The translations under genes and the position numbers were made by a program. Positions 1-64,000 of a DNA stretch of 64,000 nt are shown piece by piece. Source of the DNA: an uncultured virus (IMG/VR IMGVR_UViG_3300045005_000111) (taxonomy: Duplodnaviria; Heunggongvirae; Uroviricota; Caudoviricetes); IMG/VR virus record IMGVR_UViG_3300045005_000111; one strand, written 5' to 3'. The number at the start of each line of letters is the position of its first letter. The stretch's first letter is position 1. The notes under the pieces are model-generated. The model did no database searches. It was not told the origin of the DNA and saw only the letters and a list, made by a program, of their open reading frames with translations.

Positions 1-214
1 TGTCGTCGGGGTCGTCGCGGTCGTACGGCTGGGCGTGCGGGCGAATCGTCTCGGCCATTTCGGGTCGGCCGTTTTCCTCGACGTAGTCGGCGTACACCAG
101 CCGGACAGTGTTCTCTGCGGTGTCGGTCTCTTTGATGGCCTTCAGCAGGGCTTTCTCTTCGTCGTTGATCTGCGGCCCGGTAGGTCGGGTACGGAGCTTC
201 GGCTGCCTGAGCAT
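1..214 (-). CDS. TIGR02996-like (repeat-companion) domain protein, runs off window edge
   Basis: Manual translation from ATG at 214 (GGAGG RBS upstream): MLRQPKLRTRPTGPQINDEEKALLKAIKETDTAENTVRLVYADYVEENGRPEMAETIR..., matching the 'E.ALL.AI...D...RLVYAD..EE.G...AE.IR' pattern; absent from the ORF track because truncated. Confidence 0.75.
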   Translation of the reverse strand, partial: MLRQPKLRTRPTGPQINDEEKALLKAIKETDTAENTVRLVYADYVEENGRPEMAETIRPHAQPYDRDDPDD

Positions 215-231
215 GTCATCCTCCGCGCATG

Positions 232-260
232 AAAAAACCCGGCGGGAAAAGCCCGCCGGG
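232..260 (-). terminator. Rho-independent terminator
   Basis: Minus strand CCCGGCGGG-CTTTT-CCCGCCGGG followed by T6, just downstream of 288-542. Confidence 0.8.
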
Positions 261-287
261 CTGATTGTACATCACCGACATCGAAAA

Positions 288-542
288 TCAGAAGACCTCG
301 TCGTCTTCGTCGTCGTCCTCGTCGTCGTCCTCGTCGTCGTCCTCGTCGTCCTCGTCCTCGTCCTCGTCGTCCTCGTCTTCGTCTTCGTCTTCGTCATCCA
401 GGTCGAGGTCGTCGAAGTCTTCATCGTCGTCGTCGAAGTAATCGTCATCGTCGTCGATATCGTCATCCTCGTCGGTGTCGTCATCGTCGTCATCGACGAC
501 ATCGTCGTCGAACTCGTCTTCGAGGTCTTCGTCAACGGGCAT
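288..542 (-). CDS. Extremely acidic 84-aa protein (68/84 D/E, no K/R); possible DNA mimic
   Basis: AGGAGG RBS overlapping the TAA stop of 555-3275, ATG start, own terminator downstream. Confidence 0.75.
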   Translation of the reverse strand: MPVDEDLEDEFDDDVVDDDDDDTDEDDDIDDDDDYFDDDDEDFDDLDLDDEDEDEDEDDEDEDEDDEDDDEDDDEDDDEDDEVF

Positions 543-554
543 GTCAGATCCTCC

Positions 555-3275
555 TTAGCTTGCCAGACGCGGATTCGCTCTGGTCGTCCCACGGATTCTT
601 TCGAGCTGACTGTCCCACCACTCTACTGAGAATACCCACCCGGCAACCGGCGGGTCCATACGATCCTCCTGATCGAGCAAAACCCCAGCTTCGGTAAGGG
701 CGGTAGTGAGGTCTCGGTCGTCAGGCGCCGGTAGACCCTTGTCAAACAACGCTCGGTACAGACCGGATTTCGCCAGCCAAACTCGATCACCGTCGCGAAC
801 CACGGCCGGTGTTTTCCGTCGGTTTTCGTGCGTCCGCATTCGAGCACCTGTCAGTTGCCCTCCCTCGACCAGACGACCGACTACTTCGCCGAACGCTCGA
901 GCCACCTGATTCGGCCGGTCGGCGTAGGGGGCGGCGGCGTCGAGGATGACGCGGGCTTTGCGAAACACGGTCGCGTCCAGACCTTCGGCCTCCAACCATT
1001 CGCGCATACCTTGCAGAACCCGATCGGCCAGCGGACCTGACTCCGGCAGTCGCAGGTTGCGGTGCATAAGGAATCGGAAGAAGTTCGACAGCAGCTTGGC
1101 CGCCGGCCTTTGAAGCCTCATCGGATCACCGGCCGCCTCCGTCTCGACCCTGGTGTACTGTCCTGTTATTGCCCCAATTCGGCTCTCGAACCACGTTGCT
1201 TGCCAGACGCTGTTGCGGATGCCGGACGATCCGATCCACGCCCGGAAGGCCGTGAGGCTGTTGGCCTGGTTCGGCACCAACACCGGCCATCCGTGTTTGG
1301 CCTCCTCGGCAGCCAGGTCGAACACCCGTTTGGACGCGTTCGTGTGGCTGATAGGCGGCTGATAGGCGGCGCATCCGAGCCAGCAGGCCATACGGGCCGC
1401 CAGCTCGGCCGACTTTCCAACCAGGCCGATGGCCGATGTTTTCAGGCCGTATGCCGGGGCCAGCACGTCGGACGCGACGGCCGAAGCTATGGCCCACAGC
1501 ATCGCCGTTAACGGCTCGTCTTCGGTCAAGGCGTCCCAGTCGAGACGGGACAGCGGTTCTCCCGCGCAGCCTGTCGTAGGGGTCGTGTCGTCTCGTAGAG
1601 GGTACACCCCCTCGTCGACGAATTCGTCGGCGGTGACGACGAAGTTGGCGAACACGAACTTGTGGGGGTCCGAACACCAGCCGACTCGCTCTGGGCCTTT
1701 GACGTGACGGGGAGGATGGAGCTGCATGGCAATCTGCGTCACCTGCGTTCCGTATCCCTTGCTGTACACCACCACACCCTTGCCTGCGGCCAGCACTTTT
1801 GCCCTCATCCACGCGAGTGTCTTGTTTTCCACTTTGGCCTGCGGCTCAACGAACGGCACTTGTTCGTCGCGAATGCCGATCGACCCCCGGTAGTAGGTCT
1901 TGTCGCCGATGGTGATCACTTCGTCGATCCGCAGACGGGCGTTGACCATCTGCTCGCCGTTGCGGCGGATACCGTCCCGCCCCTCAGTGAACAAGTTCCC
2001 CCCGATCTGCACCGACAGTCCGTTAGTGTTCTCGACCCGCAAAAGGCGCGACTGCGTGGTAGCGAGTTCGCCACGACTCATGATTTCATTTCTCTCGTCA
2101 GCGTTCAGGTTCATGGCCGCCACCTCGGCTTGACCACTCGATTCCACCAGTGACTTCTGTCGTTCCTCGAGGGCCTCCATCCAGTCCAGCGACCGGGTAA
2201 TTGCCCGATCGACCCACATCTTTGACTCGTACCGGCTCAGGTGCTTGGCGATGGTGTCGTTGACACCGTCCTCCGCGCATACACGTCCGCCGTTCTCGCG
2301 AGCCAGTCGTATCAGCTCACTCGTCGATCGCATGCCCCAGAACACCGGCGTCGTCCCGGCCAGGCCGGCATACGTCTTCGTACTTCGGTCCTTGTGTTTC
2401 AGGCGTACGACTACCGGCAGCGGCTTGCCTCCGTCACGCAGATGCTTGTGCTGCAGCTTCAGAGCCTCGATCAAGTCGTCGGTGACGACCGCCGTCGCGG
2501 CGTCGGCGGCTACCGGCAGCATAGCGATTCCGAGCTCTTTCGACCTGCTGCCGGTGTTGCCTATGATCGGGCGGATGATGATGTCTTCGGGCCGGCCCTG
2601 TCGTCCGATGAAAACCAGTGACCGAATTCGGCCGGGAAGGTCCCAGGCAGGCACGACCAGAATGTCGGCCCAGCCGTTGCCGACGAACGACCGCAGCTTG
2701 CCGGTGTCCGTCGACCGGTTCATGGGCGGGTCGTCGGTCACCCGAAGGCCCAGCTCGGCGTCCCGACGATGACAGGCGCCGGTCAGCATGCCGACGTGCT
2801 TCTGCCACTGGTCGAGATTTACGTCCGGGTCGATGCCCAATTTTGATAGCATCGCTCGCAATTCGCCGCTCTCGGCGACCAGTTTGCTCTCTCGACACGT
2901 CTTCCAGAAGTTGTTGACTTTACGACGGTAACGTACGAATTGCAGCTCGTAACCCTCGATCGCCGAATCGAGGTGGAACGCGTCGAGGTGCAGCTTTCGG
3001 TCCCGGCACAGGCGGGTGGCCGCGTCCCTCACGTCGGCCTTCCACACTCCGGCCGCGAGCTCTATCATATCCCCCGCCCACCCGCACCCCCGGCAATGCG
3101 ACCATTGCCCGCTGTACACCGGGTCGTGGTAAACGGTAAACTGGTGTTCGGCGCCGCAGAACGGACATCTCGTCCGGCACGGCAGAGCGGCCGCCGGGAC
3201 GGGTATACCGAGCGCGGGCAGCACCTCTGCCCAAAACGCGAACCGGGAAACATTCTGGAGGCCGAACATGGTCAT
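555..3275 (-). CDS. Primase-like replication protein with N-terminal Zn finger
   Basis: 906-aa ORF; CPFCG...HCRGCGWAGDMIEL resembles the CHC2-type primase Zn-binding domain; later domains degenerate. Confidence 0.6.
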   Translation of the reverse strand: MTMFGLQNVSRFAFWAEVLPALGIPVPAAALPCRTRCPFCGAEHQFTVYHDPVYSGQWSHCRGCGWAGDMIELAAGVWKADVRDAATRLCRDRKLHLDAFHLDSAIEGYELQFVRYRRKVNNFWKTCRESKLVAESGELRAMLSKLGIDPDVNLDQWQKHVGMLTGACHRRDAELGLRVTDDPPMNRSTDTGKLRSFVGNGWADILVVPAWDLPGRIRSLVFIGRQGRPEDIIIRPIIGNTGSRSKELGIAMLPVAADAATAVVTDDLIEALKLQHKHLRDGGKPLPVVVRLKHKDRSTKTYAGLAGTTPVFWGMRSTSELIRLARENGGRVCAEDGVNDTIAKHLSRYESKMWVDRAITRSLDWMEALEERQKSLVESSGQAEVAAMNLNADERNEIMSRGELATTQSRLLRVENTNGLSVQIGGNLFTEGRDGIRRNGEQMVNARLRIDEVITIGDKTYYRGSIGIRDEQVPFVEPQAKVENKTLAWMRAKVLAAGKGVVVYSKGYGTQVTQIAMQLHPPRHVKGPERVGWCSDPHKFVFANFVVTADEFVDEGVYPLRDDTTPTTGCAGEPLSRLDWDALTEDEPLTAMLWAIASAVASDVLAPAYGLKTSAIGLVGKSAELAARMACWLGCAAYQPPISHTNASKRVFDLAAEEAKHGWPVLVPNQANSLTAFRAWIGSSGIRNSVWQATWFESRIGAITGQYTRVETEAAGDPMRLQRPAAKLLSNFFRFLMHRNLRLPESGPLADRVLQGMREWLEAEGLDATVFRKARVILDAAAPYADRPNQVARAFGEVVGRLVEGGQLTGARMRTHENRRKTPAVVRDGDRVWLAKSGLYRALFDKGLPAPDDRDLTTALTEAGVLLDQEDRMDPPVAGWVFSVEWWDSQLERIRGTTRANPRLAS

Positions 3276-4431
3276 GGATCAAACCACAGATCCCAACGGG
3301 CAGACCCTTCACAATCTGACCAAGCTCTACGATCCGCCCGAGTTTGTCAAGGCGGCGTCCCACGACGTCATCACCGGCAAGTCTCTGGGGGCGCTCCCGC
3401 CGACGGCTTACGGGGATCCGCGCACGTCGCAGTTCCCGATCGACACTCCGGCCAGCACCTTTGTGTCGATGATGTACTTCCTCGACGCTCGGCCTGGTCT
3501 CGGCAAGATGGCTGCCCTCGTCGAAGACCGGATCGACACGGCCGCTCGGTATTTCGGCATCGAGGGTCACCTGAAGACCCTCAAGGAGAAGCACGCCGCC
3601 AACGAGCGGACCGAGCTGTCCTCCATGCCGGACGACGACTTCGGGTCCGTCATTCAGTACGAAGGCGGCAGGGTCGAACGGCATCTGCCGCTACGCAACT
3701 CCCACGAGGTGAAAGCCGCGTTCGACTTCCTCGGGAAATGGGGCAAGGATTTCGTCTACTCCGACCGCCGGGCCATCGCCGAGCGGGTGCTCCGCAAGTC
3801 GGCTTCCCTGGGAGGGTTGTCGGACGCCGAGGAGCAGAAGCTCACCAAGATGGCCGGCTGGGGGGTGGGGGCCGCCGAGGGCGTTGCCGAAGCCTTGTAC
3901 AAGCGGGCCGCCGCCCTGCGAACCCTGCGCCGCAATGTCGATCTGCAGGAAGCCTTGGCGGAGACCGCCATAGCGTGCCTGAAGAATCCGCAGAACTTCC
4001 ATGTCCCGGCCAACATGCAGAAGATCGCCTCCTTCATCGACGCGATCGACCGTGAGGAGGGGCTCCTGGCGGCCAACCTCGGCGCCCCGGAGGATCTGTT
4101 CCAGTTCACCGTCAAGGAGGCGAGCGACTTCGCCGACGACCACGTTCAGCTCACCACCGGAACGGTGTACAAGAAGGCCGATCTTCGTCAGCTCGACCTG
4201 ACCGACATCCAAGACGTGATGGGCAAGCAGTTTGCCGAGCTGGTGTCGGCCGGCGGGGTGATGCTCGACATCGAGAAACTGGCCGAACAGCTCCACACGT
4301 TGCCACGGGCCGACGCCAAACTGTTCGACCAGCTTGCCGAAGCTGTAGCCCTGGTCCCGATGGGCAAGCAGGCGGCTGACGACGGCGCCGTCAACCGCTT
4401 CTACGACGCTCTGGCGTCGTTGCATCAGTGA
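3268..4431 (+). CDS. Hypothetical phage protein (387 aa), only clear plus-strand gene
   Basis: Natural amino-acid composition and GC3-rich codons; ends at convergent hairpin. Confidence 0.8.
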   Translation: MVMDQTTDPNGQTLHNLTKLYDPPEFVKAASHDVITGKSLGALPPTAYGDPRTSQFPIDTPASTFVSMMYFLDARPGLGKMAALVEDRIDTAARYFGIEGHLKTLKEKHAANERTELSSMPDDDFGSVIQYEGGRVERHLPLRNSHEVKAAFDFLGKWGKDFVYSDRRAIAERVLRKSASLGGLSDAEEQKLTKMAGWGVGAAEGVAEALYKRAAALRTLRRNVDLQEALAETAIACLKNPQNFHVPANMQKIASFIDAIDREEGLLAANLGAPEDLFQFTVKEASDFADDHVQLTTGTVYKKADLRQLDLTDIQDVMGKQFAELVSAGGVMLDIEKLAEQLHTLPRADAKLFDQLAEAVALVPMGKQAADDGAVNRFYDALASLHQ

Positions 4432-4437
4432 TGACTC

Positions 4438-4467
4438 GGAGGTGCCGGCTCGGCGGCACCTCCAAAA
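4438..4467. terminator. Hairpin between convergent genes
   Basis: GGAGGTGCCG-GCTCGG-CGGCACCTCC-AAAA (T-tract on minus strand). Confidence 0.7.
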
Positions 4468-4476
4468 GTCTTGGCG

Positions 4477-4998
4477 CTAACACTTCAGGCCCACGTCATC
4501 CAGCGGCACGTTGTACGCGAACAGAATCCCGTCGTCGGCCTCGAGCTTGAGGTCCTCCTCCGGCGGGAAGTACCTTCTCAACACTTTCTCCGACCGCCAC
4601 GACATCGCGCGGAAGAACTTTTGGGAAATCACGTCGCGGTCACGGACCATGGCCGTCGCTCGAATACGGCAGCTGCCCATCAATTTCGACATGAGCTTGT
4701 CGAGCATCTGGGTGCCGATTCCGTGCCGGCGATGATCCGGGTGGACGGCGATTTTGAGGAGCGTGAACGACGTACGGTCTTGCTGGTAGGCAAAGTACCC
4801 GACTGTCTGCAAACTGTTGGCGTTGCCTCGGTATGCCAGCATGACAACGCAAGTCTTCTTGCTCAGGTGCTTCTTAAAGTCGTCGGCCGTCCAGACGTCC
4901 TCGAACGACCCGTACTCGATCTGCAGCACCTCGTCGATGTCTTTGGGCGTCATCCAGCGTATTTTGACCAGGGTCGGGACCTTTTCGGTGGCCGTCAT
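4477..4998 (-). CDS. RimI-like GNAT N-acetyltransferase
   Basis: KIRWMTPKDIDEVLQIEYGSFEDVW... and acetyl-CoA motif IAVHPDHRRHGIGTQM; GGAGG RBS before ATG 4998. Confidence 0.85.
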   Translation of the reverse strand: MTATEKVPTLVKIRWMTPKDIDEVLQIEYGSFEDVWTADDFKKHLSKKTCVVMLAYRGNANSLQTVGYFAYQQDRTSFTLLKIAVHPDHRRHGIGTQMLDKLMSKLMGSCRIRATAMVRDRDVISQKFFRAMSWRSEKVLRRYFPPEEDLKLEADDGILFAYNVPLDDVGLKC

Positions 4999-5074
4999 GG
5001 CTCGATCCTCCGTGGTGGAGAGGGGCGCATCCCTGCCCCCTGCAGTGTACCCCAACTCGACTCGGCGGCCCACA

Positions 5075-5392
5075 TCATCCCGTGGTCTCGTCGCGCCACT
5101 CCCAATCGAGGTATTTGAACGCGCCGGCCACGTCGTCCTTCATCGCCTGCAGGTCGGCGTAGTCGAAGTATTCGAGGTTCGTCCGGGCGGGTTGGCTGAT
5201 CCACTCGAAGAAGACGTCGAAGGTGTTGTACCCCATCCAGTGGACCTGCCCGACCGTGAGCAGCTCCCGCTCGCCCAGTTTCAGGCCCGGTACGGGGACG
5301 AAGCCGATGATCTTCTTCGCCTTACCCTTCGACTGGGTCTTGCTCGGTGAGTGCGTTACCTCGACGTGGAACGTGACTTCGATCGGGTTCAT
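5075..5392 (-). CDS. Hypothetical protein
   Basis: MNPIEVTFHVEV...; ATG overlaps upstream stop. Confidence 0.6.
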   Translation of the reverse strand: MNPIEVTFHVEVTHSPSKTQSKGKAKKIIGFVPVPGLKLGERELLTVGQVHWMGYNTFDVFFEWISQPARTNLEYFDYADLQAMKDDVAGAFKYLDWEWRDETTG

Positions 5393-5631
5393 TTCGGCTC
5401 TTCCGGGTTGTGGTAGGGGATGCCGACCGACTGAAGCGCCGCCGCTCCCGGCACGGTGGTGAAGATGGGGTGCGGCACCTCTTCGGTCCACACGCAGAAG
5501 CACCCCGAGTGCTGGCCGCACTCGGGGCAGTGGAGAGTCTTGGCGTCGTGCTTCTTCGGGTCCCAGGTGCAGACCACGAAATGAAGTCCGCACGCGAGGC
5601 ACTTAGCCTTTACCTGTGTGTGCTTGGTCAT
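5389..5631 (-). CDS. Small Zn-finger protein
   Basis: CLAC...CPEC motifs, coupled to neighbours. Confidence 0.6.
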   Translation of the reverse strand: MTKHTQVKAKCLACGLHFVVCTWDPKKHDAKTLHCPECGQHSGCFCVWTEEVPHPIFTTVPGAAALQSVGIPYHNPEEPK

Positions 5632-5758
5632 CTGGTCTGTCTCCGTCCACGGGCTCGGTGTCGATGTCCGGACTGCCGCACTGCGGGCAGAGTACGGGCT
5701 CACCTTTCTGGATCTGATCGAACGTGCCGCACTTCGGGCACTTCACTTCCCACGTCAC
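5603..5758 (-). CDS. Small Zn-ribbon protein
   Basis: GTG start overlapping upstream TGA; CPKCG...CPQCGS. Confidence 0.6.
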   Translation of the reverse strand: MTWEVKCPKCGTFDQIQKGEPVLCPQCGSPDIDTEPVDGDRPDDQAHTGKG

Positions 5759-6153
5759 GGCTGATCTCCTTGTGACGGCTGTTCGGCTTCGTACTCGTCG
5801 TCCTCTTCTTTCTGCTTCTGCTCGAGGACGCGGTCGATTTGTTCGAGAAAGTCGGTCGTCGCCGGCGTGGGCGGGCCGTCGTCGTAGCACAGCACGACGG
5901 TCATGGTCTCGTCCTCGGACTCAAGGTTGTAGGTGTCGAGGACTCCTTGGTAGTCGCCCTCCTTGTACGCCTGGACGATCTCTCTCTGAGCTTCCAGGCT
6001 TAACCTGCCGTCGACGTCGCCGCTATTGATGTTGTCGAGGACGGCGAGCGAGAGTCCGAGAAGGGCCTCTTCTTTGTTGGCGTAGATACAAACGTCGGTG
6101 CCGTGGCGGTGGGTGTACACGCCCACCGCTCGGGGTTTGACGTCTTCACTCAT
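5755..6153 (-). CDS. Hypothetical protein
   Basis: MSEDVKPRAVGVYTHRHGTDV...; acidic, operon-coupled. Confidence 0.65.
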   Translation of the reverse strand: MSEDVKPRAVGVYTHRHGTDVCIYANKEEALLGLSLAVLDNINSGDVDGRLSLEAQREIVQAYKEGDYQGVLDTYNLESEDETMTVVLCYDDGPPTPATTDFLEQIDRVLEQKQKEEDDEYEAEQPSQGDQP

Positions 6154-6349
6154 ATTCATCCTCATCCAGAACGCTCTCGTAAGTGATGTCGACCTCACCG
6201 GATTGGATCAGATCGACGAACTTTTTGAGGGCGAGTCGTTTGATGGTCTGGTACGAGGCGTCGAGGTTTTCAGGATCGACGCCGCTGGGCAGCCTGATGC
6301 ACACCCCGGTGTCGAGGAACACATCGAGCCGCAGATTTTTCTTCGCCAT
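6146..6349 (-). CDS. Hypothetical protein
   Basis: MAKKNLRLDVFLDTG...; fits the gap between neighbours. Confidence 0.6.
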   Translation of the reverse strand: MAKKNLRLDVFLDTGVCIRLPSGVDPENLDASYQTIKRLALKKFVDLIQSGEVDITYESVLDEDEYE

Positions 6350-6351
6350 TG

Positions 6352-6702
6352 TCACAGGTCCAGGCCGCGCACCTGCACCTCGTCGTCCCGGGGCGCAGCA
6401 ACCCGGGCCGGTGCCGATCCGCCACCGCTGCCTGAGCCGCCGTTGGCCGAGTCGAGTACGGCCTGCGGGGCTCCGGCGTGCTTCGAGGCCGCGACCTCGG
6501 TGTAACCCTTGCCGGTCTTCTCGCTCATCATCTTCGCGGCGTAGTCCATCGCCGCACGCGGCGACGCGAACTGCTTTGCCTGGGTCTGACCGGCTGTGCC
6601 GATCCGGCCCCAGGTAGCGAAGAAGAACTTGCCCCGGACCTGGCAGGTCCAGAACTTCGAGTGGTTTCCGCTGACGTACTGAAAACAACGCTTCTCGATC
6701 AT
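6352..6702 (-). CDS. Stand-alone WGR-domain protein, C-terminus ...VRGLDL
   Basis: SKFWTCQV...TWGRIGTAGQ...EKTGKGY is the WGR signature; GGGAGG RBS before ATG 6702. Confidence 0.85.
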   Translation of the reverse strand: MIEKRCFQYVSGNHSKFWTCQVRGKFFFATWGRIGTAGQTQAKQFASPRAAMDYAAKMMSEKTGKGYTEVAASKHAGAPQAVLDSANGGSGSGGGSAPARVAAPRDDEVQVRGLDL

Positions 6703-7011
6703 GTCAAAGCCCTCCCGTTCGCCCGGCGGTGCGGACGGCAGCCAGCTCCAGTCCTCTGGTTGCAGCTCCATCTCACAGCCACCACAGTATAACCAACTGA
6801 AGTTGTCCGGATCGGTGGCCTCCGGGCGGACCCGAGCCCCTTGCCTCCGGCCCACCCAGACGCCCAGCTCCGAGTCAACTTTTCCTTCGATCCAGAACCC
6901 TTCTCCGCCGTAGGTGTAGTGTACCTCGACTCCGTAGAGTCGGTGATCCCGGTTGCAGTATCCGCAGTGGGCGCGCTTCATCAGGATGCCGTACGGTACC
7001 TGACCGTCCAT
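6703..7011 (-). CDS. Cys-motif hypothetical protein, reads in frame into the WGR gene as assembled
   Basis: AGGAGG RBS; CGYC and CGGC motifs; no stop before WGR start. Confidence 0.55.
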
Positions 7012-7023
7012 GACGACCTCCTG

Positions 7024-7554
7024 TCAGATGTGCCAGCGGCAATGGACTGCCTCGATCATGTACTGGTGAACGGTCGGGAGGATCTTGAAGCTCTTCTTTT
7101 GCGCTTCTTCGAGAGTCACCCACTTCACGGCGTGGTGGGCGTCCCCTTCGAGCTTCAGCTCCTCCTTGTTGGAGAAGAGGATGTACACGAACGCCAGGTG
7201 CTTGTGGCCCGGTAGCGGCGGGAAGGCGTGCATGTCCACGGCGAAGGGAGTGTACAAAACCCGGGTCTCGTGCTCCCCGTTGTCGACGACGGCCATCCGC
7301 AGCAGGCTGGTGACACGCTGCTGTTCGGTCGTCTGGAACACCGAGTAGTCTTGTAGGTGGCGCAGGCCGGTCTCTTCCTCGACCTCGCGCTTGAGAGCCT
7401 TGTCGGTGTCCTCTCCGATTTCGACGTGGCCGCCCGGAGGCAGCCAGCACCCGAGTTTCTTGTGGTCCACCATGGCGACGGCCGCCATCCGGGGGTGGAC
7501 GATGAAGGCGGAGACCACGAAGTCCAGTTCGGCGAACAGGTGCGGCACGGTCAT
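7024..7554 (-). CDS. Nudix hydrolase
   Basis: Nudix box GGHVEIGEDTDKALKREVEEETGL; GGAGGA RBS. Confidence 0.9.
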   Translation of the reverse strand: MTVPHLFAELDFVVSAFIVHPRMAAVAMVDHKKLGCWLPPGGHVEIGEDTDKALKREVEEETGLRHLQDYSVFQTTEQQRVTSLLRMAVVDNGEHETRVLYTPFAVDMHAFPPLPGHKHLAFVYILFSNKEELKLEGDAHHAVKWVTLEEAQKKSFKILPTVHQYMIEAVHCRWHI

Positions 7555-7829
7555 TCCTCCGGTGGCGAGAAAACTTGATCGTCGGGAGCCTGCATCAGCT
7601 CCCGCACGGTATCGAGGATCTCTTTTTCGGAGAACATAGTGGCGACGTCGTCCGGCAGCGAGCAGCACGCCGCGTAGTTTTCCAGGGCGGCGCCGGTACC
7701 GTCGATCTCTCCGATCAGGCCCTCGATGTCGTCTTCGGCCTCCCACTGTTCTATCTTGGCCCGGACCGCCTTGCGGAACAGCTCCACAATGCGGTCCTTG
7801 TGGGCCTCCAGCGCCTCACGATTCGTCAT
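7551..7829 (-). CDS. Hypothetical protein
   Basis: MTNREALEAHK...; overlapping start/stop with neighbours. Confidence 0.65.
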   Translation of the reverse strand: MTNREALEAHKDRIVELFRKAVRAKIEQWEAEDDIEGLIGEIDGTGAALENYAACCSLPDDVATMFSEKEILDTVRELMQAPDDQVFSPPEE

Positions 7830-8214
7830 CGTCTTCCTCCTCCTCGTCGTCGTCCCCTTCCTCATCTTCGTCGTCGTCGCGGTCGGGGAAGAGTTCGTCT
7901 GCCGCCGCAGTCAGGGTGTCCCAGTTGACGCCCAGCGTAGCGTCGTGGTTGCGATCAACGAAGTCGAGCACCTCGGCGGCCTGCGCGTCGTCCAAGCCCG
8001 GGCACACGCTCTGCACGTCGCCGACGCTCCACTTGAGCGCGATCGTGTACTCTTCGTCCCCGTCGACGGGTTCGATCTCGTCCAGCTTGGCCTTGATGGC
8101 CCGCTGGACTTTCATGATCTTGTTGGTCATGCCCTTCGGTATCCGCGAGTCGTCGCAGATGAGTTGGAGGTCGTTGAGTAGCTTGCGAATCTCCTCGATC
8201 TCTGTCGTTGTCAT
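7816..8214 (-). CDS. Hypothetical protein with acidic tail
   Basis: MTTTEIEEIRK...HDATLGVNWDT...DDDEDEEGDDDEEEEDDDES. Confidence 0.7.
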   Translation of the reverse strand: MTTTEIEEIRKLLNDLQLICDDSRIPKGMTNKIMKVQRAIKAKLDEIEPVDGDEEYTIALKWSVGDVQSVCPGLDDAQAAEVLDFVDRNHDATLGVNWDTLTAAADELFPDRDDDEDEEGDDDEEEEDDDES

Positions 8215-8225
8215 GGTGTCTCCGG

Positions 8226-8624
8226 TTAGGGCTTGATGATGTAGTAGGCGTCGTGGACTTCGGCCGACTCCGGCTCGAACCACACACCGAACACCAGCAC
8301 GTCGGGATTCATCGGCTTGCTGGTCTCGAGTACCACGATCCGCATCCACAGGTTGTTGAACACCTGCCAGTCGCTCTCGAACACCGCGTCAATATCGCCG
8401 TGGTCGTACAGCGCGTATGCCTGGTCGGCGGACTCTTTGCGTTCGGTGCCCATAGTTCCGGGCGCCACGACCTCACGGAACCTAGCCAAAGCCAGTAGTA
8501 GAGACGTCGCGATGTGGTTGCATTTGTCGACGTCCATCATCACCGCCGGCGGCACCACGGTCTGCATGTGCTGCCAGAATGTCTCCGACGCTTCTTTAAT
8601 CCCCGACAGGAGTTTCGGTTCCAT
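8226..8624 (-). CDS. Hypothetical protein
   Basis: ORF with GGAG RBS in co-oriented array. Confidence 0.6.
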   Translation of the reverse strand: MEPKLLSGIKEASETFWQHMQTVVPPAVMMDVDKCNHIATSLLLALARFREVVAPGTMGTERKESADQAYALYDHGDIDAVFESDWQVFNNLWMRIVVLETSKPMNPDVLVFGVWFEPESAEVHDAYYIIKP

Positions 8625-8844
8625 CGGTGTTCTCCGGATAGATTGGACAGCCGGCCGCTTTCCATCGTAGAACTTCGGGAAAGGTACTCATATCGACGGC
8701 CCATGTCGGCGGGTACAGACGGCGGGACAGCGTGCCGTCTGGCTCCAGCACCTGACAGCCTGGGTACAGTTGGGCCACTGCGAATGCGGCAAGACGGCCG
8801 ACCGACTCATGCACTACCTGACCATTGAATATGACCTTGTACAT
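8596..8844 (-). CDS. Hypothetical protein
   Basis: GGAGG RBS; 82 aa. Confidence 0.55.
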   Translation of the reverse strand: MYKVIFNGQVVHESVGRLAAFAVAQLYPGCQVLEPDGTLSRRLYPPTWAVDMSTFPEVLRWKAAGCPIYPENTDGTETPVGD

Positions 8845-8900
8845 AGCCGCCTCCAGTTAAGCCCTGTGAAACTGCGTGAAGCCGTCGAGGCAGTCGTCTT

Positions 8901-10592
8901 TCACACTGCCTCGCTGGTGGCGTCGGTGTAGTCGGGCACCAGCTCCGCCAGCGCTCGCTTCATCTTGGCCGTGCGGTCGGCGTCCTTGAGGGCGTTCTTC
9001 GACGCTTTCCCGGCCGCTTTCAGCACATTCGGATACACAATCAGACAGTGATTGACGAAATCCCCGAGGTGGTCGCGCGTCTTGTCGTGGAACGCTTCGT
9101 AGAACTCCGGCCCGTGGACGTGCGAGGAACTGTCGGGCTCGTGATGGCACAACTCGTGGATCAGAAGCCGACCGAGCTCGACGAATCCACGGACGTCGAA
9201 CTTCAGCGCCGACAAGAACGAGCGGTCGATGGCGATGTACGTCCGGCCGTCGGTCCATCCGTTGGCCCCGGTGCTCGACCCCACCATCAGGCGCCGACGG
9301 ATCTCACGCCAGTCGCGGTAACCGTCGGCCAGCTTGGAGACGGACCGCTCGGCGATGTCGATCCACACTTTCTCGTTCGCCTTCCACTCCTTCTGGTCGA
9401 CGATCTGGAACTCGTCGGTCATGCCGACAGACAGTTCCTTGAAGTCGACCACCGTCGGCTTCTCCCTGCGGCCGTACCGGTCGAGCATGTCCCACGCGTA
9501 TTCGACCACCTTCGCCAGGCTCTTGCCGAAACGCTCGAGCGTTTCGGTCGATAGGACGAATGCCACCTTCTGCTGATGCAGTCGATCGCCGACCTGCGAG
9601 CCCTGGTTGCAGCTCGTGATCTTCGCGTTGTAGCTGTGGATCGTATCGGCGATTTCGTAGGCGCTGAAGTGGCGTCCGGTGACGGACGTGAACAGCTTCA
9701 GGTTCTTGGCGTCCGGGGGCGCGTTACCCTGGACGACGAGGTCGGTCATCCGCTGGCGCTGACCGTCGTTGAGCTGCTTCTTCTTGGTCGCCTTCTCCTG
9801 GGCCTTCTTCTCGACGAACGGCTTGATCTTCCGCCAGACCTCGCAGTCCGACTGTACGTCGTTGCGAGCAAAATTCACCTTCAGCCGCTCCTTCGTGACG
9901 ATCAGACCGCCGGTACCGAACCGGTAGTTGCCGATGTCCATCGTGTGGACACCGAGGTTGTACACGGACAGCGAGCCCGAGTCGTTGAGGCGGATGTACG
10001 CCTCCGGTGTGACGTGGTCCCACTTCTCCTCGGCCGGGTCGATGTTGACCTTCTCCTTGTTGATGTACACCTCGACCTTCGGAGTGTACCGCGTCCACTT
10101 CTTGATCGTCCGTTCGGTCTCGGCCAAGTCGCCGAGGAACATCGGCTGGTACAGCTCGATCTCGATCCGGCACCCGTCGACCTTGAGTCCTTTCTCCTCG
10201 AGCTGGTAGTCGAGACCGTCTTTCTTGATGTCCACGTTCATCTCGAACGGCCCGGTCCGCCACCGGTTTTTGCCGTAGGCGAACATCTGGCCTCGCCCCA
10301 TGCGGAACGTGCCGTAGGTCTTGCCCTCCGAGTCCTCGTGCGGGGCGCCGAAAGTCTCGAAAAACGTCTCGATTTCCTTGCGCTTGGTAATCCCGCCGCC
10401 GTCGTCGGCGATCACTACACCGATCTCGGTGATATCGACCCGGCACACCTTCGCGCCGGCATCGACCGAGTTCATGACGCCCTCGAGGATGGCCTTCGAG
10501 AGCGACCCGGCCTGCCGCTGGATCACGTCCAGCAGCAGTTTCGGGTGCATGCCGAACCGGCGAGTCTCTTGATTTTTGCTTGTCGCGGGCAT
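8901..10592 (-). CDS. GHKL (HATPase_c/Hsp90/MORC-like) ATPase with C-terminal HExxH metallopeptidase-like motif
   Basis: ILEGVMNSVDAGA, IADDGGG, YGTFRMGRG Bergerat motifs; C-terminal LIHELCHH...HVHGPEFY. Confidence 0.8.
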   Translation of the reverse strand: MPATSKNQETRRFGMHPKLLLDVIQRQAGSLSKAILEGVMNSVDAGAKVCRVDITEIGVVIADDGGGITKRKEIETFFETFGAPHEDSEGKTYGTFRMGRGQMFAYGKNRWRTGPFEMNVDIKKDGLDYQLEEKGLKVDGCRIEIELYQPMFLGDLAETERTIKKWTRYTPKVEVYINKEKVNIDPAEEKWDHVTPEAYIRLNDSGSLSVYNLGVHTMDIGNYRFGTGGLIVTKERLKVNFARNDVQSDCEVWRKIKPFVEKKAQEKATKKKQLNDGQRQRMTDLVVQGNAPPDAKNLKLFTSVTGRHFSAYEIADTIHSYNAKITSCNQGSQVGDRLHQQKVAFVLSTETLERFGKSLAKVVEYAWDMLDRYGRREKPTVVDFKELSVGMTDEFQIVDQKEWKANEKVWIDIAERSVSKLADGYRDWREIRRRLMVGSSTGANGWTDGRTYIAIDRSFLSALKFDVRGFVELGRLLIHELCHHEPDSSSHVHGPEFYEAFHDKTRDHLGDFVNHCLIVYPNVLKAAGKASKNALKDADRTAKMKRALAELVPDYTDATSEAV

Positions 10593-10602
10593 GTGTTGTC
10601 CT

Positions 10603-10649
10603 GGTTAAAGGGGAAGGGAGGGCCGGCCGGGGTTTTGGCCCCGGCCGGC
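10603..10649 (-). terminator. GC hairpin followed by TCCCCTTTAACC
   Basis: GCCGGCCGGGG-CCAAAA-CCCCGGCCGGC on minus strand plus recurrent tail motif. Confidence 0.55.
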
Positions 10650-10674
10650 TGATAACGCCCGGGTCTGTTCTCGG

Positions 10675-11421
10675 TCACAACACCGTCAAGGACAGCCGAC
10701 CGCCTTCGCGCAGGCTCTGACTCTGGCGCTCGGGCTTCTGCACGTTTCTGGGACACAGCCCGCAGTCGGTGCAGGTAATGTGGCTGTCCTTGCCGTTCTC
10801 GTGCGGACAAACCGGCCGGCCTTTCACCGACCGGAGCACCGTCGAACGACTCGGGTAGTCGCGGAAAATGAGGTCGACGTAACGGTTGTCGATGGAGTCC
10901 GCGTCCTCATCGTCGACCGCCAGGTACGCGATCCTCACGTTCTGCGGGATGACCGCCGGATACCCAGTGGACTTGTCGACCGAGAACCACACCGCCACGT
11001 TGGGCAGGAGGGCCATCTCGGCGAACAGCTCGGTGTACCCGGGTTCTCGCCAGGAACGGGAGTAGAAGTAGAACCGAGTGTCGGGGCACTCGCGCATGGC
11101 ACGCAGCCAAGCCCGGGCGTATTTCTTGGAGAAGAAGTCCCCGGAGACGTGAATACGCAGGACCTTGATCTTGCGGGCCTTGATTTGACCGATCAACCAC
11201 TCCGCGAACTCCGGCTTTCGGGCGAGTTCGAGGTTGCCCTCGTACTTCTTCTGGAACCCCTTCATCCGGGACCGCATCGCGTAGCAACGGATCGGGCCAC
11301 CCGGATAGAGCTCGGCCGTGCAGACCTCGCTCCGTCCGGGGCATGTAGTGATTGCCGGCAACGACCAGGTTTTGACGCCATTACCCAGTTTCGAGTTGCC
11401 GCTTCTAATTCCGAGAACCAT
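10675..11421 (-). CDS. Phage gp88-like protein (radical-SAM-like Cys cluster)
   Basis: GNSKLG..WSLPAITTCPG..C..CYA, RIHVSGDFFS, FYFYSRSW motifs. Confidence 0.75.
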   Translation of the reverse strand: MVLGIRSGNSKLGNGVKTWSLPAITTCPGRSEVCTAELYPGGPIRCYAMRSRMKGFQKKYEGNLELARKPEFAEWLIGQIKARKIKVLRIHVSGDFFSKKYARAWLRAMRECPDTRFYFYSRSWREPGYTELFAEMALLPNVAVWFSVDKSTGYPAVIPQNVRIAYLAVDDEDADSIDNRYVDLIFRDYPSRSTVLRSVKGRPVCPHENGKDSHITCTDCGLCPRNVQKPERQSQSLREGGRLSLTVL

Positions 11422-11490
11422 GACCGCCTCTTGGTGTAGTACCGTCGCCCCACGGGCCGTACACACCTCCGCCATGGCGGTGTAGATTGA

Positions 11491-11973
11491 TCACTGAGCC
11501 GCCGGCGAGTCACCGAGCGATGTGCTCGACTCGGGTAATTCCTTCGGCGGCGTGTAGATGATCGTCACGCGCGTGACGATCTTCACGTCGTGGCTGCTGC
11601 GTACTCGATCGCACATCATTCGTACCGCCGCCCGCCGCGCGTCGTCGATGGTGATGGAGTCGACCACTTTACGGTTGCGACTGCCCGAATTCTTCTTGGC
11701 CCATGCCACCAGCTTGTCGTCGGCGACCATCGCCGGCTTCAGCTTGCTGACCAGAGCGTCGAGGTCGCACGTTCCGCCCAGCTCGATGATCGCGGCCATG
11801 ACGCCGGCGGACGTCATTCCGGTGTCCGTCGACCCTGGTCGATTCTGGAGCTTCGGCTTGCTCGCTCGGCCGAGGCGCATCTTGGCAGGCGGCTTCAGCT
11901 TGTAGAACATCTGCCCGCCCTCTTCCTTCGTCTCGGCGATAGACGCGGGAAGATGGGCCAGCACGTCCTGCAC
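11491..11973 (-). CDS. Hypothetical protein (start uncertain)
   Basis: 160-aa ORF with coding-like composition but no clear RBS. Confidence 0.45.
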   Translation of the reverse strand: MQDVLAHLPASIAETKEEGGQMFYKLKPPAKMRLGRASKPKLQNRPGSTDTGMTSAGVMAAIIELGGTCDLDALVSKLKPAMVADDKLVAWAKKNSGSRNRKVVDSITIDDARRAAVRMMCDRVRSSHDVKIVTRVTIIYTPPKELPESSTSLGDSPAAQ

Positions 11974-12130
11974 CGGGGTCGTATGCCCGCTCGCCGCCCT
12001 TCAGGTGCTTCTTAACCCCGGTGCGGCAGTTCATCACCCGTGTCTCGCCGGTCGTCCGCTTGACGAATTCGACCGTCAAGAAAGTGCCGTTACTGTGTTC
12101 GATGATGGTTGCCGCTTCTTCCGTTGTCAT
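11974..12130 (-). pseudogene. N-terminal part of a small phage SH3/Sm-like beta-barrel protein, frame becomes non-coding-like after AYDP
   Basis: FLTVEFVKRTTGETRVMNCRTGVKKHLKGGERAYDP with AGGAG RBS; downstream in-frame sequence looks like a shadow frame. Confidence 0.45.
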
Positions 12131-12139
12131 TCGTTCGCT

Positions 12140-12175
12140 CCTAGTAGGTGTTGTGTTGTCGTTACACCTACTAGG
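12140..12175. repeat. Perfect 12-bp inverted repeat overlapping an RBS
   Basis: CCTAGTAGGTGT-N12-ACACCTACTAGG. Confidence 0.8.
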
Positions 12176-12187
12176 CATTGGGCAGGG

Positions 12188-12406
12188 TCATTCGTCGTAG
12201 TCGATGCTCTTGACGAACGGGATGCCCAACTCGGTCGCCAGTTCTTGCCCCAGCGCGAGCAGCGCATCCCATTCGCTCCGGTCGTCGTCTTCCATGTCGC
12301 ACGATGCCAGAACGAATTCCTTGCCGCTCGCGGTGATGAGGAACGCACCGGCGAGCAGTTGGTACGAATCCTCATCGTCCAGTTCTTTCACTTCAACCCG
12401 TGCCAT
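12188..12406 (-). CDS. Small acidic hypothetical protein
   Basis: AGGAG RBS, 72 aa. Confidence 0.65.
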   Translation of the reverse strand: MARVEVKELDDEDSYQLLAGAFLITASGKEFVLASCDMEDDDRSEWDALLALGQELATELGIPFVKSIDYDE

Positions 12407-12683
12407 TCGTTGCTCCTAGACGGGCGGCCTGTAGCACATCCGCCAGCGGCCGTCCTTCGACGGCCCCGACGTTCTTGTACCGGTAGTAGCGGACCGCAAG
12501 ATCGTTGGGCAGGTCCGAGCCCAGGGTGGCGGCCATCCCGGCGGCCGTCCACCACTTCCCGTCGAGGAACTTGGCGTACAGGTGCTCTCGACGCACCGGG
12601 TTCCTCTGCTTGTCGGGCTTCTTCTCGGATTCTTCGTCTTCCTGTGCAGGCTTGGTGCCGAGAAGGGTAACTTCCTGGCTCAT
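12393..12683 (-). CDS. Hypothetical protein
   Basis: GGAGGAG RBS, 96 aa. Confidence 0.6.
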   Translation of the reverse strand: MSQEVTLLGTKPAQEDEESEKKPDKQRNPVRREHLYAKFLDGKWWTAAGMAATLGSDLPNDLAVRYYRYKNVGAVEGRPLADVLQAARLGATNGTG

Positions 12684-12687
12684 GCAC

Positions 12688-13738
12688 TCACTCCTCCACA
12701 GAGCGGAGCGCCTTCGAGAGGCGGTTCCGCAGGTTGGTCGTGGTCTTGATGAACGTCTCGCGCTTCTCGCCCTTGAACATGTCCTTGAGGTCCGCCTTGT
12801 CCAGCGTCTCAGTGGTCTTGTAGCAGCGAGTCAGCTCGCCGAGGATCACGGTCTCGGCCGTCGGCTTCGGACGGACACCGTTACCCTCGGCCTTCTGTTT
12901 CTTCTTGGCCTCGGCGTTGGCCTTCAACTCGCCCTCGATCTTGTGGAGCTCGGCCCGCTGGGTGGTCTCGTCGAACGGCTTCACCTCACGGAGCCGACGG
13001 AACACCTGCTCGAGCTGCTCCTTCGTCGGCTTGTCGGACCGGGTCATCAGCCGTGCCACGTCCAGCACGATCAACTGGGACACCGACCGGCCGTAGAACG
13101 CCTGGTTAAGGCTTTCCGTGACACCGTCGGGCAGCTTCTCGCCGCCCGGCACGAACGTGTCCGGCTGGCTCATGAGCGTACGGAACTCGCTGGCGGAGAC
13201 TTTCCGCTTCAGCTTCTTGTGGTCCAACGACAGGTTGGCGGCCATCGTGATGAGATCCGCCGGCTCGCCGTTGTCGTGCAGCCGGCGGATCTCCTCGACC
13301 GCCCGCTCCAGTCGCTCCTCGGTCGACAGGCCCGAGCCCTCGAACGCGTTGTCGATCACGGCCAACTGGAACCGGGTGGACCGGCCGACTCCGAGGACGA
13401 CGTAGCCCGTCCACGGTCTTGACACCAGCTTCCTTGCACCCCCCAGATCGGTGGAATCCGCCGAGGCACTCCAACTTCTTGTTGGTCTCGCTCAGCAGTA
13501 GGCCGGGCAGCTCGAGGCCAGTCGCCGCGATCTTGAAGGCGATGTCCGAGGCGCGGGTTTCGTCGACTTTCGCCGCCAGACGCGACGGGTTGCGGTCGAA
13601 GTAGATGTCGGCCAGCTTGATGCCGGGCCGCCAGTCCCAGTCGACCTCGAGGTGGTTCAGCTTGGCCTCGAGGTTGAGATTCCGGGTCCAGACGACCTGG
13701 CCGGGCTTCAGGGAGGTGGCGGTGGTGTTGGTGCTCAT
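12688..13738 (-). CDS. ParB/Srx-like N-terminal domain protein, split by a 1-nt frameshift near 13405
   Basis: MSTNTT...LECLGGFHRSGGCKEAGVKTVDG continues naturally as YVVLGVG... in the adjacent frame (GAC GGG C TAC; one extra G). Confidence 0.6.
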
Positions 13739-14044
13739 GCGAGCATTCTCCAGGTTGGAAGTAGCACAGCCGGACACGAGTCCGACATGGTCTCGGACCC
13801 GGACCCGCAACGGCAGCGTCTCCACGATCCTCGGTGTAGGAGGGACGTCCTGCTTCCACTCCCCTTGTGTCTGCACGTTGACCGGCGTACCTTCGAGCTC
13901 CCTGATGTACGCGTACACGCGGTTCCAAGTCGCCGACCACTTGTCGAACAGTATCTGGTTTTTGACCCGAAGGTCTTCGGCCAGTCGCGCTCGCTCGTCG
14001 TCGATCTTCTTTCTCGCTTCAATGACCTTGTTCAACATGGACAT
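13735..14044 (-). CDS. Hypothetical protein (3' end uncertain)
   Basis: GAGG RBS, MSMLNKVIEARKKIDDERARL...; no in-frame stop before ParB-like start, but an out-of-frame TGA overlaps that ATG. Confidence 0.5.
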
Positions 14045-14052
14045 TTCGTGCC

Positions 14053-14592
14053 TCACAGATCAAGCCCCCGTTGCTGTACTTCGTACTCCGTCAAGTCGAC
14101 GTAGTTCTTGAGATACTTCGCTGTTTCCCTGATGACCGCCGGGCTGTGCCACAGAGCGTCGTCGTGTAGACTGCGCCAGCACGCGTCGTCTTCCAGGTAT
14201 GTACGCTTAACCTTGTCGTCGGCCCAGGTTCGCCAGTGGATGATCCACCCCATCTTGAAGTACTCGGTGCCGTCGCTATGCACCACGAACATCTCGATGG
14301 GGAACACCCGGTCGTCTCCGAGCGGCTCGGCCGTTAGGGACTCGATGCGGCGGACCGACAAACTACGATGGATCGTGTGGCCGGCGTCGTTCTTGCGGGG
14401 CTCCAGCTTGAGACCGTCCAGATCCTTCAGTTGGAGGGCAACGGTTTCGTAGGTGTTGCGGAACGCTTGCCACCGCTTGATCTTCTTGAGCTGCGACTCC
14501 TCGCGACTCCTCTGGTGCTCGCGCTTCTGCTCGAGCGCCAGTTTCAGGATTTCGTCCCTGAGCGTGGTGATCGTAACAGATGGGTTGCTCAC
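14053..14592 (-). CDS. Hypothetical protein, C-terminus ...QQRGLDL
   Basis: GTG start overlapping upstream TGA; coding-like composition. Confidence 0.7.
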   Translation of the reverse strand: MSNPSVTITTLRDEILKLALEQKREHQRSREESQLKKIKRWQAFRNTYETVALQLKDLDGLKLEPRKNDAGHTIHRSLSVRRIESLTAEPLGDDRVFPIEMFVVHSDGTEYFKMGWIIHWRTWADDKVKRTYLEDDACWRSLHDDALWHSPAVIRETAKYLKNYVDLTEYEVQQRGLDL

Positions 14593-14858
14593 AGGTCGAT
14601 TCCGGGGCGGTTGCCTTCGGGCACGACAGCCGTGTCCTCGGCCCCCTTCGAGGACACCGCCCTCACCGCGATCACAACGCGCCGGTTGGCCCGCTTGGAG
14701 CGGACGAGAGTGGTTTTGCCGCCGTCCTCCTTCGGGTGGGCCTTGATCGCCCGTACCCCGTCCAGGCGGACGGGAATCGCGGTGCCGTCCTCGAGGAGGA
14801 CGTACACCTCGTCGTTGACGTACTTGGCGAGCTTCTTCGACAGGGTCTTCGCTTTCAT
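14589..14858 (-). CDS. Small basic protein, C-terminus ...NRPGIDL
   Basis: ATGA coupling, GGAG RBS. Confidence 0.65.
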   Translation of the reverse strand: MKAKTLSKKLAKYVNDEVYVLLEDGTAIPVRLDGVRAIKAHPKEDGGKTTLVRSKRANRRVVIAVRAVSSKGAEDTAVVPEGNRPGIDL

Positions 14859-15127
14859 GCCACCGGCTCCGGAAGGTTGTGGTCGATGAGCCACTGGACC
14901 TCGGCGGCCAGGGCATCAACTCGCAGTTTGAACGGTCCGAGCTTCGGCCCACGGCACGGCGCCATGTCCGCGTACCAGACCGTCTCTCCGTCGACCGTCT
15001 CCGGCTCGACGTGTGAGGCCCGCTTGATCGTCGACGAGCCCAGCTCCAAAAGCGGCGCCAGCTCGTCGTAGTAAAGGAAGTGGATCATCCCGTCGGGGGT
15101 GATGTCGATGGTGAAGGTCTGGCTCAT
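14855..15127 (-). CDS. Conserved small protein ('RASHVEP...W.AD..P..GP.LGPF' family) of AAA/DUF1257/DUF2997 clusters
   Basis: Motifs IKRASHVEP and WYADMAPCRGPKLGPF; AGGAG RBS. Confidence 0.75.
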   Translation of the reverse strand: MSQTFTIDITPDGMIHFLYYDELAPLLELGSSTIKRASHVEPETVDGETVWYADMAPCRGPKLGPFKLRVDALAAEVQWLIDHNLPEPVA

Positions 15128-15200
15128 CGCAGACTCCTGAAAACGGAAGGGCCGCCCAACTCGGGCGGCCCTCCCTGGCCCCACCTCTCCGCCGCCTCGA

Positions 15201-15398
15201 TCAGCTTTGGCCGATCTTCACCGTCTGCTGTGTCGGCGCGTTGTATTCGGACTTGCGCTCCGTGTCCACCACCTTGCCGAGCGCCTGCTCGATGTCCTTC
15301 GTCAGCAGCGAGCAGCCGCTGCCCTTCATGCCGTCGACCTCGATGGTCACGTTGCCCTTCTCGTCGATCTCGATCGTAATGATCGGATTCTGAGTCAT
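15201..15398 (-). CDS. DUF2997-family protein
   Basis: ITIEIDEKGNVTIEVDGMKGSGCSLLTKDIEQALG...SEY; AAAGGAG RBS. Confidence 0.8.
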   Translation of the reverse strand: MTQNPIITIEIDEKGNVTIEVDGMKGSGCSLLTKDIEQALGKVVDTERKSEYNAPTQQTVKIGQS

Positions 15399-15827
15399 GT
15401 CGGCTCCTTTCCGCCAGAGGCGGATTTTGATGGTTTCCCTTTCGGCGATCACCTTGCGATCGAGGCCGGCGGCCTCGGCGAATTGTCGAACCGTCTCCAT
15501 GACGATGGCAGCTTTGAAGTGCCTGCCTTCGTAGCCGATGCGGGACGTGAGACCCCAGCCCTCACGGAAGTCGTCCCACACGAGAGTGTACGGCCCCTGA
15601 CCGAAAACGCCCACCACGGCCGGCGGGCGGTTGAACCCCAGATTGACATCGGCCGGTAGCCGGAAGACGCCGATCTGGGGGCCGGCCGGCGTCGGATCCG
15701 CCTCGCCGTCCCTCAGGAACGGCGCGTAGTCCCAGCGGCGTTCGCCGGTGGTGTCTAGCACCATACCACAGGAGAGTGCCGCTTCCGTGGCGATGCTCAG
15801 GGTTTCTGCGGTTGTCGTGTGAATCAT
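15399..15827 (-). CDS. Divergent DUF1257-like protein (in frame with DUF2997 as assembled)
   Basis: VVGVF..GPYTLVWDDF...GL..RIG pattern recalls DUF1257/Ycf35. Confidence 0.5.
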
Positions 15828-15843
15828 AGCCGTCCCGTTCTGG

Positions 15844-16224
15844 TCATTTCTGTGCCTGGATGCGGATGCGTCCTTCGGCAGTGGTTTCCTGAGAAAGGAT
15901 CCGCAACCCCTTGGTCTTGACCTTCTGCACGACGGCTTCGGCAGCGTAGAGCTGCGACAGCTTGTCGAGGTGCTTCTGGTCGCCCCAGTTGCCGCCGTAG
16001 TTGTCGAACTCCACGGTCCCGTCGGTCTTGATGATGACGGGGTAGTTCCAGCTCTTGAACTTCACAACGGCAGCACCCTTCGTGGTGCCCTGGTAGAGCC
16101 GGCCCTCGATCTCCTGACCCTTCTCGGCGACCTTGATCTCCGCGACCTCGTCGAACTTTTCGCACGCCTTCTTGAGCGCTTCGATGTCGTAGATCTCGGT
16201 CTTGATCGTCGTCTTGTGGCTCAT
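15844..16224 (-). CDS. DUF1257 (Ycf35-like) protein
   Basis: MSHKTTIKTEIYDIEALKKAC...WNYPV...FDNYGGNWG...LSQLYAAE. Confidence 0.8.
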   Translation of the reverse strand: MSHKTTIKTEIYDIEALKKACEKFDEVAEIKVAEKGQEIEGRLYQGTTKGAAVVKFKSWNYPVIIKTDGTVEFDNYGGNWGDQKHLDKLSQLYAAEAVVQKVKTKGLRILSQETTAEGRIRIQAQK

Positions 16225-16274
16225 CGCCGCCTCGTTTGGAATGTCGACCTGAGGCCGACTCGTAATGGAATCGA

Positions 16275-16295
16275 CCGGAGCCACAGTGGCTCCGG
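16275..16295. repeat. Intergenic palindrome/hairpin
   Basis: CCGGAGCCAC-A-GTGGCTCCGG. Confidence 0.7.
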
Positions 16296-16309
16296 CCAGG
16301 AGGGTTTCG

Positions 16310-17479
16310 TCACAGGTCGAGGCCGCGCATGAACTGCCCGTAGGCTTCGATGTGCGTGTCCTCGGAGGTAAGGGTCTCCCGGGCGTCCCGCAGGAACTCC
16401 GCGACGGACCGGGCGGCCTCGCGGTTCGCCTGTCCGTTGACGGACTGCGGGTTCACCGCGTTGATCCGGTGGGCGATATGCGACAGCCGGCGCTGCAGGT
16501 CCGGCGTGGTCAGGAACGAGAAGCCCTGCAACTTCGTATACGCCGCCTGGATGTTGGCGATCGTAGCAGGCAGCACGCGGCTGCCACGGCTCAGGATCCC
16601 CTCCATGTTCGCCAGGGATGCGGCGAACTCGTTGAGGGGCTCCTGAATCATCGTACGCACCGCATCGGCGATGGCCCGGCTCGTCGCCTCCCGAGCCTCG
16701 GTTACCCATGCAGCCGACGCGTTCTCGCCCAACAGGGCCGGAGGCGTGTTGGCGACTTCGGTGACCGCCGTGATGAGGGCGGGCATCAGTCGCTGGACCG
16801 CCTCGAAGTCCGCCGTCGACACCGACGGGTTTCGCAGCAGCTCGTTCACCCGCTCTCGAAGGCGGTTGTCGAAGTCGGCCGGGATCCCGCTGCCCAGCGG
16901 CATCAGGATCATGTCGATGGTGTGCCTGGCGACGAACGTGTCGGCGTCCACCAGCCACTTCCGCATCGACAGGTAGAAGGACGTCTGCTCGCGCCGGAGC
17001 TTGTCGACGTGGTCCTCCCACTTCGGCCGGTACTCCTCCGCCTTCTCCCGGTACTCTTGGCGGACGGCGCGGACCGACCCGAACAGCTCGGACGCCGGGT
17101 TGCGGCCACCGGCACCTGTCACCGGGACCAGGTAGGCGCCACCCGGGAAGGGCGTGCCGAACAGGCTCGGCTGCCGCCGGGCCTTATTGGCGATGTAGCT
17201 CATCGCCCGGTTGATGTCCGGCGGAACCAGTCGCCCGGTGGCTCCGGACAGGAGCTCATCGGGGACGGTCTCCCCCTCGACCCTGACCTCGGCCTTCTTG
17301 AGCTTCCGCTCGTAACCCACACCGTGGGCCGAGATCTTCACGGCGACGCAGTTGCGGGCGATCCGCCGCAGGACGCGGGCGGAGTCGATCCGTTCGAGCT
17401 GACTGACGTCGAGTTCGGGCGTTTCAACCGTGACGGTCTGATCGTCGATTCCGGTCCCCACCTCGGCGGTAGTGGACAT
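16310..17479 (-). CDS. Helical protein, DUF3150-like, C-terminus ...FMRGLDL
   Basis: 389 aa; ARR....GTPFPGGAYLVP motif; position beside Ycf46-like AAA gene. Confidence 0.55.
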   Translation of the reverse strand: MSTTAEVGTGIDDQTVTVETPELDVSQLERIDSARVLRRIARNCVAVKISAHGVGYERKLKKAEVRVEGETVPDELLSGATGRLVPPDINRAMSYIANKARRQPSLFGTPFPGGAYLVPVTGAGGRNPASELFGSVRAVRQEYREKAEEYRPKWEDHVDKLRREQTSFYLSMRKWLVDADTFVARHTIDMILMPLGSGIPADFDNRLRERVNELLRNPSVSTADFEAVQRLMPALITAVTEVANTPPALLGENASAAWVTEAREATSRAIADAVRTMIQEPLNEFAASLANMEGILSRGSRVLPATIANIQAAYTKLQGFSFLTTPDLQRRLSHIAHRINAVNPQSVNGQANREAARSVAEFLRDARETLTSEDTHIEAYGQFMRGLDL

Positions 17480-17543
17480 GTCGTTTCTCCAGAATTATTT
17501 ACTCGCTGGCTCTTCAGCGTAACTGGTTGAACGGTCTTATGGA

Positions 17544-17569
17544 AGGGCCGGGGCGTACGCCCCGGCCCG
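17544..17569. terminator. GC hairpin downstream of AAA gene
   Basis: GGGCCGGGGC-GTAC-GCCCCGGCCC. Confidence 0.55.
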
Positions 17570-17584
17570 CTGACTGGCCGTTGG

Positions 17585-19201
17585 TCAGTTGTTCTTCGGG
17601 TCGAACGGCAGGTCGAGGTCCAGGGCGCGGCCGCCGCCGTCCTTCGATCCTTTCACCCGGCGGTTGGAAGAGACGCTGCGGGCACGGTCCTTCCCGAACT
17701 TCCGGATCTCCTCGATGTTCTCGGGATCGACCTTCACGACCGGAACGATGTCCTCGAGGGCCGCGACGAGCTGAGTTGCCGTCGGGATGCCACGGCTGGT
17801 CTGATCGGCGCTGTACGCAGTGAATCGGGCCGCCGATATCGCCTGCTCGATCTCCGCTCCGACGTAGTCGCGGCTCTTCGAGACGAGCTGCTTCCAGTCG
17901 TCTTTCCCGTACACCGACGGGTCGATGCGGCGCTTCCGCATGTGGATCTCGAAGATCGCCTTCCGCTCTGCGTCGGTAGGCGTATCGACGAAGAAAATTT
18001 CGTCGAATCGACCCTTGCGGAGCAGCTCCGGCGGCATGCCCTTGATGCGGTTCATGGTGAGCACCACGAACGTCTTGTTTTTCTTCGACGACAGCCAGGT
18101 CAGGAGCTGCCCGAAGACGCGCTTGGTCACGCCGCTGTCGCCGGTGCCGTCGATGGCCCCGCCGAGCACCTTGTCGGCTTCGTCGATGAGCAGCACACAG
18201 CCGCCCAGCGCGTCCGCCGTCTGGATGGTCTCGCGGGTTCGCCGCTCGGACTCGCCCACGAGGCTGTTGAACACGGCGTCGAAGTTGAACGTCACCCGGG
18301 GCAGACGCAGCTCACGGGCGATGACGTCGGCCGCGATCGACTTGCCGGTGCCCGGCACGCCGATCATCACGATGCCCTTCGGGAAGTCCAGCCCCAACGA
18401 TTCGGCCTCGGGCTCGTACGCCACCTTCCGCTCGTTCAGCCACGTCTTGAGCTCGTCGTACCCGCCCAGCTCGTTGCCGCCGATGATGTCCTTCTTCGGG
18501 ACGTAGCTGAGCACCTCGGACTTCTGGAGCAGGCGGCCCTTCTCCATCTCGATGGTGTCGATGATCTCCGGCGTGATTCCGCCGTGGCGGACGATGCATT
18601 CGGCCAGCGCGTCCGAGGCGTCCACGGTCGTCAGGCCCGACAGGGCCGTCGCGATCTGGTACCGGAGCGAGTCCGAGCACTGCTTCTTGGTGGGGTCGGA
18701 GATCGACATCCGCACCCCCTCGAAGATCCCCATCAGGTGCTGGTGGCTCGGCAGCGGGTAGATGAGCTGCTTCATGTACGGCAGCAGGTCCTGGTTCATC
18801 GCCGTGCTCGGCGTGAGCAGGATGACCGGACGGCGGTTCTTCTTCGTGTTGAGCGCCTGCCGCTGGATCAGCCCCTTGATGGCGGAGACGGGGCTTGGAT
18901 TCTGCATCAGCTCGTAGTGCGGGTCCCGCATCATGATGATGGTGTTCTGGTCGAACTGCGCGGGAACCGGGATCGACTCGATCGCCTCGGTCAGGTTGAT
19001 GTGCTTGTCGCTGCCGTTCCATCCGTGGACGCAGTCCCAGACCGCAAAGCTGTACCCGAGCTCCTTCGCGATCTTTTTGAGGGACTCCTCGGCCGCTCCG
19101 TTCTGCCCGCCGACGACCAGTTGGACACACTGTACACCGGCGCGGATGTAAAGGGTGATCTGGTCTTCGACTTCCTTGATGTCCTTGAAATTGTTCGTCA
19201 T
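17585..19201 (-). CDS. Ycf46-like AAA+ ATPase
   Basis: Walker A GVPGTGKS, Walker B LLIDEADK, SRH PPELLRKGRFDEIFFVD; degenerate N-terminal AAA domain. Confidence 0.9.
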   Translation of the reverse strand: MTNNFKDIKEVEDQITLYIRAGVQCVQLVVGGQNGAAEESLKKIAKELGYSFAVWDCVHGWNGSDKHINLTEAIESIPVPAQFDQNTIIMMRDPHYELMQNPSPVSAIKGLIQRQALNTKKNRRPVILLTPSTAMNQDLLPYMKQLIYPLPSHQHLMGIFEGVRMSISDPTKKQCSDSLRYQIATALSGLTTVDASDALAECIVRHGGITPEIIDTIEMEKGRLLQKSEVLSYVPKKDIIGGNELGGYDELKTWLNERKVAYEPEAESLGLDFPKGIVMIGVPGTGKSIAADVIARELRLPRVTFNFDAVFNSLVGESERRTRETIQTADALGGCVLLIDEADKVLGGAIDGTGDSGVTKRVFGQLLTWLSSKKNKTFVVLTMNRIKGMPPELLRKGRFDEIFFVDTPTDAERKAIFEIHMRKRRIDPSVYGKDDWKQLVSKSRDYVGAEIEQAISAARFTAYSADQTSRGIPTATQLVAALEDIVPVVKVDPENIEEIRKFGKDRARSVSSNRRVKGSKDGGGRALDLDLPFDPKNN

Positions 19202-19274
19202 CTGCGTGTACCTGGGCTCGTGTGGCGCCAGGTCGGCAGCCTCTTGCTTCCGACGTACCGGCGGTTGGTCTCGA

Positions 19275-20009
19275 TCAGGCCGCCCTCGTGGAGGCCCCCT
19301 GTGGTAAGTTACCGATCAGTCGTTCGACGACGTCTTTGGTGTTCCCGTTGTCCAGCGGCAGACCCTCGAGCTGCCGTACAAGACCTCCGAGCCTGGTCTT
19401 GATCATGTTGTTGATATCGTCGGCCCGGCTCTTCTCCATGTCCCATATCGCCTGGAACATCTCCGGGTCGTCCGAGTAGTCGTAGTTGATGCGGTCGATC
19501 AACGCCCGGCCGCCGTCTTTAAGACCGATGCGCAGTATGTCGGGAGGCTTGATCAGCCCCTCGTCGGCGATCACTTCGCCGATGTACGCGACGATCTCGT
19601 CGCTGAACGGGTTTTCGTCGTCGTCATCAGGAGGGCTCAGAAGCAGCGACTCCGTGATTCCCCAGGCACACTCGGCGGCGTCGGCGGGGTCGAATACCGT
19701 GGGGTCGTACTCGTCGCCGCTCAGGATGTTGCACAAGTGGATGAAGTCCGGCAGCGACCGGTAGAACGAGTCCGTGGTGACGACCGATATCGACGCCATG
19801 AGTCGGTCGAACACCGGCTGCGGAAGCCGCACGTTGAAGTCGTCCTGCACCTCTTCGTGGATGGTCATCGGGTCCCACGTCAGTCCCTCCGGCCCGTACC
19901 GGTCGAGGAACAGTGTGAGAAGCGTCGTCCCCATCGACTCTTCGTTGAGCCACACCCGACGACGCTTGTCCGCGCGGGTGTTCACTTCGTGGTGCAGGTC
20001 CGCCATCAT
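19275..20009 (-). CDS. Hypothetical phage protein
   Basis: GGAGG RBS before MMADLHHE...; 244 aa acidic. Confidence 0.75.
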   Translation of the reverse strand: MMADLHHEVNTRADKRRRVWLNEESMGTTLLTLFLDRYGPEGLTWDPMTIHEEVQDDFNVRLPQPVFDRLMASISVVTTDSFYRSLPDFIHLCNILSGDEYDPTVFDPADAAECAWGITESLLLSPPDDDDENPFSDEIVAYIGEVIADEGLIKPPDILRIGLKDGGRALIDRINYDYSDDPEMFQAIWDMEKSRADDINNMIKTRLGGLVRQLEGLPLDNGNTKDVVERLIGNLPQGASTRAA

Positions 20010-20044
20010 CCGGCCTCCGTGCCGATTGTCTTGGCGCCAAGAAC

Positions 20045-20392
20045 TTACAGCCCTTCCTGAACCGGGTAGTGAGCCCGGATCCGCTTGACGGCGGCGTTCT
20101 TGAATTCTTCGCCCTGGAGCCGATTGCCGTCCGGGCCGACCCACTCGATCCAGCATCCGCCGCTGAAGCCCGGCCGCGACATCCCGATCTGCTTGGCGTA
20201 GGTGAGCACCATCTCTCGGGCCTCCAGGCTGTACGCCTGGTGGATCGTGTCGCACTCGATCGCGATGTCGGCCTTCGTGCCGATCTTCTCGTTGGGGCTC
20301 GGCACGATCTTCAGGCCCAGGGGACTCGGCGGCGGGGCGACTTCGACCGGGCCGGCCTTCTCGGGCGGCAACTCGACTTTCAGTTCGGACAT
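20045..20392 (-). CDS. Hypothetical protein
   Basis: AGGAG RBS, 115 aa. Confidence 0.7.
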   Translation of the reverse strand: MSELKVELPPEKAGPVEVAPPPSPLGLKIVPSPNEKIGTKADIAIECDTIHQAYSLEAREMVLTYAKQIGMSRPGFSGGCWIEWVGPDGNRLQGEEFKNAAVKRIRAHYPVQEGL

Positions 20393-20513
20393 CGAAAACT
20401 CCTGCGGGGGTTGTCGGGCAACGGCATCTTACCCTGACGTGACCGGCTCGCACAGCCGGATCGTTGAAGGGTAAAGGAAAAGTCCAATGGGTAAAGGAAA
20501 GAGCTATACCAAG

Positions 20514-20626
20514 CCCGCCCTGCACGCTCCTCGACTTCTCAGTGGTGGTGTGAACGAAGACCGGTCAATTAAGACCGGAACTAGGTTCACGCCACGACTG
20601 AGAAGTCGAGGAGCGTGCAGAGCGAG
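20514..20626. repeat. Long nested inverted repeat (~110 nt hairpin)
   Basis: Perfect 24-bp arms 20520-20543/20597-20620, inner 11-bp stem with one mismatch, innermost CCGGTC-AATTAA-GACCGG. Confidence 0.9.
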
Positions 20627-20640
20627 TCCGGGGCGCCGCG

Positions 20641-20853
20641 TTAGCGGCGGGTACCCCCGATCCAATCTGGGACTTCCACACCGTGCATTGGCACGGGGGT
20701 TCCCGACAAAAACAGATCCTGCAGGGTGGTATCGAAGCCGCCCTGCAGGCGGCTGGCATTCGCCTCCTCCAGGGAGACACCCGCCGCACGACGGCGCTCG
20801 GCCATGATGCACATCTCTTGCACGGAGACCTGGACTCGAGGTTGATAATCCAC
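20641..20853 (-). CDS. Possible small hypothetical protein
   Basis: 70-aa ORF, GTG start with purine-rich RBS, fills intergenic gap. Confidence 0.4.
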   Translation of the reverse strand: MDYQPRVQVSVQEMCIMAERRRAAGVSLEEANASRLQGGFDTTLQDLFLSGTPVPMHGVEVPDWIGGTRR

Positions 20854-20950
20854 GGGTAACCCCTTTTACCGACGCGGGCACGTCCCCCGATGTGGGGGTT
20901 GCGTGGGCTAGTGCATCGGCAAAGGATTCTGACGGAGTTTTCGCCGGAAT

Positions 20951-21253
20951 TTAGAAGGTCAACTGAACCATCTTTCCGGCGTCGTTCTTGAAAGTTACCC
21001 GCACCTTGTCGGCCCCCAAGTGGTCCTTCAGCTTCTTCCGCTGCTCCGTTGTCAGGGTGCCGATGGCCTTCTTCACCTGAGAGTAGTTGACCGCCTTTGC
21101 CCGGGCCTTCGCCTGGCACGGGGTGCAGCCCGGCTTGGCCGCAATCTTAGCGGCCCCCGCCGTCTTCAAACCCGGAAGGTCCTCGACGAGCTTCTGGTTG
21201 CCCAGCAGCGCGGTGATGGTCGAGTCCTCGATAGTCACGATTTTCTCTGCCAC
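20951..21253 (-). CDS. Small basic protein with CxxC
   Basis: AAGGAG RBS; PGCTPCQ. Confidence 0.7.
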   Translation of the reverse strand: MAEKIVTIEDSTITALLGNQKLVEDLPGLKTAGAAKIAAKPGCTPCQAKARAKAVNYSQVKKAIGTLTTEQRKKLKDHLGADKVRVTFKNDAGKMVQLTF

Positions 21254-21265
21254 GATCGTTACTCC

Positions 21266-21730
21266 TTAAATGGTCGGCGGGTCGCCGATCTTGAGGTCCT
21301 GGGCTTCTACGATTTTGTCCATTGCGTTCAGCGTATCGACCAGAGAAGTGACGTCCTCGACGATCACCTTCCAGGCGTCTTCGGCCTGACTTTGCGACCG
21401 GAATACGAGGTCGACGTAATCGAGACGCAGAAACGACGGAGCCGCTCCGGCGACAGGCTCGCCCTCACCGAACTCCTCCAGATCTGGCGGTGAACACACC
21501 CCGTCGAACTCGTCGGCGGTGTTGCCTTTAGCGTCTGCCTGACGGCGCAGATACCGGAAAATGGCGTTGGGCATCTGATTGGCATCGTGGGCCTCGACGC
21601 GGAATCGGAACCCGTCGATGACGTTGGTCTGGAACCGGGTCTGTACGAGCCGACGCAGGTAGATACCTCGTCCGGCCGACACGGAGGCCGAGCTACTGGG
21701 AGCGGAGCTGTTCGAGCTGCTAGAAGACAT
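21266..21730 (-). CDS. Hypothetical protein with Ser-rich N-terminus
   Basis: AAGGAGG RBS; MSSSSSNSSAPSSSASVS. Confidence 0.75.
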   Translation of the reverse strand: MSSSSSNSSAPSSSASVSAGRGIYLRRLVQTRFQTNVIDGFRFRVEAHDANQMPNAIFRYLRRQADAKGNTADEFDGVCSPPDLEEFGEGEPVAGAAPSFLRLDYVDLVFRSQSQAEDAWKVIVEDVTSLVDTLNAMDKIVEAQDLKIGDPPTI

Positions 21731-21786
21731 TGCCCGCCTCCTTGCGGTTGTGGTCGTTCTGGCTGGTTTGAGTGTACCCGGCTGAT

Positions 21787-21833
21787 GGCTAAAGGGAAAG
21801 CCCGCACCGCCCCTTGCGGGGCGATGCGGGCTT
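21787..21833 (-). terminator. Hairpin plus TTTCCCTTTAGCC tail
   Basis: AAGCCCGCATCGCCCC-GCAA-GGGGCGGTGCGGGCTT on minus strand. Confidence 0.7.
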
Positions 21834-21838
21834 GTGGG

Positions 21839-22399
21839 TCAGTTTCGTCGGAACGACTCCTCGGCTTGCCGAGCAGTCCGGATGTTGTGTCCGGTGCCAA
21901 TGACGTATGTCGTTCTGTTTCGTCCCGACATCATGCTGATCGAAGCCACCCTTTCTGCCCGCCACATCGACATGTACTCTGACCCTTTCCTCCAGCCATC
22001 CTTCTCCATCATCTCGCCGATCAATTTCTCGGCTTCGACCATGCCGATGCTGCCGTCTAGCTCGACGACCACCACCTCCTGGCCTTGCGGCCCGATCACT
22101 GGGAAGCAGACGCCGGCCTCGATTCCCACGGCTTTGCTAGTCGACTTCCAGCCTGCCGGGATGATAGGCCGCTCGTTGTCGAACACGATCTGGCCCAGAG
22201 AGCCCTTCCCGGACACCGGCTCGGCCGTCGGCTCGGCCTTCGGCGCAGCCGGCAACTCCTTGACCACGACCGTCTCGACCTTGGCGCTGTGGTCGAGACG
22301 GTCGATCGTCTTCTTGGTGACGATGATCGAGGTGCCCGACGAGATGAGGGCGACGCCGATAGCCAACGGGATGGTAGCCAACGGGATGGACTTGAACAT
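21839..22399 (-). CDS. Membrane-anchored/secreted protein
   Basis: N-terminal hydrophobic segment IPLATIPLAIGVALISSG; GGAGG RBS. Confidence 0.7.
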   Translation of the reverse strand: MFKSIPLATIPLAIGVALISSGTSIIVTKKTIDRLDHSAKVETVVVKELPAAPKAEPTAEPVSGKGSLGQIVFDNERPIIPAGWKSTSKAVGIEAGVCFPVIGPQGQEVVVVELDGSIGMVEAEKLIGEMMEKDGWRKGSEYMSMWRAERVASISMMSGRNRTTYVIGTGHNIRTARQAEESFRRN

Positions 22400-22445
22400 A
22401 GTAATCCTCCGGTTAGTTCCACCGGCCTGACGTAGGCGGGTGGTT

Positions 22446-22464
22446 CATTGGAAGTGCCGCGTTT
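22446..22464 (-). promoter_or_regulatory. Conserved 19-bp upstream motif, copy 1
   Basis: Minus strand AAACGCGGCACTTCCAATG. Confidence 0.65.
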
Positions 22465-22486
22465 TTGACGTGAATTAAGCTGCGAC

Positions 22487-22528
22487 GGCTAAGGGGGAAA
22501 GTCGTCGCCCCGGGCTTTCGCCCGGGGC
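22487..22528 (-). terminator. Hairpin plus TCCCCCTTAGCC tail
   Basis: GCCCCGGGC-GAAA-GCCCGGGGC on minus strand. Confidence 0.65.
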
Positions 22529-22540
22529 TCCGACCGCATC

Positions 22541-23077
22541 TTAGATCTTCCCCGCCAACTGGGTGATCGCCACCCATGCTGGTACGAGGGCCATCAAGAC
22601 GGCTGCCCACCCCAGGTAGGCGAAGCTGGGTGCCTCCCAGCCCGCCCGCCAGTGGGCCGCCAACGCCGTCAAGACGGCGATCCCCAGGAAATAGGCGACT
22701 GCGACGAACCTCGTCCATTGTAGCTCGTCGCCGAGCCACAGCGTGGTCATCATCGCGGCCGATCCCAACAGGAGCCCGACCGCGTAGCAGCCGGCGACCC
22801 TCCAGCTCCATCCCTGGATGATGTTCTTGCTGAACCAGTCTCGGGGGATGTACACCGCGACCAGTGACACCGTCAGCCCCAGGAACCCTGCTACCAACCG
22901 GTTCTTGGTAACCCACTTGGCGGCGTCGATCACCGCCTGGCGGGCTGTGCTGTTGTCCTCGCCCTCGACGGTGCCGGCGAACATCATCAGCCCGAACAGA
23001 ACCACCAGCACCACGGCGATGAAATGGTGCTTGTTGTCGGAGAAGAAGGCTCCGACTTTCTTCCAGTCGATACTCAT
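22541..23077 (-). CDS. Multi-pass membrane protein
   Basis: About five hydrophobic segments; GGGAG RBS. Confidence 0.75.
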   Translation of the reverse strand: MSIDWKKVGAFFSDNKHHFIAVVLVVLFGLMMFAGTVEGEDNSTARQAVIDAAKWVTKNRLVAGFLGLTVSLVAVYIPRDWFSKNIIQGWSWRVAGCYAVGLLLGSAAMMTTLWLGDELQWTRFVAVAYFLGIAVLTALAAHWRAGWEAPSFAYLGWAAVLMALVPAWVAITQLAGKI

Positions 23078-23139
23078 CGTAATCTCCCTGTACGCGCGCC
23101 GATCCCGCCCCCCGAAGTGGTGGAGCTAGGCCGGTGCAT

Positions 23140-23158
23140 CATTGGAAGTGCCACGTTT
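23140..23158 (-). promoter_or_regulatory. Conserved 19-bp upstream motif, copy 2
   Basis: Minus strand AAACGTGGCACTTCCAATG. Confidence 0.65.
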
Positions 23159-23161
23159 ATC

Positions 23162-24199
23162 TCACGGATTAAGCAGTTTGTTCAGGTAGCCCACCCACCG
23201 ACGTGCCGAATAGGCGTAGTTGAACCTGTCCCACGCCAGTCGACGGGCCTTGTGGACGATGCCCACGAACGTCGGGTGGGTAGCCCGCCGAATGGCGTCG
23301 GCCGTCTGCATCGGAGTCGGATTGTGCGGGAGCGGTACCGTCATCGGACCGTGAACGGGCTCGAACTCGATACGCGCACCGCACGGCGTCATAATGACCG
23401 GCACGTCGGCCATCCACGCCTCGACTGCTGAGAAGCAGAAAGTCTCATAATGGCTGGGTATCACTATGCAGTCCATGACGCCCAGCGCGTCGCCGATGTG
23501 CTGCATCGTGGGCACCACCAGGTGGCGGCCATACGGCAGGTCGTCTATCGAGACCTTGACGTCGTGCTCCATTGGCCCCTCACCGACGACGAACGCATGC
23601 CATCCCGGGCCGAGCATCGGCACCGCCGAGGTGACTGCCAGCGGATTCTTCTCGGCAGAGAACCGACCCAGGAAGCCGACCACCTTGTCCTCCGGCCCGT
23701 ACCCGTAGAACGCCCGCAGCTCCTCCCGGGGCCGGGACGGCACGCACCGGTCGGGGTCGACGCCCGGGTGGATCACCTCGACCCGGTCCCGGGCCGACTC
23801 GGGGAAGAACGCCTTCGCCGTCCGCGACACGCCGACCAGGGCGTCCGCCCGCTCCTCGTGGGCCTGGCCGCAGCAGAACGGGCGGACCGAGTGGGCCACC
23901 ATGACCACCTTCAGGTCCGGCCGCCGGAACCCGTCGAGGTACTCGTGCAGGTGGTGCTGGGTGCCCCAGGTGACGAGCACGTCGCAGTGCGGGGCCACCC
24001 GGGCGACGCAGTCGGGGTCGGTGTACACCGGGCAGTACCGGGCCATGACGTCGCGGGTGCCCTCGTGGACCGGGAGCGACGTCTTGACGGCGACGCCGAC
24101 CAGCCGGACGCGGTCGACCAGGCCCTTCAGCAGCGCGATCAGCCAGGGCTCGGCCCCGCCGATGTTGATGACCTGCGGGATCAGGAATCCGACACGCAT
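23162..24199 (-). CDS. Glycosyltransferase, GT4-like (GT-B)
   Basis: IGGAE, VIHPGVD, GFLGRFSAEKN, PSHYETFCFSAVEAW motifs. Confidence 0.85.
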   Translation of the reverse strand: MRVGFLIPQVINIGGAEPWLIALLKGLVDRVRLVGVAVKTSLPVHEGTRDVMARYCPVYTDPDCVARVAPHCDVLVTWGTQHHLHEYLDGFRRPDLKVVMVAHSVRPFCCGQAHEERADALVGVSRTAKAFFPESARDRVEVIHPGVDPDRCVPSRPREELRAFYGYGPEDKVVGFLGRFSAEKNPLAVTSAVPMLGPGWHAFVVGEGPMEHDVKVSIDDLPYGRHLVVPTMQHIGDALGVMDCIVIPSHYETFCFSAVEAWMADVPVIMTPCGARIEFEPVHGPMTVPLPHNPTPMQTADAIRRATHPTFVGIVHKARRLAWDRFNYAYSARRWVGYLNKLLNP

Positions 24200-24286
24200 G
24201 GCGTCTCCGACGGCTAACAATGAACGGTGAGCTACGGGGTAGCTCCGGGGATTCTGACAGAAAAGAGTCGGGAATTGAACGCCGAT

Positions 24287-24330
24287 GGGTAAAGGGGAGC
24301 ACCCCCGGGCCGGGGTTTCCCCCGGCCCGG
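24287..24330 (-). terminator. Hairpin plus TCCCCTTTACCC tail
   Basis: CCGGGCCGGGG-GAAA-CCCCGGCCCGG on minus strand. Confidence 0.6.
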
Positions 24331-24366
24331 TTCGGCCCCACCACCCGCTTTCCAGCACGGGGTGGT

Positions 24367-25092
24367 TCAGTCGATGCGCTTCGGGGCGGGGGCGTCGCCG
24401 TCGATCTTCCTCGGCTTGCGGCCGTTGGGGGTGCCGGCGACCGGGGCGCCGAGGTCCTTGATGAACGCCTCGGTGGCCGACTCGGCCGCCTCGACGGCGC
24501 TCGTCTCGTCCTCGCCGCCGCCCGACACCAGCGCCACCAGCCGCCGCTCGCCGACCTCGACCGTCACCAGCCGCCACACCATCACCGTCCGGTCGACCTT
24601 CATCGACCACCGCCGGACGCCGCCCTTGACCGGCATCTCCTTGCAGCCCTTCTCCTCGACCCCCTCGATCGCCCCCTCGAGGAAGTCGGCCACGCCGGAG
24701 GTCGACACGTCGCCCACCGTCACGGCCGAGCGGCCGCTGGTCAAGACGTGGACCCGCACCTCGCCGTGGACGACGTCCAGACCCTCCATCTGGTCCATGA
24801 CGAAGTGCTTACCGATCCGCTGGCCGATCCGGACGTCGCTCGTCAGCGTCGTCTTCTCGACCTTCACCGTCGCCGGCGTCGGCTGGGTTTCGCCGAGGAT
24901 GAGCTTCATGCCGGCGCGGCGGCGGGCGTCCAGCTCCACGCCCTTGATCGTCTCGACCTGCCCGTCGGCGTGGGTCACCCGGACCTCGCCCATCACCGGG
25001 GGGCTGCCGGCGTCGACCTTCGTCTCGGTCTTCTTCGTCGTGCAGCCGGCGAGCGCCACGACCGCGAAGAGGGGAATGTAACGGTTCATCAC
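24367..25092 (-). CDS. Putative lipoprotein
   Basis: MNRYIPLFAVVALAG-C lipobox; GGAGG RBS. Confidence 0.75.
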   Translation of the reverse strand: MMNRYIPLFAVVALAGCTTKKTETKVDAGSPPVMGEVRVTHADGQVETIKGVELDARRRAGMKLILGETQPTPATVKVEKTTLTSDVRIGQRIGKHFVMDQMEGLDVVHGEVRVHVLTSGRSAVTVGDVSTSGVADFLEGAIEGVEEKGCKEMPVKGGVRRWSMKVDRTVMVWRLVTVEVGERRLVALVSGGGEDETSAVEAAESATEAFIKDLGAPVAGTPNGRKPRKIDGDAPAPKRID

Positions 25093-25144
25093 TGACCTCC
25101 CATAAACGCCACCGCCCCGCGACGTGCGGGGGCTATAGCGGCCT

Positions 25145-25163
25145 CAATGGAAGTGCCACGTTT
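25145..25163 (-). promoter_or_regulatory. Conserved 19-bp upstream motif, copy 3
   Basis: Minus strand AAACGTGGCACTTCCATTG. Confidence 0.65.
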
Positions 25164-25174
25164 CGGGGCCGGAT

Positions 25175-26125
25175 TTAGATGCCGAAGATGGCCTCGCTCA
25201 GGCCCCGCCGCTTGACGCTCGACCAGAGCACCGTCTTCTTGTCCCCGTTCCAGTGCTTCAGGTTGTACCCCTGCTGCCAGATCTGCTCGCCGATGCAGAT
25301 GTCGCCGCCGTTGTGCGTGATCCGGGGGTCGGGGATGTCGCACATCTCGATAAGATCAGTACGGAGCACCCAGAACGATCCGGTGCCGAAGTGGATCTTG
25401 TCCCCGTTGGACGTCTCGACCCCGCTCTTGTCGCGGAACGGACGGCCGGTGTACCACGACGCACTCTTCACCCACTCGACGTGCTTGGGGAGCATCTTGA
25501 AGAAGTATCGGCTGCCCATCATGCCGAGCTTCGGATCCTTGGTGACCGCCTGGTGCAGGGCGACGGTCATCTTCGAGAACCACTGCGAGTCCACGTCGCA
25601 CATGGTGTCGTCGTCGAACCACACCAACCAGGGGGTGGTGATCGGGTGGTTCGGGTCGTGGAACATGTCCCTCATGGCGGGGTATTTGCGGCGATTGTCG
25701 GTCGACCTGTACACCACCTGCACGCGACCGCTGCGCTGCATGTCCTCGACCATCGCCACTGTCGCCGGATGACACTGGTTGAGGTACACCCGCAGGTCCA
25801 CGTCCTTCGCCGTGGTGGTGGCGGTGATGGCCTTCAGGCACCGGCGGTGCATGTCGTGAAATTCGCCATAGCACAGCACGAAGAACGTGAATCGACCACC
25901 GATCTCGACGGTGTCGATGGCGGTCTGCGCGGTCGGCTCCGGCTGCGCCTTTACCGCCTGGACTGCCAGCGGCGTCTGGATAACCGGAATCGGCGGCTGG
26001 ACGACGGGCAGCGAAACCGCGTTCAGAGGTAGAGGCACGTCTTTGCCGATGATCTCGACTTTCAGGACGGCTCGTCGCCCGTCAGGCAGGGTGATCACCG
26101 TCGGCTGGTCGGCTGTCGGTAGCAT
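25175..26125 (-). CDS. Glycosyltransferase, GT2-like (GT-A)
   Basis: FTFFVLCYG, WLVWFDDD (DxD), HNGGDICIG. Confidence 0.7.
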   Translation of the reverse strand: MLPTADQPTVITLPDGRRAVLKVEIIGKDVPLPLNAVSLPVVQPPIPVIQTPLAVQAVKAQPEPTAQTAIDTVEIGGRFTFFVLCYGEFHDMHRRCLKAITATTTAKDVDLRVYLNQCHPATVAMVEDMQRSGRVQVVYRSTDNRRKYPAMRDMFHDPNHPITTPWLVWFDDDTMCDVDSQWFSKMTVALHQAVTKDPKLGMMGSRYFFKMLPKHVEWVKSASWYTGRPFRDKSGVETSNGDKIHFGTGSFWVLRTDLIEMCDIPDPRITHNGGDICIGEQIWQQGYNLKHWNGDKKTVLWSSVKRRGLSEAIFGI

Positions 26126-26735
26126 CTCGATTCCTTTCGAGGTAAAGAATTGCCCGAGTCAGATTGCCTGAATCACTTTTGAACCGGCCTAGACCCAGAT
26201 TACAGTCGCAACACAGCAGACCGCGTACGACTCCCGAGTCGTGGCAGTGATCGACGTGCAAGGGTAAGGGTTTACCGAGCCTCGTCCGACGCTCCGGTTT
26301 CTGGCAGATGAAGCAGGCGCCGTTCTGTTCAGTCATCAGCCTCTGGTACGCCGACTCGTCCAGTCCGTAGTTACGCTTCCTTTTGTAGGCGGCGGTGTGC
26401 GGCGCAAGAGCGGACTGCTTCTTCGCGGAACAGCTTCGACAGTAGACGTGCCGACCGTCCCGACGCTTCGACGAAGCGAAGAACTCGTTCAGCGGTAACA
26501 ACTCGCGACACGACGAACAGCGTTTGTTGCCAGTATTGTAGAGGCATTTTCGGCACGTCTCGGTTCCTGTGTCGAACTCCCTCTTCGTTGTCTCCTGCTC
26601 ACAAGCACGGCACCGACGGAGCGTCGTCCTGCTGCTGCACCGACGACAGTATGGACTCCTGCCGTCTTTGCGATTCTTGTCTCGACAGAACTCCTCGACC
26701 GGCTTACTGATCTCGCACTTACTGCACGTCTTCAC
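26082..26735 (-). CDS. Endonuclease VII-family (homing-type) endonuclease
   Basis: Tandem CxxC repeats; YGL....Y..L...Q.G.C.IC, LHVDHCHDSGVVRGLLCCDCNLGLG. Confidence 0.9.
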   Translation of the reverse strand: MKTCSKCEISKPVEEFCRDKNRKDGRSPYCRRCSSRTTLRRCRACEQETTKREFDTGTETCRKCLYNTGNKRCSSCRELLPLNEFFASSKRRDGRHVYCRSCSAKKQSALAPHTAAYKRKRNYGLDESAYQRLMTEQNGACFICQKPERRTRLGKPLPLHVDHCHDSGVVRGLLCCDCNLGLGRFKSDSGNLTRAILYLERNRDATDSRPADGDHPA

Positions 26736-26746
26736 GATGATCTCCG

Positions 26747-27718
26747 TTACAGGCTGGGTAACGTGCCATCATAATAATAGCTAAGAACAGATTCAATAAT
26801 CTTCTCGGCCGAGATCATGTCCATGCACAAGGGCACGACCTGGCCGTTGTCGGATTGCTTTGGGTACGCGCAGAAGCTCTTGTCCTTTTCGTTCGCCAGC
26901 ACCTTGTTCTTCCAGCACCCTTTTCTCAAGCAGCAGTCGAGCCGGCCGAGCGTGTGGATGTACCGGTGGTTGACGGCCAACTTGTGGCTGTTGGCTCCGA
27001 GAGCCGGGTTGTTCCGGTGGTAAGCCTCCCACCACCACTCTTCGCGGCCGCCGGCGGTGATGACGCACGGCCGGCCCAGTGCCGCTGCCGCGTGCATGGC
27101 GAAGGTGATCGTGCAGATCACTCCGTCGGCGTGCCGAATCACTTGCAGCATCTCGCGCAAGCTGGTCTGGCCTATCAGGTCGAGGGTGCCGTCGAGCTTT
27201 GGATGGAAGTGGGTAGGATTCGAGCCTTTGGCGCCGAGCTGAACGACGCCCAGACCCATTCCTCGGAGTGCGTCGACCACCCGCTGGTGTCGAGCGTAGA
27301 CGTAGTGCTTGGTGGTGAAATCGAGTTTCCCGCCGGCCAGAATAGCCCAATACCGACCTCCGACGTGCCTCGTCGCTTCCTCCTGGGGCGACAGGTGTAG
27401 GTCGGGAGTCGGGTGGGTGAGGGGCACTTTGATCGACGTCTTTCGCTCGAAGTCCTTGTGAAATGACTCGAGGAAGTGGATCGGCTGCCGAGCGGTCTGG
27501 GTAATGTACTCGCCGTACGAGAGCTTAACGACCGTGGCGCCATGGACCGTCTCGGTGACGCCATGGATGTGCGGATTGTTGAGCCAGACGTCTCGAAACG
27601 ACGTTTCGACGGCGACCTGGTATTTGCCTGGGTAAGTCAGGGCGATGTCCCGGACCAGCGCCGTCATGGCAGTGATGTCGCCGGGCGCCCGGTTGTGTCG
27701 CAGAATGATTCGTTGCAC
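26747..27718 (-). CDS. Glycosyltransferase, GT9/heptosyltransferase-like
   Basis: APGDITAMT, WLNNPH, DLIGQTSLREMLQVIRHADGVI...MHAAAALGRPCV. Confidence 0.85.
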   Translation of the reverse strand: MQRIILRHNRAPGDITAMTALVRDIALTYPGKYQVAVETSFRDVWLNNPHIHGVTETVHGATVVKLSYGEYITQTARQPIHFLESFHKDFERKTSIKVPLTHPTPDLHLSPQEEATRHVGGRYWAILAGGKLDFTTKHYVYARHQRVVDALRGMGLGVVQLGAKGSNPTHFHPKLDGTLDLIGQTSLREMLQVIRHADGVICTITFAMHAAAALGRPCVITAGGREEWWWEAYHRNNPALGANSHKLAVNHRYIHTLGRLDCCLRKGCWKNKVLANEKDKSFCAYPKQSDNGQVVPLCMDMISAEKIIESVLSYYYDGTLPSL

Positions 27719-27743
27719 GCGAATCCTTTCGTGGTGCAAAATC

Positions 27744-28297
27744 TCAGTCGACCTCGGCGATGCACAGTCCACGGGGGTTCCGAAGGACGATGAACCGCTT
27801 GATCAGTCCTTTCGCCTGCAGATCCTCCAGACCCGGAAGCATTCCGTGGTGGGGCGCCGCGTCGTGGACACGACGACGGCGTTCCGGGCCAGGTAGGGCC
27901 TCATGTAGGTGAACATCTTCGGCCGATCGGGCGGATCGCCGGCGTCAACGAACAGGAAGTCTATCCCGTCGGGCGGAATCCACTTGTACACATCGGCGAC
28001 GGCCACGTCCACCGGGAGTGGGCGACACCAGTGGGCGGCGTGCCTGGCCGCCGCCTGGTCGATGTCGATGGCAGTCACCCGGCCGTGGCCGTTGAGCTTG
28101 GCGGCCATGCCGAGCATGCGCGTTGTGTGCCCCCAGGCCGAACCGAGCTCGACGATCACGTCCGGCTGAGTGAGCCGGACGAGACCGGCGATGGCTTCGG
28201 ACACCTCGGTCTCGGTGGACATAGCGTCGGGGGCGTGCCAGCGCTCCGGGTGCGGGCAGAAATCGCACGGCGGCGTCCAGGTAGATTCCGGCCTCAT
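27744..28297 (-). CDS. Class I SAM-dependent methyltransferase, 1-nt frameshift near 27868
   Basis: [21 protein letters not shown]; natural ending VHDAAPHH...[12 protein letters not shown] lies in the adjacent frame (stop at 27744). Confidence 0.75.
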
Positions 28298-29826
28298 ACG
28301 ATCTCCTCGATGGTCTCGTCGAAGCACTGGTCCGGATTGGAACAAGGCCCAACGGGATTCTCGTAGCCGAACTTTTTCATGTCGTCTTCGGTCAAGTCCG
28401 GGGCAACCGCAATGAGTGTCCGGTCGTGATCCGGACCGACCAGCCAGTACCTCGGCTGCGGAGCGCCGATGGCCTGACCGCCCATGTCTCCGCCTATCGT
28501 GCAATTAACGGTTGTGTGGTCTCCGTTGGTACAACCTCCGGGTGGTGTCGCACACCCGCAGTTTTGACCGATGCAGCCGAAAGTCATCAGAACCCACACC
28601 TCGTCGACGCAGTCGTAGGTGCATGAGGTGCTGGGACAGCAAGCCTCCGTGCAAGAGAGCATATCCGGGTACGCGCCGCTGCCGTCGCCGGGGTCGGTGC
28701 AGGTACCTGCTCCGTCGCAGTTGAAGCTCGTCTGCGTGCAGACAGCCTGGCAGCTCGGCAGGTCGGGGTAAGTTCCGGTGCCGTCTCCAGGGTCTATGCA
28801 CATGTTGGCAGAGCAGTTATAGCTCACCTCAACGCAGGCAGCCTGGCAGCCCACCAGATCGGGGTAAGCTCCGGTGCCGTCGCCCGGGTCTATGCATATG
28901 CCGCCAGAGCAATTGTAACTTACTGATCCCGGCCCGGCGGAGCTGCAGCACGGGCCGTACTCACCCTGCGGACCACGGTATCCCTGCGGACCACGGTAAC
29001 CCTGGAGACCACGGTAACCCTGGAGACCACGGTATCCCTGAACGCCGCGATAGCCCTGCGGACCCCAATAGCCTTGCGGACCCCAGTAGCCCTGCGGACC
29101 ACGATATCCTTGTGGACCACGGTATCCCTGAGGGCCACGGTAGCCTTGTGGACCCCAGTAGCCCTGCGGACCACGATATCCTTGTGGACCACGGTATCCC
29201 TGAGGGCCACGGTATCCCTGAGGGCCACGGTAACCCTGCGAACCTTGATTACCCTGCGGTCCAGGCGGTCCTGTCGGTCCTGTCGGTCCCTGCGGTCCCC
29301 GAAATCCTTGCGGCAGATGAAAGGCGAAGTGGAACCGTTGGAAGCACGGATCGTCGGTCTCGATCTCGGTGACCGTGACGTACCCGTCGTCCGGATCGAA
29401 GCCGGGCGCCAACATCTCCACCGACGCCGAGATACTGACATCAGTGCAAGCGCCGTCGACGCCGGGGGGACCGGGAGGACCGGGAGGACCGGCAGAACCT
29501 TGCGGCCCCTTCGGTATCGTGAAGTTGAACTGGATGTCTGTCAAGCACTCCGACGAGTTGGCGTCGTCGTTGGTCGTGACGACCTCGACTTCGGCTACGC
29601 TCCCCTCGGTGGTGGTGGCGGTAGCGCTGACGTTGATCGTGGGACACGGTGCCGCAGGCCCTACCGGACCAGCCGGCCCGATCAGCGGCACATCGACGTC
29701 GATGTCGGGGCAGTCGTAGATCGGCGGCGGCGCGTCGGGGATCTCGCAGTCCGAAACGAACTGGAAGTCCTCGATCGCCGGGATCGACGGCAAGTTGCAG
29801 CGGCTGGTGTCGAACACGGACGACAT
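28294..29826 (-). CDS. Collagen-like fibre protein with Cys-rich C-terminal repeats
   Basis: Three Gly-X-Y tracts, the longest built of [12 protein letters not shown]; three C..C.DPGDG.G.YPD...C...C repeats. Confidence 0.85.
28960..29305. repeat. 18-bp coding tandem repeat (GPQGYR units)
   Basis: Repeated ACCACGGTA.CCCTG.GG units with synonymous variation and a higher-order 72-bp duplication. Confidence 0.9.
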
Positions 29827-29958
29827 CGTTCGGCCTCCTGCCGACTACACGACCGATTCCTTCGGTCGACCACGATGGAGTGGCAGTTAACTAATACACA
29901 ACAGCAATAAGATACGGCGGGCTGGGGGGTCTTGGAACACTGGTGGTCACGGTACAGG

Positions 29959-31341
29959 TCATGGGCACGGACCACAATTGCCGATAGATTCAAGCAGGAC
30001 GGTTTGGCCGCTCCAGTTACCAGTGCTGCTGCCGGCCAGGTTCAACGTCATCGGCCCGCAGCAGACCAGCGGCCCTGTGAAAGTGACGTTCTCTCCGTTC
30101 TGACTCCCTATCAGTTCTGCCGTTCCAAGGTTGCCCCCCGGGTTTAATGTCAGAGTCCACTGCGGCCCGTCGTTGAGGCCGTCACCCCAAACCCAGGTAC
30201 TAGGCATAGACCGGTTGAGTACGAATACGCCATCGAGGTGCGGCATGTCGGGATCGTTCTCGGTGGGTACTGTCAGCCGCCAGGCGAACGGAGTACCTTC
30301 TTCGCACCCCAACACGTCACACCAGCCGGCCGGGTAGCTGGACGACGAAGACATGTACGGCCAGTCGGACGACGAAGCCGGCGGACTCGGGACGATCGAA
30401 CTTTCGATCGGTGGCACACACAGAGCCATACCGTGAAGGTCGGCCTCGACCACCAGTGTGTTGGGCAAGTCGGGGTCCGGGTCGATGCGGACTCCGTCGC
30501 CCGGTTTGAAGTTGATCACCCGCCCGCCGACCCCGTTGATCGTCCTGAGCACCTCGTTGCACTTCGGCCCGCCGGTCAAGAGGTTGCTGCCGGGCTGGTT
30601 CTCTTCAGCCGGAAACGCCTTCACTTCGTCGCACGCCTCGCCCTCGCCGGCTCCTACCTGGCCGGAGATGGTAACGCTGTTTTCGACCCGGTTCGCCCGG
30701 ATCACGCAGTTGTAACCCTCCTTCAACTGCAGCCGGCCAGTGAGACACCGCGCCTGTACGTCGATCGTCCCGTCTTCCGGGCCGGCCGGAACCGACGAGC
30801 ACCCGGCCGGGTCGTCGACCAGGGTGCGCCGCTTGTTAGCCAGATTTACCGCCCGGACGAAAGTTCTGGCGAGGTTTTGTACCGTAGCCGGCTCGACCTC
30901 GGACACTGCTCCGTGGTCGGCCCACTCCTCGCCGTTTGCCAGCAGGTCGGGCAGTTTCTCCAAAAGGCCGGTGACCAGGAACCCCTCCATGATGGGGTCG
31001 TCTACACAGTCATCGCCGTGCGAGCTGGAGTAAGACCCGCTCGCTTCGTCGTCGCGCTCGAAGCTGGTGGCGTACTCCGGGTCGGCCAGATCGCGGGTGA
31101 ACACGAGCGCCCGGCCCCGGCATCCGGGAGCGTTGGCGCGGAACTCGAACGTGTACGTCGTGCCGGAACGGGCGACGCGGTGCAACCACACCCGGTGCAA
31201 CTGGTCGTCGAATTCGGCCCGAATGCCCATGACGACGCCGAAGTCGACCAGCACCTCTTCGGGCAGAGGTATACCGAGCGGACCGTCGATCAGCGGGTAC
31301 GCTCGGTGTTCGTTCGCGCTGTAGAAGCCGGCGAGGGACAT
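29959..31341 (-). CDS. Putative virion/tail-associated protein, paralog family member 1
   Basis: FYSANEHRAYPL N-motif, LRTINGV motif; TAATG coupling. Confidence 0.65.
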   Translation of the reverse strand: MSLAGFYSANEHRAYPLIDGPLGIPLPEEVLVDFGVVMGIRAEFDDQLHRVWLHRVARSGTTYTFEFRANAPGCRGRALVFTRDLADPEYATSFERDDEASGSYSSSHGDDCVDDPIMEGFLVTGLLEKLPDLLANGEEWADHGAVSEVEPATVQNLARTFVRAVNLANKRRTLVDDPAGCSSVPAGPEDGTIDVQARCLTGRLQLKEGYNCVIRANRVENSVTISGQVGAGEGEACDEVKAFPAEENQPGSNLLTGGPKCNEVLRTINGVGGRVINFKPGDGVRIDPDPDLPNTLVVEADLHGMALCVPPIESSIVPSPPASSSDWPYMSSSSSYPAGWCDVLGCEEGTPFAWRLTVPTENDPDMPHLDGVFVLNRSMPSTWVWGDGLNDGPQWTLTLNPGGNLGTAELIGSQNGENVTFTGPLVCCGPMTLNLAGSSTGNWSGQTVLLESIGNCGPCP

Positions 31342-32114
31342 TACACCACCCCCTCTAGCTTCTGTCCGACAACTTCGACGCGGATAGAACGCCCGTCGTC
31401 CGACGGGTACAGCCGGAGGATGGTGTCGCCGGCCAGTTCGCTGTTGACGGTGATGAGGAACGTACCCCGCTCGTCGGGCGGTATGCCGTTGATGGTCTTG
31501 ATGAACCGGGGTGTGACGAACAGGTCGTTCGGCTCGCACAGCCGACGACGGAACAGCGGGTCGCCGACCAGATCGACGCGGATCACGCCTTCGCCGTCTT
31601 TGCGGACCACGATTCCGTCTTCACCCACGATCCACACGTCGCCGGTGAACAGGGTGCCGTCGTCGAGCTTCAGCCCGCGCAGGCCGGGTGCCGGCATCGG
31701 TACCACGCAAGAGGAAACGAATTCGGCCTTCTGGCCGAACTCGTGGTCCCCGAACGGCCACGTCTGGAACGCCGCCAGCCGCTCCGGGGTCGAGACGATG
31801 AGACCGGCCGGGCGGCCGTACGAGTCGAATAGCGGCAATTCGCTGGGGGGCTCCAGCGGATCAAATTCGGCCGAAGCCAGTTCCGCTCCGGTTTGAGAGC
31901 CTACGACGATGGTGACGGTTCTGGTTCCCCGGGCGGCGATGCGGACGAGAAACAGACGCGGGCCGCCGCCGATCGGGTACAGAACGGCATCGAGGAAGAT
32001 GGACGGGTCGAGGGTCAGGCCCGATCCGGCAGACAGCGAGGCGTCGTCGGCGAAAGGGTACTTCGACTCCGCCTGCTCGTCGCGCCACTCCTGGTAGATA
32101 ATCCGCTGTTCCAC
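31341..32114 (-). CDS. Putative virion protein, paralog member 2
   Basis: EWRDEQAESKYPF; IKTINGIPPDERG. Confidence 0.65.
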   Translation of the reverse strand: MEQRIIYQEWRDEQAESKYPFADDASLSAGSGLTLDPSIFLDAVLYPIGGGPRLFLVRIAARGTRTVTIVVGSQTGAELASAEFDPLEPPSELPLFDSYGRPAGLIVSTPERLAAFQTWPFGDHEFGQKAEFVSSCVVPMPAPGLRGLKLDDGTLFTGDVWIVGEDGIVVRKDGEGVIRVDLVGDPLFRRRLCEPNDLFVTPRFIKTINGIPPDERGTFLITVNSELAGDTILRLYPSDDGRSIRVEVVGQKLEGVV

Positions 32115-32153
32115 CGCTCGCCCTCCATGGCGGCCGGTACCATACCACGAACG

Positions 32154-33869
32154 TCAAACTTGTTCGACCCTGAAGAACGAGAAGTACGCCCGGGAGTGTT
32201 CGGACCCGATCCCTATCTTACCCCGACCGGGGGCGAACGCCGTAGTCGTCGTGTTGATCGACAGGAGCTGGACCAGCGTCGGGATCTCGATCAGCCGGGC
32301 CACGATCTTCGCCGTGCCGGGGCTGATCTCGGTCACGGTCGCTTCCAGGCGGTACCAGGTGTCCCACTCGACCAGCCGGCCGATTGCCGACAGCGGCGCC
32401 GACACGAGCGTCGTCCAGCTCGACCCGGTCCACCACCGGATCCGCAGCGAGTGGTTCGGGCGGTCGATCTCGACGGTCCAGTACTCGAACCCGCCGCCGC
32501 CGCCGAGACGGTTGCGCAAGTTGAGCACAATCGCCGCGTTGCCACGACCCTGGTTCGCGGGCAGCATGACGTCGGTCGTCAGCCTGAGTCCGTACACCTC
32601 CTCGTAGGCGCAGTCGAACCACACGGCCATGTTCCGACCGGCCACTTCGTCGGCTACCCACGACGTGTCGGTGCCGGGGATTGTGTACTGGCGCACCTCG
32701 GACCAGCTCGACGAGCTCGACGCGGAGTAGTACGCCACCGAACTCGACACGGTGTCGTCGTAGCCCTCCTCCGGGCTGTCGAGCCCGACGAAGGTCCACG
32801 ATCCGTATATTATTTGCCAGTTGTCCGGGTCGCGGTCGTCGAACGTCTCGGTGTGCGGCAGATCGGCACAGATGTCGAGGACCTGGCTCGAGGCGCTGGG
32901 ATACTCGCTATCCAAGTCGGGTTGCGGCGCAAACAGCGGGCCGCCGGTCCTGGCGTTGGCGTCCTGGTCTCCGTCCGACGGGTTGCACTCGTCGTCGTAC
33001 TCGTTGGGCAGGCGCCCCTGGGTGTTCGGCAACCGGTCGTCTCGGGTGCAGGCGTCGATCAGGCCGTACGGGTAGTCGAGAACCAGTCCGCCGCCGCCGT
33101 TGATCGGGGTGGCGCGCAGGGGCGACGGAAACTTGATAGTCAGGTTCCCGTTGCAATCCGGTCCGACCGTGTTGATGAACTCGACCGCCGGGCGGTTGCA
33201 GGTGTTCGACTCCGGTCGACCGGCGCACGGCCCACGGTACTTGTCGAACAGGTTCTGCGGGGTGTTCTGACGCAGCCGAATCACCATCGCGTTGACGGTC
33301 TGCCCGTCGATCACCCGGTCGGCGGCGAGAATCTCAACGTCCGGCCCGGCCTTCACCGTCACCACCCCGTCCAGGCGGACCGAGCTGTTGAGCTTGGCGA
33401 TCGAGGGAATCGGCAGCGGCCGGTAGAAGCGACACGTCTTCGGGTTCAGTCCCGCTTGCTGGGGAGTCGAAAACCGGGCGCTAAACAGCTTGGCCGCCCC
33501 TTCGCCGAACACCAGCCACCCGCCGACCCCTTCGGTCATCGGGTTGATCGGGTACGGACGGCCCTGCTGGATCGGCAGGCGGACGCTGACGGCTCCCAGA
33601 GGCACGAACGTCGCGGTCCCGGCCGACGCCCCGGCGGGGACGACCGGCGGGTGCGCGACGGCCACCAGGGTGACTGACACCAAACTCTTCGACACGATGA
33701 CGGAGCTAACCGCCACGCCGGTACCCAGGGTGGACGGCAGGCGGACGTTGGCGTCGACGATGAGGTTGTTCGGCAGGTTCTCCCCGCCGTCTCCCTCGCC
33801 GGTGGCGCCGTCGTCGATCGGGTAACGCCGGGTGCCGTTGAGCGTGTACCAGTTGCGGTTGAGCGGCAT
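32154..33869 (-). CDS. Putative virion protein, paralog member 3, with C-terminal beta-sandwich (lectin-like) domain
   Basis: NWYTLNGTRRYPI; INTVGPDCNG; C-terminus WYRLEATV...GKIGIGS...FSFFRV. Confidence 0.65.
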   Translation of the reverse strand: MPLNRNWYTLNGTRRYPIDDGATGEGDGGENLPNNLIVDANVRLPSTLGTGVAVSSVIVSKSLVSVTLVAVAHPPVVPAGASAGTATFVPLGAVSVRLPIQQGRPYPINPMTEGVGGWLVFGEGAAKLFSARFSTPQQAGLNPKTCRFYRPLPIPSIAKLNSSVRLDGVVTVKAGPDVEILAADRVIDGQTVNAMVIRLRQNTPQNLFDKYRGPCAGRPESNTCNRPAVEFINTVGPDCNGNLTIKFPSPLRATPINGGGGLVLDYPYGLIDACTRDDRLPNTQGRLPNEYDDECNPSDGDQDANARTGGPLFAPQPDLDSEYPSASSQVLDICADLPHTETFDDRDPDNWQIIYGSWTFVGLDSPEEGYDDTVSSSVAYYSASSSSSWSEVRQYTIPGTDTSWVADEVAGRNMAVWFDCAYEEVYGLRLTTDVMLPANQGRGNAAIVLNLRNRLGGGGGFEYWTVEIDRPNHSLRIRWWTGSSWTTLVSAPLSAIGRLVEWDTWYRLEATVTEISPGTAKIVARLIEIPTLVQLLSINTTTTAFAPGRGKIGIGSEHSRAYFSFFRVEQV

Positions 33870-35257
33870 TAGTCCGGCTCCTCGATGATCAGGTGCCGGG
33901 TGATCGTCGCCTCTGGTTGCGGCGTCGGCGAGTCGTTGATGTACGGGCGGACGATCACCTTCACGCGGGCGCCTACCGGCGCGTCCTTCCACGTCATTTG
34001 GAACTTCACTCGGGCCATACGAGCGGTGTCGACCGGCTCCCAGATCGCGTAGTAGATGGGCCAGTCGCCGCCGAGGGTGTAGAACTCGGGATGCCCGCCG
34101 CTGGTCGGGTACCACAGCACGGTCGACTTCTTGACCTTGCCGGTGAAGTTCAGGTTCGTCTGGAACTCGATCTCGAGCTTCAGCTTGCCGACGCACTGCC
34201 CGGTGGAGTTGCAGTAACCGGCCGAGATGTACCCGCCCTTGGGGTAGTACGGCAGGAACGACACGCGGGCCGGGTGGTCGGCCCGACACTCCTTGTCGGC
34301 CAGCCACCGGTCGCGGTTCTCGACGTACTGGTTGCGGACCACGTTCGACCGGACCCCGAGCACCTTGTACTTGTCGTACAGCTTGCGGATGCCCATGTAG
34401 GTGTTGACGAAGTCGTCGCACTCGCAGCACGGGCGGCAGTCGTTGTTCACCTTCAGGCCGTTCAGCAACGTGGGCGTGGCGAGGCCCCCGGACACGTTCG
34501 CCGGTCGCTCGAGCCAGTAGCAGTCCTTGGCCGACAGCAGCAGGTTGTGGTACTCGTCGGGACGTTGTTGGTTGACCCGGCGGATCGACAGGTCTGGTTC
34601 CTGGCAGCTCGGGAACAGGCCGTCGCCGAGCCCCGGATCGGCGGTCACCGTCACCAGGTTGCGGTACGCCTTGCCAGGCTTGAAGGCCACTTCGGTGAGG
34701 ACGGCCTCGACGTTGTAACCGCCCTGGATCTCGATCGCTCCGGTTATGAGCTCGTCGTTCACCTTGAACGCGAGCACCTGGTCGGGCAACAGCTCCGAAC
34801 ACCGTTCGTCGAGTACTGCCCTCTCCGGTGTCCACTGGTTCGGGTACTCGCCGTATCCGTCCGGGCCGGAGGTGTGCTGCACGACCTTGCAGACGGCGGC
34901 GTCGGAGATCCACTCGTGGATCCGGAACCGGCTGTCCCAGTCGTGGCTCTTGTACTCGGACGCTTTGGTGCTGTCGAAGATCACCCTGTCGGCGGCGTCT
35001 ACGACCAGGAGGTCGCTGGCGTGTATCGAGTCCGGCAGCCCGTCGGAACTCGATCCGCTCTCGCTCGAGGCGGCGCTCGTCGGCTGTCGGAACCCGTACA
35101 GCCACTTCACGCGCAACGGAACGACGACTTCCTTCACCCGGTGAACCAGGTGGAAATCGGCGAACAGCCCCTTCACGTCGGCCGACGGGAGGACGAACGG
35201 GAAATCGACGCCCGAGTAGCTCACGCCTGTAGGGCGGCCGTTGTCTGCGACGCTCAT
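33869..35257 (-). CDS. Putative virion protein, paralog member 4
   Basis: IRRVNQQRPDEYHN; NDCRPCCECDD. Confidence 0.65.
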   Translation of the reverse strand: MSVADNGRPTGVSYSGVDFPFVLPSADVKGLFADFHLVHRVKEVVVPLRVKWLYGFRQPTSAASSESGSSSDGLPDSIHASDLLVVDAADRVIFDSTKASEYKSHDWDSRFRIHEWISDAAVCKVVQHTSGPDGYGEYPNQWTPERAVLDERCSELLPDQVLAFKVNDELITGAIEIQGGYNVEAVLTEVAFKPGKAYRNLVTVTADPGLGDGLFPSCQEPDLSIRRVNQQRPDEYHNLLLSAKDCYWLERPANVSGGLATPTLLNGLKVNNDCRPCCECDDFVNTYMGIRKLYDKYKVLGVRSNVVRNQYVENRDRWLADKECRADHPARVSFLPYYPKGGYISAGYCNSTGQCVGKLKLEIEFQTNLNFTGKVKKSTVLWYPTSGGHPEFYTLGGDWPIYYAIWEPVDTARMARVKFQMTWKDAPVGARVKVIVRPYINDSPTPQPEATITRHLIIEEPD

Positions 35258-35760
35258 GAGACCTCCACGTCGAGACGACACCCTTCGCCGTTCTCGTACC
35301 GTTTGATCCAGTTGCAGTTCGCGCAGAGGAGCTGGTACTTGCCGGTGTTATCGGCGAGGACTAGCCGCCACAGAGCGTACGAACTTCGAGCCGACTTTCG
35401 TTCGGCTACACCGCCTCCGTTGACGTGGTCCACCTGCAGCGCCCTCCAGTCACTGAAACCGCAGCGGCAGCATTTGCTGCCCAGATGAGCGATCACTCGC
35501 TGACGCATTTCGCGCATCCGGCCGCGCATGTAGTCAGCGTGAATCTTTCGCGTGCCGACGGGATCCGAAGCCATTTTGTCTTCGCGGCGCTTCTTCTCGT
35601 ACGCCTTCCACTTGGTCGGATCCTTAGCCTTGTGGGCCTTCGTGTACTCGCTGTGGCATGTCTTGCATTTGGTGCGTCGCGCCTTTTTCGAGCTGTCCCT
35701 CCAGTGGAACTGCTCTAACGGCTTCTCCGCGTTGCAAATGACACAGATCGCGGTCGCCAT
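35254..35760 (-). CDS. HNH endonuclease (free-standing)
   Basis: CVIC..CKTC; LGSKCCRCG...ALQVDHVNGGG...YQLLCANCNWIK. Confidence 0.85.
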   Translation of the reverse strand: MATAICVICNAEKPLEQFHWRDSSKKARRTKCKTCHSEYTKAHKAKDPTKWKAYEKKRREDKMASDPVGTRKIHADYMRGRMREMRQRVIAHLGSKCCRCGFSDWRALQVDHVNGGGVAERKSARSSYALWRLVLADNTGKYQLLCANCNWIKRYENGEGCRLDVEVS

Positions 35761-35813
35761 ACCCACCTCCTTGAGGGCGGCAAAGATGGCGACACTCATC
35801 TCATGTGTCAATA

Positions 35814-36791
35814 TCAGGGCACTTCCGACTCCGCGTCTTCACAGGTCTTGCACCCCTTGTCGTTCAACCGCGACCCCAGGACCGTCAAGTTCATCCGGTT
35901 CACCGACCCCTCGAGCCGGTTGAGGAAGTTCTGCAGACTGAGGGCCGCATCACCGAACCGCTCCAGGTCGCGGGTGACGGCTTCGAGTTCGGTACAGCCG
36001 CAGCACGGCTTCGAGCACTGGTCGTTGAACCGGATGCCGTTGGCGATGCCCTCGAGAGTGAGGCACTCGTCGCCCAGAAGAGTGAAGTCTCCGTCAGCGG
36101 TCGGCGGAATCCCGTTGATCGTCTTGATGCACGGGTACTCGCCCGGATCCTCCTCGCAGACGCACTCCTTCGTCAGACCCTCGCCCTTGATGGCGTCGAT
36201 GCGAATGCGAGTGATCGCCCCGAGTTCGATCACCGAGAGCTTGGTGTTGGTTCCGGCCGTCAGCTCGAGGATCCCCGTCAGCTTGTCGCTGCGGTCGTTG
36301 CCGTTGACGAGCACCACTGAGGTGACCGCCCGCAACGTCGGACGAACGCAGTCGGGATCGAGCTTACCGCCGGCGTAGTCGAACGTGTACTCGCCCGGCG
36401 GCAGACTCGCCAGCTCGTCGAGCTTGCCAAACACCACCTTGCCGAGCGAGTCGTCGAAATCACCGGTCCCGGGCAGAGGGTAGGCCCGGTACTCGACGTG
36501 GCCGTCGAACGCCAGGGCCGCAGAAGCGACTGTCGGCGGCGAATTGGTGCCGTCGTTGTACGCCACGGTGACGTTGACGCCGGTCCCGAACACGGTCACC
36601 CGGCGCACGAAGAACTTGTCGGCCTCGACGCTCACCCCGGCGTGGACGGGCAAGTAGAGGGCCAGGAGCAGGCTGTCGGGGATCTTGAACGTCCCGGACG
36701 CGTCCAGCTTTGTGGCGCTTTCAGATAGCGGGTAGGACCGCTGCGAGTTGTGGTTCAACCACTCAAGGTTGAAAAGGGTCGTCGCGGGCAT
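35814..36791 (-). CDS. Putative virion protein, paralog member 5
   Basis: EWLNHNSQRSYPL; IKTINGIPPTADG; DQCSKPCCGCTE. Confidence 0.65.
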   Translation of the reverse strand: MPATTLFNLEWLNHNSQRSYPLSESATKLDASGTFKIPDSLLLALYLPVHAGVSVEADKFFVRRVTVFGTGVNVTVAYNDGTNSPPTVASAALAFDGHVEYRAYPLPGTGDFDDSLGKVVFGKLDELASLPPGEYTFDYAGGKLDPDCVRPTLRAVTSVVLVNGNDRSDKLTGILELTAGTNTKLSVIELGAITRIRIDAIKGEGLTKECVCEEDPGEYPCIKTINGIPPTADGDFTLLGDECLTLEGIANGIRFNDQCSKPCCGCTELEAVTRDLERFGDAALSLQNFLNRLEGSVNRMNLTVLGSRLNDKGCKTCEDAESEVP

Positions 36792-36806
36792 CCGTGCCCT
36801 CCTGAC

Positions 36807-36849
36807 GGCTAAAGGGGAGGTCCCCCCGGCCCGCCCCGAAGGGCGGGCC
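36807..36849 (-). terminator. Hairpin plus TCCCCTTTAGCC tail
   Basis: GGCCCGCCC-TTCG-GGGCGGGCC on minus strand. Confidence 0.65.
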
Positions 36850-36854
36850 TGTTT

Positions 36855-37286
36855 TCACCAGCCGAGGTACGCGCCGTACGCATCGAGCCAGGTCTCTCCG
36901 TTCTCGCCGAACTCGCCCTCGAACTCGCCCTCGAACTCGCCCTCGAACTCGTCCTCGAACTCGTCCTCGAACTCGTCCTCGTAGTCGTCCTCGTCCTCGT
37001 AGTCGTCCTCGTCCTCGTCGTCGCCGGCGCCGTCGATCTCCAGCCGCCGAGACTCGATCGCGTCGTCGATTCTGGGGTGCTCGTCCTCCAACAGGTACGC
37101 GATTTCGTCGAGCTCTTCCTGGTCCAGCTCGAAGATGACGTCGTACAGGGTTTCGAGCGCGTCAGCCTTGTTGGCCGACCCCCTGTACGCTCCCACCAGC
37201 CCATGGGCGTAGCCCACCCCGCTCTTCTTGCACGTCTGGACGAACCATTCGATCCGGCTTCGCTTCTTGGTCGTGGTGTTTGACAT
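36855..37286 (-). CDS. Acidic protein with EDEF/EGEF tandem repeats
   Basis: GGAG RBS before MSNTTTKK; 12-bp repeats at ~36908-36975. Confidence 0.65.
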   Translation of the reverse strand: MSNTTTKKRSRIEWFVQTCKKSGVGYAHGLVGAYRGSANKADALETLYDVIFELDQEELDEIAYLLEDEHPRIDDAIESRRLEIDGAGDDEDEDDYEDEDDYEDEFEDEFEDEFEGEFEGEFEGEFGENGETWLDAYGAYLGW

Positions 37287-37356
37287 CTGTCTCTCCGGTT
37301 TGTGGCCGCCATGAGTAGGCGGCCGGCACCGGATGATGACGCCATTTGACGTCGAA

Positions 37357-39165
37357 TTAACCTGGCACCAGAACCGCCACGGCGTCGAGCACGCCCACCT
37401 CCCCGGCGTATCCGTCTCCGTCTTCACGGGTCAAGCTGAATAGGATCAAGTCCCCTTCGGCCACACCACTGATCGTGTCGCTCTCGACCTCGACGTAGTC
37501 GTCCTGGTCGACGGAGACCGCCGTGTTGATGGTCAGGCTCGTCTCGGTCGTCGGCAGCGGGTCGTCGCTGACCGGGCGCGGGATCCGCCGGTAGGTGAGC
37601 AACAGGGCCGGCAGCGTGCCCGCCAGGCGGGCGAACAGCATGACCCGCAGCTTCACTTCTGGCGACGCCGGCAGGGCATCTGTACCGGGCAGCTTGAACT
37701 TGTACCGCAGCCCGCTTGCCTGGTCCGGCGGGAGGCCCAGGTACATGACGTCCTTGTAGTACCGGTCCTTCGCGTCGTCGACGCGGACGACCTGCGGATT
37801 CAACACCCGGCTCTCGGGCTCGGCGTCGAACGTCAGCTCGACCAAACCTTGAGCGTACGTCTTGCCCGAGATGATCTTCGCTGCGGACCCGGCAATGGCG
37901 ATACGTCCCGTCGTGGACCGGACGCCCTCGATGACCCGGCCCCGCTTCACCTTCCCGGTCTCGCCGAACTCCTTGAACACCAGCGAGCCTTCCTGGTCGT
38001 TCTTCTCGATCGCCGCCGAGGCGTCGTACTTGATGACCAGGGCGCCGGTCCTGGCCGGCTTGTTGTCGCAGTTGACGATTTTGATCGGACCGTCCGGATC
38101 GGACGAGTCGAGGCTGGTCACCACGCTCTTGTCGGTGGCGTACCGGACGCGGGCGAAACTGAGCACCAGTTTGCGCTGCTTCGTACGGGGGCATTCCGGA
38201 GCCGTCTGACTGGTGTGACTCGCAGAGGAGACGGCGCTCGAACTGGAGTTGTTGAACTCCACCTCCCAGGGCACGTCGCCGTAGCAGTCCGACATCCACC
38301 AGATGCCGTTGCGGTCGATCGCCACCAGTCCGTCCAGACCGGTCGGCAGTTCGACCCCGTTACCGTCGGTCTCCTTGAAGAGCGTCACGGCCACGGCGTC
38401 GCCCGGCAAAGGCGGCCAGATACGGGCCAGCTCCGGGTGCTGGTCGAGGTTGTACCCGAACGCGGCCAGCTTCGGAGCCAGGCCGCCAAACGTCTCGTGA
38501 TCGGCGGGCAGCCATCCCGGGTCGCCGGGATCGGCCACGCTGATGACGTGACGCCCCGACGGATCGGGCGGAACCGTCGTCCCGGCGGGCTGCAGGTACA
38601 GCTCGAACCGATGGTGGACGTGACTCTCGGCCAGATCCCTCAATTGTGGATGCGCGTAGACAATGTCGTCCGTTCCGGTTGCGACGAGCACAGGGACCGT
38701 GACGCCTGGTTTCTGCAGGGTCAGCTTGCCGGCTTCGCGGCCGCTCAAGTAGTAGTGTCCCGGGACGAGATCGCCGTCGACGGCGTTCGACAGGCTCACC
38801 TGCCCCTTGCCGTAGATCAGCACGTCGCACTTCGTGCTGTTCTGCTTGTACCAGACGACGCCGATCACGTTACACGAGTCGGCCGGAATCAGTGCGCCGT
38901 CGGAATCGGTGTCGAGCGCGGCCAGTCCGCGCTCGAACCGCTGAGTTTCGGTGTTGAAGTACACCGGCTGGCCGACCAGGGCGTCGGCTTCGCAGGTGAC
39001 TTCGTAAAGGTACGTCCCCTCGCCGGCCTCGAGCGCCTCGAGTCGGGCCTTGAGGTACGCGGTCTGCTGCTCGAGCGCACGACTCGGCCGCCCGGTGATC
39101 TGGGCGTCGACCCGCTCGCCGTCGATGACGTGCTTGACGTCGTTGACCCAGGGCTTCCCTGCCAT
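37357..39165 (-). CDS. Putative virion structural (baseplate/fibre-associated) protein
   Basis: 602 aa; VIDGERVDA..TGRP.RALEQQT.YLK tail-fibre-like N-terminus; position after baseplate genes. Confidence 0.6.
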   Translation of the reverse strand: MAGKPWVNDVKHVIDGERVDAQITGRPSRALEQQTAYLKARLEALEAGEGTYLYEVTCEADALVGQPVYFNTETQRFERGLAALDTDSDGALIPADSCNVIGVVWYKQNSTKCDVLIYGKGQVSLSNAVDGDLVPGHYYLSGREAGKLTLQKPGVTVPVLVATGTDDIVYAHPQLRDLAESHVHHRFELYLQPAGTTVPPDPSGRHVISVADPGDPGWLPADHETFGGLAPKLAAFGYNLDQHPELARIWPPLPGDAVAVTLFKETDGNGVELPTGLDGLVAIDRNGIWWMSDCYGDVPWEVEFNNSSSSAVSSASHTSQTAPECPRTKQRKLVLSFARVRYATDKSVVTSLDSSDPDGPIKIVNCDNKPARTGALVIKYDASAAIEKNDQEGSLVFKEFGETGKVKRGRVIEGVRSTTGRIAIAGSAAKIISGKTYAQGLVELTFDAEPESRVLNPQVVRVDDAKDRYYKDVMYLGLPPDQASGLRYKFKLPGTDALPASPEVKLRVMLFARLAGTLPALLLTYRRIPRPVSDDPLPTTETSLTINTAVSVDQDDYVEVESDTISGVAEGDLILFSLTREDGDGYAGEVGVLDAVAVLVPG

Positions 39166-39171
39166 AGTTGG

Positions 39172-39753
39172 TCACCCCGCCTGTACGAACCGTTCGACCC
39201 AGGACACACCCACCTGACTCGACGCCCGCTTCTGCACCTGCTTGGGCGTGGCGTAATACCGTCGGCCGAAGATCAGGTCCTGCGTCCGATCGCCCCACAC
39301 CGGGGCGGCGACGAGAGCCAGACCGAACACAGTACTGTTGGCCCCGTCGGAGAACGCCTTGCCGTGGACCCCCGTGGTACCGCTCGACTGGGCGATGAAG
39401 GTGAGCTGGTTGAAGTTCACCTTCCCCGCGTATCCGTTCACCACGCCCTTCTGGGGAGCGGCCAGGAGCGACACCCGGAGGAAGTCGCGGGCCGGGCTGG
39501 CGCCGAGGGCCTCGTAGTACTCGATGCCCTCGTCGGCGTCGTAGCTCGGGGCCGTCACCGGGTCGCCCGGAGACGCCGTGTTCTCGAACTCGATGTACAT
39601 GGCGTTGAGCTTGTACTTCGCGTTCCCGTCCCCGAACAGCAGACAGGCAATCTCCCCCCACGTCCATTGGATCTGGTTGTGGTCCTCGGTAATGAACCGC
39701 CAGACCCCGTCGGGGCCGATGTCGAACAGCGAGACGACTCCCTGTACTTTCAT
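39172..39753 (-). CDS. Putative baseplate/tail-fibre attachment protein
   Basis: HNQI N-motif, C-terminal DLIFGR....KQ.QK...QVGVSW; context. Confidence 0.55.
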   Translation of the reverse strand: MKVQGVVSLFDIGPDGVWRFITEDHNQIQWTWGEIACLLFGDGNAKYKLNAMYIEFENTASPGDPVTAPSYDADEGIEYYEALGASPARDFLRVSLLAAPQKGVVNGYAGKVNFNQLTFIAQSSGTTGVHGKAFSDGANSTVFGLALVAAPVWGDRTQDLIFGRRYYATPKQVQKRASSQVGVSWVERFVQAG

Positions 39754-39760
39754 GTTCCCC

Positions 39761-41245
39761 TCACTGACAGAAACCCGACACGACACGGGCAATGATCACT
39801 GGCTGCTCCACGTCCCACACCTCGTGCTCGTAGGTGTCGGCGGCGTCGAACGAGTCGATTTCGTCGTCGGCCCCGCCGATCGACAGGTCGTCGGTCACGC
39901 GGGGGGCATCGAGGAGCAGAATCAGGGCGGTGTGCGGCGGGACGAGCCGTTCGGCCGTAGTCAGCAGCCACAACCCCGCCGCGTCTTCGGTAGCCCCGCC
40001 GACATCTGCACGGACCACGAACGCGTTGTACCGCAAAGCGCTGTCGACGATCAGGGACAGCGGGTTGATAGTCGTCGGCAGATTATCCGGCTGCGGCTGT
40101 CCCTCTGGCGTGTCTCGACGGTCGAGGGCCTGGGCCAGGGTCTTGCCACGGGCGATCCCTCGGGCGTGCGTCTCGGCCCAGAACGTCGTCACGTCGGCCG
40201 GGTGGCCGCCGAGATCGCAGCTCACCTTCGTCGCCCCGCCCACGGTCTCTATCTTGATCGCCACGTCGCGATTCGGGAAGCCGACCTCGCCCAGGTACTT
40301 GCCCTGCAGGAAGCCGGCACCGAGCGACAGGCCGAGCAGATCGGCCGGCACCTGACCCCGGTTGAATTCGTACAACAGGACGGCGTTGCACACCGGGTCG
40401 CCGGCCTCGAGCTTGTCGCCCGCCGCCACGATTACGGTACTCTCGGGCGACACGCGGTAGACGTTCCGGTCGGTCAGTACGAGGGTGTGCAACCCGTCAG
40501 ACGACACTTCGGAGACCGTCTCGCTCTCGCGGGCCAACGGCACGCCCAGAGCCATGGCGACGGAGTTCACCACCAGGCCCACCGAGCTGCCGAGAACCAG
40601 CATGTCGAACGCCGCGTTCGTCAGGTCCTTGTATCCTGACGAGCTGTTCGCCTCGGTGCCGACGACGTACCCCCAGTGATCGCGGACGTAATGCCGCTCG
40701 AATTCAGGACGGTCGAGCCACAGGTCGAGCTCGGTGTCGACCTCGATGCCGTCGTCGGTCACTGCTTTACGGGCGAACCGATCGTCGGTGAACGGGTCGC
40801 GGCGGAACACCAGGCGCTGTCCGTCGAGCCAGAAGTCCAGGCCGTAGAACAGGACGACCGACGGCTCGGTCAATCGGTTGGTGATTATCTTCACACCGGC
40901 CAGACCGGCCGGAGTCGGAAACGACACCCACTGCTCGTACTCGGCACCGAACGAGTACCCGTCGTCGAACTCTACTCGCCCGCCGAACCGGGCCGCTTCG
41001 TTCAGGCGGTTCGTCAGCAGAAGTGGGCAGTGGCGGTGACCCTCGAGCCGGAACACCGGACACTGTAGGCGGCTGCGAACGTCGATCGCATCCTGCAGCA
41101 CGTTGAACGTGTTCTTGGCGAGTTCGGCTCGGCCGGCAACGAGCTTCTCGACGACGTCCTGGCCGTCGTAGGTCTCCGACCAGAGACTGCCCATAAGGGC
41201 GAGTATCCGACCGGGCTGATCGAGTTGGCTGGCCGAGTAAGGCAC
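39761..41245 (-). CDS. Putative baseplate wedge protein
   Basis: 494 aa; HWGYVVG...S..YKD..NA.FD...G; follows baseplate J-like gene apart from the inserted cassette. Confidence 0.55.
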   Translation of the reverse strand: MPYSASQLDQPGRILALMGSLWSETYDGQDVVEKLVAGRAELAKNTFNVLQDAIDVRSRLQCPVFRLEGHRHCPLLLTNRLNEAARFGGRVEFDDGYSFGAEYEQWVSFPTPAGLAGVKIITNRLTEPSVVLFYGLDFWLDGQRLVFRRDPFTDDRFARKAVTDDGIEVDTELDLWLDRPEFERHYVRDHWGYVVGTEANSSSGYKDLTNAAFDMLVLGSSVGLVVNSVAMALGVPLARESETVSEVSSDGLHTLVLTDRNVYRVSPESTVIVAAGDKLEAGDPVCNAVLLYEFNRGQVPADLLGLSLGAGFLQGKYLGEVGFPNRDVAIKIETVGGATKVSCDLGGHPADVTTFWAETHARGIARGKTLAQALDRRDTPEGQPQPDNLPTTINPLSLIVDSALRYNAFVVRADVGGATEDAAGLWLLTTAERLVPPHTALILLLDAPRVTDDLSIGGADDEIDSFDAADTYEHEVWDVEQPVIIARVVSGFCQ

Positions 41246-41322
41246 CGCTCTCCCCCTATTACGCGAACGGCCCGGACGGCGGCCTTAACTCCGCCGCCCG
41301 GGCCTGAGATCTACCGCCGGCT

Positions 41323-42381
41323 TTACGGCAGCTCGATGCTGATCTTCTTCACGCCCTTGAACTTCTCCTTGCCGCTCTCGGTCAGGTCGTCCGGGCCGAG
41401 AACGATCACCAGATCGCCGGGCTCGCCCGGCTCGCCGGGAGCCGAATCGACGCTCTTCGGCACGAGAGAGTCAGGGTCGATCAGGCCCCAGCCGTAGCTG
41501 TTGTCGAAGCCCGGATTGCCGACGTCGACCGAGGTTTTCTTGATCAGAGCCAGGAGGTCGTTGATCGAGCCGATGGTCTTTTTTCCCTGAGCCTTCTGCT
41601 TCGCCACGAGCAAGGCCACCACGCCGGCGACAAACGGCGTTGCCATCGACGTGCCGCTCAGGCGCGCGTAGTTTTTCGGCGGGTATGTCGACAGAATGTC
41701 GACGCCGGGGGCCGCTACGTCCACCGCCGAACCACGGCTGGAGAAACTGGCGATCTTCTTGGCCTGGTCGATGGCGGCCACGCACACGCACTCGGCAAAC
41801 CCGCCCGGGTAGCCGACGGTGTTTTCGCCGGGGCCTTCGTTGCCAGCCGCCGCGATGATGAACACACCCTTCGAGGCGGCGTACTTGACGGCGGAAAGAA
41901 TGCGATTGTCAGGGGAAGGGCTGCCGAGTGACATGCTGATCAGATCGGCCCCGCTGTCGACCGCCCACCGGATTCCGCTCGCGATACCGTTGCCGTTGCC
42001 GGAGCCGTTGTCGCCGAGCACTTTCCCGACCAGGAGGCGGGCCTTGGGGGCCACGCCGACGATGCCGACGTTGTTCTCGGCGGCAGCGATGATACCGCAG
42101 CAGTGGGTGCCGTGGCCGTGGACGTCGGCCGGGCCGCTCGGGCTGCCGGTGAAATCCTTGGCGGCAGCGATTCGACCCTTCAGATCGGGGTGGTCAAGAG
42201 CCGCGCCGGTGTCGAGCACAGCGACCGTGGCGCCCTCGCCCTTCGTGCGGGACCACAAAGCCGGAATCCCGAACAGCTTGAGACCCCAGTCCTGAGTCTC
42301 GGCCATCGACACGAACAACTGCTCGACCTTGTAGGGCGGCAGCGTGAAGACAGCATCATCTTTATCGACGACCTTGGACAT
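41323..42381 (-). CDS. S8 family (subtilisin-like) serine peptidase
   Basis: Catalytic triad motifs VAVLDTG, HGHGTHCCG, SGTSMATP; AAAGNEG oxyanion Asn. Confidence 0.95.
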   Translation of the reverse strand: MSKVVDKDDAVFTLPPYKVEQLFVSMAETQDWGLKLFGIPALWSRTKGEGATVAVLDTGAALDHPDLKGRIAAAKDFTGSPSGPADVHGHGTHCCGIIAAAENNVGIVGVAPKARLLVGKVLGDNGSGNGNGIASGIRWAVDSGADLISMSLGSPSPDNRILSAVKYAASKGVFIIAAAGNEGPGENTVGYPGGFAECVCVAAIDQAKKIASFSSRGSAVDVAAPGVDILSTYPPKNYARLSGTSMATPFVAGVVALLVAKQKAQGKKTIGSINDLLALIKKTSVDVGNPGFDNSYGWGLIDPDSLVPKSVDSAPGEPGEPGDLVIVLGPDDLTESGKEKFKGVKKISIELP

Positions 42382-42474
42382 CGCGACCTCCGTGTCAGAA
42401 AGCGTTTTGGACAGCGACCGGGGCGGGACCTTTGGTCCCGCCCGCATGGGTTTGCTTTGATCACCGGCGGTGGT

Positions 42475-42801
42475 TCAGACGTTCCCTTCGAGCCACTTCT
42501 GCGCGAGCTTGAGCAGGATCGGCACGAGCCACGCGGGGATCGCGGCGACCTTGACCTCGCCGTCGCTCTTCAGACCCTCGAGGGCCTTGATGGTCGCGTC
42601 CTTCGAGTACCGGCCGGGCTTCTGGCTCTTCGTGTTCGCGACGCCGCTCGAACTGCCGAACAGACCCGTCAGATAGTCGGCCAGCTTGATCGCGGCGCTG
42701 ATGGCCGTCCAGCGGTCGAACTTCTTGTCGCCCTTGAGCATGGCGATCAAATCGCTCAGAGCGTCCTCGGGGAAGGCGCCTTTCACTTCGTTCTTTGTCA
42801 T
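42475..42801 (-). CDS. Small protein with amphipathic/hydrophobic helices
   Basis: GAGG RBS; AAIPAWLVPILLKLAQKWL. Confidence 0.65.
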   Translation of the reverse strand: MTKNEVKGAFPEDALSDLIAMLKGDKKFDRWTAISAAIKLADYLTGLFGSSSGVANTKSQKPGRYSKDATIKALEGLKSDGEVKVAAIPAWLVPILLKLAQKWLEGNV

Positions 42802-42875
42802 CGCAGTACCTCGGTCTGTGGGGGTGGGAGGGAGAAGCGGTCGGGCGGGGCACACGGCCCCGCCCTTTACTGCTG

Positions 42876-43286
42876 TCAGCGGCGGAACAGGCCGCCGAAG
42901 AGGCCACGACGCTGGCCGTCGTTCACCTGGACCTTGATGTTGCTGTTGCCGGCGGACTGCACCTTCACGTTGGTGCCTCCGCCCTGCTTCACCTGTACCA
43001 CATTGGCCGCGTGGACGTTCTTGACCTGGACGACTTCCTTGACCTGGACGACTTCCTTGACCTGCACCTGCTGCACCTTCACTTCCTTCACGATCACGGG
43101 CACTTCCTTCACCACGACCTGCTTGACCTGGACGTTCTGCGCGCCGTTGTCGTAGCAGTTGCCGTTGCAGTTGGTCGCGGCCTTGACCAGAACCTTCTTC
43201 ACCTGAGCCGCCTCCGCCGGGTCGCATGCGACAACGGGGGCTGCCAGAAAAGCGAAGGCCACGAGGGCCAGCACGACGTTCTTCAT
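42876..43286 (-). CDS. Secreted V/K/Q-rich low-complexity protein
   Basis: Signal peptide MKNVVLALVAFAFLAAPVVA; VQVKEV repeats; ends RRGLFGGLFRR. Confidence 0.75.
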   Translation of the reverse strand: MKNVVLALVAFAFLAAPVVACDPAEAAQVKKVLVKAATNCNGNCYDNGAQNVQVKQVVVKEVPVIVKEVKVQQVQVKEVVQVKEVVQVKNVHAANVVQVKQGGGTNVKVQSAGNSNIKVQVNDGQRRGLFGGLFRR

Positions 43287-43348
43287 ATCCTTTCTCCTTG
43301 TTGGGCGGCGGTGTGCCGCACCGTAGTAGTGGAACCTCGACGATCGCG

Positions 43349-43765
43349 TCACTTGCGCGGCGTCTCTGGCTCCTCTTCGATCACGATCACCTTGCGTCGC
43401 ACCACTTCGCGGATAACCGCGACCTGGTCGGGGTAGTAGGCGTATTGCCCGTACTGCTGAGCGCCGAGCGCCTTGGCGGCGGCACCCTTATAGATCTCGA
43501 CCACTTCCACAACCTGCGGCTCGACGAAGTAGTCCTGTTGTACCACCACGTTCTTCACAACGACGTGGGGGACGTAATTGTAGCTGGGGGTGTAGACCGG
43601 AGCAGCGTAGGTTGGCGCCGCATAGACCGCCTTCGGCGCGGCGTAGGTCACGTTCGGAGTGACGCAAACGGCGCGGCCTCCTGAAGTCCGGCAGTTCTGG
43701 GCCTGGGCTTCTCCGCCGAACACGAAAGCAGCGGCGACAGCGATCAGGCCGGCGAGACGTGTCAT
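43349..43765 (-). CDS. Secreted Y/V/A/P-rich protein
   Basis: Signal peptide ...GGEAQA; YAAP repeats; AAGGAGG RBS. Confidence 0.7.
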   Translation of the reverse strand: MTRLAGLIAVAAAFVFGGEAQAQNCRTSGGRAVCVTPNVTYAAPKAVYAAPTYAAPVYTPSYNYVPHVVVKNVVVQQDYFVEPQVVEVVEIYKGAAAKALGAQQYGQYAYYPDQVAVIREVVRRKVIVIEEEPETPRK

Positions 43766-43814
43766 CGTCGGTCCTCCTTGACCTTTCAAGTGTGCTTCGA
43801 CTTTGTACCAGATA

Positions 43815-44369
43815 TCACTTTTTGTTGCGAGCCCGATTGACGATCGAGTCCGTTACTGACTGCGGGGCTCGCGGCTTTCCCGGCGGCATCCGCATTTTCA
43901 CGTCTTCGGTCGTCGTCCGCTCCCAAACCTTCCACCAGTCGACGTCGGCGCTTATTGTACCATCCGGAGCAAACAGCCGGAAGCCGCCCCGAATCGTACC
44001 CTGTGGACCGTGGCAAGTCGAGCAGTTTTGGGTCAGATACTGCAGGTCCGGGGCGACCTTCTGGGCCTTCGGAGCCGGCGCCTGGCTGATCTTGGGTTGC
44101 ACGGTTCCCGGCGGATCGCCCGGCTTGACCTTCTCGTCGTCGGCCAGCTTCTTCAGCAGCTTATCGACCACCTTGTCGGCGATCTTATCACTGAACTCGT
44201 CCAGCTCGTCCTGAGTGAATCTGGGCGGAGTCGAGTAGTAGTAGTAATACCCGCCCGGCTGGTACGAGAACTTGTATCGCGGCACGATGATCTTCTCGGG
44301 CTCGCCGGCGGACGCGCCCGTAATCGCGAGCAGGCTCAGCCCCAAAGCCAGCAGTGCAAACTTTCTCAC
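43815..44369 (-). CDS. Secreted c-type cytochrome-like protein (monoheme)
   Basis: Signal peptide; CSTCH heme motif followed by GGFRL...W...RMPPG (distal Met ligand pattern). Confidence 0.8.
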   Translation of the reverse strand: MRKFALLALGLSLLAITGASAGEPEKIIVPRYKFSYQPGGYYYYYSTPPRFTQDELDEFSDKIADKVVDKLLKKLADDEKVKPGDPPGTVQPKISQAPAPKAQKVAPDLQYLTQNCSTCHGPQGTIRGGFRLFAPDGTISADVDWWKVWERTTTEDVKMRMPPGKPRAPQSVTDSIVNRARNKK

Positions 44370-46084
44370 TTCTTGTCCTCCTTGACAGGCGGTTTCGCCG
44401 CATCATGCGGCGGGAAAGCCTTATCGAAGTCCTTGATCCTCGGCTTCGCGACGGGCTGTTCGATGTTCGGCATCGGTACCCGTTTCTCGGCGTCGGCGAC
44501 CCGAGAGTTGAAAAGCAGCGTGGCCGCCTCGGGGAACAGCGCCCGCCACTGAGCCCGTGTAATAGGCTCGGGGTCGTCCTTGTCGAGCAAGACCAGCAGC
44601 GTAGCCCGCTCGCTGTTTTCCAACACTTTCCTGGCCTCGACTACCGAGCACCCCAGGTCGATTGCGGCCGTCTCCAAAGTGACCGGCGCCTCACTCCACT
44701 CGTGGTACACCTGGGCGTGTAGCTTAGACACTTCGAGCGGCGTCATGTTCGTGGCCTTCTTCACGGCCTTCGAGTAGATGAGTTGGTCGTAGTCGAAGGT
44801 CTCCATCAAGTCGGCGCCGTACAACTGGTCAAGCCGCTGCAAATCCTCCTTCTGGTAAGCCTCGATCTTGATGGTTTTCCTCAATCGCGGATAGACCGAC
44901 TTGAACGGAATGATGCCGTCGACATGGCACCGCACGCACGACAACGGGTTTCGCACCCGCAAGTCGTTGTTAGTAGAGTTCTTGTCGCCGGCGATGTCCG
45001 GCGGCGCCTCTGCCTGCCTGGCACCGGCGTTGTTGAACAGACCGTACGCCTGCAACCCGTTCGGCAGGCTGGCGATCTGTTCGGACGCATCGAAATTCTC
45101 CGGACCACGGTCGAGCAGGATTTCCAGATAGTTCTGCTTCCCCAGGTCCTTGCGACTGTCGGTACTGAACCAGTAGTACCCGCCGCGCACGCCGACGCGC
45201 GTTGGGACGCGAGTAAGTCGCCGGTTCCGCAGGGTGACGCCAGAGAAGCTGACAGTACCCTGACGATAGCTGAACAACTTCGCCACCACATCCGGGTCAC
45301 CGTCGATCAGCTTCTGAAAGTCTTTCTCCTTGTCGCCCAGGCCGAGGAACTTCTTGTAGAACGTGTCCTCGTTGGTCTCGTCGAAGAAGAACAAGCCGTG
45401 CATGATCGGGTATGTAGATTGGCTCATGGCAATCAGATCGGCCGACACGGTCGGCTCGATCCAGAACCCGGCAGCCAGCACCCGCTCCTGTTCGTACTTC
45501 GGCGGTCCCTCCTTGAACCTCGTCAACTTCTTGGTGCCTGTTTGGACCTTCTCTTCACGAGTCTCCTGACGGTAGGTGCCGTTGCCGATGGGCACTAGCA
45601 CTTGCGTCTTGCGGGTCTCGTAGATCGGTTCGTCGTACGTCTCCTCGATCTGCTGAACCACCTGACGCCGGCGTATCGCCGGAGTGAGGAAGTACGTCTC
45701 CTTCGACACCAGCTCGTCCCAGACCTTCGGGTCCCAGTAATAGTCGCGCACGTCGAGGCGCAGAAGGGCGTTGTCGGTGCCGGGCACCCGAGTCGTCAGG
45801 ACCACTTGCGGGTTGCGGCTGAGGCTGTTGCACCAGAAGTTCAACAGCCGGACGTAGCTCTCCCGCTTGGCGACGGGAACGGTGTAGAGCGTCAGATATC
45901 GAGTGTAAGGTCGATCCTGTGGGGCGACCTTGAGTAGGTCTTCCCGCGCCGCGAAGGCCGCCGTGGCGGGGTCCTTCACGATTACTTTCGGGGCCGCCAT
46001 CTTCACGTTAATGGGCTGAGCTGGCAGCGATGATGCGAGAAGCGCAGCCGCGATGACCGCCAGAGCGGCGGCGGTTATGCGCAT
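44366..46084 (-). CDS. Large secreted protein with CxxCH heme motif
   Basis: Signal peptide; DASEQIASLPNGLQAY...APPDIAGD...VRNPLSCVRCHVDG. Confidence 0.75.
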   Translation of the reverse strand: MRITAAALAVIAAALLASSLPAQPINVKMAAPKVIVKDPATAAFAAREDLLKVAPQDRPYTRYLTLYTVPVAKRESYVRLLNFWCNSLSRNPQVVLTTRVPGTDNALLRLDVRDYYWDPKVWDELVSKETYFLTPAIRRRQVVQQIEETYDEPIYETRKTQVLVPIGNGTYRQETREEKVQTGTKKLTRFKEGPPKYEQERVLAAGFWIEPTVSADLIAMSQSTYPIMHGLFFFDETNEDTFYKKFLGLGDKEKDFQKLIDGDPDVVAKLFSYRQGTVSFSGVTLRNRRLTRVPTRVGVRGGYYWFSTDSRKDLGKQNYLEILLDRGPENFDASEQIASLPNGLQAYGLFNNAGARQAEAPPDIAGDKNSTNNDLRVRNPLSCVRCHVDGIIPFKSVYPRLRKTIKIEAYQKEDLQRLDQLYGADLMETFDYDQLIYSKAVKKATNMTPLEVSKLHAQVYHEWSEAPVTLETAAIDLGCSVVEARKVLENSERATLLVLLDKDDPEPITRAQWRALFPEAATLLFNSRVADAEKRVPMPNIEQPVAKPRIKDFDKAFPPHDAAKPPVKEDKK

Positions 46085-46104
46085 AATTGACCCTCCATGG
46101 TCGG

Positions 46105-47757
46105 TTATACGGCCGGTACGTCAATGACCTCGACCGAGATACTAACGTCTTCCGGGTCGAGGAAGAAGGCCACGGTTCGCCCCGATACCATGCGATCCGG
46201 TTCGTCCGGAATCACAATCTTGTCGGTCGACCGAATCTGACGCTTCGTTCCGTCAGGGCGGCGGATTATCCCCCACAGGTCCATCGCTCCAGTAGCCTGT
46301 CCGTCCACCAAGAATCGGTGGGCAACCGCCTGCAGAGTACTTGTCGAGAGCTGCCCCGGAAACCCGGAGCCGCTAACCTCCTCAGCCACGGCGCTCTTCA
46401 TCGCCGCCAAGTCGGGATCCGTCTGGCCCGCCCGCTTGAGCACCTTGAACGTGAGCCGTACGTCGCACGGGATCGCCCCGCGCACGAGAACGTCGCCCGC
46501 CCCGGGACGGACATCTCGGCCCGCCAAGAAGTTCTGTAGGTCGCCGACCAGTGGCATGGCTCGCAACACCACGACGTAATCCCGCTTCGTTCCGATCGGC
46601 AGCGATGCGTCGGTGTCCGTATCGAGAAACTGGACCACACCGGCCTGATAGGAGCTGTACGCGGCCTCTGTAGCCGTCTCCAGATCGGGCACCAGAGCAG
46701 TCTCGTCGGCACTGGTGACGTCCAGAGTACGAGTGTCCTCGGTCACCTCGTAACCGGCGGTCTCTACTTCGTTGGCGCCCTTGCGGACGATCTTTTCAAC
46801 GTCGTAGAAGCCGGGGGCTTCGAGTCGTTCGATGCCGACCTGCCACACTCCGCCCGTCGCCAGTTGGTCGACCAGGGAAGCCGTCTTTTCCAGCCGCACA
46901 GTACCCGGCAGCCCCTGGCTGCGCAAATACACGTCGAGCCGACCGCCGGACGCCACCGGCAGTACGCCGTGATACCGGAGTTGCTCGGGGTCGCCGTACC
47001 CGACCATCGACACCGCTAGAACCCGCTCGAACCTTTCGTCCTCGCGGAGCATGGCCGCCAGGGTGACGCGGTTCGACGCGTTTTTCCCGGCAATTCCCTC
47101 CTGCATTCGAGCCACCAGCTCGGCGTTGTTCTCCGGATTCACGCCGCCGATGAAGTCGGCCTCGGCGTACAGCGTCACGGCATGGGGGATGAACGTCTGC
47201 GGGGACAGCTTGGTGCCCCGACGAATCATACCGGCCGTCCCGTCTTTGGCTGCCACCACGTCGATGACGTAGGAATAAGTGCCGTCACCCACCGGACGAA
47301 TCAGGCGATCGGTCGGGCTTACCACGCTGGCCTGCGTTACTCGACCGGCGAAAGCCGTCTCGGTCACGAACTCCTGGCCGTTGCCGATCATCACGAGTCC
47401 GGCCGGGATGTTCGACGGGACGAACGCGTTGAGAACGACGACTACTCGGCCTCCGGCCGAGGCCCCGCCCTTGCGGTAGAACCGGAAGTTCGACAGGAGA
47501 TCGTCGACGATCTCGTCGGTGGCAATGGTCGGGTCGGCCTGGATCGCTTTGAGCGAGCCGCTCTTGCGGAGTCGGTCGGCCCACTCGTCGTGGGCGGCTC
47601 CGAACACGCCCTCCAGGTACAGGACGATGTCGTGGATGACCCCGCGCTTGGTCTCGGAGTTCGGGGCGTACTCCGCCATCCGCTGAGTGACGTAGGCGTG
47701 GGCTGCGTCCACTGCCTCGGGCGACAGGTTCTCCAGGTCAGGCAGCTCGATCGCCAT
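46105..47757 (-). CDS. Baseplate J-like wedge protein
   Basis: RKGGASAGG.V.V, IPAG, VVAAKDGTAG, FIGGVNPENNAELVAR motifs. Confidence 0.75.
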   Translation of the reverse strand: MAIELPDLENLSPEAVDAAHAYVTQRMAEYAPNSETKRGVIHDIVLYLEGVFGAAHDEWADRLRKSGSLKAIQADPTIATDEIVDDLLSNFRFYRKGGASAGGRVVVVLNAFVPSNIPAGLVMIGNGQEFVTETAFAGRVTQASVVSPTDRLIRPVGDGTYSYVIDVVAAKDGTAGMIRRGTKLSPQTFIPHAVTLYAEADFIGGVNPENNAELVARMQEGIAGKNASNRVTLAAMLREDERFERVLAVSMVGYGDPEQLRYHGVLPVASGGRLDVYLRSQGLPGTVRLEKTASLVDQLATGGVWQVGIERLEAPGFYDVEKIVRKGANEVETAGYEVTEDTRTLDVTSADETALVPDLETATEAAYSSYQAGVVQFLDTDTDASLPIGTKRDYVVVLRAMPLVGDLQNFLAGRDVRPGAGDVLVRGAIPCDVRLTFKVLKRAGQTDPDLAAMKSAVAEEVSGSGFPGQLSTSTLQAVAHRFLVDGQATGAMDLWGIIRRPDGTKRQIRSTDKIVIPDEPDRMVSGRTVAFFLDPEDVSISVEVIDVPAV

Positions 47758-47759
47758 GC

Positions 47760-48242
47760 TTAAACTCCCGGCCCCACGTTGAGGGGCATAATGACCTTCC
47801 TGGTCGTTCCGGCTGCACTATCAATCTGGACGGTCAGCACCATCGTTCGGTCAGGGCGAATGACGACCGACAGGAGCTTGGAGTCGGCGTACCGCTCATC
47901 AGCGGGGTCGGTCTCGATATCTTCGCCACGGAGGTTGTTTGACACCTGCGTTCGAGAAGCAAGGAACGCGGCATACACGTCCTGTTCGGTCCGCAGGGCC
48001 TGGGACCGGACTTCGGCCATGAAGTCGCAGCCGCGCTCCGGCTTGTATTTCATCGACCCCCGTATGGTCAGGAACTCGATCAGCCAGCGCTGAGCGAGCT
48101 TCTGAATGCCGACACACACTTGCCCGCCCTCGAGCGGACGTAGCAGATCCTGCTGCAGCAACTGCATGCCAGCAGGTCGCGCCCCGACGAACGCCAGGAC
48201 ATCGACTTTCCGGCCCAAGTAGTCGACGACAGTGGTACTCAT
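47760..48242 (-). CDS. gp25/GPW-like baseplate wedge protein
   Basis: GIQKLAQRWLIEFLT.RGS....PERGCDF; upstream of J-like gene. Confidence 0.7.
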   Translation of the reverse strand: MSTTVVDYLGRKVDVLAFVGARPAGMQLLQQDLLRPLEGGQVCVGIQKLAQRWLIEFLTIRGSMKYKPERGCDFMAEVRSQALRTEQDVYAAFLASRTQVSNNLRGEDIETDPADERYADSKLLSVVIRPDRTMVLTVQIDSAAGTTRKVIMPLNVGPGV

Positions 48243-48679
48243 TCTTGACCCGCCTTCAGGAGGTCCTGAGCGTATCGGATCACACCGTCGAGCAGCGGTC
48301 CCTGCCCGTCTTTGTGTCCGTTGCGCCGTCCGGCCGCCATGATCGCACAGCGAACCGAGCTGGCGTGTCGAGTACGGAACGCTCGCTCCATGGCAGCCAG
48401 ATAGTCGTTCTGCAGCCGCAGAGTGGCGGCATCGCCGGTCGTGCCCGGCTCCGAAGGCTGGTACACGTCGGCGAAGTTCTGGCCGATCTCGTTACGGTCG
48501 AACGGCTTTTTCATGCCCGGTATGTCGGTGACGTCTCCCGACCACCCGTTCAGATCGCCAAGCTGCCACTCGCGGCCGGAGCCAGACTTAACTCCCTGGT
48601 AGATGAGTCCGGCCTCGGCGGCGAGTTGCTGCACCTGGGCAGTGAACCGTTCGTGAACCTGGGCCTTCGATTTCGCCAT
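48239..48679 (-). CDS. Hypothetical protein
   Basis: Translationally coupled in the tail operon. Confidence 0.7.
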   Translation of the reverse strand: MAKSKAQVHERFTAQVQQLAAEAGLIYQGVKSGSGREWQLGDLNGWSGDVTDIPGMKKPFDRNEIGQNFADVYQPSEPGTTGDAATLRLQNDYLAAMERAFRTRHASSVRCAIMAAGRRNGHKDGQGPLLDGVIRYAQDLLKAGQE

Positions 48680-49512
48680 CAGAGAACTCCCAGGTTCTGT
48701 CGCTCGTCCATCCGGAGCTGGATGCGGGTCTTCCGTTGGCTCACGGCGGACGGGGTAATACCGAGTTTACGGGCGATATCCTGGTTAGACAGAACCGGTC
48801 TGCCGTACATGCCGAGCGTGTGCTCCATGATCACTCGGTCGACTGGCTCCAGGCTTTCGTACACGAACTGGTGCCAGGCTCTGGTGTCGTCGCTGCCGGT
48901 GCTCTTGACCGCCGGGTCGTTGAAGTCGTCGCTGTCGGACCCGGCAATCGGCTGGAGCACTTGACCCTCGGACAACGGCATCTGCAGCCGACGGACGTAC
49001 TGGATCCGCTTCGACGACAGTCCGGTGTGGTCGGCCAGCTCGCTGGTCGATGGGTCGCGGCCGAGATCGTCACGCAGCTCGGCTTCGGCCCGCGACAGGT
49101 GCAGGCTGTCGAGTTGCACCTGCTCGGGAACGCTGATGATCGCGTTCTCCTTCGCCGACATGCGGCGAAGTCCCTGTAAATGGTTCATCATGAACGTCTT
49201 GAGCTTGGCCTGACTGCGATCATACTTCGGGAGACCCTGTAGTGCCAACAGACGGGCCTTCGACCGCAGAGTCGGACTTGGGTTCGCCCCACCGTAGGTC
49301 TTCACGGCGGTGTTGATGATCGGGTCGAGCTTTTTGAGCATCAGGCCGTTCGCCTGCGGACTGGGCCTGTTCTGCCAAGCACTGAACGCTTCGGCAAAGT
49401 CCGGCTCGAGCATGTCGTTGGTCGGCAGGGCCGTCGAGGACGACGGCGGTTTTGGGCCACCCGTCGGCTGCGTCGGTGCGGCCGGCGGCGGCAGACTGGA
49501 TCCGAGTGGCAT
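48679..49512 (-). CDS. Sigma70-family (FliA/SigB-like) RNA polymerase sigma factor
   Basis: KYDRSQAKLKTF (region 2), LGRDPSTSELADHTGLS (region 3), LSNQDIARKLGITPSAVSQRK (region 4 HTH). Confidence 0.85.
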   Translation of the reverse strand: MPLGSSLPPPAAPTQPTGGPKPPSSSTALPTNDMLEPDFAEAFSAWQNRPSPQANGLMLKKLDPIINTAVKTYGGANPSPTLRSKARLLALQGLPKYDRSQAKLKTFMMNHLQGLRRMSAKENAIISVPEQVQLDSLHLSRAEAELRDDLGRDPSTSELADHTGLSSKRIQYVRRLQMPLSEGQVLQPIAGSDSDDFNDPAVKSTGSDDTRAWHQFVYESLEPVDRVIMEHTLGMYGRPVLSNQDIARKLGITPSAVSQRKTRIQLRMDERQNLGVL

Positions 49513-49524
49513 CCGTGCCCCTCC

Positions 49525-51162
49525 TTATTTCCGCAGCGGCCCACCGATCCACTTCGTTGAGTAGAGCGGATGAGCAGCCATCGAAGTCGGGTCCGCGTTA
49601 TTCTCGTCTTTGCCCCGGCAATGGGCAAGGGCGAACGTCGTGCCCGCCTTCTGCCCTTCACTCGACAGGAACAGTGAGACCCGGGTCACACAGGCGAACA
49701 TCTCCTGACCGAACTCGTCGTCGTCCCCGATGAACTTTTCGGCAGCCGTTTCCACCCGGACGATAGACCCAGGAGCGATGTCGGTGCGGAACTTGCCGGC
49801 CAGCGTTCCCTGACGGTACTTGATAACTTCCATGCCGTACATGGCCTGGGCAAACTTGTTGATGCCGGCATTGAGGCTCTTGAGCACGTCCTTCGGCGGC
49901 GGAACAGGACCGCCGCCGGGAACCCCCGGGGCCGGGGCGACCGGGCGGATGGCCGGCACGTTCATGTTCTCGAGGTACAGCTCGGGGGCCATACCGGACA
50001 ACCACAACGGCGCCTGTTTTAGCAAGACCAGGCCGCCCTCGGTGCCTGGGGCCTCGTAGTACCCTCCGATACCGATGGCCTTGTAATCAGCGTCGCCGCC
50101 GTTGATCTCTGGGCCGCCAGCCCACTCCTTCGACCCGAACAGTCCGACTGCCCGAAGTACCCGGGGCATTGATCCGGAGAGCTGCACGTCGTCGTACTCG
50201 TTAGCATAGATCGTGATGTACGGCTCCCGCAGAATCGGCAGGAACGGCACTACGGCAGCCTTCTCGACGCCCGGGACCACGACGAACATGAAGTTCGACC
50301 CCAGGTTGATCAAGTTGTCCCAGAGCGTCGACCCGGCAATCGTCTCCAGCGTCTCCTCGGCAATGATCTTCTTGATGTTGCGGTCGATCTGTAGCATCAC
50401 ACCGGCCGCCCCGCCCAGGTCAATCTTGAGCCCAGTCGACTTCAACGACCCGGTGTCCATACGCGCCAGGGCCTTCAGAGCTTGCGAGTTCGACCCGCTA
50501 TTGCCGACCTGCAGGCCGACGATGCTGCCCTGCGTAGCCAGGTGATCCTGAGCACACAGAGACTCGAACCACGGCTTGATGCCCTTCTGCCAGAGGTCGT
50601 CGCCCACACCCACATTCAGGACTGTAGAAGCCAGGGAAGCGCCGGTCAAATTGGATGACACGGCTGTGGACTGCTTGGCTTCAGGGGTGACGAGTTGCAG
50701 CGCAGCGGGAAACGCCAGTTGAGCCGGACTTGCCGGGTGCAGCGCCTTGGAGATCGCACTCGAGTACGCCAGGTCGGCCAACCACCCTTCCATCGAAATC
50801 GAGTATCCGGCTCCCGCCGTCCCCCGCTGGTACGCGCCGCCTGTGGTGTACCCGTCGAACAGCAGCACCTCCTCGTTGTCCGGCGGGTCCTCCGGACTAG
50901 GCCCCTTACCCGGATCCGGCAGATCCTGTCCGTGCGGAATCGCTTTGCAGTACACCTTCACCGGCTTTTTCAGCCGCAGGGATTTGATCATCGAGTGGAT
51001 CGGGTGGGCCTTGAGTGACAGCGCGTCGCGGCCCAGCCCCAAGACAATTTGTCCCTGGGGAATGGTGTTCAGCTCGAAGTCGGCGCCGAATTGGATTACT
51101 TCCAAGTCGCGTTGGTCGATCACCGCCCGGAGCTGAAATTTGCGGCCGCGAAAGAAGCTCAT
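49525..51162 (-). CDS. Putative baseplate hub protein
   Basis: 545 aa; C-terminal G.FRTDIAPGSIVRV...CVTRVS pattern; context after tape measure. Confidence 0.55.
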   Translation of the reverse strand: MSFFRGRKFQLRAVIDQRDLEVIQFGADFELNTIPQGQIVLGLGRDALSLKAHPIHSMIKSLRLKKPVKVYCKAIPHGQDLPDPGKGPSPEDPPDNEEVLLFDGYTTGGAYQRGTAGAGYSISMEGWLADLAYSSAISKALHPASPAQLAFPAALQLVTPEAKQSTAVSSNLTGASLASTVLNVGVGDDLWQKGIKPWFESLCAQDHLATQGSIVGLQVGNSGSNSQALKALARMDTGSLKSTGLKIDLGGAAGVMLQIDRNIKKIIAEETLETIAGSTLWDNLINLGSNFMFVVVPGVEKAAVVPFLPILREPYITIYANEYDDVQLSGSMPRVLRAVGLFGSKEWAGGPEINGGDADYKAIGIGGYYEAPGTEGGLVLLKQAPLWLSGMAPELYLENMNVPAIRPVAPAPGVPGGGPVPPPKDVLKSLNAGINKFAQAMYGMEVIKYRQGTLAGKFRTDIAPGSIVRVETAAEKFIGDDDEFGQEMFACVTRVSLFLSSEGQKAGTTFALAHCRGKDENNADPTSMAAHPLYSTKWIGGPLRK

Positions 51163-51902
51163 CGGCTCTCCTCGATTCGCCGGCCCAGGGCCACGAGCAG
51201 GGCCGAGAGCTTGAGCGGAAGAAAGTCGTGGCGCCGCCACAATTCACCGAGTTCCTGTTCCGGTCCGAACAGGAACGCCTCGCTCGCCCCGAGGGACTTG
51301 GTCAGCGTCGCTACTACGGCGCCGAGGTCGCGACCAGGACGGGCCAGAGCCTCGACGACCCAGGCGTCGTCTACGTTCTCGCGGACGCGCCCCGTCAGAC
51401 CCTGGCCGATCGTGAAGGCATTCGACAGGCCGTCAGTGAAAGTCACATCGAACTGATGATAGTTCACCGACACGCGATTGCCGGATTCGACCGACACCCG
51501 CCACTCGAATCGACTTTGACCACGACCGTCGTTGGCAGTCAGTTGGCCGCCGACCAGCAGCTCGCCGACGGTCTGCGGCAGAGCAGACACCGTCGTGGTG
51601 CCGAACCCGTCGAACCGCTTGTCGCTGGCCCGCAACGGCCAGTAGGTGACGCGGGAGTCGAACGCCAGTACTTCCGGCGCCAGGTCGGAAGTGTGGAGGA
51701 CAGTCATGTACTGCCGCAGCCGGAAGTTCTTGTACGCCCGGTCCGGATTCGATCCGAACAGAACGCGCCACGGGTTGCGGCACTCCATCGGCATCGGCCG
51801 GCGGCGAAACTCCGGGGGGACGTACTCCTCGCCCGGATAACCGCCGCCGGGCCAGGAGGTGCCGTCCTCGTCGAGCAACAGGGTTCGCAGGTGGTTGATC
51901 AC
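51159..51902 (-). CDS. Hypothetical virion protein
   Basis: MINHLRTLLLD; coupled start/stop. Confidence 0.65.
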   Translation of the reverse strand: MINHLRTLLLDEDGTSWPGGGYPGEEYVPPEFRRRPMPMECRNPWRVLFGSNPDRAYKNFRLRQYMTVLHTSDLAPEVLAFDSRVTYWPLRASDKRFDGFGTTTVSALPQTVGELLVGGQLTANDGRGQSRFEWRVSVESGNRVSVNYHQFDVTFTDGLSNAFTIGQGLTGRVRENVDDAWVVEALARPGRDLGAVVATLTKSLGASEAFLFGPEQELGELWRRHDFLPLKLSALLVALGRRIEESR

Positions 51903-52381
51903 TTCAAATCCTGCTCCGGGAGGTAGTTGAGCTTGAACGAGAAGCTGCCGATCATCGAGGACGGGTCGGTGGCTTGGAGGCCAACTCCGACCAGGAACGA
52001 CTTCAGCGATATCATTCCAGCGCCGATGCCGATCGCAATTTTCAGCGGCTCCGGGTTCCGCGAAATCCGATTTTTCTCGTAGAACTCATACAGCTTCTCG
52101 AAGCCGCCGGCCGGGTCAGCTCCTTCACACGGATTGAGATACATAGCGCCGCTGATGACCAACTCGGCGATACGTTCGCCGAAGACGTAGACGTACACGA
52201 AGTTCCGCAGAGTGTGCAGGAACTGATAGTTGCCGCCCTGCTGGATGCCCACCGAAGTGATGATTCCCTTGTGGGTCTGGAACCCGCCGAATCCCGGCAC
52301 GCGCACCTGAAAGGGCATGGCCGGGCCGTCTGGCTTGAATTCCAGCACGTTGCCTGGCGAACTGGCAAATACGTCGGGCAT
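51899..52381 (-). CDS. Tube-like/tail initiator protein
   Basis: NYQFLHTL..FVYVYVFGERI..L.ISG; directly after tape measure. Confidence 0.55.
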   Translation of the reverse strand: MPDVFASSPGNVLEFKPDGPAMPFQVRVPGFGGFQTHKGIITSVGIQQGGNYQFLHTLRNFVYVYVFGERIAELVISGAMYLNPCEGADPAGGFEKLYEFYEKNRISRNPEPLKIAIGIGAGMISLKSFLVGVGLQATDPSSMIGSFSFKLNYLPEQDLK

Positions 52382-52383
52382 GA

Positions 52384-55300
52384 TCAGGTCCCCGGTTGGC
52401 CGATCGGGCGCATATCCATCTTCCCGGTGGTAATGTCGAACGTGCCGGTGAACCGCGTGTCCGGCGACAGCTTCACCGTAGTGGCGTTTTTGGCATCGGC
52501 CTTGTCGACTTCACGCCGCAGCTCGGGCATGGCAGCCAGAGCCTTGTCGATATCCTCGGCATTGGCAGTGCCGCTCGTGATCTTCTTGAGAATCCCAACC
52601 AAACCGGCGTCGCCGCCGAGGCGAGTCATGAGCCGCTTGCGGTCTTCACGCTGCTGCGGAGTCAGATCCTCGTCCTTCGCGTCGATGAATCCGCCGATCG
52701 CCTCGCGGACCTTGCCCGGGTCGGTCTTCAGCTCGTCGATCTTTTTCTTGAGCGACTCCGGAGTGACGGCGGTGCCGGCGGCCTTGAGCTCCTTCTCGGC
52801 CATCCGACCGAGACCGATCTCCTGCATTCTCTTGAGAGCCGGGAGAACCTCCTGCAGCTTGCCCGAGTCCTTGAGCTTCTCGGCCAGGTAGTTGGACCCC
52901 TTAACCTCACGGCCGGTCGCATCGCGGAACACGGCGTCGATCGACTCTTTCGACCCGGTGAGCTGGAGCAACTCGTCGACCGCCCCCTTCGAGTCGAGGG
53001 ACAGCAGCCGCTGTACGTCCTTCATGCGAGTCTTGTAGTCGTCGGTGAACCCGGCCGACCGATCCACGCCCTTCGAGAAGGACATACCCAGGTCGGTGGT
53101 CATGACCTCAAGCGCGCGGCGCTCGTTGCCGATGAACGCCCGCGCCAGCTCCGGGTCGTTTATGAGCCCGAGCATGTTGCCGCCGTACCGGGCGTCGGCG
53201 ATCTTCTGTAGCTGATCGAACAGGTCGCCCTGCGTCTTGGAGTCGGCCCGCGCCCGGTTCCACAGCTCCCGCACCTTCTTCTGCGACTCGGGATCGGCGA
53301 GCTTCGATTTCTTCGCCCCGGTACGATCAGCCTCGGACATGAGCAGTCGGTCGACCGAGATGCCGGTCTCGTCGGAGTACTGCATCAGCCGGCCGCGAGC
53401 CTGTTCTTCCTCTCGCTTCAGAGCGTCGCGCTTCTTTGTGAGGGCATCAGTGTCGGCGCCCGGAGTACCCCGTGCCTTCTGGAGCTCGGCATCGGCCTCT
53501 TCACGCAACTTGGATTTGGCCTGGAAATCCTTGTTGATCGCGTCCGCCTTGGCCCTCTCCTCGTCCGTAGCGTCAACTTGAGCCATGAGCTTGTCGAGGC
53601 CGACCTCGCCCAAGCCGCTGGCCTTGCCGATGGCCTTGGCCGCCTCGTCGTCCGCCTTGCCCCGGGCAGTCAGATCGCGGATCTTGCCCCGGATGTCGGT
53701 CACCGCCGCTGCGTCGGCGTCGATGTGGGTCTGGGCCTCCTTGATCTTCTTGATCTTGGCGGCCTTAGCCTCCGGAGTCAGGTTCATGTCCTGTTCGATG
53801 ACCGTGGCCTTCGTGAGTTTGCCACGGCGGGCCTGGAGGTCGTCGCGGATCTTCCGCGCCTTAGCCACCGACTCCGGATCCCCCTTTTGCTCGAGAGACC
53901 TGGCTTCGGCTTCGAGTGCGGCCCATGTATCAGGCGCAGCTTCGGTACGAAGCCGGGTCGCCTCGGCCTTCATCGCCTCGACCGGAGTACGGCCGTCGAG
54001 CCGGGCGAGAGACTCCTCGAGCCCGACCCGCATCTTCGCCTTGCCGGCCTCGGAAAAGTCGATCCCCTGAGCCGAGAAGTTTCCGGACAGAAGAGCGTCG
54101 GCGCTGATGCCCAGCCCGTCTGCCAGCTCCTTCATCCGACGAGCACGGGCGCGGACGTTCTCGAGCCGATCGAGCCCGCCCTCGCCGAGCGTACTCATGG
54201 CTTTCTCGTCCATCATGAACCGTTCGGTCAGGAGCTCGATATCGTCCAGCGACGAGCCGCGCCCGGACCGAATCCCCATCGCGGCCCGATTCACGTCGGC
54301 GGTGGCGATACGGGTCTGCACAAACCCGTGCTTGTCCATGATGCGGGCGATGTCGGGCAGGTACTTCTTGGCCCGCTCGATCGCCGCCTCGCGAGCGGCG
54401 ATGCCGATGTGCCGGTCCTCCATACCGGCGACCTGGTCCCACCGCACGCCGTACTTCGTCCCGAGAGCCGCCCGCTGGGCCTCGAGAATAGCCACTTCCG
54501 GCGCACCACTCGGCCCTTTCATCTGGGCCGCAGTGATCTGCTTCTGGATGTCCTCGAATTCCTTGCGGATCGACGTCGGGTCGACGTTGCGGAAGGCTTC
54601 GGCTTCCTTCTTCAAGTCTTCGAGCTTGGTGCCGAATATCCGGGTCACCTCGTCCTTGTCTTGGAACCCGAATACCCCGGCCACGACGTCGTTGAAGTTC
54701 GTTGCCGGGCCGGCCTTCAAGAGGGCGTCGGCCAGACGCTGCGCCGGGCCGGCCCGGCCGAGCTGCGCGAACGCCGACTGCAGCCGACCCTCCTGGTCGC
54801 TCTCGATCTGCAGGAGGTTCTTCTCCCGCATGATCTTCCGGTTGTTCATCAGAAGGGCGTTGATGCCGGAACCGTAGCCCCGTAGCCCTGGGTCCTGTCG
54901 AACCCTCTCCTCCCAGTTGCCGACCATCAGCTTGGACGCTTCGCGGACCCGCCCCTCGATTTCCGGAGTGACGGCTATGCCCTGTCGCTTCAGCGACTCG
55001 AGCATCTGCTTGGAGATGATCTGGTCGTTGAGCATGTCCTCAGGAGCCAGGTCGAGCTGGCTGCGGGCGACATCCGAAACGGCCGCGTTCATGGCGTCGA
55101 CGAGCTTGTCGTCCTTCCGCATCTCCTCGGTCATCGACCCCTGCATGGTCGAGGAGAACACCTGGAACAACCGAGGCTCGATGTCTGCCTTACCCTGGAG
55201 CGCGCGAGCCTGTGCAGTCAAGTTCTTGTCGGCAATCGTCTTCTGGTTCGTGGCCGTCTGGTACCGCACCTTCTCGACCACGTCGCCGCGCATACCGCCC

Positions 55301-56718
55301 TTCTGCATCACGTCCAAGAATGATCCTTCGCCATATCCGCTCGGCAGGTACACGCTCTTCTTGGCTCCGCCGAACGTGTACTCGGTGTCGCCACGGGCCA
55401 GGGCTTCGTAGATGGCTTTGGCCTCGGTCCCCTCTTTGAACCCGCCGAACTCCTCCTGCAGCCGCATGACCGTGGCGAGTTGCTGCGCGATCGGCGAGGC
55501 CGCCGCATTGGTCTCGAGCTGGACGGCCAGAGCCGCCGCCTTGTCCTTATCGGCCATGCCCCAGCGACGCATACCGCCAGCCATGTTGCCGTACGCAGTC
55601 GCGAAAGCGGCCGCGCCCTGAGCGCTAGTGGCCGCGAACCTACGGTCGAGGCCGAACTGGTCTCCCCGCTGGGCCGCCGTGGCAACGAGCTGCATCATGG
55701 CGGTCATGTCCATGCCGCCGGCCCGAGCAATATTAGAGGTGGTGCGAACCATCCGCTCGACTTGTTCAGGACTCATGCTCTGCATGCCGTTCTGCGTGAG
55801 CATTTGCAGGCCGTTCATCAACATCGACATCGGGGCGTCGGGCTGACCCATCTCGCCGAAAATGTCTTGCATGGCGGCGACGGCGCCGGCCATGTTCTTG
55901 AGCTTGTCGGCGATTCTGTCCGCCTCGAACTGGCGGAGCTTCATGTCCAGAGTCGGGTTGTCGAGCTTACGCAACTCCGCGACGGTGGTATTCTGCGCGG
56001 TGGCAATGCGCTCGAGCGAGGCGTCGCGGGACAGGCCGGAGCCCATGAGTCCACGGCGACTCATCTCGTCGTAGAGCTGTCCGGCCCGGCCGGCGCCGAG
56101 ACCCTTCATCTCCCGGACGTCGGCGTCCGGTCCGTAGAGCCGGTCGTACACCCGCCTGGTGAGCTGCGAGACGCTGTCGCCGGTCAGTCCGGTCCGGCCA
56201 GTGACGGGGTCTATCTGGTACCGGCCGCCCAGATTCATCTGCTGGGCCATGATGAGCGCAGAGCCCCTCGACCCGTGGAGCCGGTCGAACATCTCTGGAG
56301 CCATCGGGGCAATCATGGGCATGATGCGGGACATGTCGCCGGCGAGAGTGGAGGCCGCGCGGCGCTCGCGTACGCCGAACGGCGTGCCGGCCATTTGGGC
56401 CATCCCGGCGAACATGTCGATGTAGGTCTGCTGATCGACCTCGGACCCTCTGCGCATCGCCTCCTGTTGGGCAGCGAAAAGGGCCTTGTCTCGGTACTGG
56501 TTGTAGAGGTTCCCCATCGGCAGGAACTGGGCCGACATGAACTTGTCACCGAGGAACTTTCCGAGCATCGGCTGAAGAACCATGTTCAGCATCATGCCCT
56601 CGGGGCCGCCCACCCCGAGCAGTCCGGCCATGTTCATGTCCGGAGACATGGACAACGGCCGGCCCTGGAACATCGTCCCGCCGGACTGCGCGAGTGCTTG
56701 CAGAAATGGGTCTGCCAC
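52384..56718 (-). CDS. Tape measure protein
   Basis: 1444 aa, A/G/M/Q-rich helical, follows the chaperone pair. Confidence 0.75.
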   Translation of the reverse strand: MADPFLQALAQSGGTMFQGRPLSMSPDMNMAGLLGVGGPEGMMLNMVLQPMLGKFLGDKFMSAQFLPMGNLYNQYRDKALFAAQQEAMRRGSEVDQQTYIDMFAGMAQMAGTPFGVRERRAASTLAGDMSRIMPMIAPMAPEMFDRLHGSRGSALIMAQQMNLGGRYQIDPVTGRTGLTGDSVSQLTRRVYDRLYGPDADVREMKGLGAGRAGQLYDEMSRRGLMGSGLSRDASLERIATAQNTTVAELRKLDNPTLDMKLRQFEADRIADKLKNMAGAVAAMQDIFGEMGQPDAPMSMLMNGLQMLTQNGMQSMSPEQVERMVRTTSNIARAGGMDMTAMMQLVATAAQRGDQFGLDRRFAATSAQGAAAFATAYGNMAGGMRRWGMADKDKAAALAVQLETNAAASPIAQQLATVMRLQEEFGGFKEGTEAKAIYEALARGDTEYTFGGAKKSVYLPSGYGEGSFLDVMQKGGMRGDVVEKVRYQTATNQKTIADKNLTAQARALQGKADIEPRLFQVFSSTMQGSMTEEMRKDDKLVDAMNAAVSDVARSQLDLAPEDMLNDQIISKQMLESLKRQGIAVTPEIEGRVREASKLMVGNWEERVRQDPGLRGYGSGINALLMNNRKIMREKNLLQIESDQEGRLQSAFAQLGRAGPAQRLADALLKAGPATNFNDVVAGVFGFQDKDEVTRIFGTKLEDLKKEAEAFRNVDPTSIRKEFEDIQKQITAAQMKGPSGAPEVAILEAQRAALGTKYGVRWDQVAGMEDRHIGIAAREAAIERAKKYLPDIARIMDKHGFVQTRIATADVNRAAMGIRSGRGSSLDDIELLTERFMMDEKAMSTLGEGGLDRLENVRARARRMKELADGLGISADALLSGNFSAQGIDFSEAGKAKMRVGLEESLARLDGRTPVEAMKAEATRLRTEAAPDTWAALEAEARSLEQKGDPESVAKARKIRDDLQARRGKLTKATVIEQDMNLTPEAKAAKIKKIKEAQTHIDADAAAVTDIRGKIRDLTARGKADDEAAKAIGKASGLGEVGLDKLMAQVDATDEERAKADAINKDFQAKSKLREEADAELQKARGTPGADTDALTKKRDALKREEEQARGRLMQYSDETGISVDRLLMSEADRTGAKKSKLADPESQKKVRELWNRARADSKTQGDLFDQLQKIADARYGGNMLGLINDPELARAFIGNERRALEVMTTDLGMSFSKGVDRSAGFTDDYKTRMKDVQRLLSLDSKGAVDELLQLTGSKESIDAVFRDATGREVKGSNYLAEKLKDSGKLQEVLPALKRMQEIGLGRMAEKELKAAGTAVTPESLKKKIDELKTDPGKVREAIGGFIDAKDEDLTPQQREDRKRLMTRLGGDAGLVGILKKITSGTANAEDIDKALAAMPELRREVDKADAKNATTVKLSPDTRFTGTFDITTGKMDMRPIGQPGT

Positions 56719-56736
56719 GTCGGCCCCTCCGTGGGC

Positions 56737-57240
56737 TCACTTCGCGCCTTTGTTGATGCTGCCGGCGGACCAACCGTCAAAACCGCCCTGCTTCGTCCCC
56801 GACCGGTTCAGTTTGGAGGTCAGATCGTTGGCGATCTTCTCCATCTTCGATCGGAATACCGGGTCGCTCATGTCCCCGATGACCCGCTTGTATTTCTCGA
56901 TCAACGATTCGTTCTCGGACCCCAGGCCGGCGGCGTCCTTTTGCTGGTTCAACCACGGCCGCAGCGCAGCATCCAAATCCTCGAGCGTCTTGCCCGACAG
57001 CTTCCATGCCTTCTCGAAGAGCTTGGCGTCGTCGGTGCCGAGAGCCCCAGTGTACCGCATGTGACGTGCGAGAGCCACTTCAGCCCGCTTCGAGCCGGAG
57101 TACGCCTTGGTGAGCCAGCTCAGCCGCAGAGACCACCGGCGATCGAGCAGATCGGCGTCGCGGAAGTCCACGACGCCGTCGGCGGCCATCCCCACAAGAA
57201 GGGACGCTACCCGATCGCCTTCCAGAAATCCGGGTTTTCC
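56737..57240 (-). CDS. Tail assembly chaperone C-terminal (gpT-like) ORF, -1 frame relative to upstream gene
   Basis: Open -1 frame overlapping the end of 57207-58460, immediately before tape measure. Confidence 0.55.
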   Translation of the reverse strand, partial: GKPGFLEGDRVASLLVGMAADGVVDFRDADLLDRRWSLRLSWLTKAYSGSKRAEVALARHMRYTGALGTDDAKLFEKAWKLSGKTLEDLDAALRPWLNQQKDAAGLGSENESLIEKYKRVIGDMSDPVFRSKMEKIANDLTSKLNRSGTKQGGFDGWSAGSINKGAK

Positions 57241-58460
57241 GCCATCACCTGCAGCTTGTCGCAGACCGCCTGGAACTCGTTGTAGGCGTGGCCGATGATC
57301 GAGCGGAGCTGCTCGGTCGGACACACCTGTTCGATCACGGCGTCGAACACCTCGACCAGTTTGGTGTCGGGGAACTTCGGCGGGTCGCTCTCGATCTCCT
57401 CGATCGGCGGCACCTCGATCGTTCCGTTCACGTCGCTTTCGATCTTCTCGATCGACATTATCATTCTGTACGTCATCAGATTCCGCCAGTAGAACGGCGT
57501 GTCGTTCACCAGGCGGTTCTTGAGATCCGACTGCGCGTCCACCACGATCTGGCGGAACGCCATGTCCACTTCTCGGGAGGTGAGAGAGCGGAACACGAGT
57601 TTGAGCTGGCCGCCGAACAGGAGCCGTTCTTGACGAAACCGTTGGCCGCCGAGAACGGACTGGACGAAGTTCAACTTGTCCAAGTCGGTGATCGGAGTGT
57701 CGTCCTGTTTCTTCAGATCGAAGCCGCAGTGAGGACACTCGACCGGATGGAGCAGCCCGCCGGCGCCCTCTGGGGGAGAGGCGACGCGCGGGGGTAACGC
57801 CGAACCGGCCGCCGTGGGGGACGGCGTGTATGCCGGTTGCGCCGGGGGCTGCGGGGGAGCTGTCGTCCGTCCACCAGGCGAGAGATCGTCGACGAACTCG
57901 ACGACGCCCTGTTGGGGACGTGGTTGGGGGGAAGGAGCGGACGCAGCACGGGGGGACGGGTCGACCGGGTTGGCGCCCGGCCTCATGATCTTGGCGAACG
58001 CGTCGATGGCCTCTGCCGCCGATCGGACTTTGTCTGGCGGAGCCTTCGAGATATCGACCGGCAGCGGCGCTTTCAGGACGTGGTCCATCTTCACGTCCGG
58101 ATGATACGGAACCGGACCTTCGAGCGCCCTCTGGTGCGCGGCGATCTGTTGGGCGATGTCGGTCGGGACCGGTTTCTTCGGATCGACGTTGAGTTTCTTC
58201 AATCCCTCGAGCTCAAAATCCGTGTACACGGTGCCGGCAGGAATGAATTCAGGACCCTGCGGCGCGGGACCAACGACGCCGCCAAGAGATGCCGGGTCGA
58301 CACCGGACTGTCCGAGAAAGTTAATCACGCCCTCCGGCAGCTCGGCCGGAAATCCCGCCGGCAGACTGGTCGGCGGAGGAGGCGGTACGGGAGCGGCCGG
58401 AGCAGCGGGCGGAGACGGCTTCTTCGCCGACCCGACGCGACGGATGGGTTTGTCTGCCAT
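57207..58460 (-). CDS. Tail assembly chaperone-like protein with Pro-rich N-terminus and CPHC
   Basis: VFRSLTSRE, C-terminal ENPDFW; position before tape measure. Confidence 0.6.
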   Translation of the reverse strand: MADKPIRRVGSAKKPSPPAAPAAPVPPPPPTSLPAGFPAELPEGVINFLGQSGVDPASLGGVVGPAPQGPEFIPAGTVYTDFELEGLKKLNVDPKKPVPTDIAQQIAAHQRALEGPVPYHPDVKMDHVLKAPLPVDISKAPPDKVRSAAEAIDAFAKIMRPGANPVDPSPRAASAPSPQPRPQQGVVEFVDDLSPGGRTTAPPQPPAQPAYTPSPTAAGSALPPRVASPPEGAGGLLHPVECPHCGFDLKKQDDTPITDLDKLNFVQSVLGGQRFRQERLLFGGQLKLVFRSLTSREVDMAFRQIVVDAQSDLKNRLVNDTPFYWRNLMTYRMIMSIEKIESDVNGTIEVPPIEEIESDPPKFPDTKLVEVFDAVIEQVCPTEQLRSIIGHAYNEFQAVCDKLQVMAENPDFWKAIG

Positions 58461-58474
58461 GTGAGCATCCTTTC

Positions 58475-61099
58475 TCACCCGATGATCGGGTAGTTGCCGT
58501 CCAGCGCCGCCGCCTTGGCGGTCGCGGGCTTGGGTTCTTCGTGTTCTTCCCTGGCCTTCGGTTTACCCTGTGGCACATCGTACAGCATCAGATCGACCGT
58601 GCGGAAGTTCGATCCCGTCCAGCAGTCTTTGCCGGGCCACGGATAAGTCGTCTCGGACCCGGCCATGACCGGTTTCTCGGTCCACTTCTGCGTCGTCTGA
58701 CCTGCCAATCGACTGCGCTGCTGCCAGCGGCTCTCGTACAGCTTGTAGTTTTCCGTCTTGCACTGTGTTGTCGAGCGGAACGAGAACTCGATGTACTCCT
58801 GGGTCTGATCGTTTCCGACCCGGTTGATAGGGTAGTGCGGTGTGTCGAGCTTCTTGTTGTACGTCTCCCCGCAGGACTCGCACCCCTCGTTGATGATCGA
58901 CCGGATCCGTTCGAGGTTGGACTGCACCTGCCCCAGACCCGGATCCGACAGCGACGGGACCAGGTTACTATAGGCATCGGCGTCGGAAGTGAAGACGTGA
59001 CCCTGAGCCACAAACACGGAATTCTGGAACTGGGCGTAACCCTTCGCCAGCAAGTCGCGGTCGGCCATCAGGTACCCGCACACCACCGTGGCGGTCTTCG
59101 AGTACCAGTTGCAGTCCGAGTACGAACCCTCCTTACCGAACGCGTCGAACACGTTCTGGTCGACCAAGTTGAAGTTCGACTGGCCCTGTAGGACGATGTC
59201 GCCTTTGCTCTTGGCCGAATCGAGGACGATGTTGCCGACCTTTCCTTCTGCCCCCGAGCGAACGTATACGTCGTTGACCGCCAGAATGCCGATGATGCCC
59301 TCGCTCTTGAGAAGCACGCCGTTCGACTTTACGTCGGTGCCGACTTTGCCGACGAACTCCTGGTCGAAGCCCTTCGCCCGACTCTCGAGAAGCAACGCCC
59401 CTTTCCCCGAGTTGCCGGCAGTGATCTGCGTGTTGAACTCCGACTTGACGCGGACGTCCTCCGTCGTCGCCGACAATTCGACGTTCTTGTAACCCCGGAC
59501 GACGGCGTCGCGACCGGCCAGGGTGACGGCGTTGCGCCCGGCCCGGTTTAACACGTCGCCGGGAGCGGACACCTCGGCCGTGCCGTCGATGAACCGCAGC
59601 TCCTCACCGTGGCCGCCGGCCAGAACCATGTTGCCGCCGGGCAGGAGCTTGATCATCGACATCAGCTTGTAGAACTTCGCCTTGTACCGGTGGTCGACCT
59701 TGAATTCGACGGGCTCCGAGTCGTCGAAGAACTGCTGGTCGGCGAGTACGCCGAACGGCACCTGCTCCTCGGTACCTTGAACCTCGTCCGGCTCGCGAAG
59801 CTCGAAGTCTTTTTCGTGGTAGTGGAACGGGTGGTCGCCCCGCCACTGCATCGAGTACGAAGTGTCGTCGTCGGACGCCAGGGCGCGGATAACCCCCTCG
59901 TTCTCCCCGTTCACGTCCAGCGGGGCTTTCATCTTGTGCGAGCTGTTGTCGTACCCCGACTCGACGGAATCGCCGGTCTTGTCCTCCGGCCGCTTGACGC
60001 GGGTCGGCGGCGCCCACGGCGGAGTCATGGCGATCGTGATGCCCTGAGCCGACCGTAGGAAGTAGTACCCGTCCATCGCCAGGGCTTCTTCCCACGCCGC
60101 TTTCGTGTCGGCCGGATCCTTCAGCCGGTTGAGTTCGCCCTCCTCTGGAGGCAGAACCATGACGCGGCGGAATCCCTGACCCAAATAACCCTGGTACTCA
60201 CGGAACCGATAGAACGCGGCCTGGTCGTCGTGCTTGGTGTCGAGATTGGCCCGGTACGGCTCGTCCTGCTGCGTCTGCTCGGCGGTGTACGACTTGGTCG
60301 GATCGGTGCCCTTCTCGAACGCCCCGAGCGCTTCGTGCGGGTACGGAGTTGTGCCCACCTCCCGACTGAATTCGCCCTCGTCGTTGAGCTGCTCGTCTTC
60401 GCGGCCGCCGGATCGAATCTGCACGTTTTCGCCGGCCATGCGAGCGAGCTGGTCGTGATAGAACGCCCAGAACCCGGTGTTCTCGTCCGCCCGCAGAAAC
60501 GCCATGAACGAGTCGACGAACACCGCGACGCCGGTCTCGGCTATGTATCCCCACTCGCCGAGAGCCGTCTCGTCGAGCGGACGGCCGTTGGAGAAGTCGA
60601 CGATACCGTGCTTCTGGATCTGCAGCAGGGCCGTGATGACCTGCTGACTGGCAGGGGCGTGCCCGCTGGCCTGGGAGATGTAGTCCGAGATCACCTGCCG
60701 CTTATCGGAGACGTACGGCGGCTCGACGCCGATGATGCATCCGTATCCGGACCGTGGGTGCTTCACATAGAAGACGCGGCTGTTGGGCTGGAGTGCCCCG
60801 ATACGACACACGCCCACAGGAGTCAGGGCAGCGTCGGACAGGAGACAGCAGGAGATGATGATATTGCCCTGGTCCGGGGTCACCCGGTACCAGCCGAAGA
60901 ACGGCATGACCTCGGTCACCCGCCCCGAGCGTACCTGGAGCTGATTACCGAGGTCGAGATGAGCCTGGCCCGACGACCCGACGGCGTCGGACTTCGGCTG
61001 CGACTTGTCGATCTGGGCCTCGAGGCGCTGAACCTGCGCCTCGAGCCCGACCACCATGTTCTGCAGCGAACTGATGATCTCCGCGATGTTGACCGGCAT
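58475..61099 (-). CDS. VgrG/gp5-like baseplate spike protein
   Basis: N-terminal OB-fold-like segment (LQPNSRVFYV...CIIG); beta-helix-like repeats SAPGDVLNRAGRNAVTLAGRDAVVRG. Confidence 0.6.
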   Translation of the reverse strand: MPVNIAEIISSLQNMVVGLEAQVQRLEAQIDKSQPKSDAVGSSGQAHLDLGNQLQVRSGRVTEVMPFFGWYRVTPDQGNIIISCCLLSDAALTPVGVCRIGALQPNSRVFYVKHPRSGYGCIIGVEPPYVSDKRQVISDYISQASGHAPASQQVITALLQIQKHGIVDFSNGRPLDETALGEWGYIAETGVAVFVDSFMAFLRADENTGFWAFYHDQLARMAGENVQIRSGGREDEQLNDEGEFSREVGTTPYPHEALGAFEKGTDPTKSYTAEQTQQDEPYRANLDTKHDDQAAFYRFREYQGYLGQGFRRVMVLPPEEGELNRLKDPADTKAAWEEALAMDGYYFLRSAQGITIAMTPPWAPPTRVKRPEDKTGDSVESGYDNSSHKMKAPLDVNGENEGVIRALASDDDTSYSMQWRGDHPFHYHEKDFELREPDEVQGTEEQVPFGVLADQQFFDDSEPVEFKVDHRYKAKFYKLMSMIKLLPGGNMVLAGGHGEELRFIDGTAEVSAPGDVLNRAGRNAVTLAGRDAVVRGYKNVELSATTEDVRVKSEFNTQITAGNSGKGALLLESRAKGFDQEFVGKVGTDVKSNGVLLKSEGIIGILAVNDVYVRSGAEGKVGNIVLDSAKSKGDIVLQGQSNFNLVDQNVFDAFGKEGSYSDCNWYSKTATVVCGYLMADRDLLAKGYAQFQNSVFVAQGHVFTSDADAYSNLVPSLSDPGLGQVQSNLERIRSIINEGCESCGETYNKKLDTPHYPINRVGNDQTQEYIEFSFRSTTQCKTENYKLYESRWQQRSRLAGQTTQKWTEKPVMAGSETTYPWPGKDCWTGSNFRTVDLMLYDVPQGKPKAREEHEEPKPATAKAAALDGNYPIIG

Positions 61100-61146
61100 T
61101 GAGTCTCCCGATCTACCGAATCGCCACGCCGGTCGTCACCGTGCGA

Positions 61147-61611
61147 TTACGGGATCCGGTTGAGTTGCCCGAACATTCCCTGGACCTGCTCGTTGATGAG
61201 CATGTCCTGGGCCTGCATCGAGTACGCGACGGACATCAACACGACCGCCTTCGCGATCAGGATGATGAAGCCGCCCACCCCGGCGCCGGAACAGGCCGAA
61301 TTCCCGAGTAGCAGGAAGACGTCCTTGTCGCCCTTGGAACACGGATTCCCCAGAAGGGCGAGGAACGCCGACCCGACGATCGACGGGCCGATGATCTTGC
61401 CGAGCTGGATCTGGCCGGTGGTACGACCAACGACGTAGTAGCGGTTGTTCGAGCCGATCTCGAACAGAGTGTTCACGGTCTGACTGTAGTTGATGCTGAG
61501 CTGCTGGATCAAGTGGGTAGCCATCGCTTGACCACCGATGATCAGCACGCTCGCATCGGCAGCGAAGGCCCCGGCGAAGGGGCTGTCGTTGCGACCGAAA
61601 ATGTCAGCCAT
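61147..61611 (-). CDS. Tail tube protein
   Basis: 154 aa immediately after sheath; IQQLSINYSQTVNTLFEIGS..RYYVVGRTTG. Confidence 0.8.
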   Translation of the reverse strand: MADIFGRNDSPFAGAFAADASVLIIGGQAMATHLIQQLSINYSQTVNTLFEIGSNNRYYVVGRTTGQIQLGKIIGPSIVGSAFLALLGNPCSKGDKDVFLLLGNSACSGAGVGGFIILIAKAVVLMSVAYSMQAQDMLINEQVQGMFGQLNRIP

Positions 61612-61636
61612 TGCTCAGGACCTCCGTGTCCGTTAA

Positions 61637-61657
61637 GGAGGGGCGTCGTGCCCCTCC
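61637..61657. terminator. Hairpin between sheath and tube genes
   Basis: GGAGGGGC-GTCGT-GCCCCTCC. Confidence 0.45.
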
Positions 61658-61691
61658 CGTTAATTGTGGATGCGCCTCGACTTTCTCCGGG

Positions 61692-64000
61692 TCAGACCAC
61701 GAGCCGCAACTCGATGTTGTTGATCGGGTACGGCACAGTCAGGTCGATCGTAATGACCACGCGGTCCTTGAGCAGGGCGTGTTGTCGCAGCTCCCTGATG
61801 TTGTAGCCGACCAGTTGCGGGCCGATACGGGGGGTCCGGTCGACCGACATCTCGTCGAGGGCCGAGGTGATGGTGTTACGCATCATCAGCAGCACGCCGT
61901 CGACCACGTTGCTCTTGCCGATGTACGGCTCGAGAGCGGCGAGCAGAGTGTAGCTGATCGAGTCCACGTTGACCCGGATCATTTCCTCGCGACGGTTCAG
62001 GTCGGTGTTGTCGGTCGTCAACGCGTGACGCGTGATGATCGACCCGTCCTTCGCCTTCACCACGATCCACCCGCCGGCGGCCGCGATGGTGTTCAGGTGG
62101 ACGCTGTTAAGGCTCTTCACCAGCTCCCCGACGTCGTCGATCCCCGCGATCTCGACGTTCGTCAGACCCTGGTGCGGGTTGACGGCCGACCGAAGGCCGG
62201 CGGCAGAACAGGCCAGGAAGTAACCCGGGAAGCTGACACCGGCGTTGCCGACCGTCTCGTTGACGATCGCGCAAACCCGACGGCTGGACAACCGACCGAC
62301 TTCATCGACCACCGCCGTCGCCAGCCCGGCGCCCTTCAAGCTCCGCCAGACCTCCACTTTCTGCGCGACCGAGATGGGAACGTCGTGCCCGTCGGTCAGG
62401 CGGAGGGTGTTCTCCGACAGAACTTCGTCGACCGTGAACTCGGTCCAGGTGTCGTTGTCGAACCCGTCCGTCGAGTACAGGAACCGGACCTTGTCCCCCG
62501 GCTCCACGTCGTTGGTCAAAAACTTCGCGTTGCCGGCCGGGACCGACAGCCGGGTGTACTGCGTTCCGCTGGTCAGCGGATCGTCGGACAGCGTCGCCAG
62601 CGCGACCTCGCCGTCCGAAGTGGTGGCTTCCGAGACGATGGCCTTCTCGTCCGGCACGCTGATCCCGCAGAACATGCCCCGCCACCGCCCGTTCTCCGGG
62701 CTCGACTGCCCTTCGACGTGGGCCTTCCACGCGTCGATGACGGTCTTGTTGGTGGTCAGCGGGACCAAGTTGTACAGGTCGTCGCGGCCGACCAGGATCT
62801 CGAGCGCGTCGAACCAGGTGTCGGTGTCGTTCGGATCCTCGACCGCCGTGAAGCGGACCGGCTGGCCGTTGCTGTTCTGCAGCGCCATGAAGACGCCCCA
62901 GAACAGCGGGTTGTCCGGACTCGCCTGGCCGAGCAGGTCGGGCAGATTCGCCACATCGTCGGCCGACTCGAACTCGGCGATGTAGGTCGGCAGCCACGCG
63001 CGGTAATGGAGGAACAGCTCGCCGCCCTTGAGCGGCAGCGGAAGCTGCTCGCCGTCGTCGGTCCACGTCGAGTCGTAGAGGGTGATCCCGCTCTCGACAG
63101 TGAACTCGGTGTCCGCCTGCGAGTAGTTCGTCAGCGGCGGGCTCGTCACGCGGTTCTTCTCGATGACGATGTCCTTCTTGATGAACAGCTTCAGGTCGAG
63201 GTCGGTCGCGTCCTGAATCTCTTCCGGCAGGTCGTCGGCCAGGATCAGGGTCTGCATCGACCCTTCCTTCTCCGCCTCGACCTCGATGTAGTACTTGTCG
63301 CCCTTGCACAGGCCGGAGGCGCCGGCAAAGGAGACGGTCACGTCCTTCGTTCCGGCCGCGAACGCGGTGGACGCGGCGGTGACCTTCGTCGGGCCGCTCT
63401 TGTCCACGCCGGTCGTGGTGGTGACGGTGATCTCCGGCTTGTTGGCGAAAGCGCCGCCCTTCGTGACCTCGATGATGTAGGTGGTGTTCTTGGTGCCGCT
63501 GTAGGTGCCGCCGCTGGTCGCGACGGGCGCGGTGAACGCCTGCTTGACGCGCACCTTCCACTTCTGGCCGACAACCAGGTCGTCCGGGCTGATGTCTTCG
63601 AGCTCGGCCGCCGAAGACGCCGAGTTCGTCTCGACGCGGTCGAACTCGATCTTCAGGCCCCGTTTGCCGATGAGCGTGAACCCGCCTACCGGCGAAGGCT
63701 CGACGTCCGAATCCTGGTCGTGGCCGCTGGCCGTGGTGACGCGCAGGCGGGCCGTGGTCAGGTCGCCGCTGATCGAGCTGCGGGTGACCTCGATTGTGTA
63801 GCTCTCGTCGAGATCGCCCAGCTCGCGACCGTCGTAGCTGGACCCGTCGGCCGTCAGGGTGATGGTGTTCTTGAGCCCGCTGAGCTCGTCGACCGTCACT
63901 TCGTAGCTCTGGTCGTCTTGGTTGGTGTCGGCGTCGGTCGCCGACCCGGTGACCGGGGCCACCAGATCGCCGGCGAACCCGTTGACGGTGGTCCACAGCT
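61692..64000 (-). CDS. Contractile tail sheath protein (5' end outside window)
   Basis: C-terminal sheath signature: PHQGLTN..I.G, IITRHALTTD...REEMIRVNVD.I, VPYPINNIELRL. Confidence 0.85.
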   Translation of the reverse strand, partial: LWTTVNGFAGDLVAPVTGSATDADTNQDDQSYEVTVDELSGLKNTITLTADGSSYDGRELGDLDESYTIEVTRSSISGDLTTARLRVTTASGHDQDSDVEPSPVGGFTLIGKRGLKIEFDRVETNSASSAAELEDISPDDLVVGQKWKVRVKQAFTAPVATSGGTYSGTKNTTYIIEVTKGGAFANKPEITVTTTTGVDKSGPTKVTAASTAFAAGTKDVTVSFAGASGLCKGDKYYIEVEAEKEGSMQTLILADDLPEEIQDATDLDLKLFIKKDIVIEKNRVTSPPLTNYSQADTEFTVESGITLYDSTWTDDGEQLPLPLKGGELFLHYRAWLPTYIAEFESADDVANLPDLLGQASPDNPLFWGVFMALQNSNGQPVRFTAVEDPNDTDTWFDALEILVGRDDLYNLVPLTTNKTVIDAWKAHVEGQSSPENGRWRGMFCGISVPDEKAIVSEATTSDGEVALATLSDDPLTSGTQYTRLSVPAGNAKFLTNDVEPGDKVRFLYSTDGFDNDTWTEFTVDEVLSENTLRLTDGHDVPISVAQKVEVWRSLKGAGLATAVVDEVGRLSSRRVCAIVNETVGNAGVSFPGYFLACSAAGLRSAVNPHQGLTNVEIAGIDDVGELVKSLNSVHLNTIAAAGGWIVVKAKDGSIITRHALTTDNTDLNRREEMIRVNVDSISYTLLAALEPYIGKSNVVDGVLLMMRNTITSALDEMSVDRTPRIGPQLVGYNIRELRQHALLKDRVVITIDLTVPYPINNIELRLVV

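Follow-up and report, generated by a model that had tools for sequence, protein, structure and literature searches.

RGLDL-type tails on unrelated proteins of a phage AAA+ ATPase module, a probable docking motif

Several described systems lie close to the locus analysed here. One is the Ycf46/Ycf35/DUF2997 gene set that cyanobacteria and plastids have. In the literature, Ycf46 is an AAA ATPase that interacts with KaiC and is encoded in a stress-induced operon; the accessible text of that source mentions no tail or docking function for it (PMC13683863). Another is the p97/Cdc48/VAT group of two-tier AAA+ ATPases. Unrelated proteins reach a single site on p97 through a linear motif that includes Arg. 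This motif, VIM or VBM, is helical and has the consensus Rx2h3AAx2Rh or EhRRRRLxhh (PMC5389986, in its accessible part). Unrelated proteins also meet at one hub through the beta clamp motif QL(S/D)LF and the LDFL of T4 gp55 and gp33, and the available text adds that the clamp-binding consensus may be looser (PMC9690074). Cyclin RxL and PP1 RVxF place a basic residue before spaced hydrophobes in a hydrophobic groove (PMC8786283, likewise in part).

The window is a 64-kb stretch of phage DNA. It contains a two-tier AAA+ ATPase beside DUF1257 and DUF2997, both over the Pfam cut-off. Like the cyanobacterial and plastid set, it thus has the same Pfam families adjacent. It differs from the cyanobacterial set in its DUF3150 and 'RASHVEP' partners and in a tail that is present on unrelated proteins. 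The module genes and the tailed genes lie on the minus strand. No tRNA was found in the window.

The ATPase (17585..19201) contains 538 aa. It matches Pfam AAA and phrog_8638 (E 6e-110), and its structure model has a pLDDT of 87.8. We take it to be Ycf46-like, a name that comes from source labels rather than from a family model. The model matches p97/Cdc48/VAT (Foldseek, E about 1e-21), with which it has the two-tier fold in common. The fold is that of p97 D1-D2 without the N domain, and the first tier begins by residue 8 in the model. The second tier (D2) is intact, with GVPGTGKS, IDEADK and R395/R398. The first tier (D1) is degenerate and has no Walker motifs, which sets the protein apart from p97/Cdc48. 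Against the CDC48 model TIGR01243 it scores 103.8 bits, under the cut-off of 802.65. An aromatic residue is usual in pore loop 1 of p97/Cdc48-family ATPases. The D2 pore loop here is SLVG without an aromatic residue, which weakens an unfoldase step; L314 is invariant in 29/29 aligned ATPases.

The DUF3150 protein (16310..17479) contains 389 aa and scores 44.6 bits against a Pfam cut-off of 24.9. The DUF1257 protein (15844..16224) contains 126 aa, is over its Pfam cut-off and has a model pLDDT of 94.5. Its equation with Ycf35 is our assumption, again from source labels and not from a family model. Foldseek gave no fold match for the model at E 0.001. Compared for a TBP-like/adaptin appendage platform fold, it reaches at best Z 6.5 (rmsd 2.9, 78 aligned), and appendage domains give Z 5.7-5.8, under the tool's Z 8 for a common fold. 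In the next gene (15201..15827), the Pfam DUF2997 domain (15201-15398) is fused in frame behind a domain that has no Pfam family. The fusion is the same in the related loci L081, L082, L092 and L109, and the parts are separate genes in L004 and L084. Profile comparison of DUF1257 with the fused domain gives a probability of 6%. The 'RASHVEP' protein (14855..15127) contains 90 aa and is untagged; its family is present in 45/160 ATPase loci.

RGLDL-type ends on unrelated proteins are confirmed as real. Read directly, the WGR-domain protein (6352..6702; Pfam WGR, 65.3 bits) ends EVQVRGLDL (tag 6352-6369), with a G/S/A linker in the protein. A 179-aa orphan (14053..14592) ends EVQQRGLDL (tag 14053-14070). 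The DUF3150 protein ends GQFMRGLDL (tag and stop, 16310..16327). An 89-aa orphan (14589..14858) ends NRPGIDL; its variant tag (14589-14609) is part of a tail that is appended to the protein. The label of early proteins that the first-pass annotation used is putative and derives from gene position. The first-pass annotation had given all four the same terminal peptide; the three RGLDL ends are identical, but RPGIDL has one inserted residue. The penultimate residue is Asp in 4/4 flush copies. The ATPase ends GGGRALDLDLPFDPKNN. Its tail motif is RALDLDL (residues 525-531, 17609..17629), with RALDL nine residues before the protein end, and R525 is invariant in 29/29 aligned ATPases.

Chance does not give the three identical tails. 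Among the 68 called genes, R-x-hydrophobic-x-hydrophobic lies within three residues of the stop only in the three exact copies, a count that covers 64 kb of the phage genome. No structural gene has it there, as had been claimed. Internal RGLDL occurs 0 times in the 18,819 residues of window proteins. In a simulation with 68 internal 5-mers drawn per set, 0/20,000 random sets had one 5-mer three times, which bears out the excess over random expectation within the window. BLASTP among the five tailed proteins gave no match under E 0.04, and the WGR/179-aa match is the tail itself. The proteins had been said to have no other similarity; this stands, except that the WGR protein and the 179-aa orphan have 8/9 last residues in common (EVQxRGLDL). 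The GP88 protein (10675-11475) has the tail GRLSLTVL in a different register and was left out of the counts.

The tails are kept in homologues. The WGR reading frame stays open as far upstream as 7011 (219 aa). Contigs from two runs span 6702 gap-free; 7/9 WGR homologues begin at the 6702 Met itself. RGLDL ends 8/9 of them, even where the linker is deleted, and 1 of these 8 homologues has exactly the sequence of the window protein. The tail was found in 0/11 distant WGR proteins, with no module gene in the fetched flanks. A search of 8 related records gave no WGR match. Homologues of the 179-aa orphan (60-80% identity) end RG[ML]DL in 6/6 cases, with variable preceding residues. Orthologues of the 89-aa orphan keep the inserted residue and end RPGIDI (2/2), and structure matches of this protein span residues 1-73 only. 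Neither orphan could be assigned to a family in atlas searches. Gain or loss is also seen: L081 15313-15894 ends ARGLDL, and the L082 counterpart, which matches it over about 100 N-terminal residues, has no such tail.

The RGLDL-type peptide belongs to the ATPase and DUF3150 families as a conserved tail that other proteins borrow. DUF3150 relatives end flush with R-x-hydrophobic-x-hydrophobic in 42/115 cases (control mean 0.49, max 3). The motif is near the end in 43 of the 80 closest ATPases (control 0.85) and in 48 of all 120. It is flush with the C terminus in 42/78 motif-bearing DUF3150 proteins versus 6/60 motif-bearing ATPases. This conservation, with that in the WGR and 179-aa homologues, upholds the proposed selection on the peptide. 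The picture of tagged clients around a hub changes in part: some relatives do have the tag on unrelated proteins, but the ATPase and DUF3150 own the motif as a family tail.

Other proteins have the pattern in 35/1099 cases in sets with a tailed DUF3150 (control 16.1, max 27) and in 24/1138 cases in comparison sets without one (control 20.3). Some tagged proteins are mutually homologous, so there were fewer gains than the counts suggest. The expected excess in relatives is seen in the sets with a tailed DUF3150, but not over controls in the near-complete G002 (5/164), G003 (3/172) and G007 (2/163), nor in G006 (4/86, control max 5). Bacterial module neighbours have no overall tag excess (15/754, control 15.75), and single-protein scans of viral contigs gave no match. 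Tags on other proteins match the DUF3150 tail of their own genome (mean score 4.83 versus -1.04, p 0.00015; 12 sets, related to each other, with L081 left out). The motif sits on a flexible end. Which unrelated proteins have it appended varies, and it takes the spelling of the genome concerned.

The ATPase tail motif is present in 28/57 ATPases with a small partner gene (DUF1257/DUF2997 type) within 6 kb versus 1/29 without, and the genome of the single exception has DUF2997 elsewhere. Without partner genes, 15/29 ATPases have no tail of any kind; with them, 29/57 miss the strict motif. The proposed tie to the AAA/DUF1257/DUF2997 machine is favoured by these counts and by the spelling match to DUF3150, but well-supported branches give the partner-tail correlation no more than 2 independent pairs, and with kinship counted it lacks significance. 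Pfam DUF1257 was matched in 0/5 complete phages with R-x-L-D-L ATPase tails, and the small HSHDGG protein of those five compares with DUF1257 at an hhalign probability of 11%. Bacterial and archaeal ATPase loci contain DUF1257 in 33/80, DUF2997 in 32/80, DUF3150 in 2/80 and RASHVEP in 1/80 cases. A similar tail is also present on bacterial module copies. Three bacterial loci have, beside DUF1257/DUF2997, a common tail on the ATPase (GFR[NDG]LEL) and on a neighbouring protein (GFRGLEFD).

The RGLDL tail most likely acts as an address tag by which unrelated proteins plug into one binding site. We are confident that it is an interaction motif under selection and is tied to the module, and about half of that confidence goes to a receptor on DUF1257/DUF2997. 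R-x-hydrophobic-[D/E]-hydrophobic would be the linear docking motif of a five-gene module (ATPase, DUF3150, DUF1257, DUF2997 and the RASHVEP protein). It would bind one groove as an extended strand. The groove would most likely be on the DUF1257/DUF2997 pair, which may stand in for the N domain absent from the p97-like ATPase. The ATPase ring may hold this adaptor by its own tails. Tagged proteins (DUF3150, WGR, orphans) would use free adaptor sites and be delivered for ATP-driven remodelling. The DUF1257 protein, whose family co-occurs with tailed ATPases, is the leading candidate receptor. A co-fold of ATPase 1-512, DUF1257, DUF2997 and DUF3150 358-389 scored 0.00 in both runs, with no folded control, and speaks neither for nor against this reading. 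We give even chances to a short docking motif of a p97-like AAA+ machine that DUF1257/DUF2997 reads. The first-pass interpretation overall is partly supported.

This proposed motif differs from the known ones. VIM/VBM motifs are helical and bind the p97 N domain, whereas the phage ATPase has no N domain and bears the motif itself; in motif counts, the phage tail did not match the VIM/VBM consensus. Cyclin RxL and PP1 RVxF are a chemical analogy only, being eukaryotic and non-terminal with unrelated receptors. In the HbYX/GQYL tails of proteasome activators, an ATPase and unrelated proteins have a common C-terminal docking tail. These tails have a penultimate Tyr; the phage tail lacks it and need not be flush, and no proteasome was identified for it.

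The ATPase may instead read the tag itself, at its degenerate first tier or pore, with clients as direct substrates and its own tail as a self-regulating decoy. Of the module genes it alone occurs in every tail-bearing module, also where Pfam gives no DUF1257 match, and a first tier without Walker motifs could be a binding platform. This is a doubtful reading. The tail-less majority and the single motif among ATPases without partners indicate that the tail goes with the partner genes rather than with the ATPase. In the monomer model the tail is disordered and not folded back, although such a model would not reveal a site between subunits.

It is improbable that the tag addresses a host factor, such as a sliding clamp, protease or protease adaptor, with the module proteins among its users. 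The clamp motifs QL(S/D)LF and LDFL, in the accessible text, are on unrelated proteins and contain L-D (PMC9690074). They are likewise short, C-terminal and hydrophobic, and a free Leu ends three copies of the phage tag. The phage tail is Arg-anchored, however. Its constant Arg is followed, two places on, by the first hydrophobe; this is not preceded by a conserved Gln, nor is the second followed by Phe. No sliding clamp was identified in the window. Phages differ in spelling, and the differences track DUF3150, consistent with a co-evolving receptor that the phage encodes. Free-carboxylate degrons (ssrA/ClpX, Tsp) have the motif flush with the C terminus. The degron code that had been suggested is unlikely because the motif is so rarely flush in the ATPases, even if it often is in DUF3150; the same rarity counts against a host factor.

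Codon differences had been taken to favour selection on the peptide. Tail conservation in relatives supports that selection, but the codon argument itself is weaker. The WGR and DUF3150 gene ends are identical at 20/21 bases (family D13). Codon bias alone gives 4/5 common codons in ~0.24 of cases (best of three pairs), so DNA copying is neither proven nor excluded. Neutral carry-over, with 3' ends DNA-copied or inherited by paralogy and functionless on third-party proteins, would fit those bases, a tagged weak paralogue of the 179-aa orphan in L081 (25%, E 4e-5) and the close relatives G002 and G003 without extra tags, but we consider it very improbable, since the tail is kept at 50-60% protein identity despite linker deletion and upstream indels, 4/5 codons differ between the 179-aa orphan and DUF3150 tags, and the bases 3' of the stops of tagged genes are unlike past the first. 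Copying may be the origin of the tails; it gives no account of their retention. An embedded ribosome-binding site behind the motif was rejected because the copies have no common purine-rich core and ~85 non-coding bases follow DUF3150.

The literature searched, mostly at title and abstract level, contained no description of the tail. It also gave no mechanism for Ycf46 and DUF1257, which are present in phages, in cyanobacteria and plastids, and in many other bacteria. With its five residues, the common tail offers a handle for testing binding and names candidate clients. It also predicts the place of the missing substrate-binding domain of the p97-like motor. We tentatively suggest a portable address code, in which a separate DUF1257/DUF2997 adaptor of a prokaryotic p97-like segregase would read a five-residue tag in a lineage-private spelling. 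If transferable, the tag would be a small orthogonal targeting tool. If the code is real, the phage would enrol any protein, such as a WGR DNA-break sensor or the orphans, by appending the tag. The code would then also account for ycf46 and ycf35, orphan genes of plastids and cyanobacteria.

Three proteins of the window end in exactly RGLDL. They are the WGR protein (6352-6702, minus strand), a 179-aa orphan (14053-14592, minus strand) and DUF3150 (16310-17479, minus strand). The first-pass annotation had placed one shared peptide on four otherwise unrelated proteins, and BLASTP indeed found the tagged proteins otherwise unrelated to one another. The fourth, an 89-aa orphan (14589-14858, minus strand), does end in a related peptide, RPGIDL, but not in exact RGLDL. 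The Ycf46-like ATPase (17585-19201, minus strand) carries its motif, RALDLDL, at residues 525-531 of 538. The window contains 68 gene calls. Three flush RGLDL ends would arise by chance at about 1e-12 from composition; in a fairer test, any 5-mer was common to 3 of 68 random positions in 0 of 20,000 trials. The argument that codons differ between copies applies to the 179-aa copy; it fails for the WGR and DUF3150 ends, which are identical at 20 of 21 bases. Codon bias can explain this identity. A GP88-family protein (10675-11475, minus strand) has a second conserved Arg-led tail in a register different from RGLDL. Its C terminus is GRLSLTVL, and orthologue ends are GRLSLPVI and GRLSLTVL.

The RGLDL-type motif is the family tail of the module at 14855-19201, which encodes the ATPase, DUF3150, DUF1257, a RASHVEP protein of 90 aa and a fusion with DUF2997 at its end. 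In 42 of the 115 DUF3150 relatives found, R-x-h-x-h (h = L, I, V, M or F) was flush with the end (control, 0.49), and in 78 it lay within 12 residues of it (control, 6.9). R-x-h-[DES]-h was found near the end of the ATPase in 43 of the 80 closest among 120 (control, 0.85). The Arg was invariant in an alignment of 29 sequences, and the commonest residues were R-[GSA]-[ILV]-D-[LVI]. The motif was flush in 42/78 DUF3150 proteins versus only 6/60 ATPases, so the motif does not need a free carboxyl end. One ATPase clade with no partner genes detected (L039, L040, L049, L062, L069) has an acidic tail, e.g., EDDL or EEEL.

The tail was retained in homologues of the borrowing proteins, as expected of a selected peptide. 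RGLDL ended 8 of 9 WGR homologues, one of them identical to the protein of the window and another with about 50% identity and the linker deleted. Distant WGR proteins, at all 11 of the 11 viral loci, are without it, and the fetched flanks of these loci yielded no module gene. RG[ML]DL ends all six homologues of the 179-aa orphan, and the 89-aa orphan has two orthologues, each ending in RPGIDI. A close relative, L081, has two further tagged proteins, ending in ARGLDL and QRPIDV. Because the ARGLDL protein is weakly paralogous to the 179-aa orphan, it does not count as an independent gain; its counterpart in L082, another relative, is without the tail, which makes the two a gain-or-loss pair. 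Upstream of the WGR gene, in frame and with no stop between, lies a Cys-containing segment of 103 aa without a Pfam family (6352-7011 for the whole frame, minus strand). Contigs from two runs bridge it.

Spread of the tag among relatives was uneven. Counts of R-x-h-x-h within 3 residues of the stop exceeded the control maximum in related sets G001 (6/57; maximum, 5), G005 (5/50; maximum, 3) and G004 (11/200; maximum, 9) but not in G006 (4/86), G002 (5/164), G003 (3/172) or G007 (2/163). Across 112 sets, with the ATPase and DUF3150 themselves left out, 35 of 1,099 other proteins matched where a tailed DUF3150 was present (control, 16.1; maximum, 27) and 24 of 1,138 where it was absent (control, 20.3). 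Borrowed tags resembled the DUF3150 tail of their own set more than under shuffled assignments (12 sets, near-duplicate L081 left out), at a P of 0.00015. This value overstates independence, given the kinship among the sets and the two tagged families common to G001, G004 and G005. The 80 bacterial and archaeal loci had no overall excess (15/754; control, 15.75). At three of them, an ATPase ending in GFR[NDG]LEL is paired with a neighbor ending in GFRGLEFD. In bacterial loci L219, L229 and L261, this neighbor has 157 to 168 aa, lies on the opposite strand and matches the ATPase tail at its end.

By its genes, the window is part of a large tailed phage. Among its PHROGs matches are genes for a tail sheath, a baseplate wedge, a protease and a sigma-like protein. 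The gene order recurs in relatives whose records span 190 to 192 kb and are estimated to be 91 to 93% complete. The DNA runs containing the window sequence are labelled lake water. The single gene called on the plus strand (3268-4431) encodes 387 aa without a family; relatives L001, L002 and L006 have an opposite-strand gene of similar size near the module. The gene at 8901-10592 (minus strand) encodes an N-terminal HSP90/MutL-type ATPase domain and a possible, weak HEXXH metallopeptidase segment at about residues 476-516. Long Asp/Glu-rich tracts lie at 288-542 and 7816-7870 (minus strand), and the sequence at 7820-7870 differs between contigs of two runs. A 346-aa gene of L082 (15708-16748, without a Pfam family) corresponds to two minus-strand frames, 12688-13425 and 13106-14056, offset near 13410. 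The first part is in frame with the upstream orphan starting at 14056, with no intervening stop. No contig among the matches listed bridges 13390-13412, and the offset may be an error or a real variant.

Of 238 ATPase loci, we kept the 142 with more than 2.5 kb on both sides, and a 70% identity cut-off then left 86. Among these, 28 of 57 ATPases near DUF1257, DUF2997 or the small HSHDGG gene carried the tail motif, versus 1 of 29 without them; for tails of at least 10 residues, the figures were 28 of 55 versus 1 of 14. The lone tailed ATPase without a nearby partner has DUF2997 elsewhere in its genome. On the tree, the link had only two well-supported independent pairs and was not significant. 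DUF3150 is an unlikely receptor, because it is missing from most tailed modules of bacteria (present at 2/80 loci). HSHDGG-type modules lack DUF2997 and RASHVEP, which leaves DUF1257, its positional stand-in or the ATPase as candidates. Two points count against DUF1257 as a universal receptor: five complete phages have no Pfam DUF1257 match, and the kinship of HSHDGG, the putative positional stand-in, with DUF1257 is itself putative. A compact variant module (L045, L050, L055, L059, L061, L072, L074, L078, L079) has an ATPase ending mostly in R-x-L-D-[LI], a gene of about 255 aa where inspected and a protein of about 113 aa with invariant HSHD-x-G-x-T-W. The four of these genomes that were searched had no Pfam DUF1257 match.

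Modelled at pLDDT 87.8, the ATPase matches p97/Cdc48/VAT and shows two AAA tiers, with a disordered tail from residue 514. Its first tier is without Walker motifs and its second is intact. It has no N domain, and its pore loop is without an aromatic residue. DUF1257 gave a confident model. Its best structural matches, TBP-like and adaptin appendage domains, fell below the tool's meaningful level and may serve as a lead only. The tag may dock as an extended strand, DUF1257/DUF2997 would act as a detached adaptor in place of the N domain, and tagged proteins would be remodelled at the cost of ATP. We give this whole chain an even chance. That the ATPase reads the tag directly, as one of the candidate receptors, is doubtful. 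The terminal motif is selected, transferable and tied to the module; its reading by a host factor is improbable, and a neutral carry-over is the least credible account.

The domain fused to DUF2997 (15399-15827, minus strand) bears a faint resemblance to the C-terminal half of DUF1257 (hhalign E 0.006, probability 6%). If this is a natural DUF1257-like/DUF2997 fusion, it would hint at pairing of both folds. Ycf46 is described as a KaiC-interacting, stress-induced ATPase (PMC13683863). The tag system has a working likeness to p97 with its VIM/VBM motifs (PMC5389986) and to clamp-binding tails (PMC9690074), but the tag fits neither consensus. It has the same chemistry as RxL and RVxF motifs (PMC8786283). 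The literature search, over the papers within its reach, turned up no paper on the tail. The tail is real and, within the literature searched, undescribed; it would be a new form of recruitment to AAA+ machines through short linear motifs.
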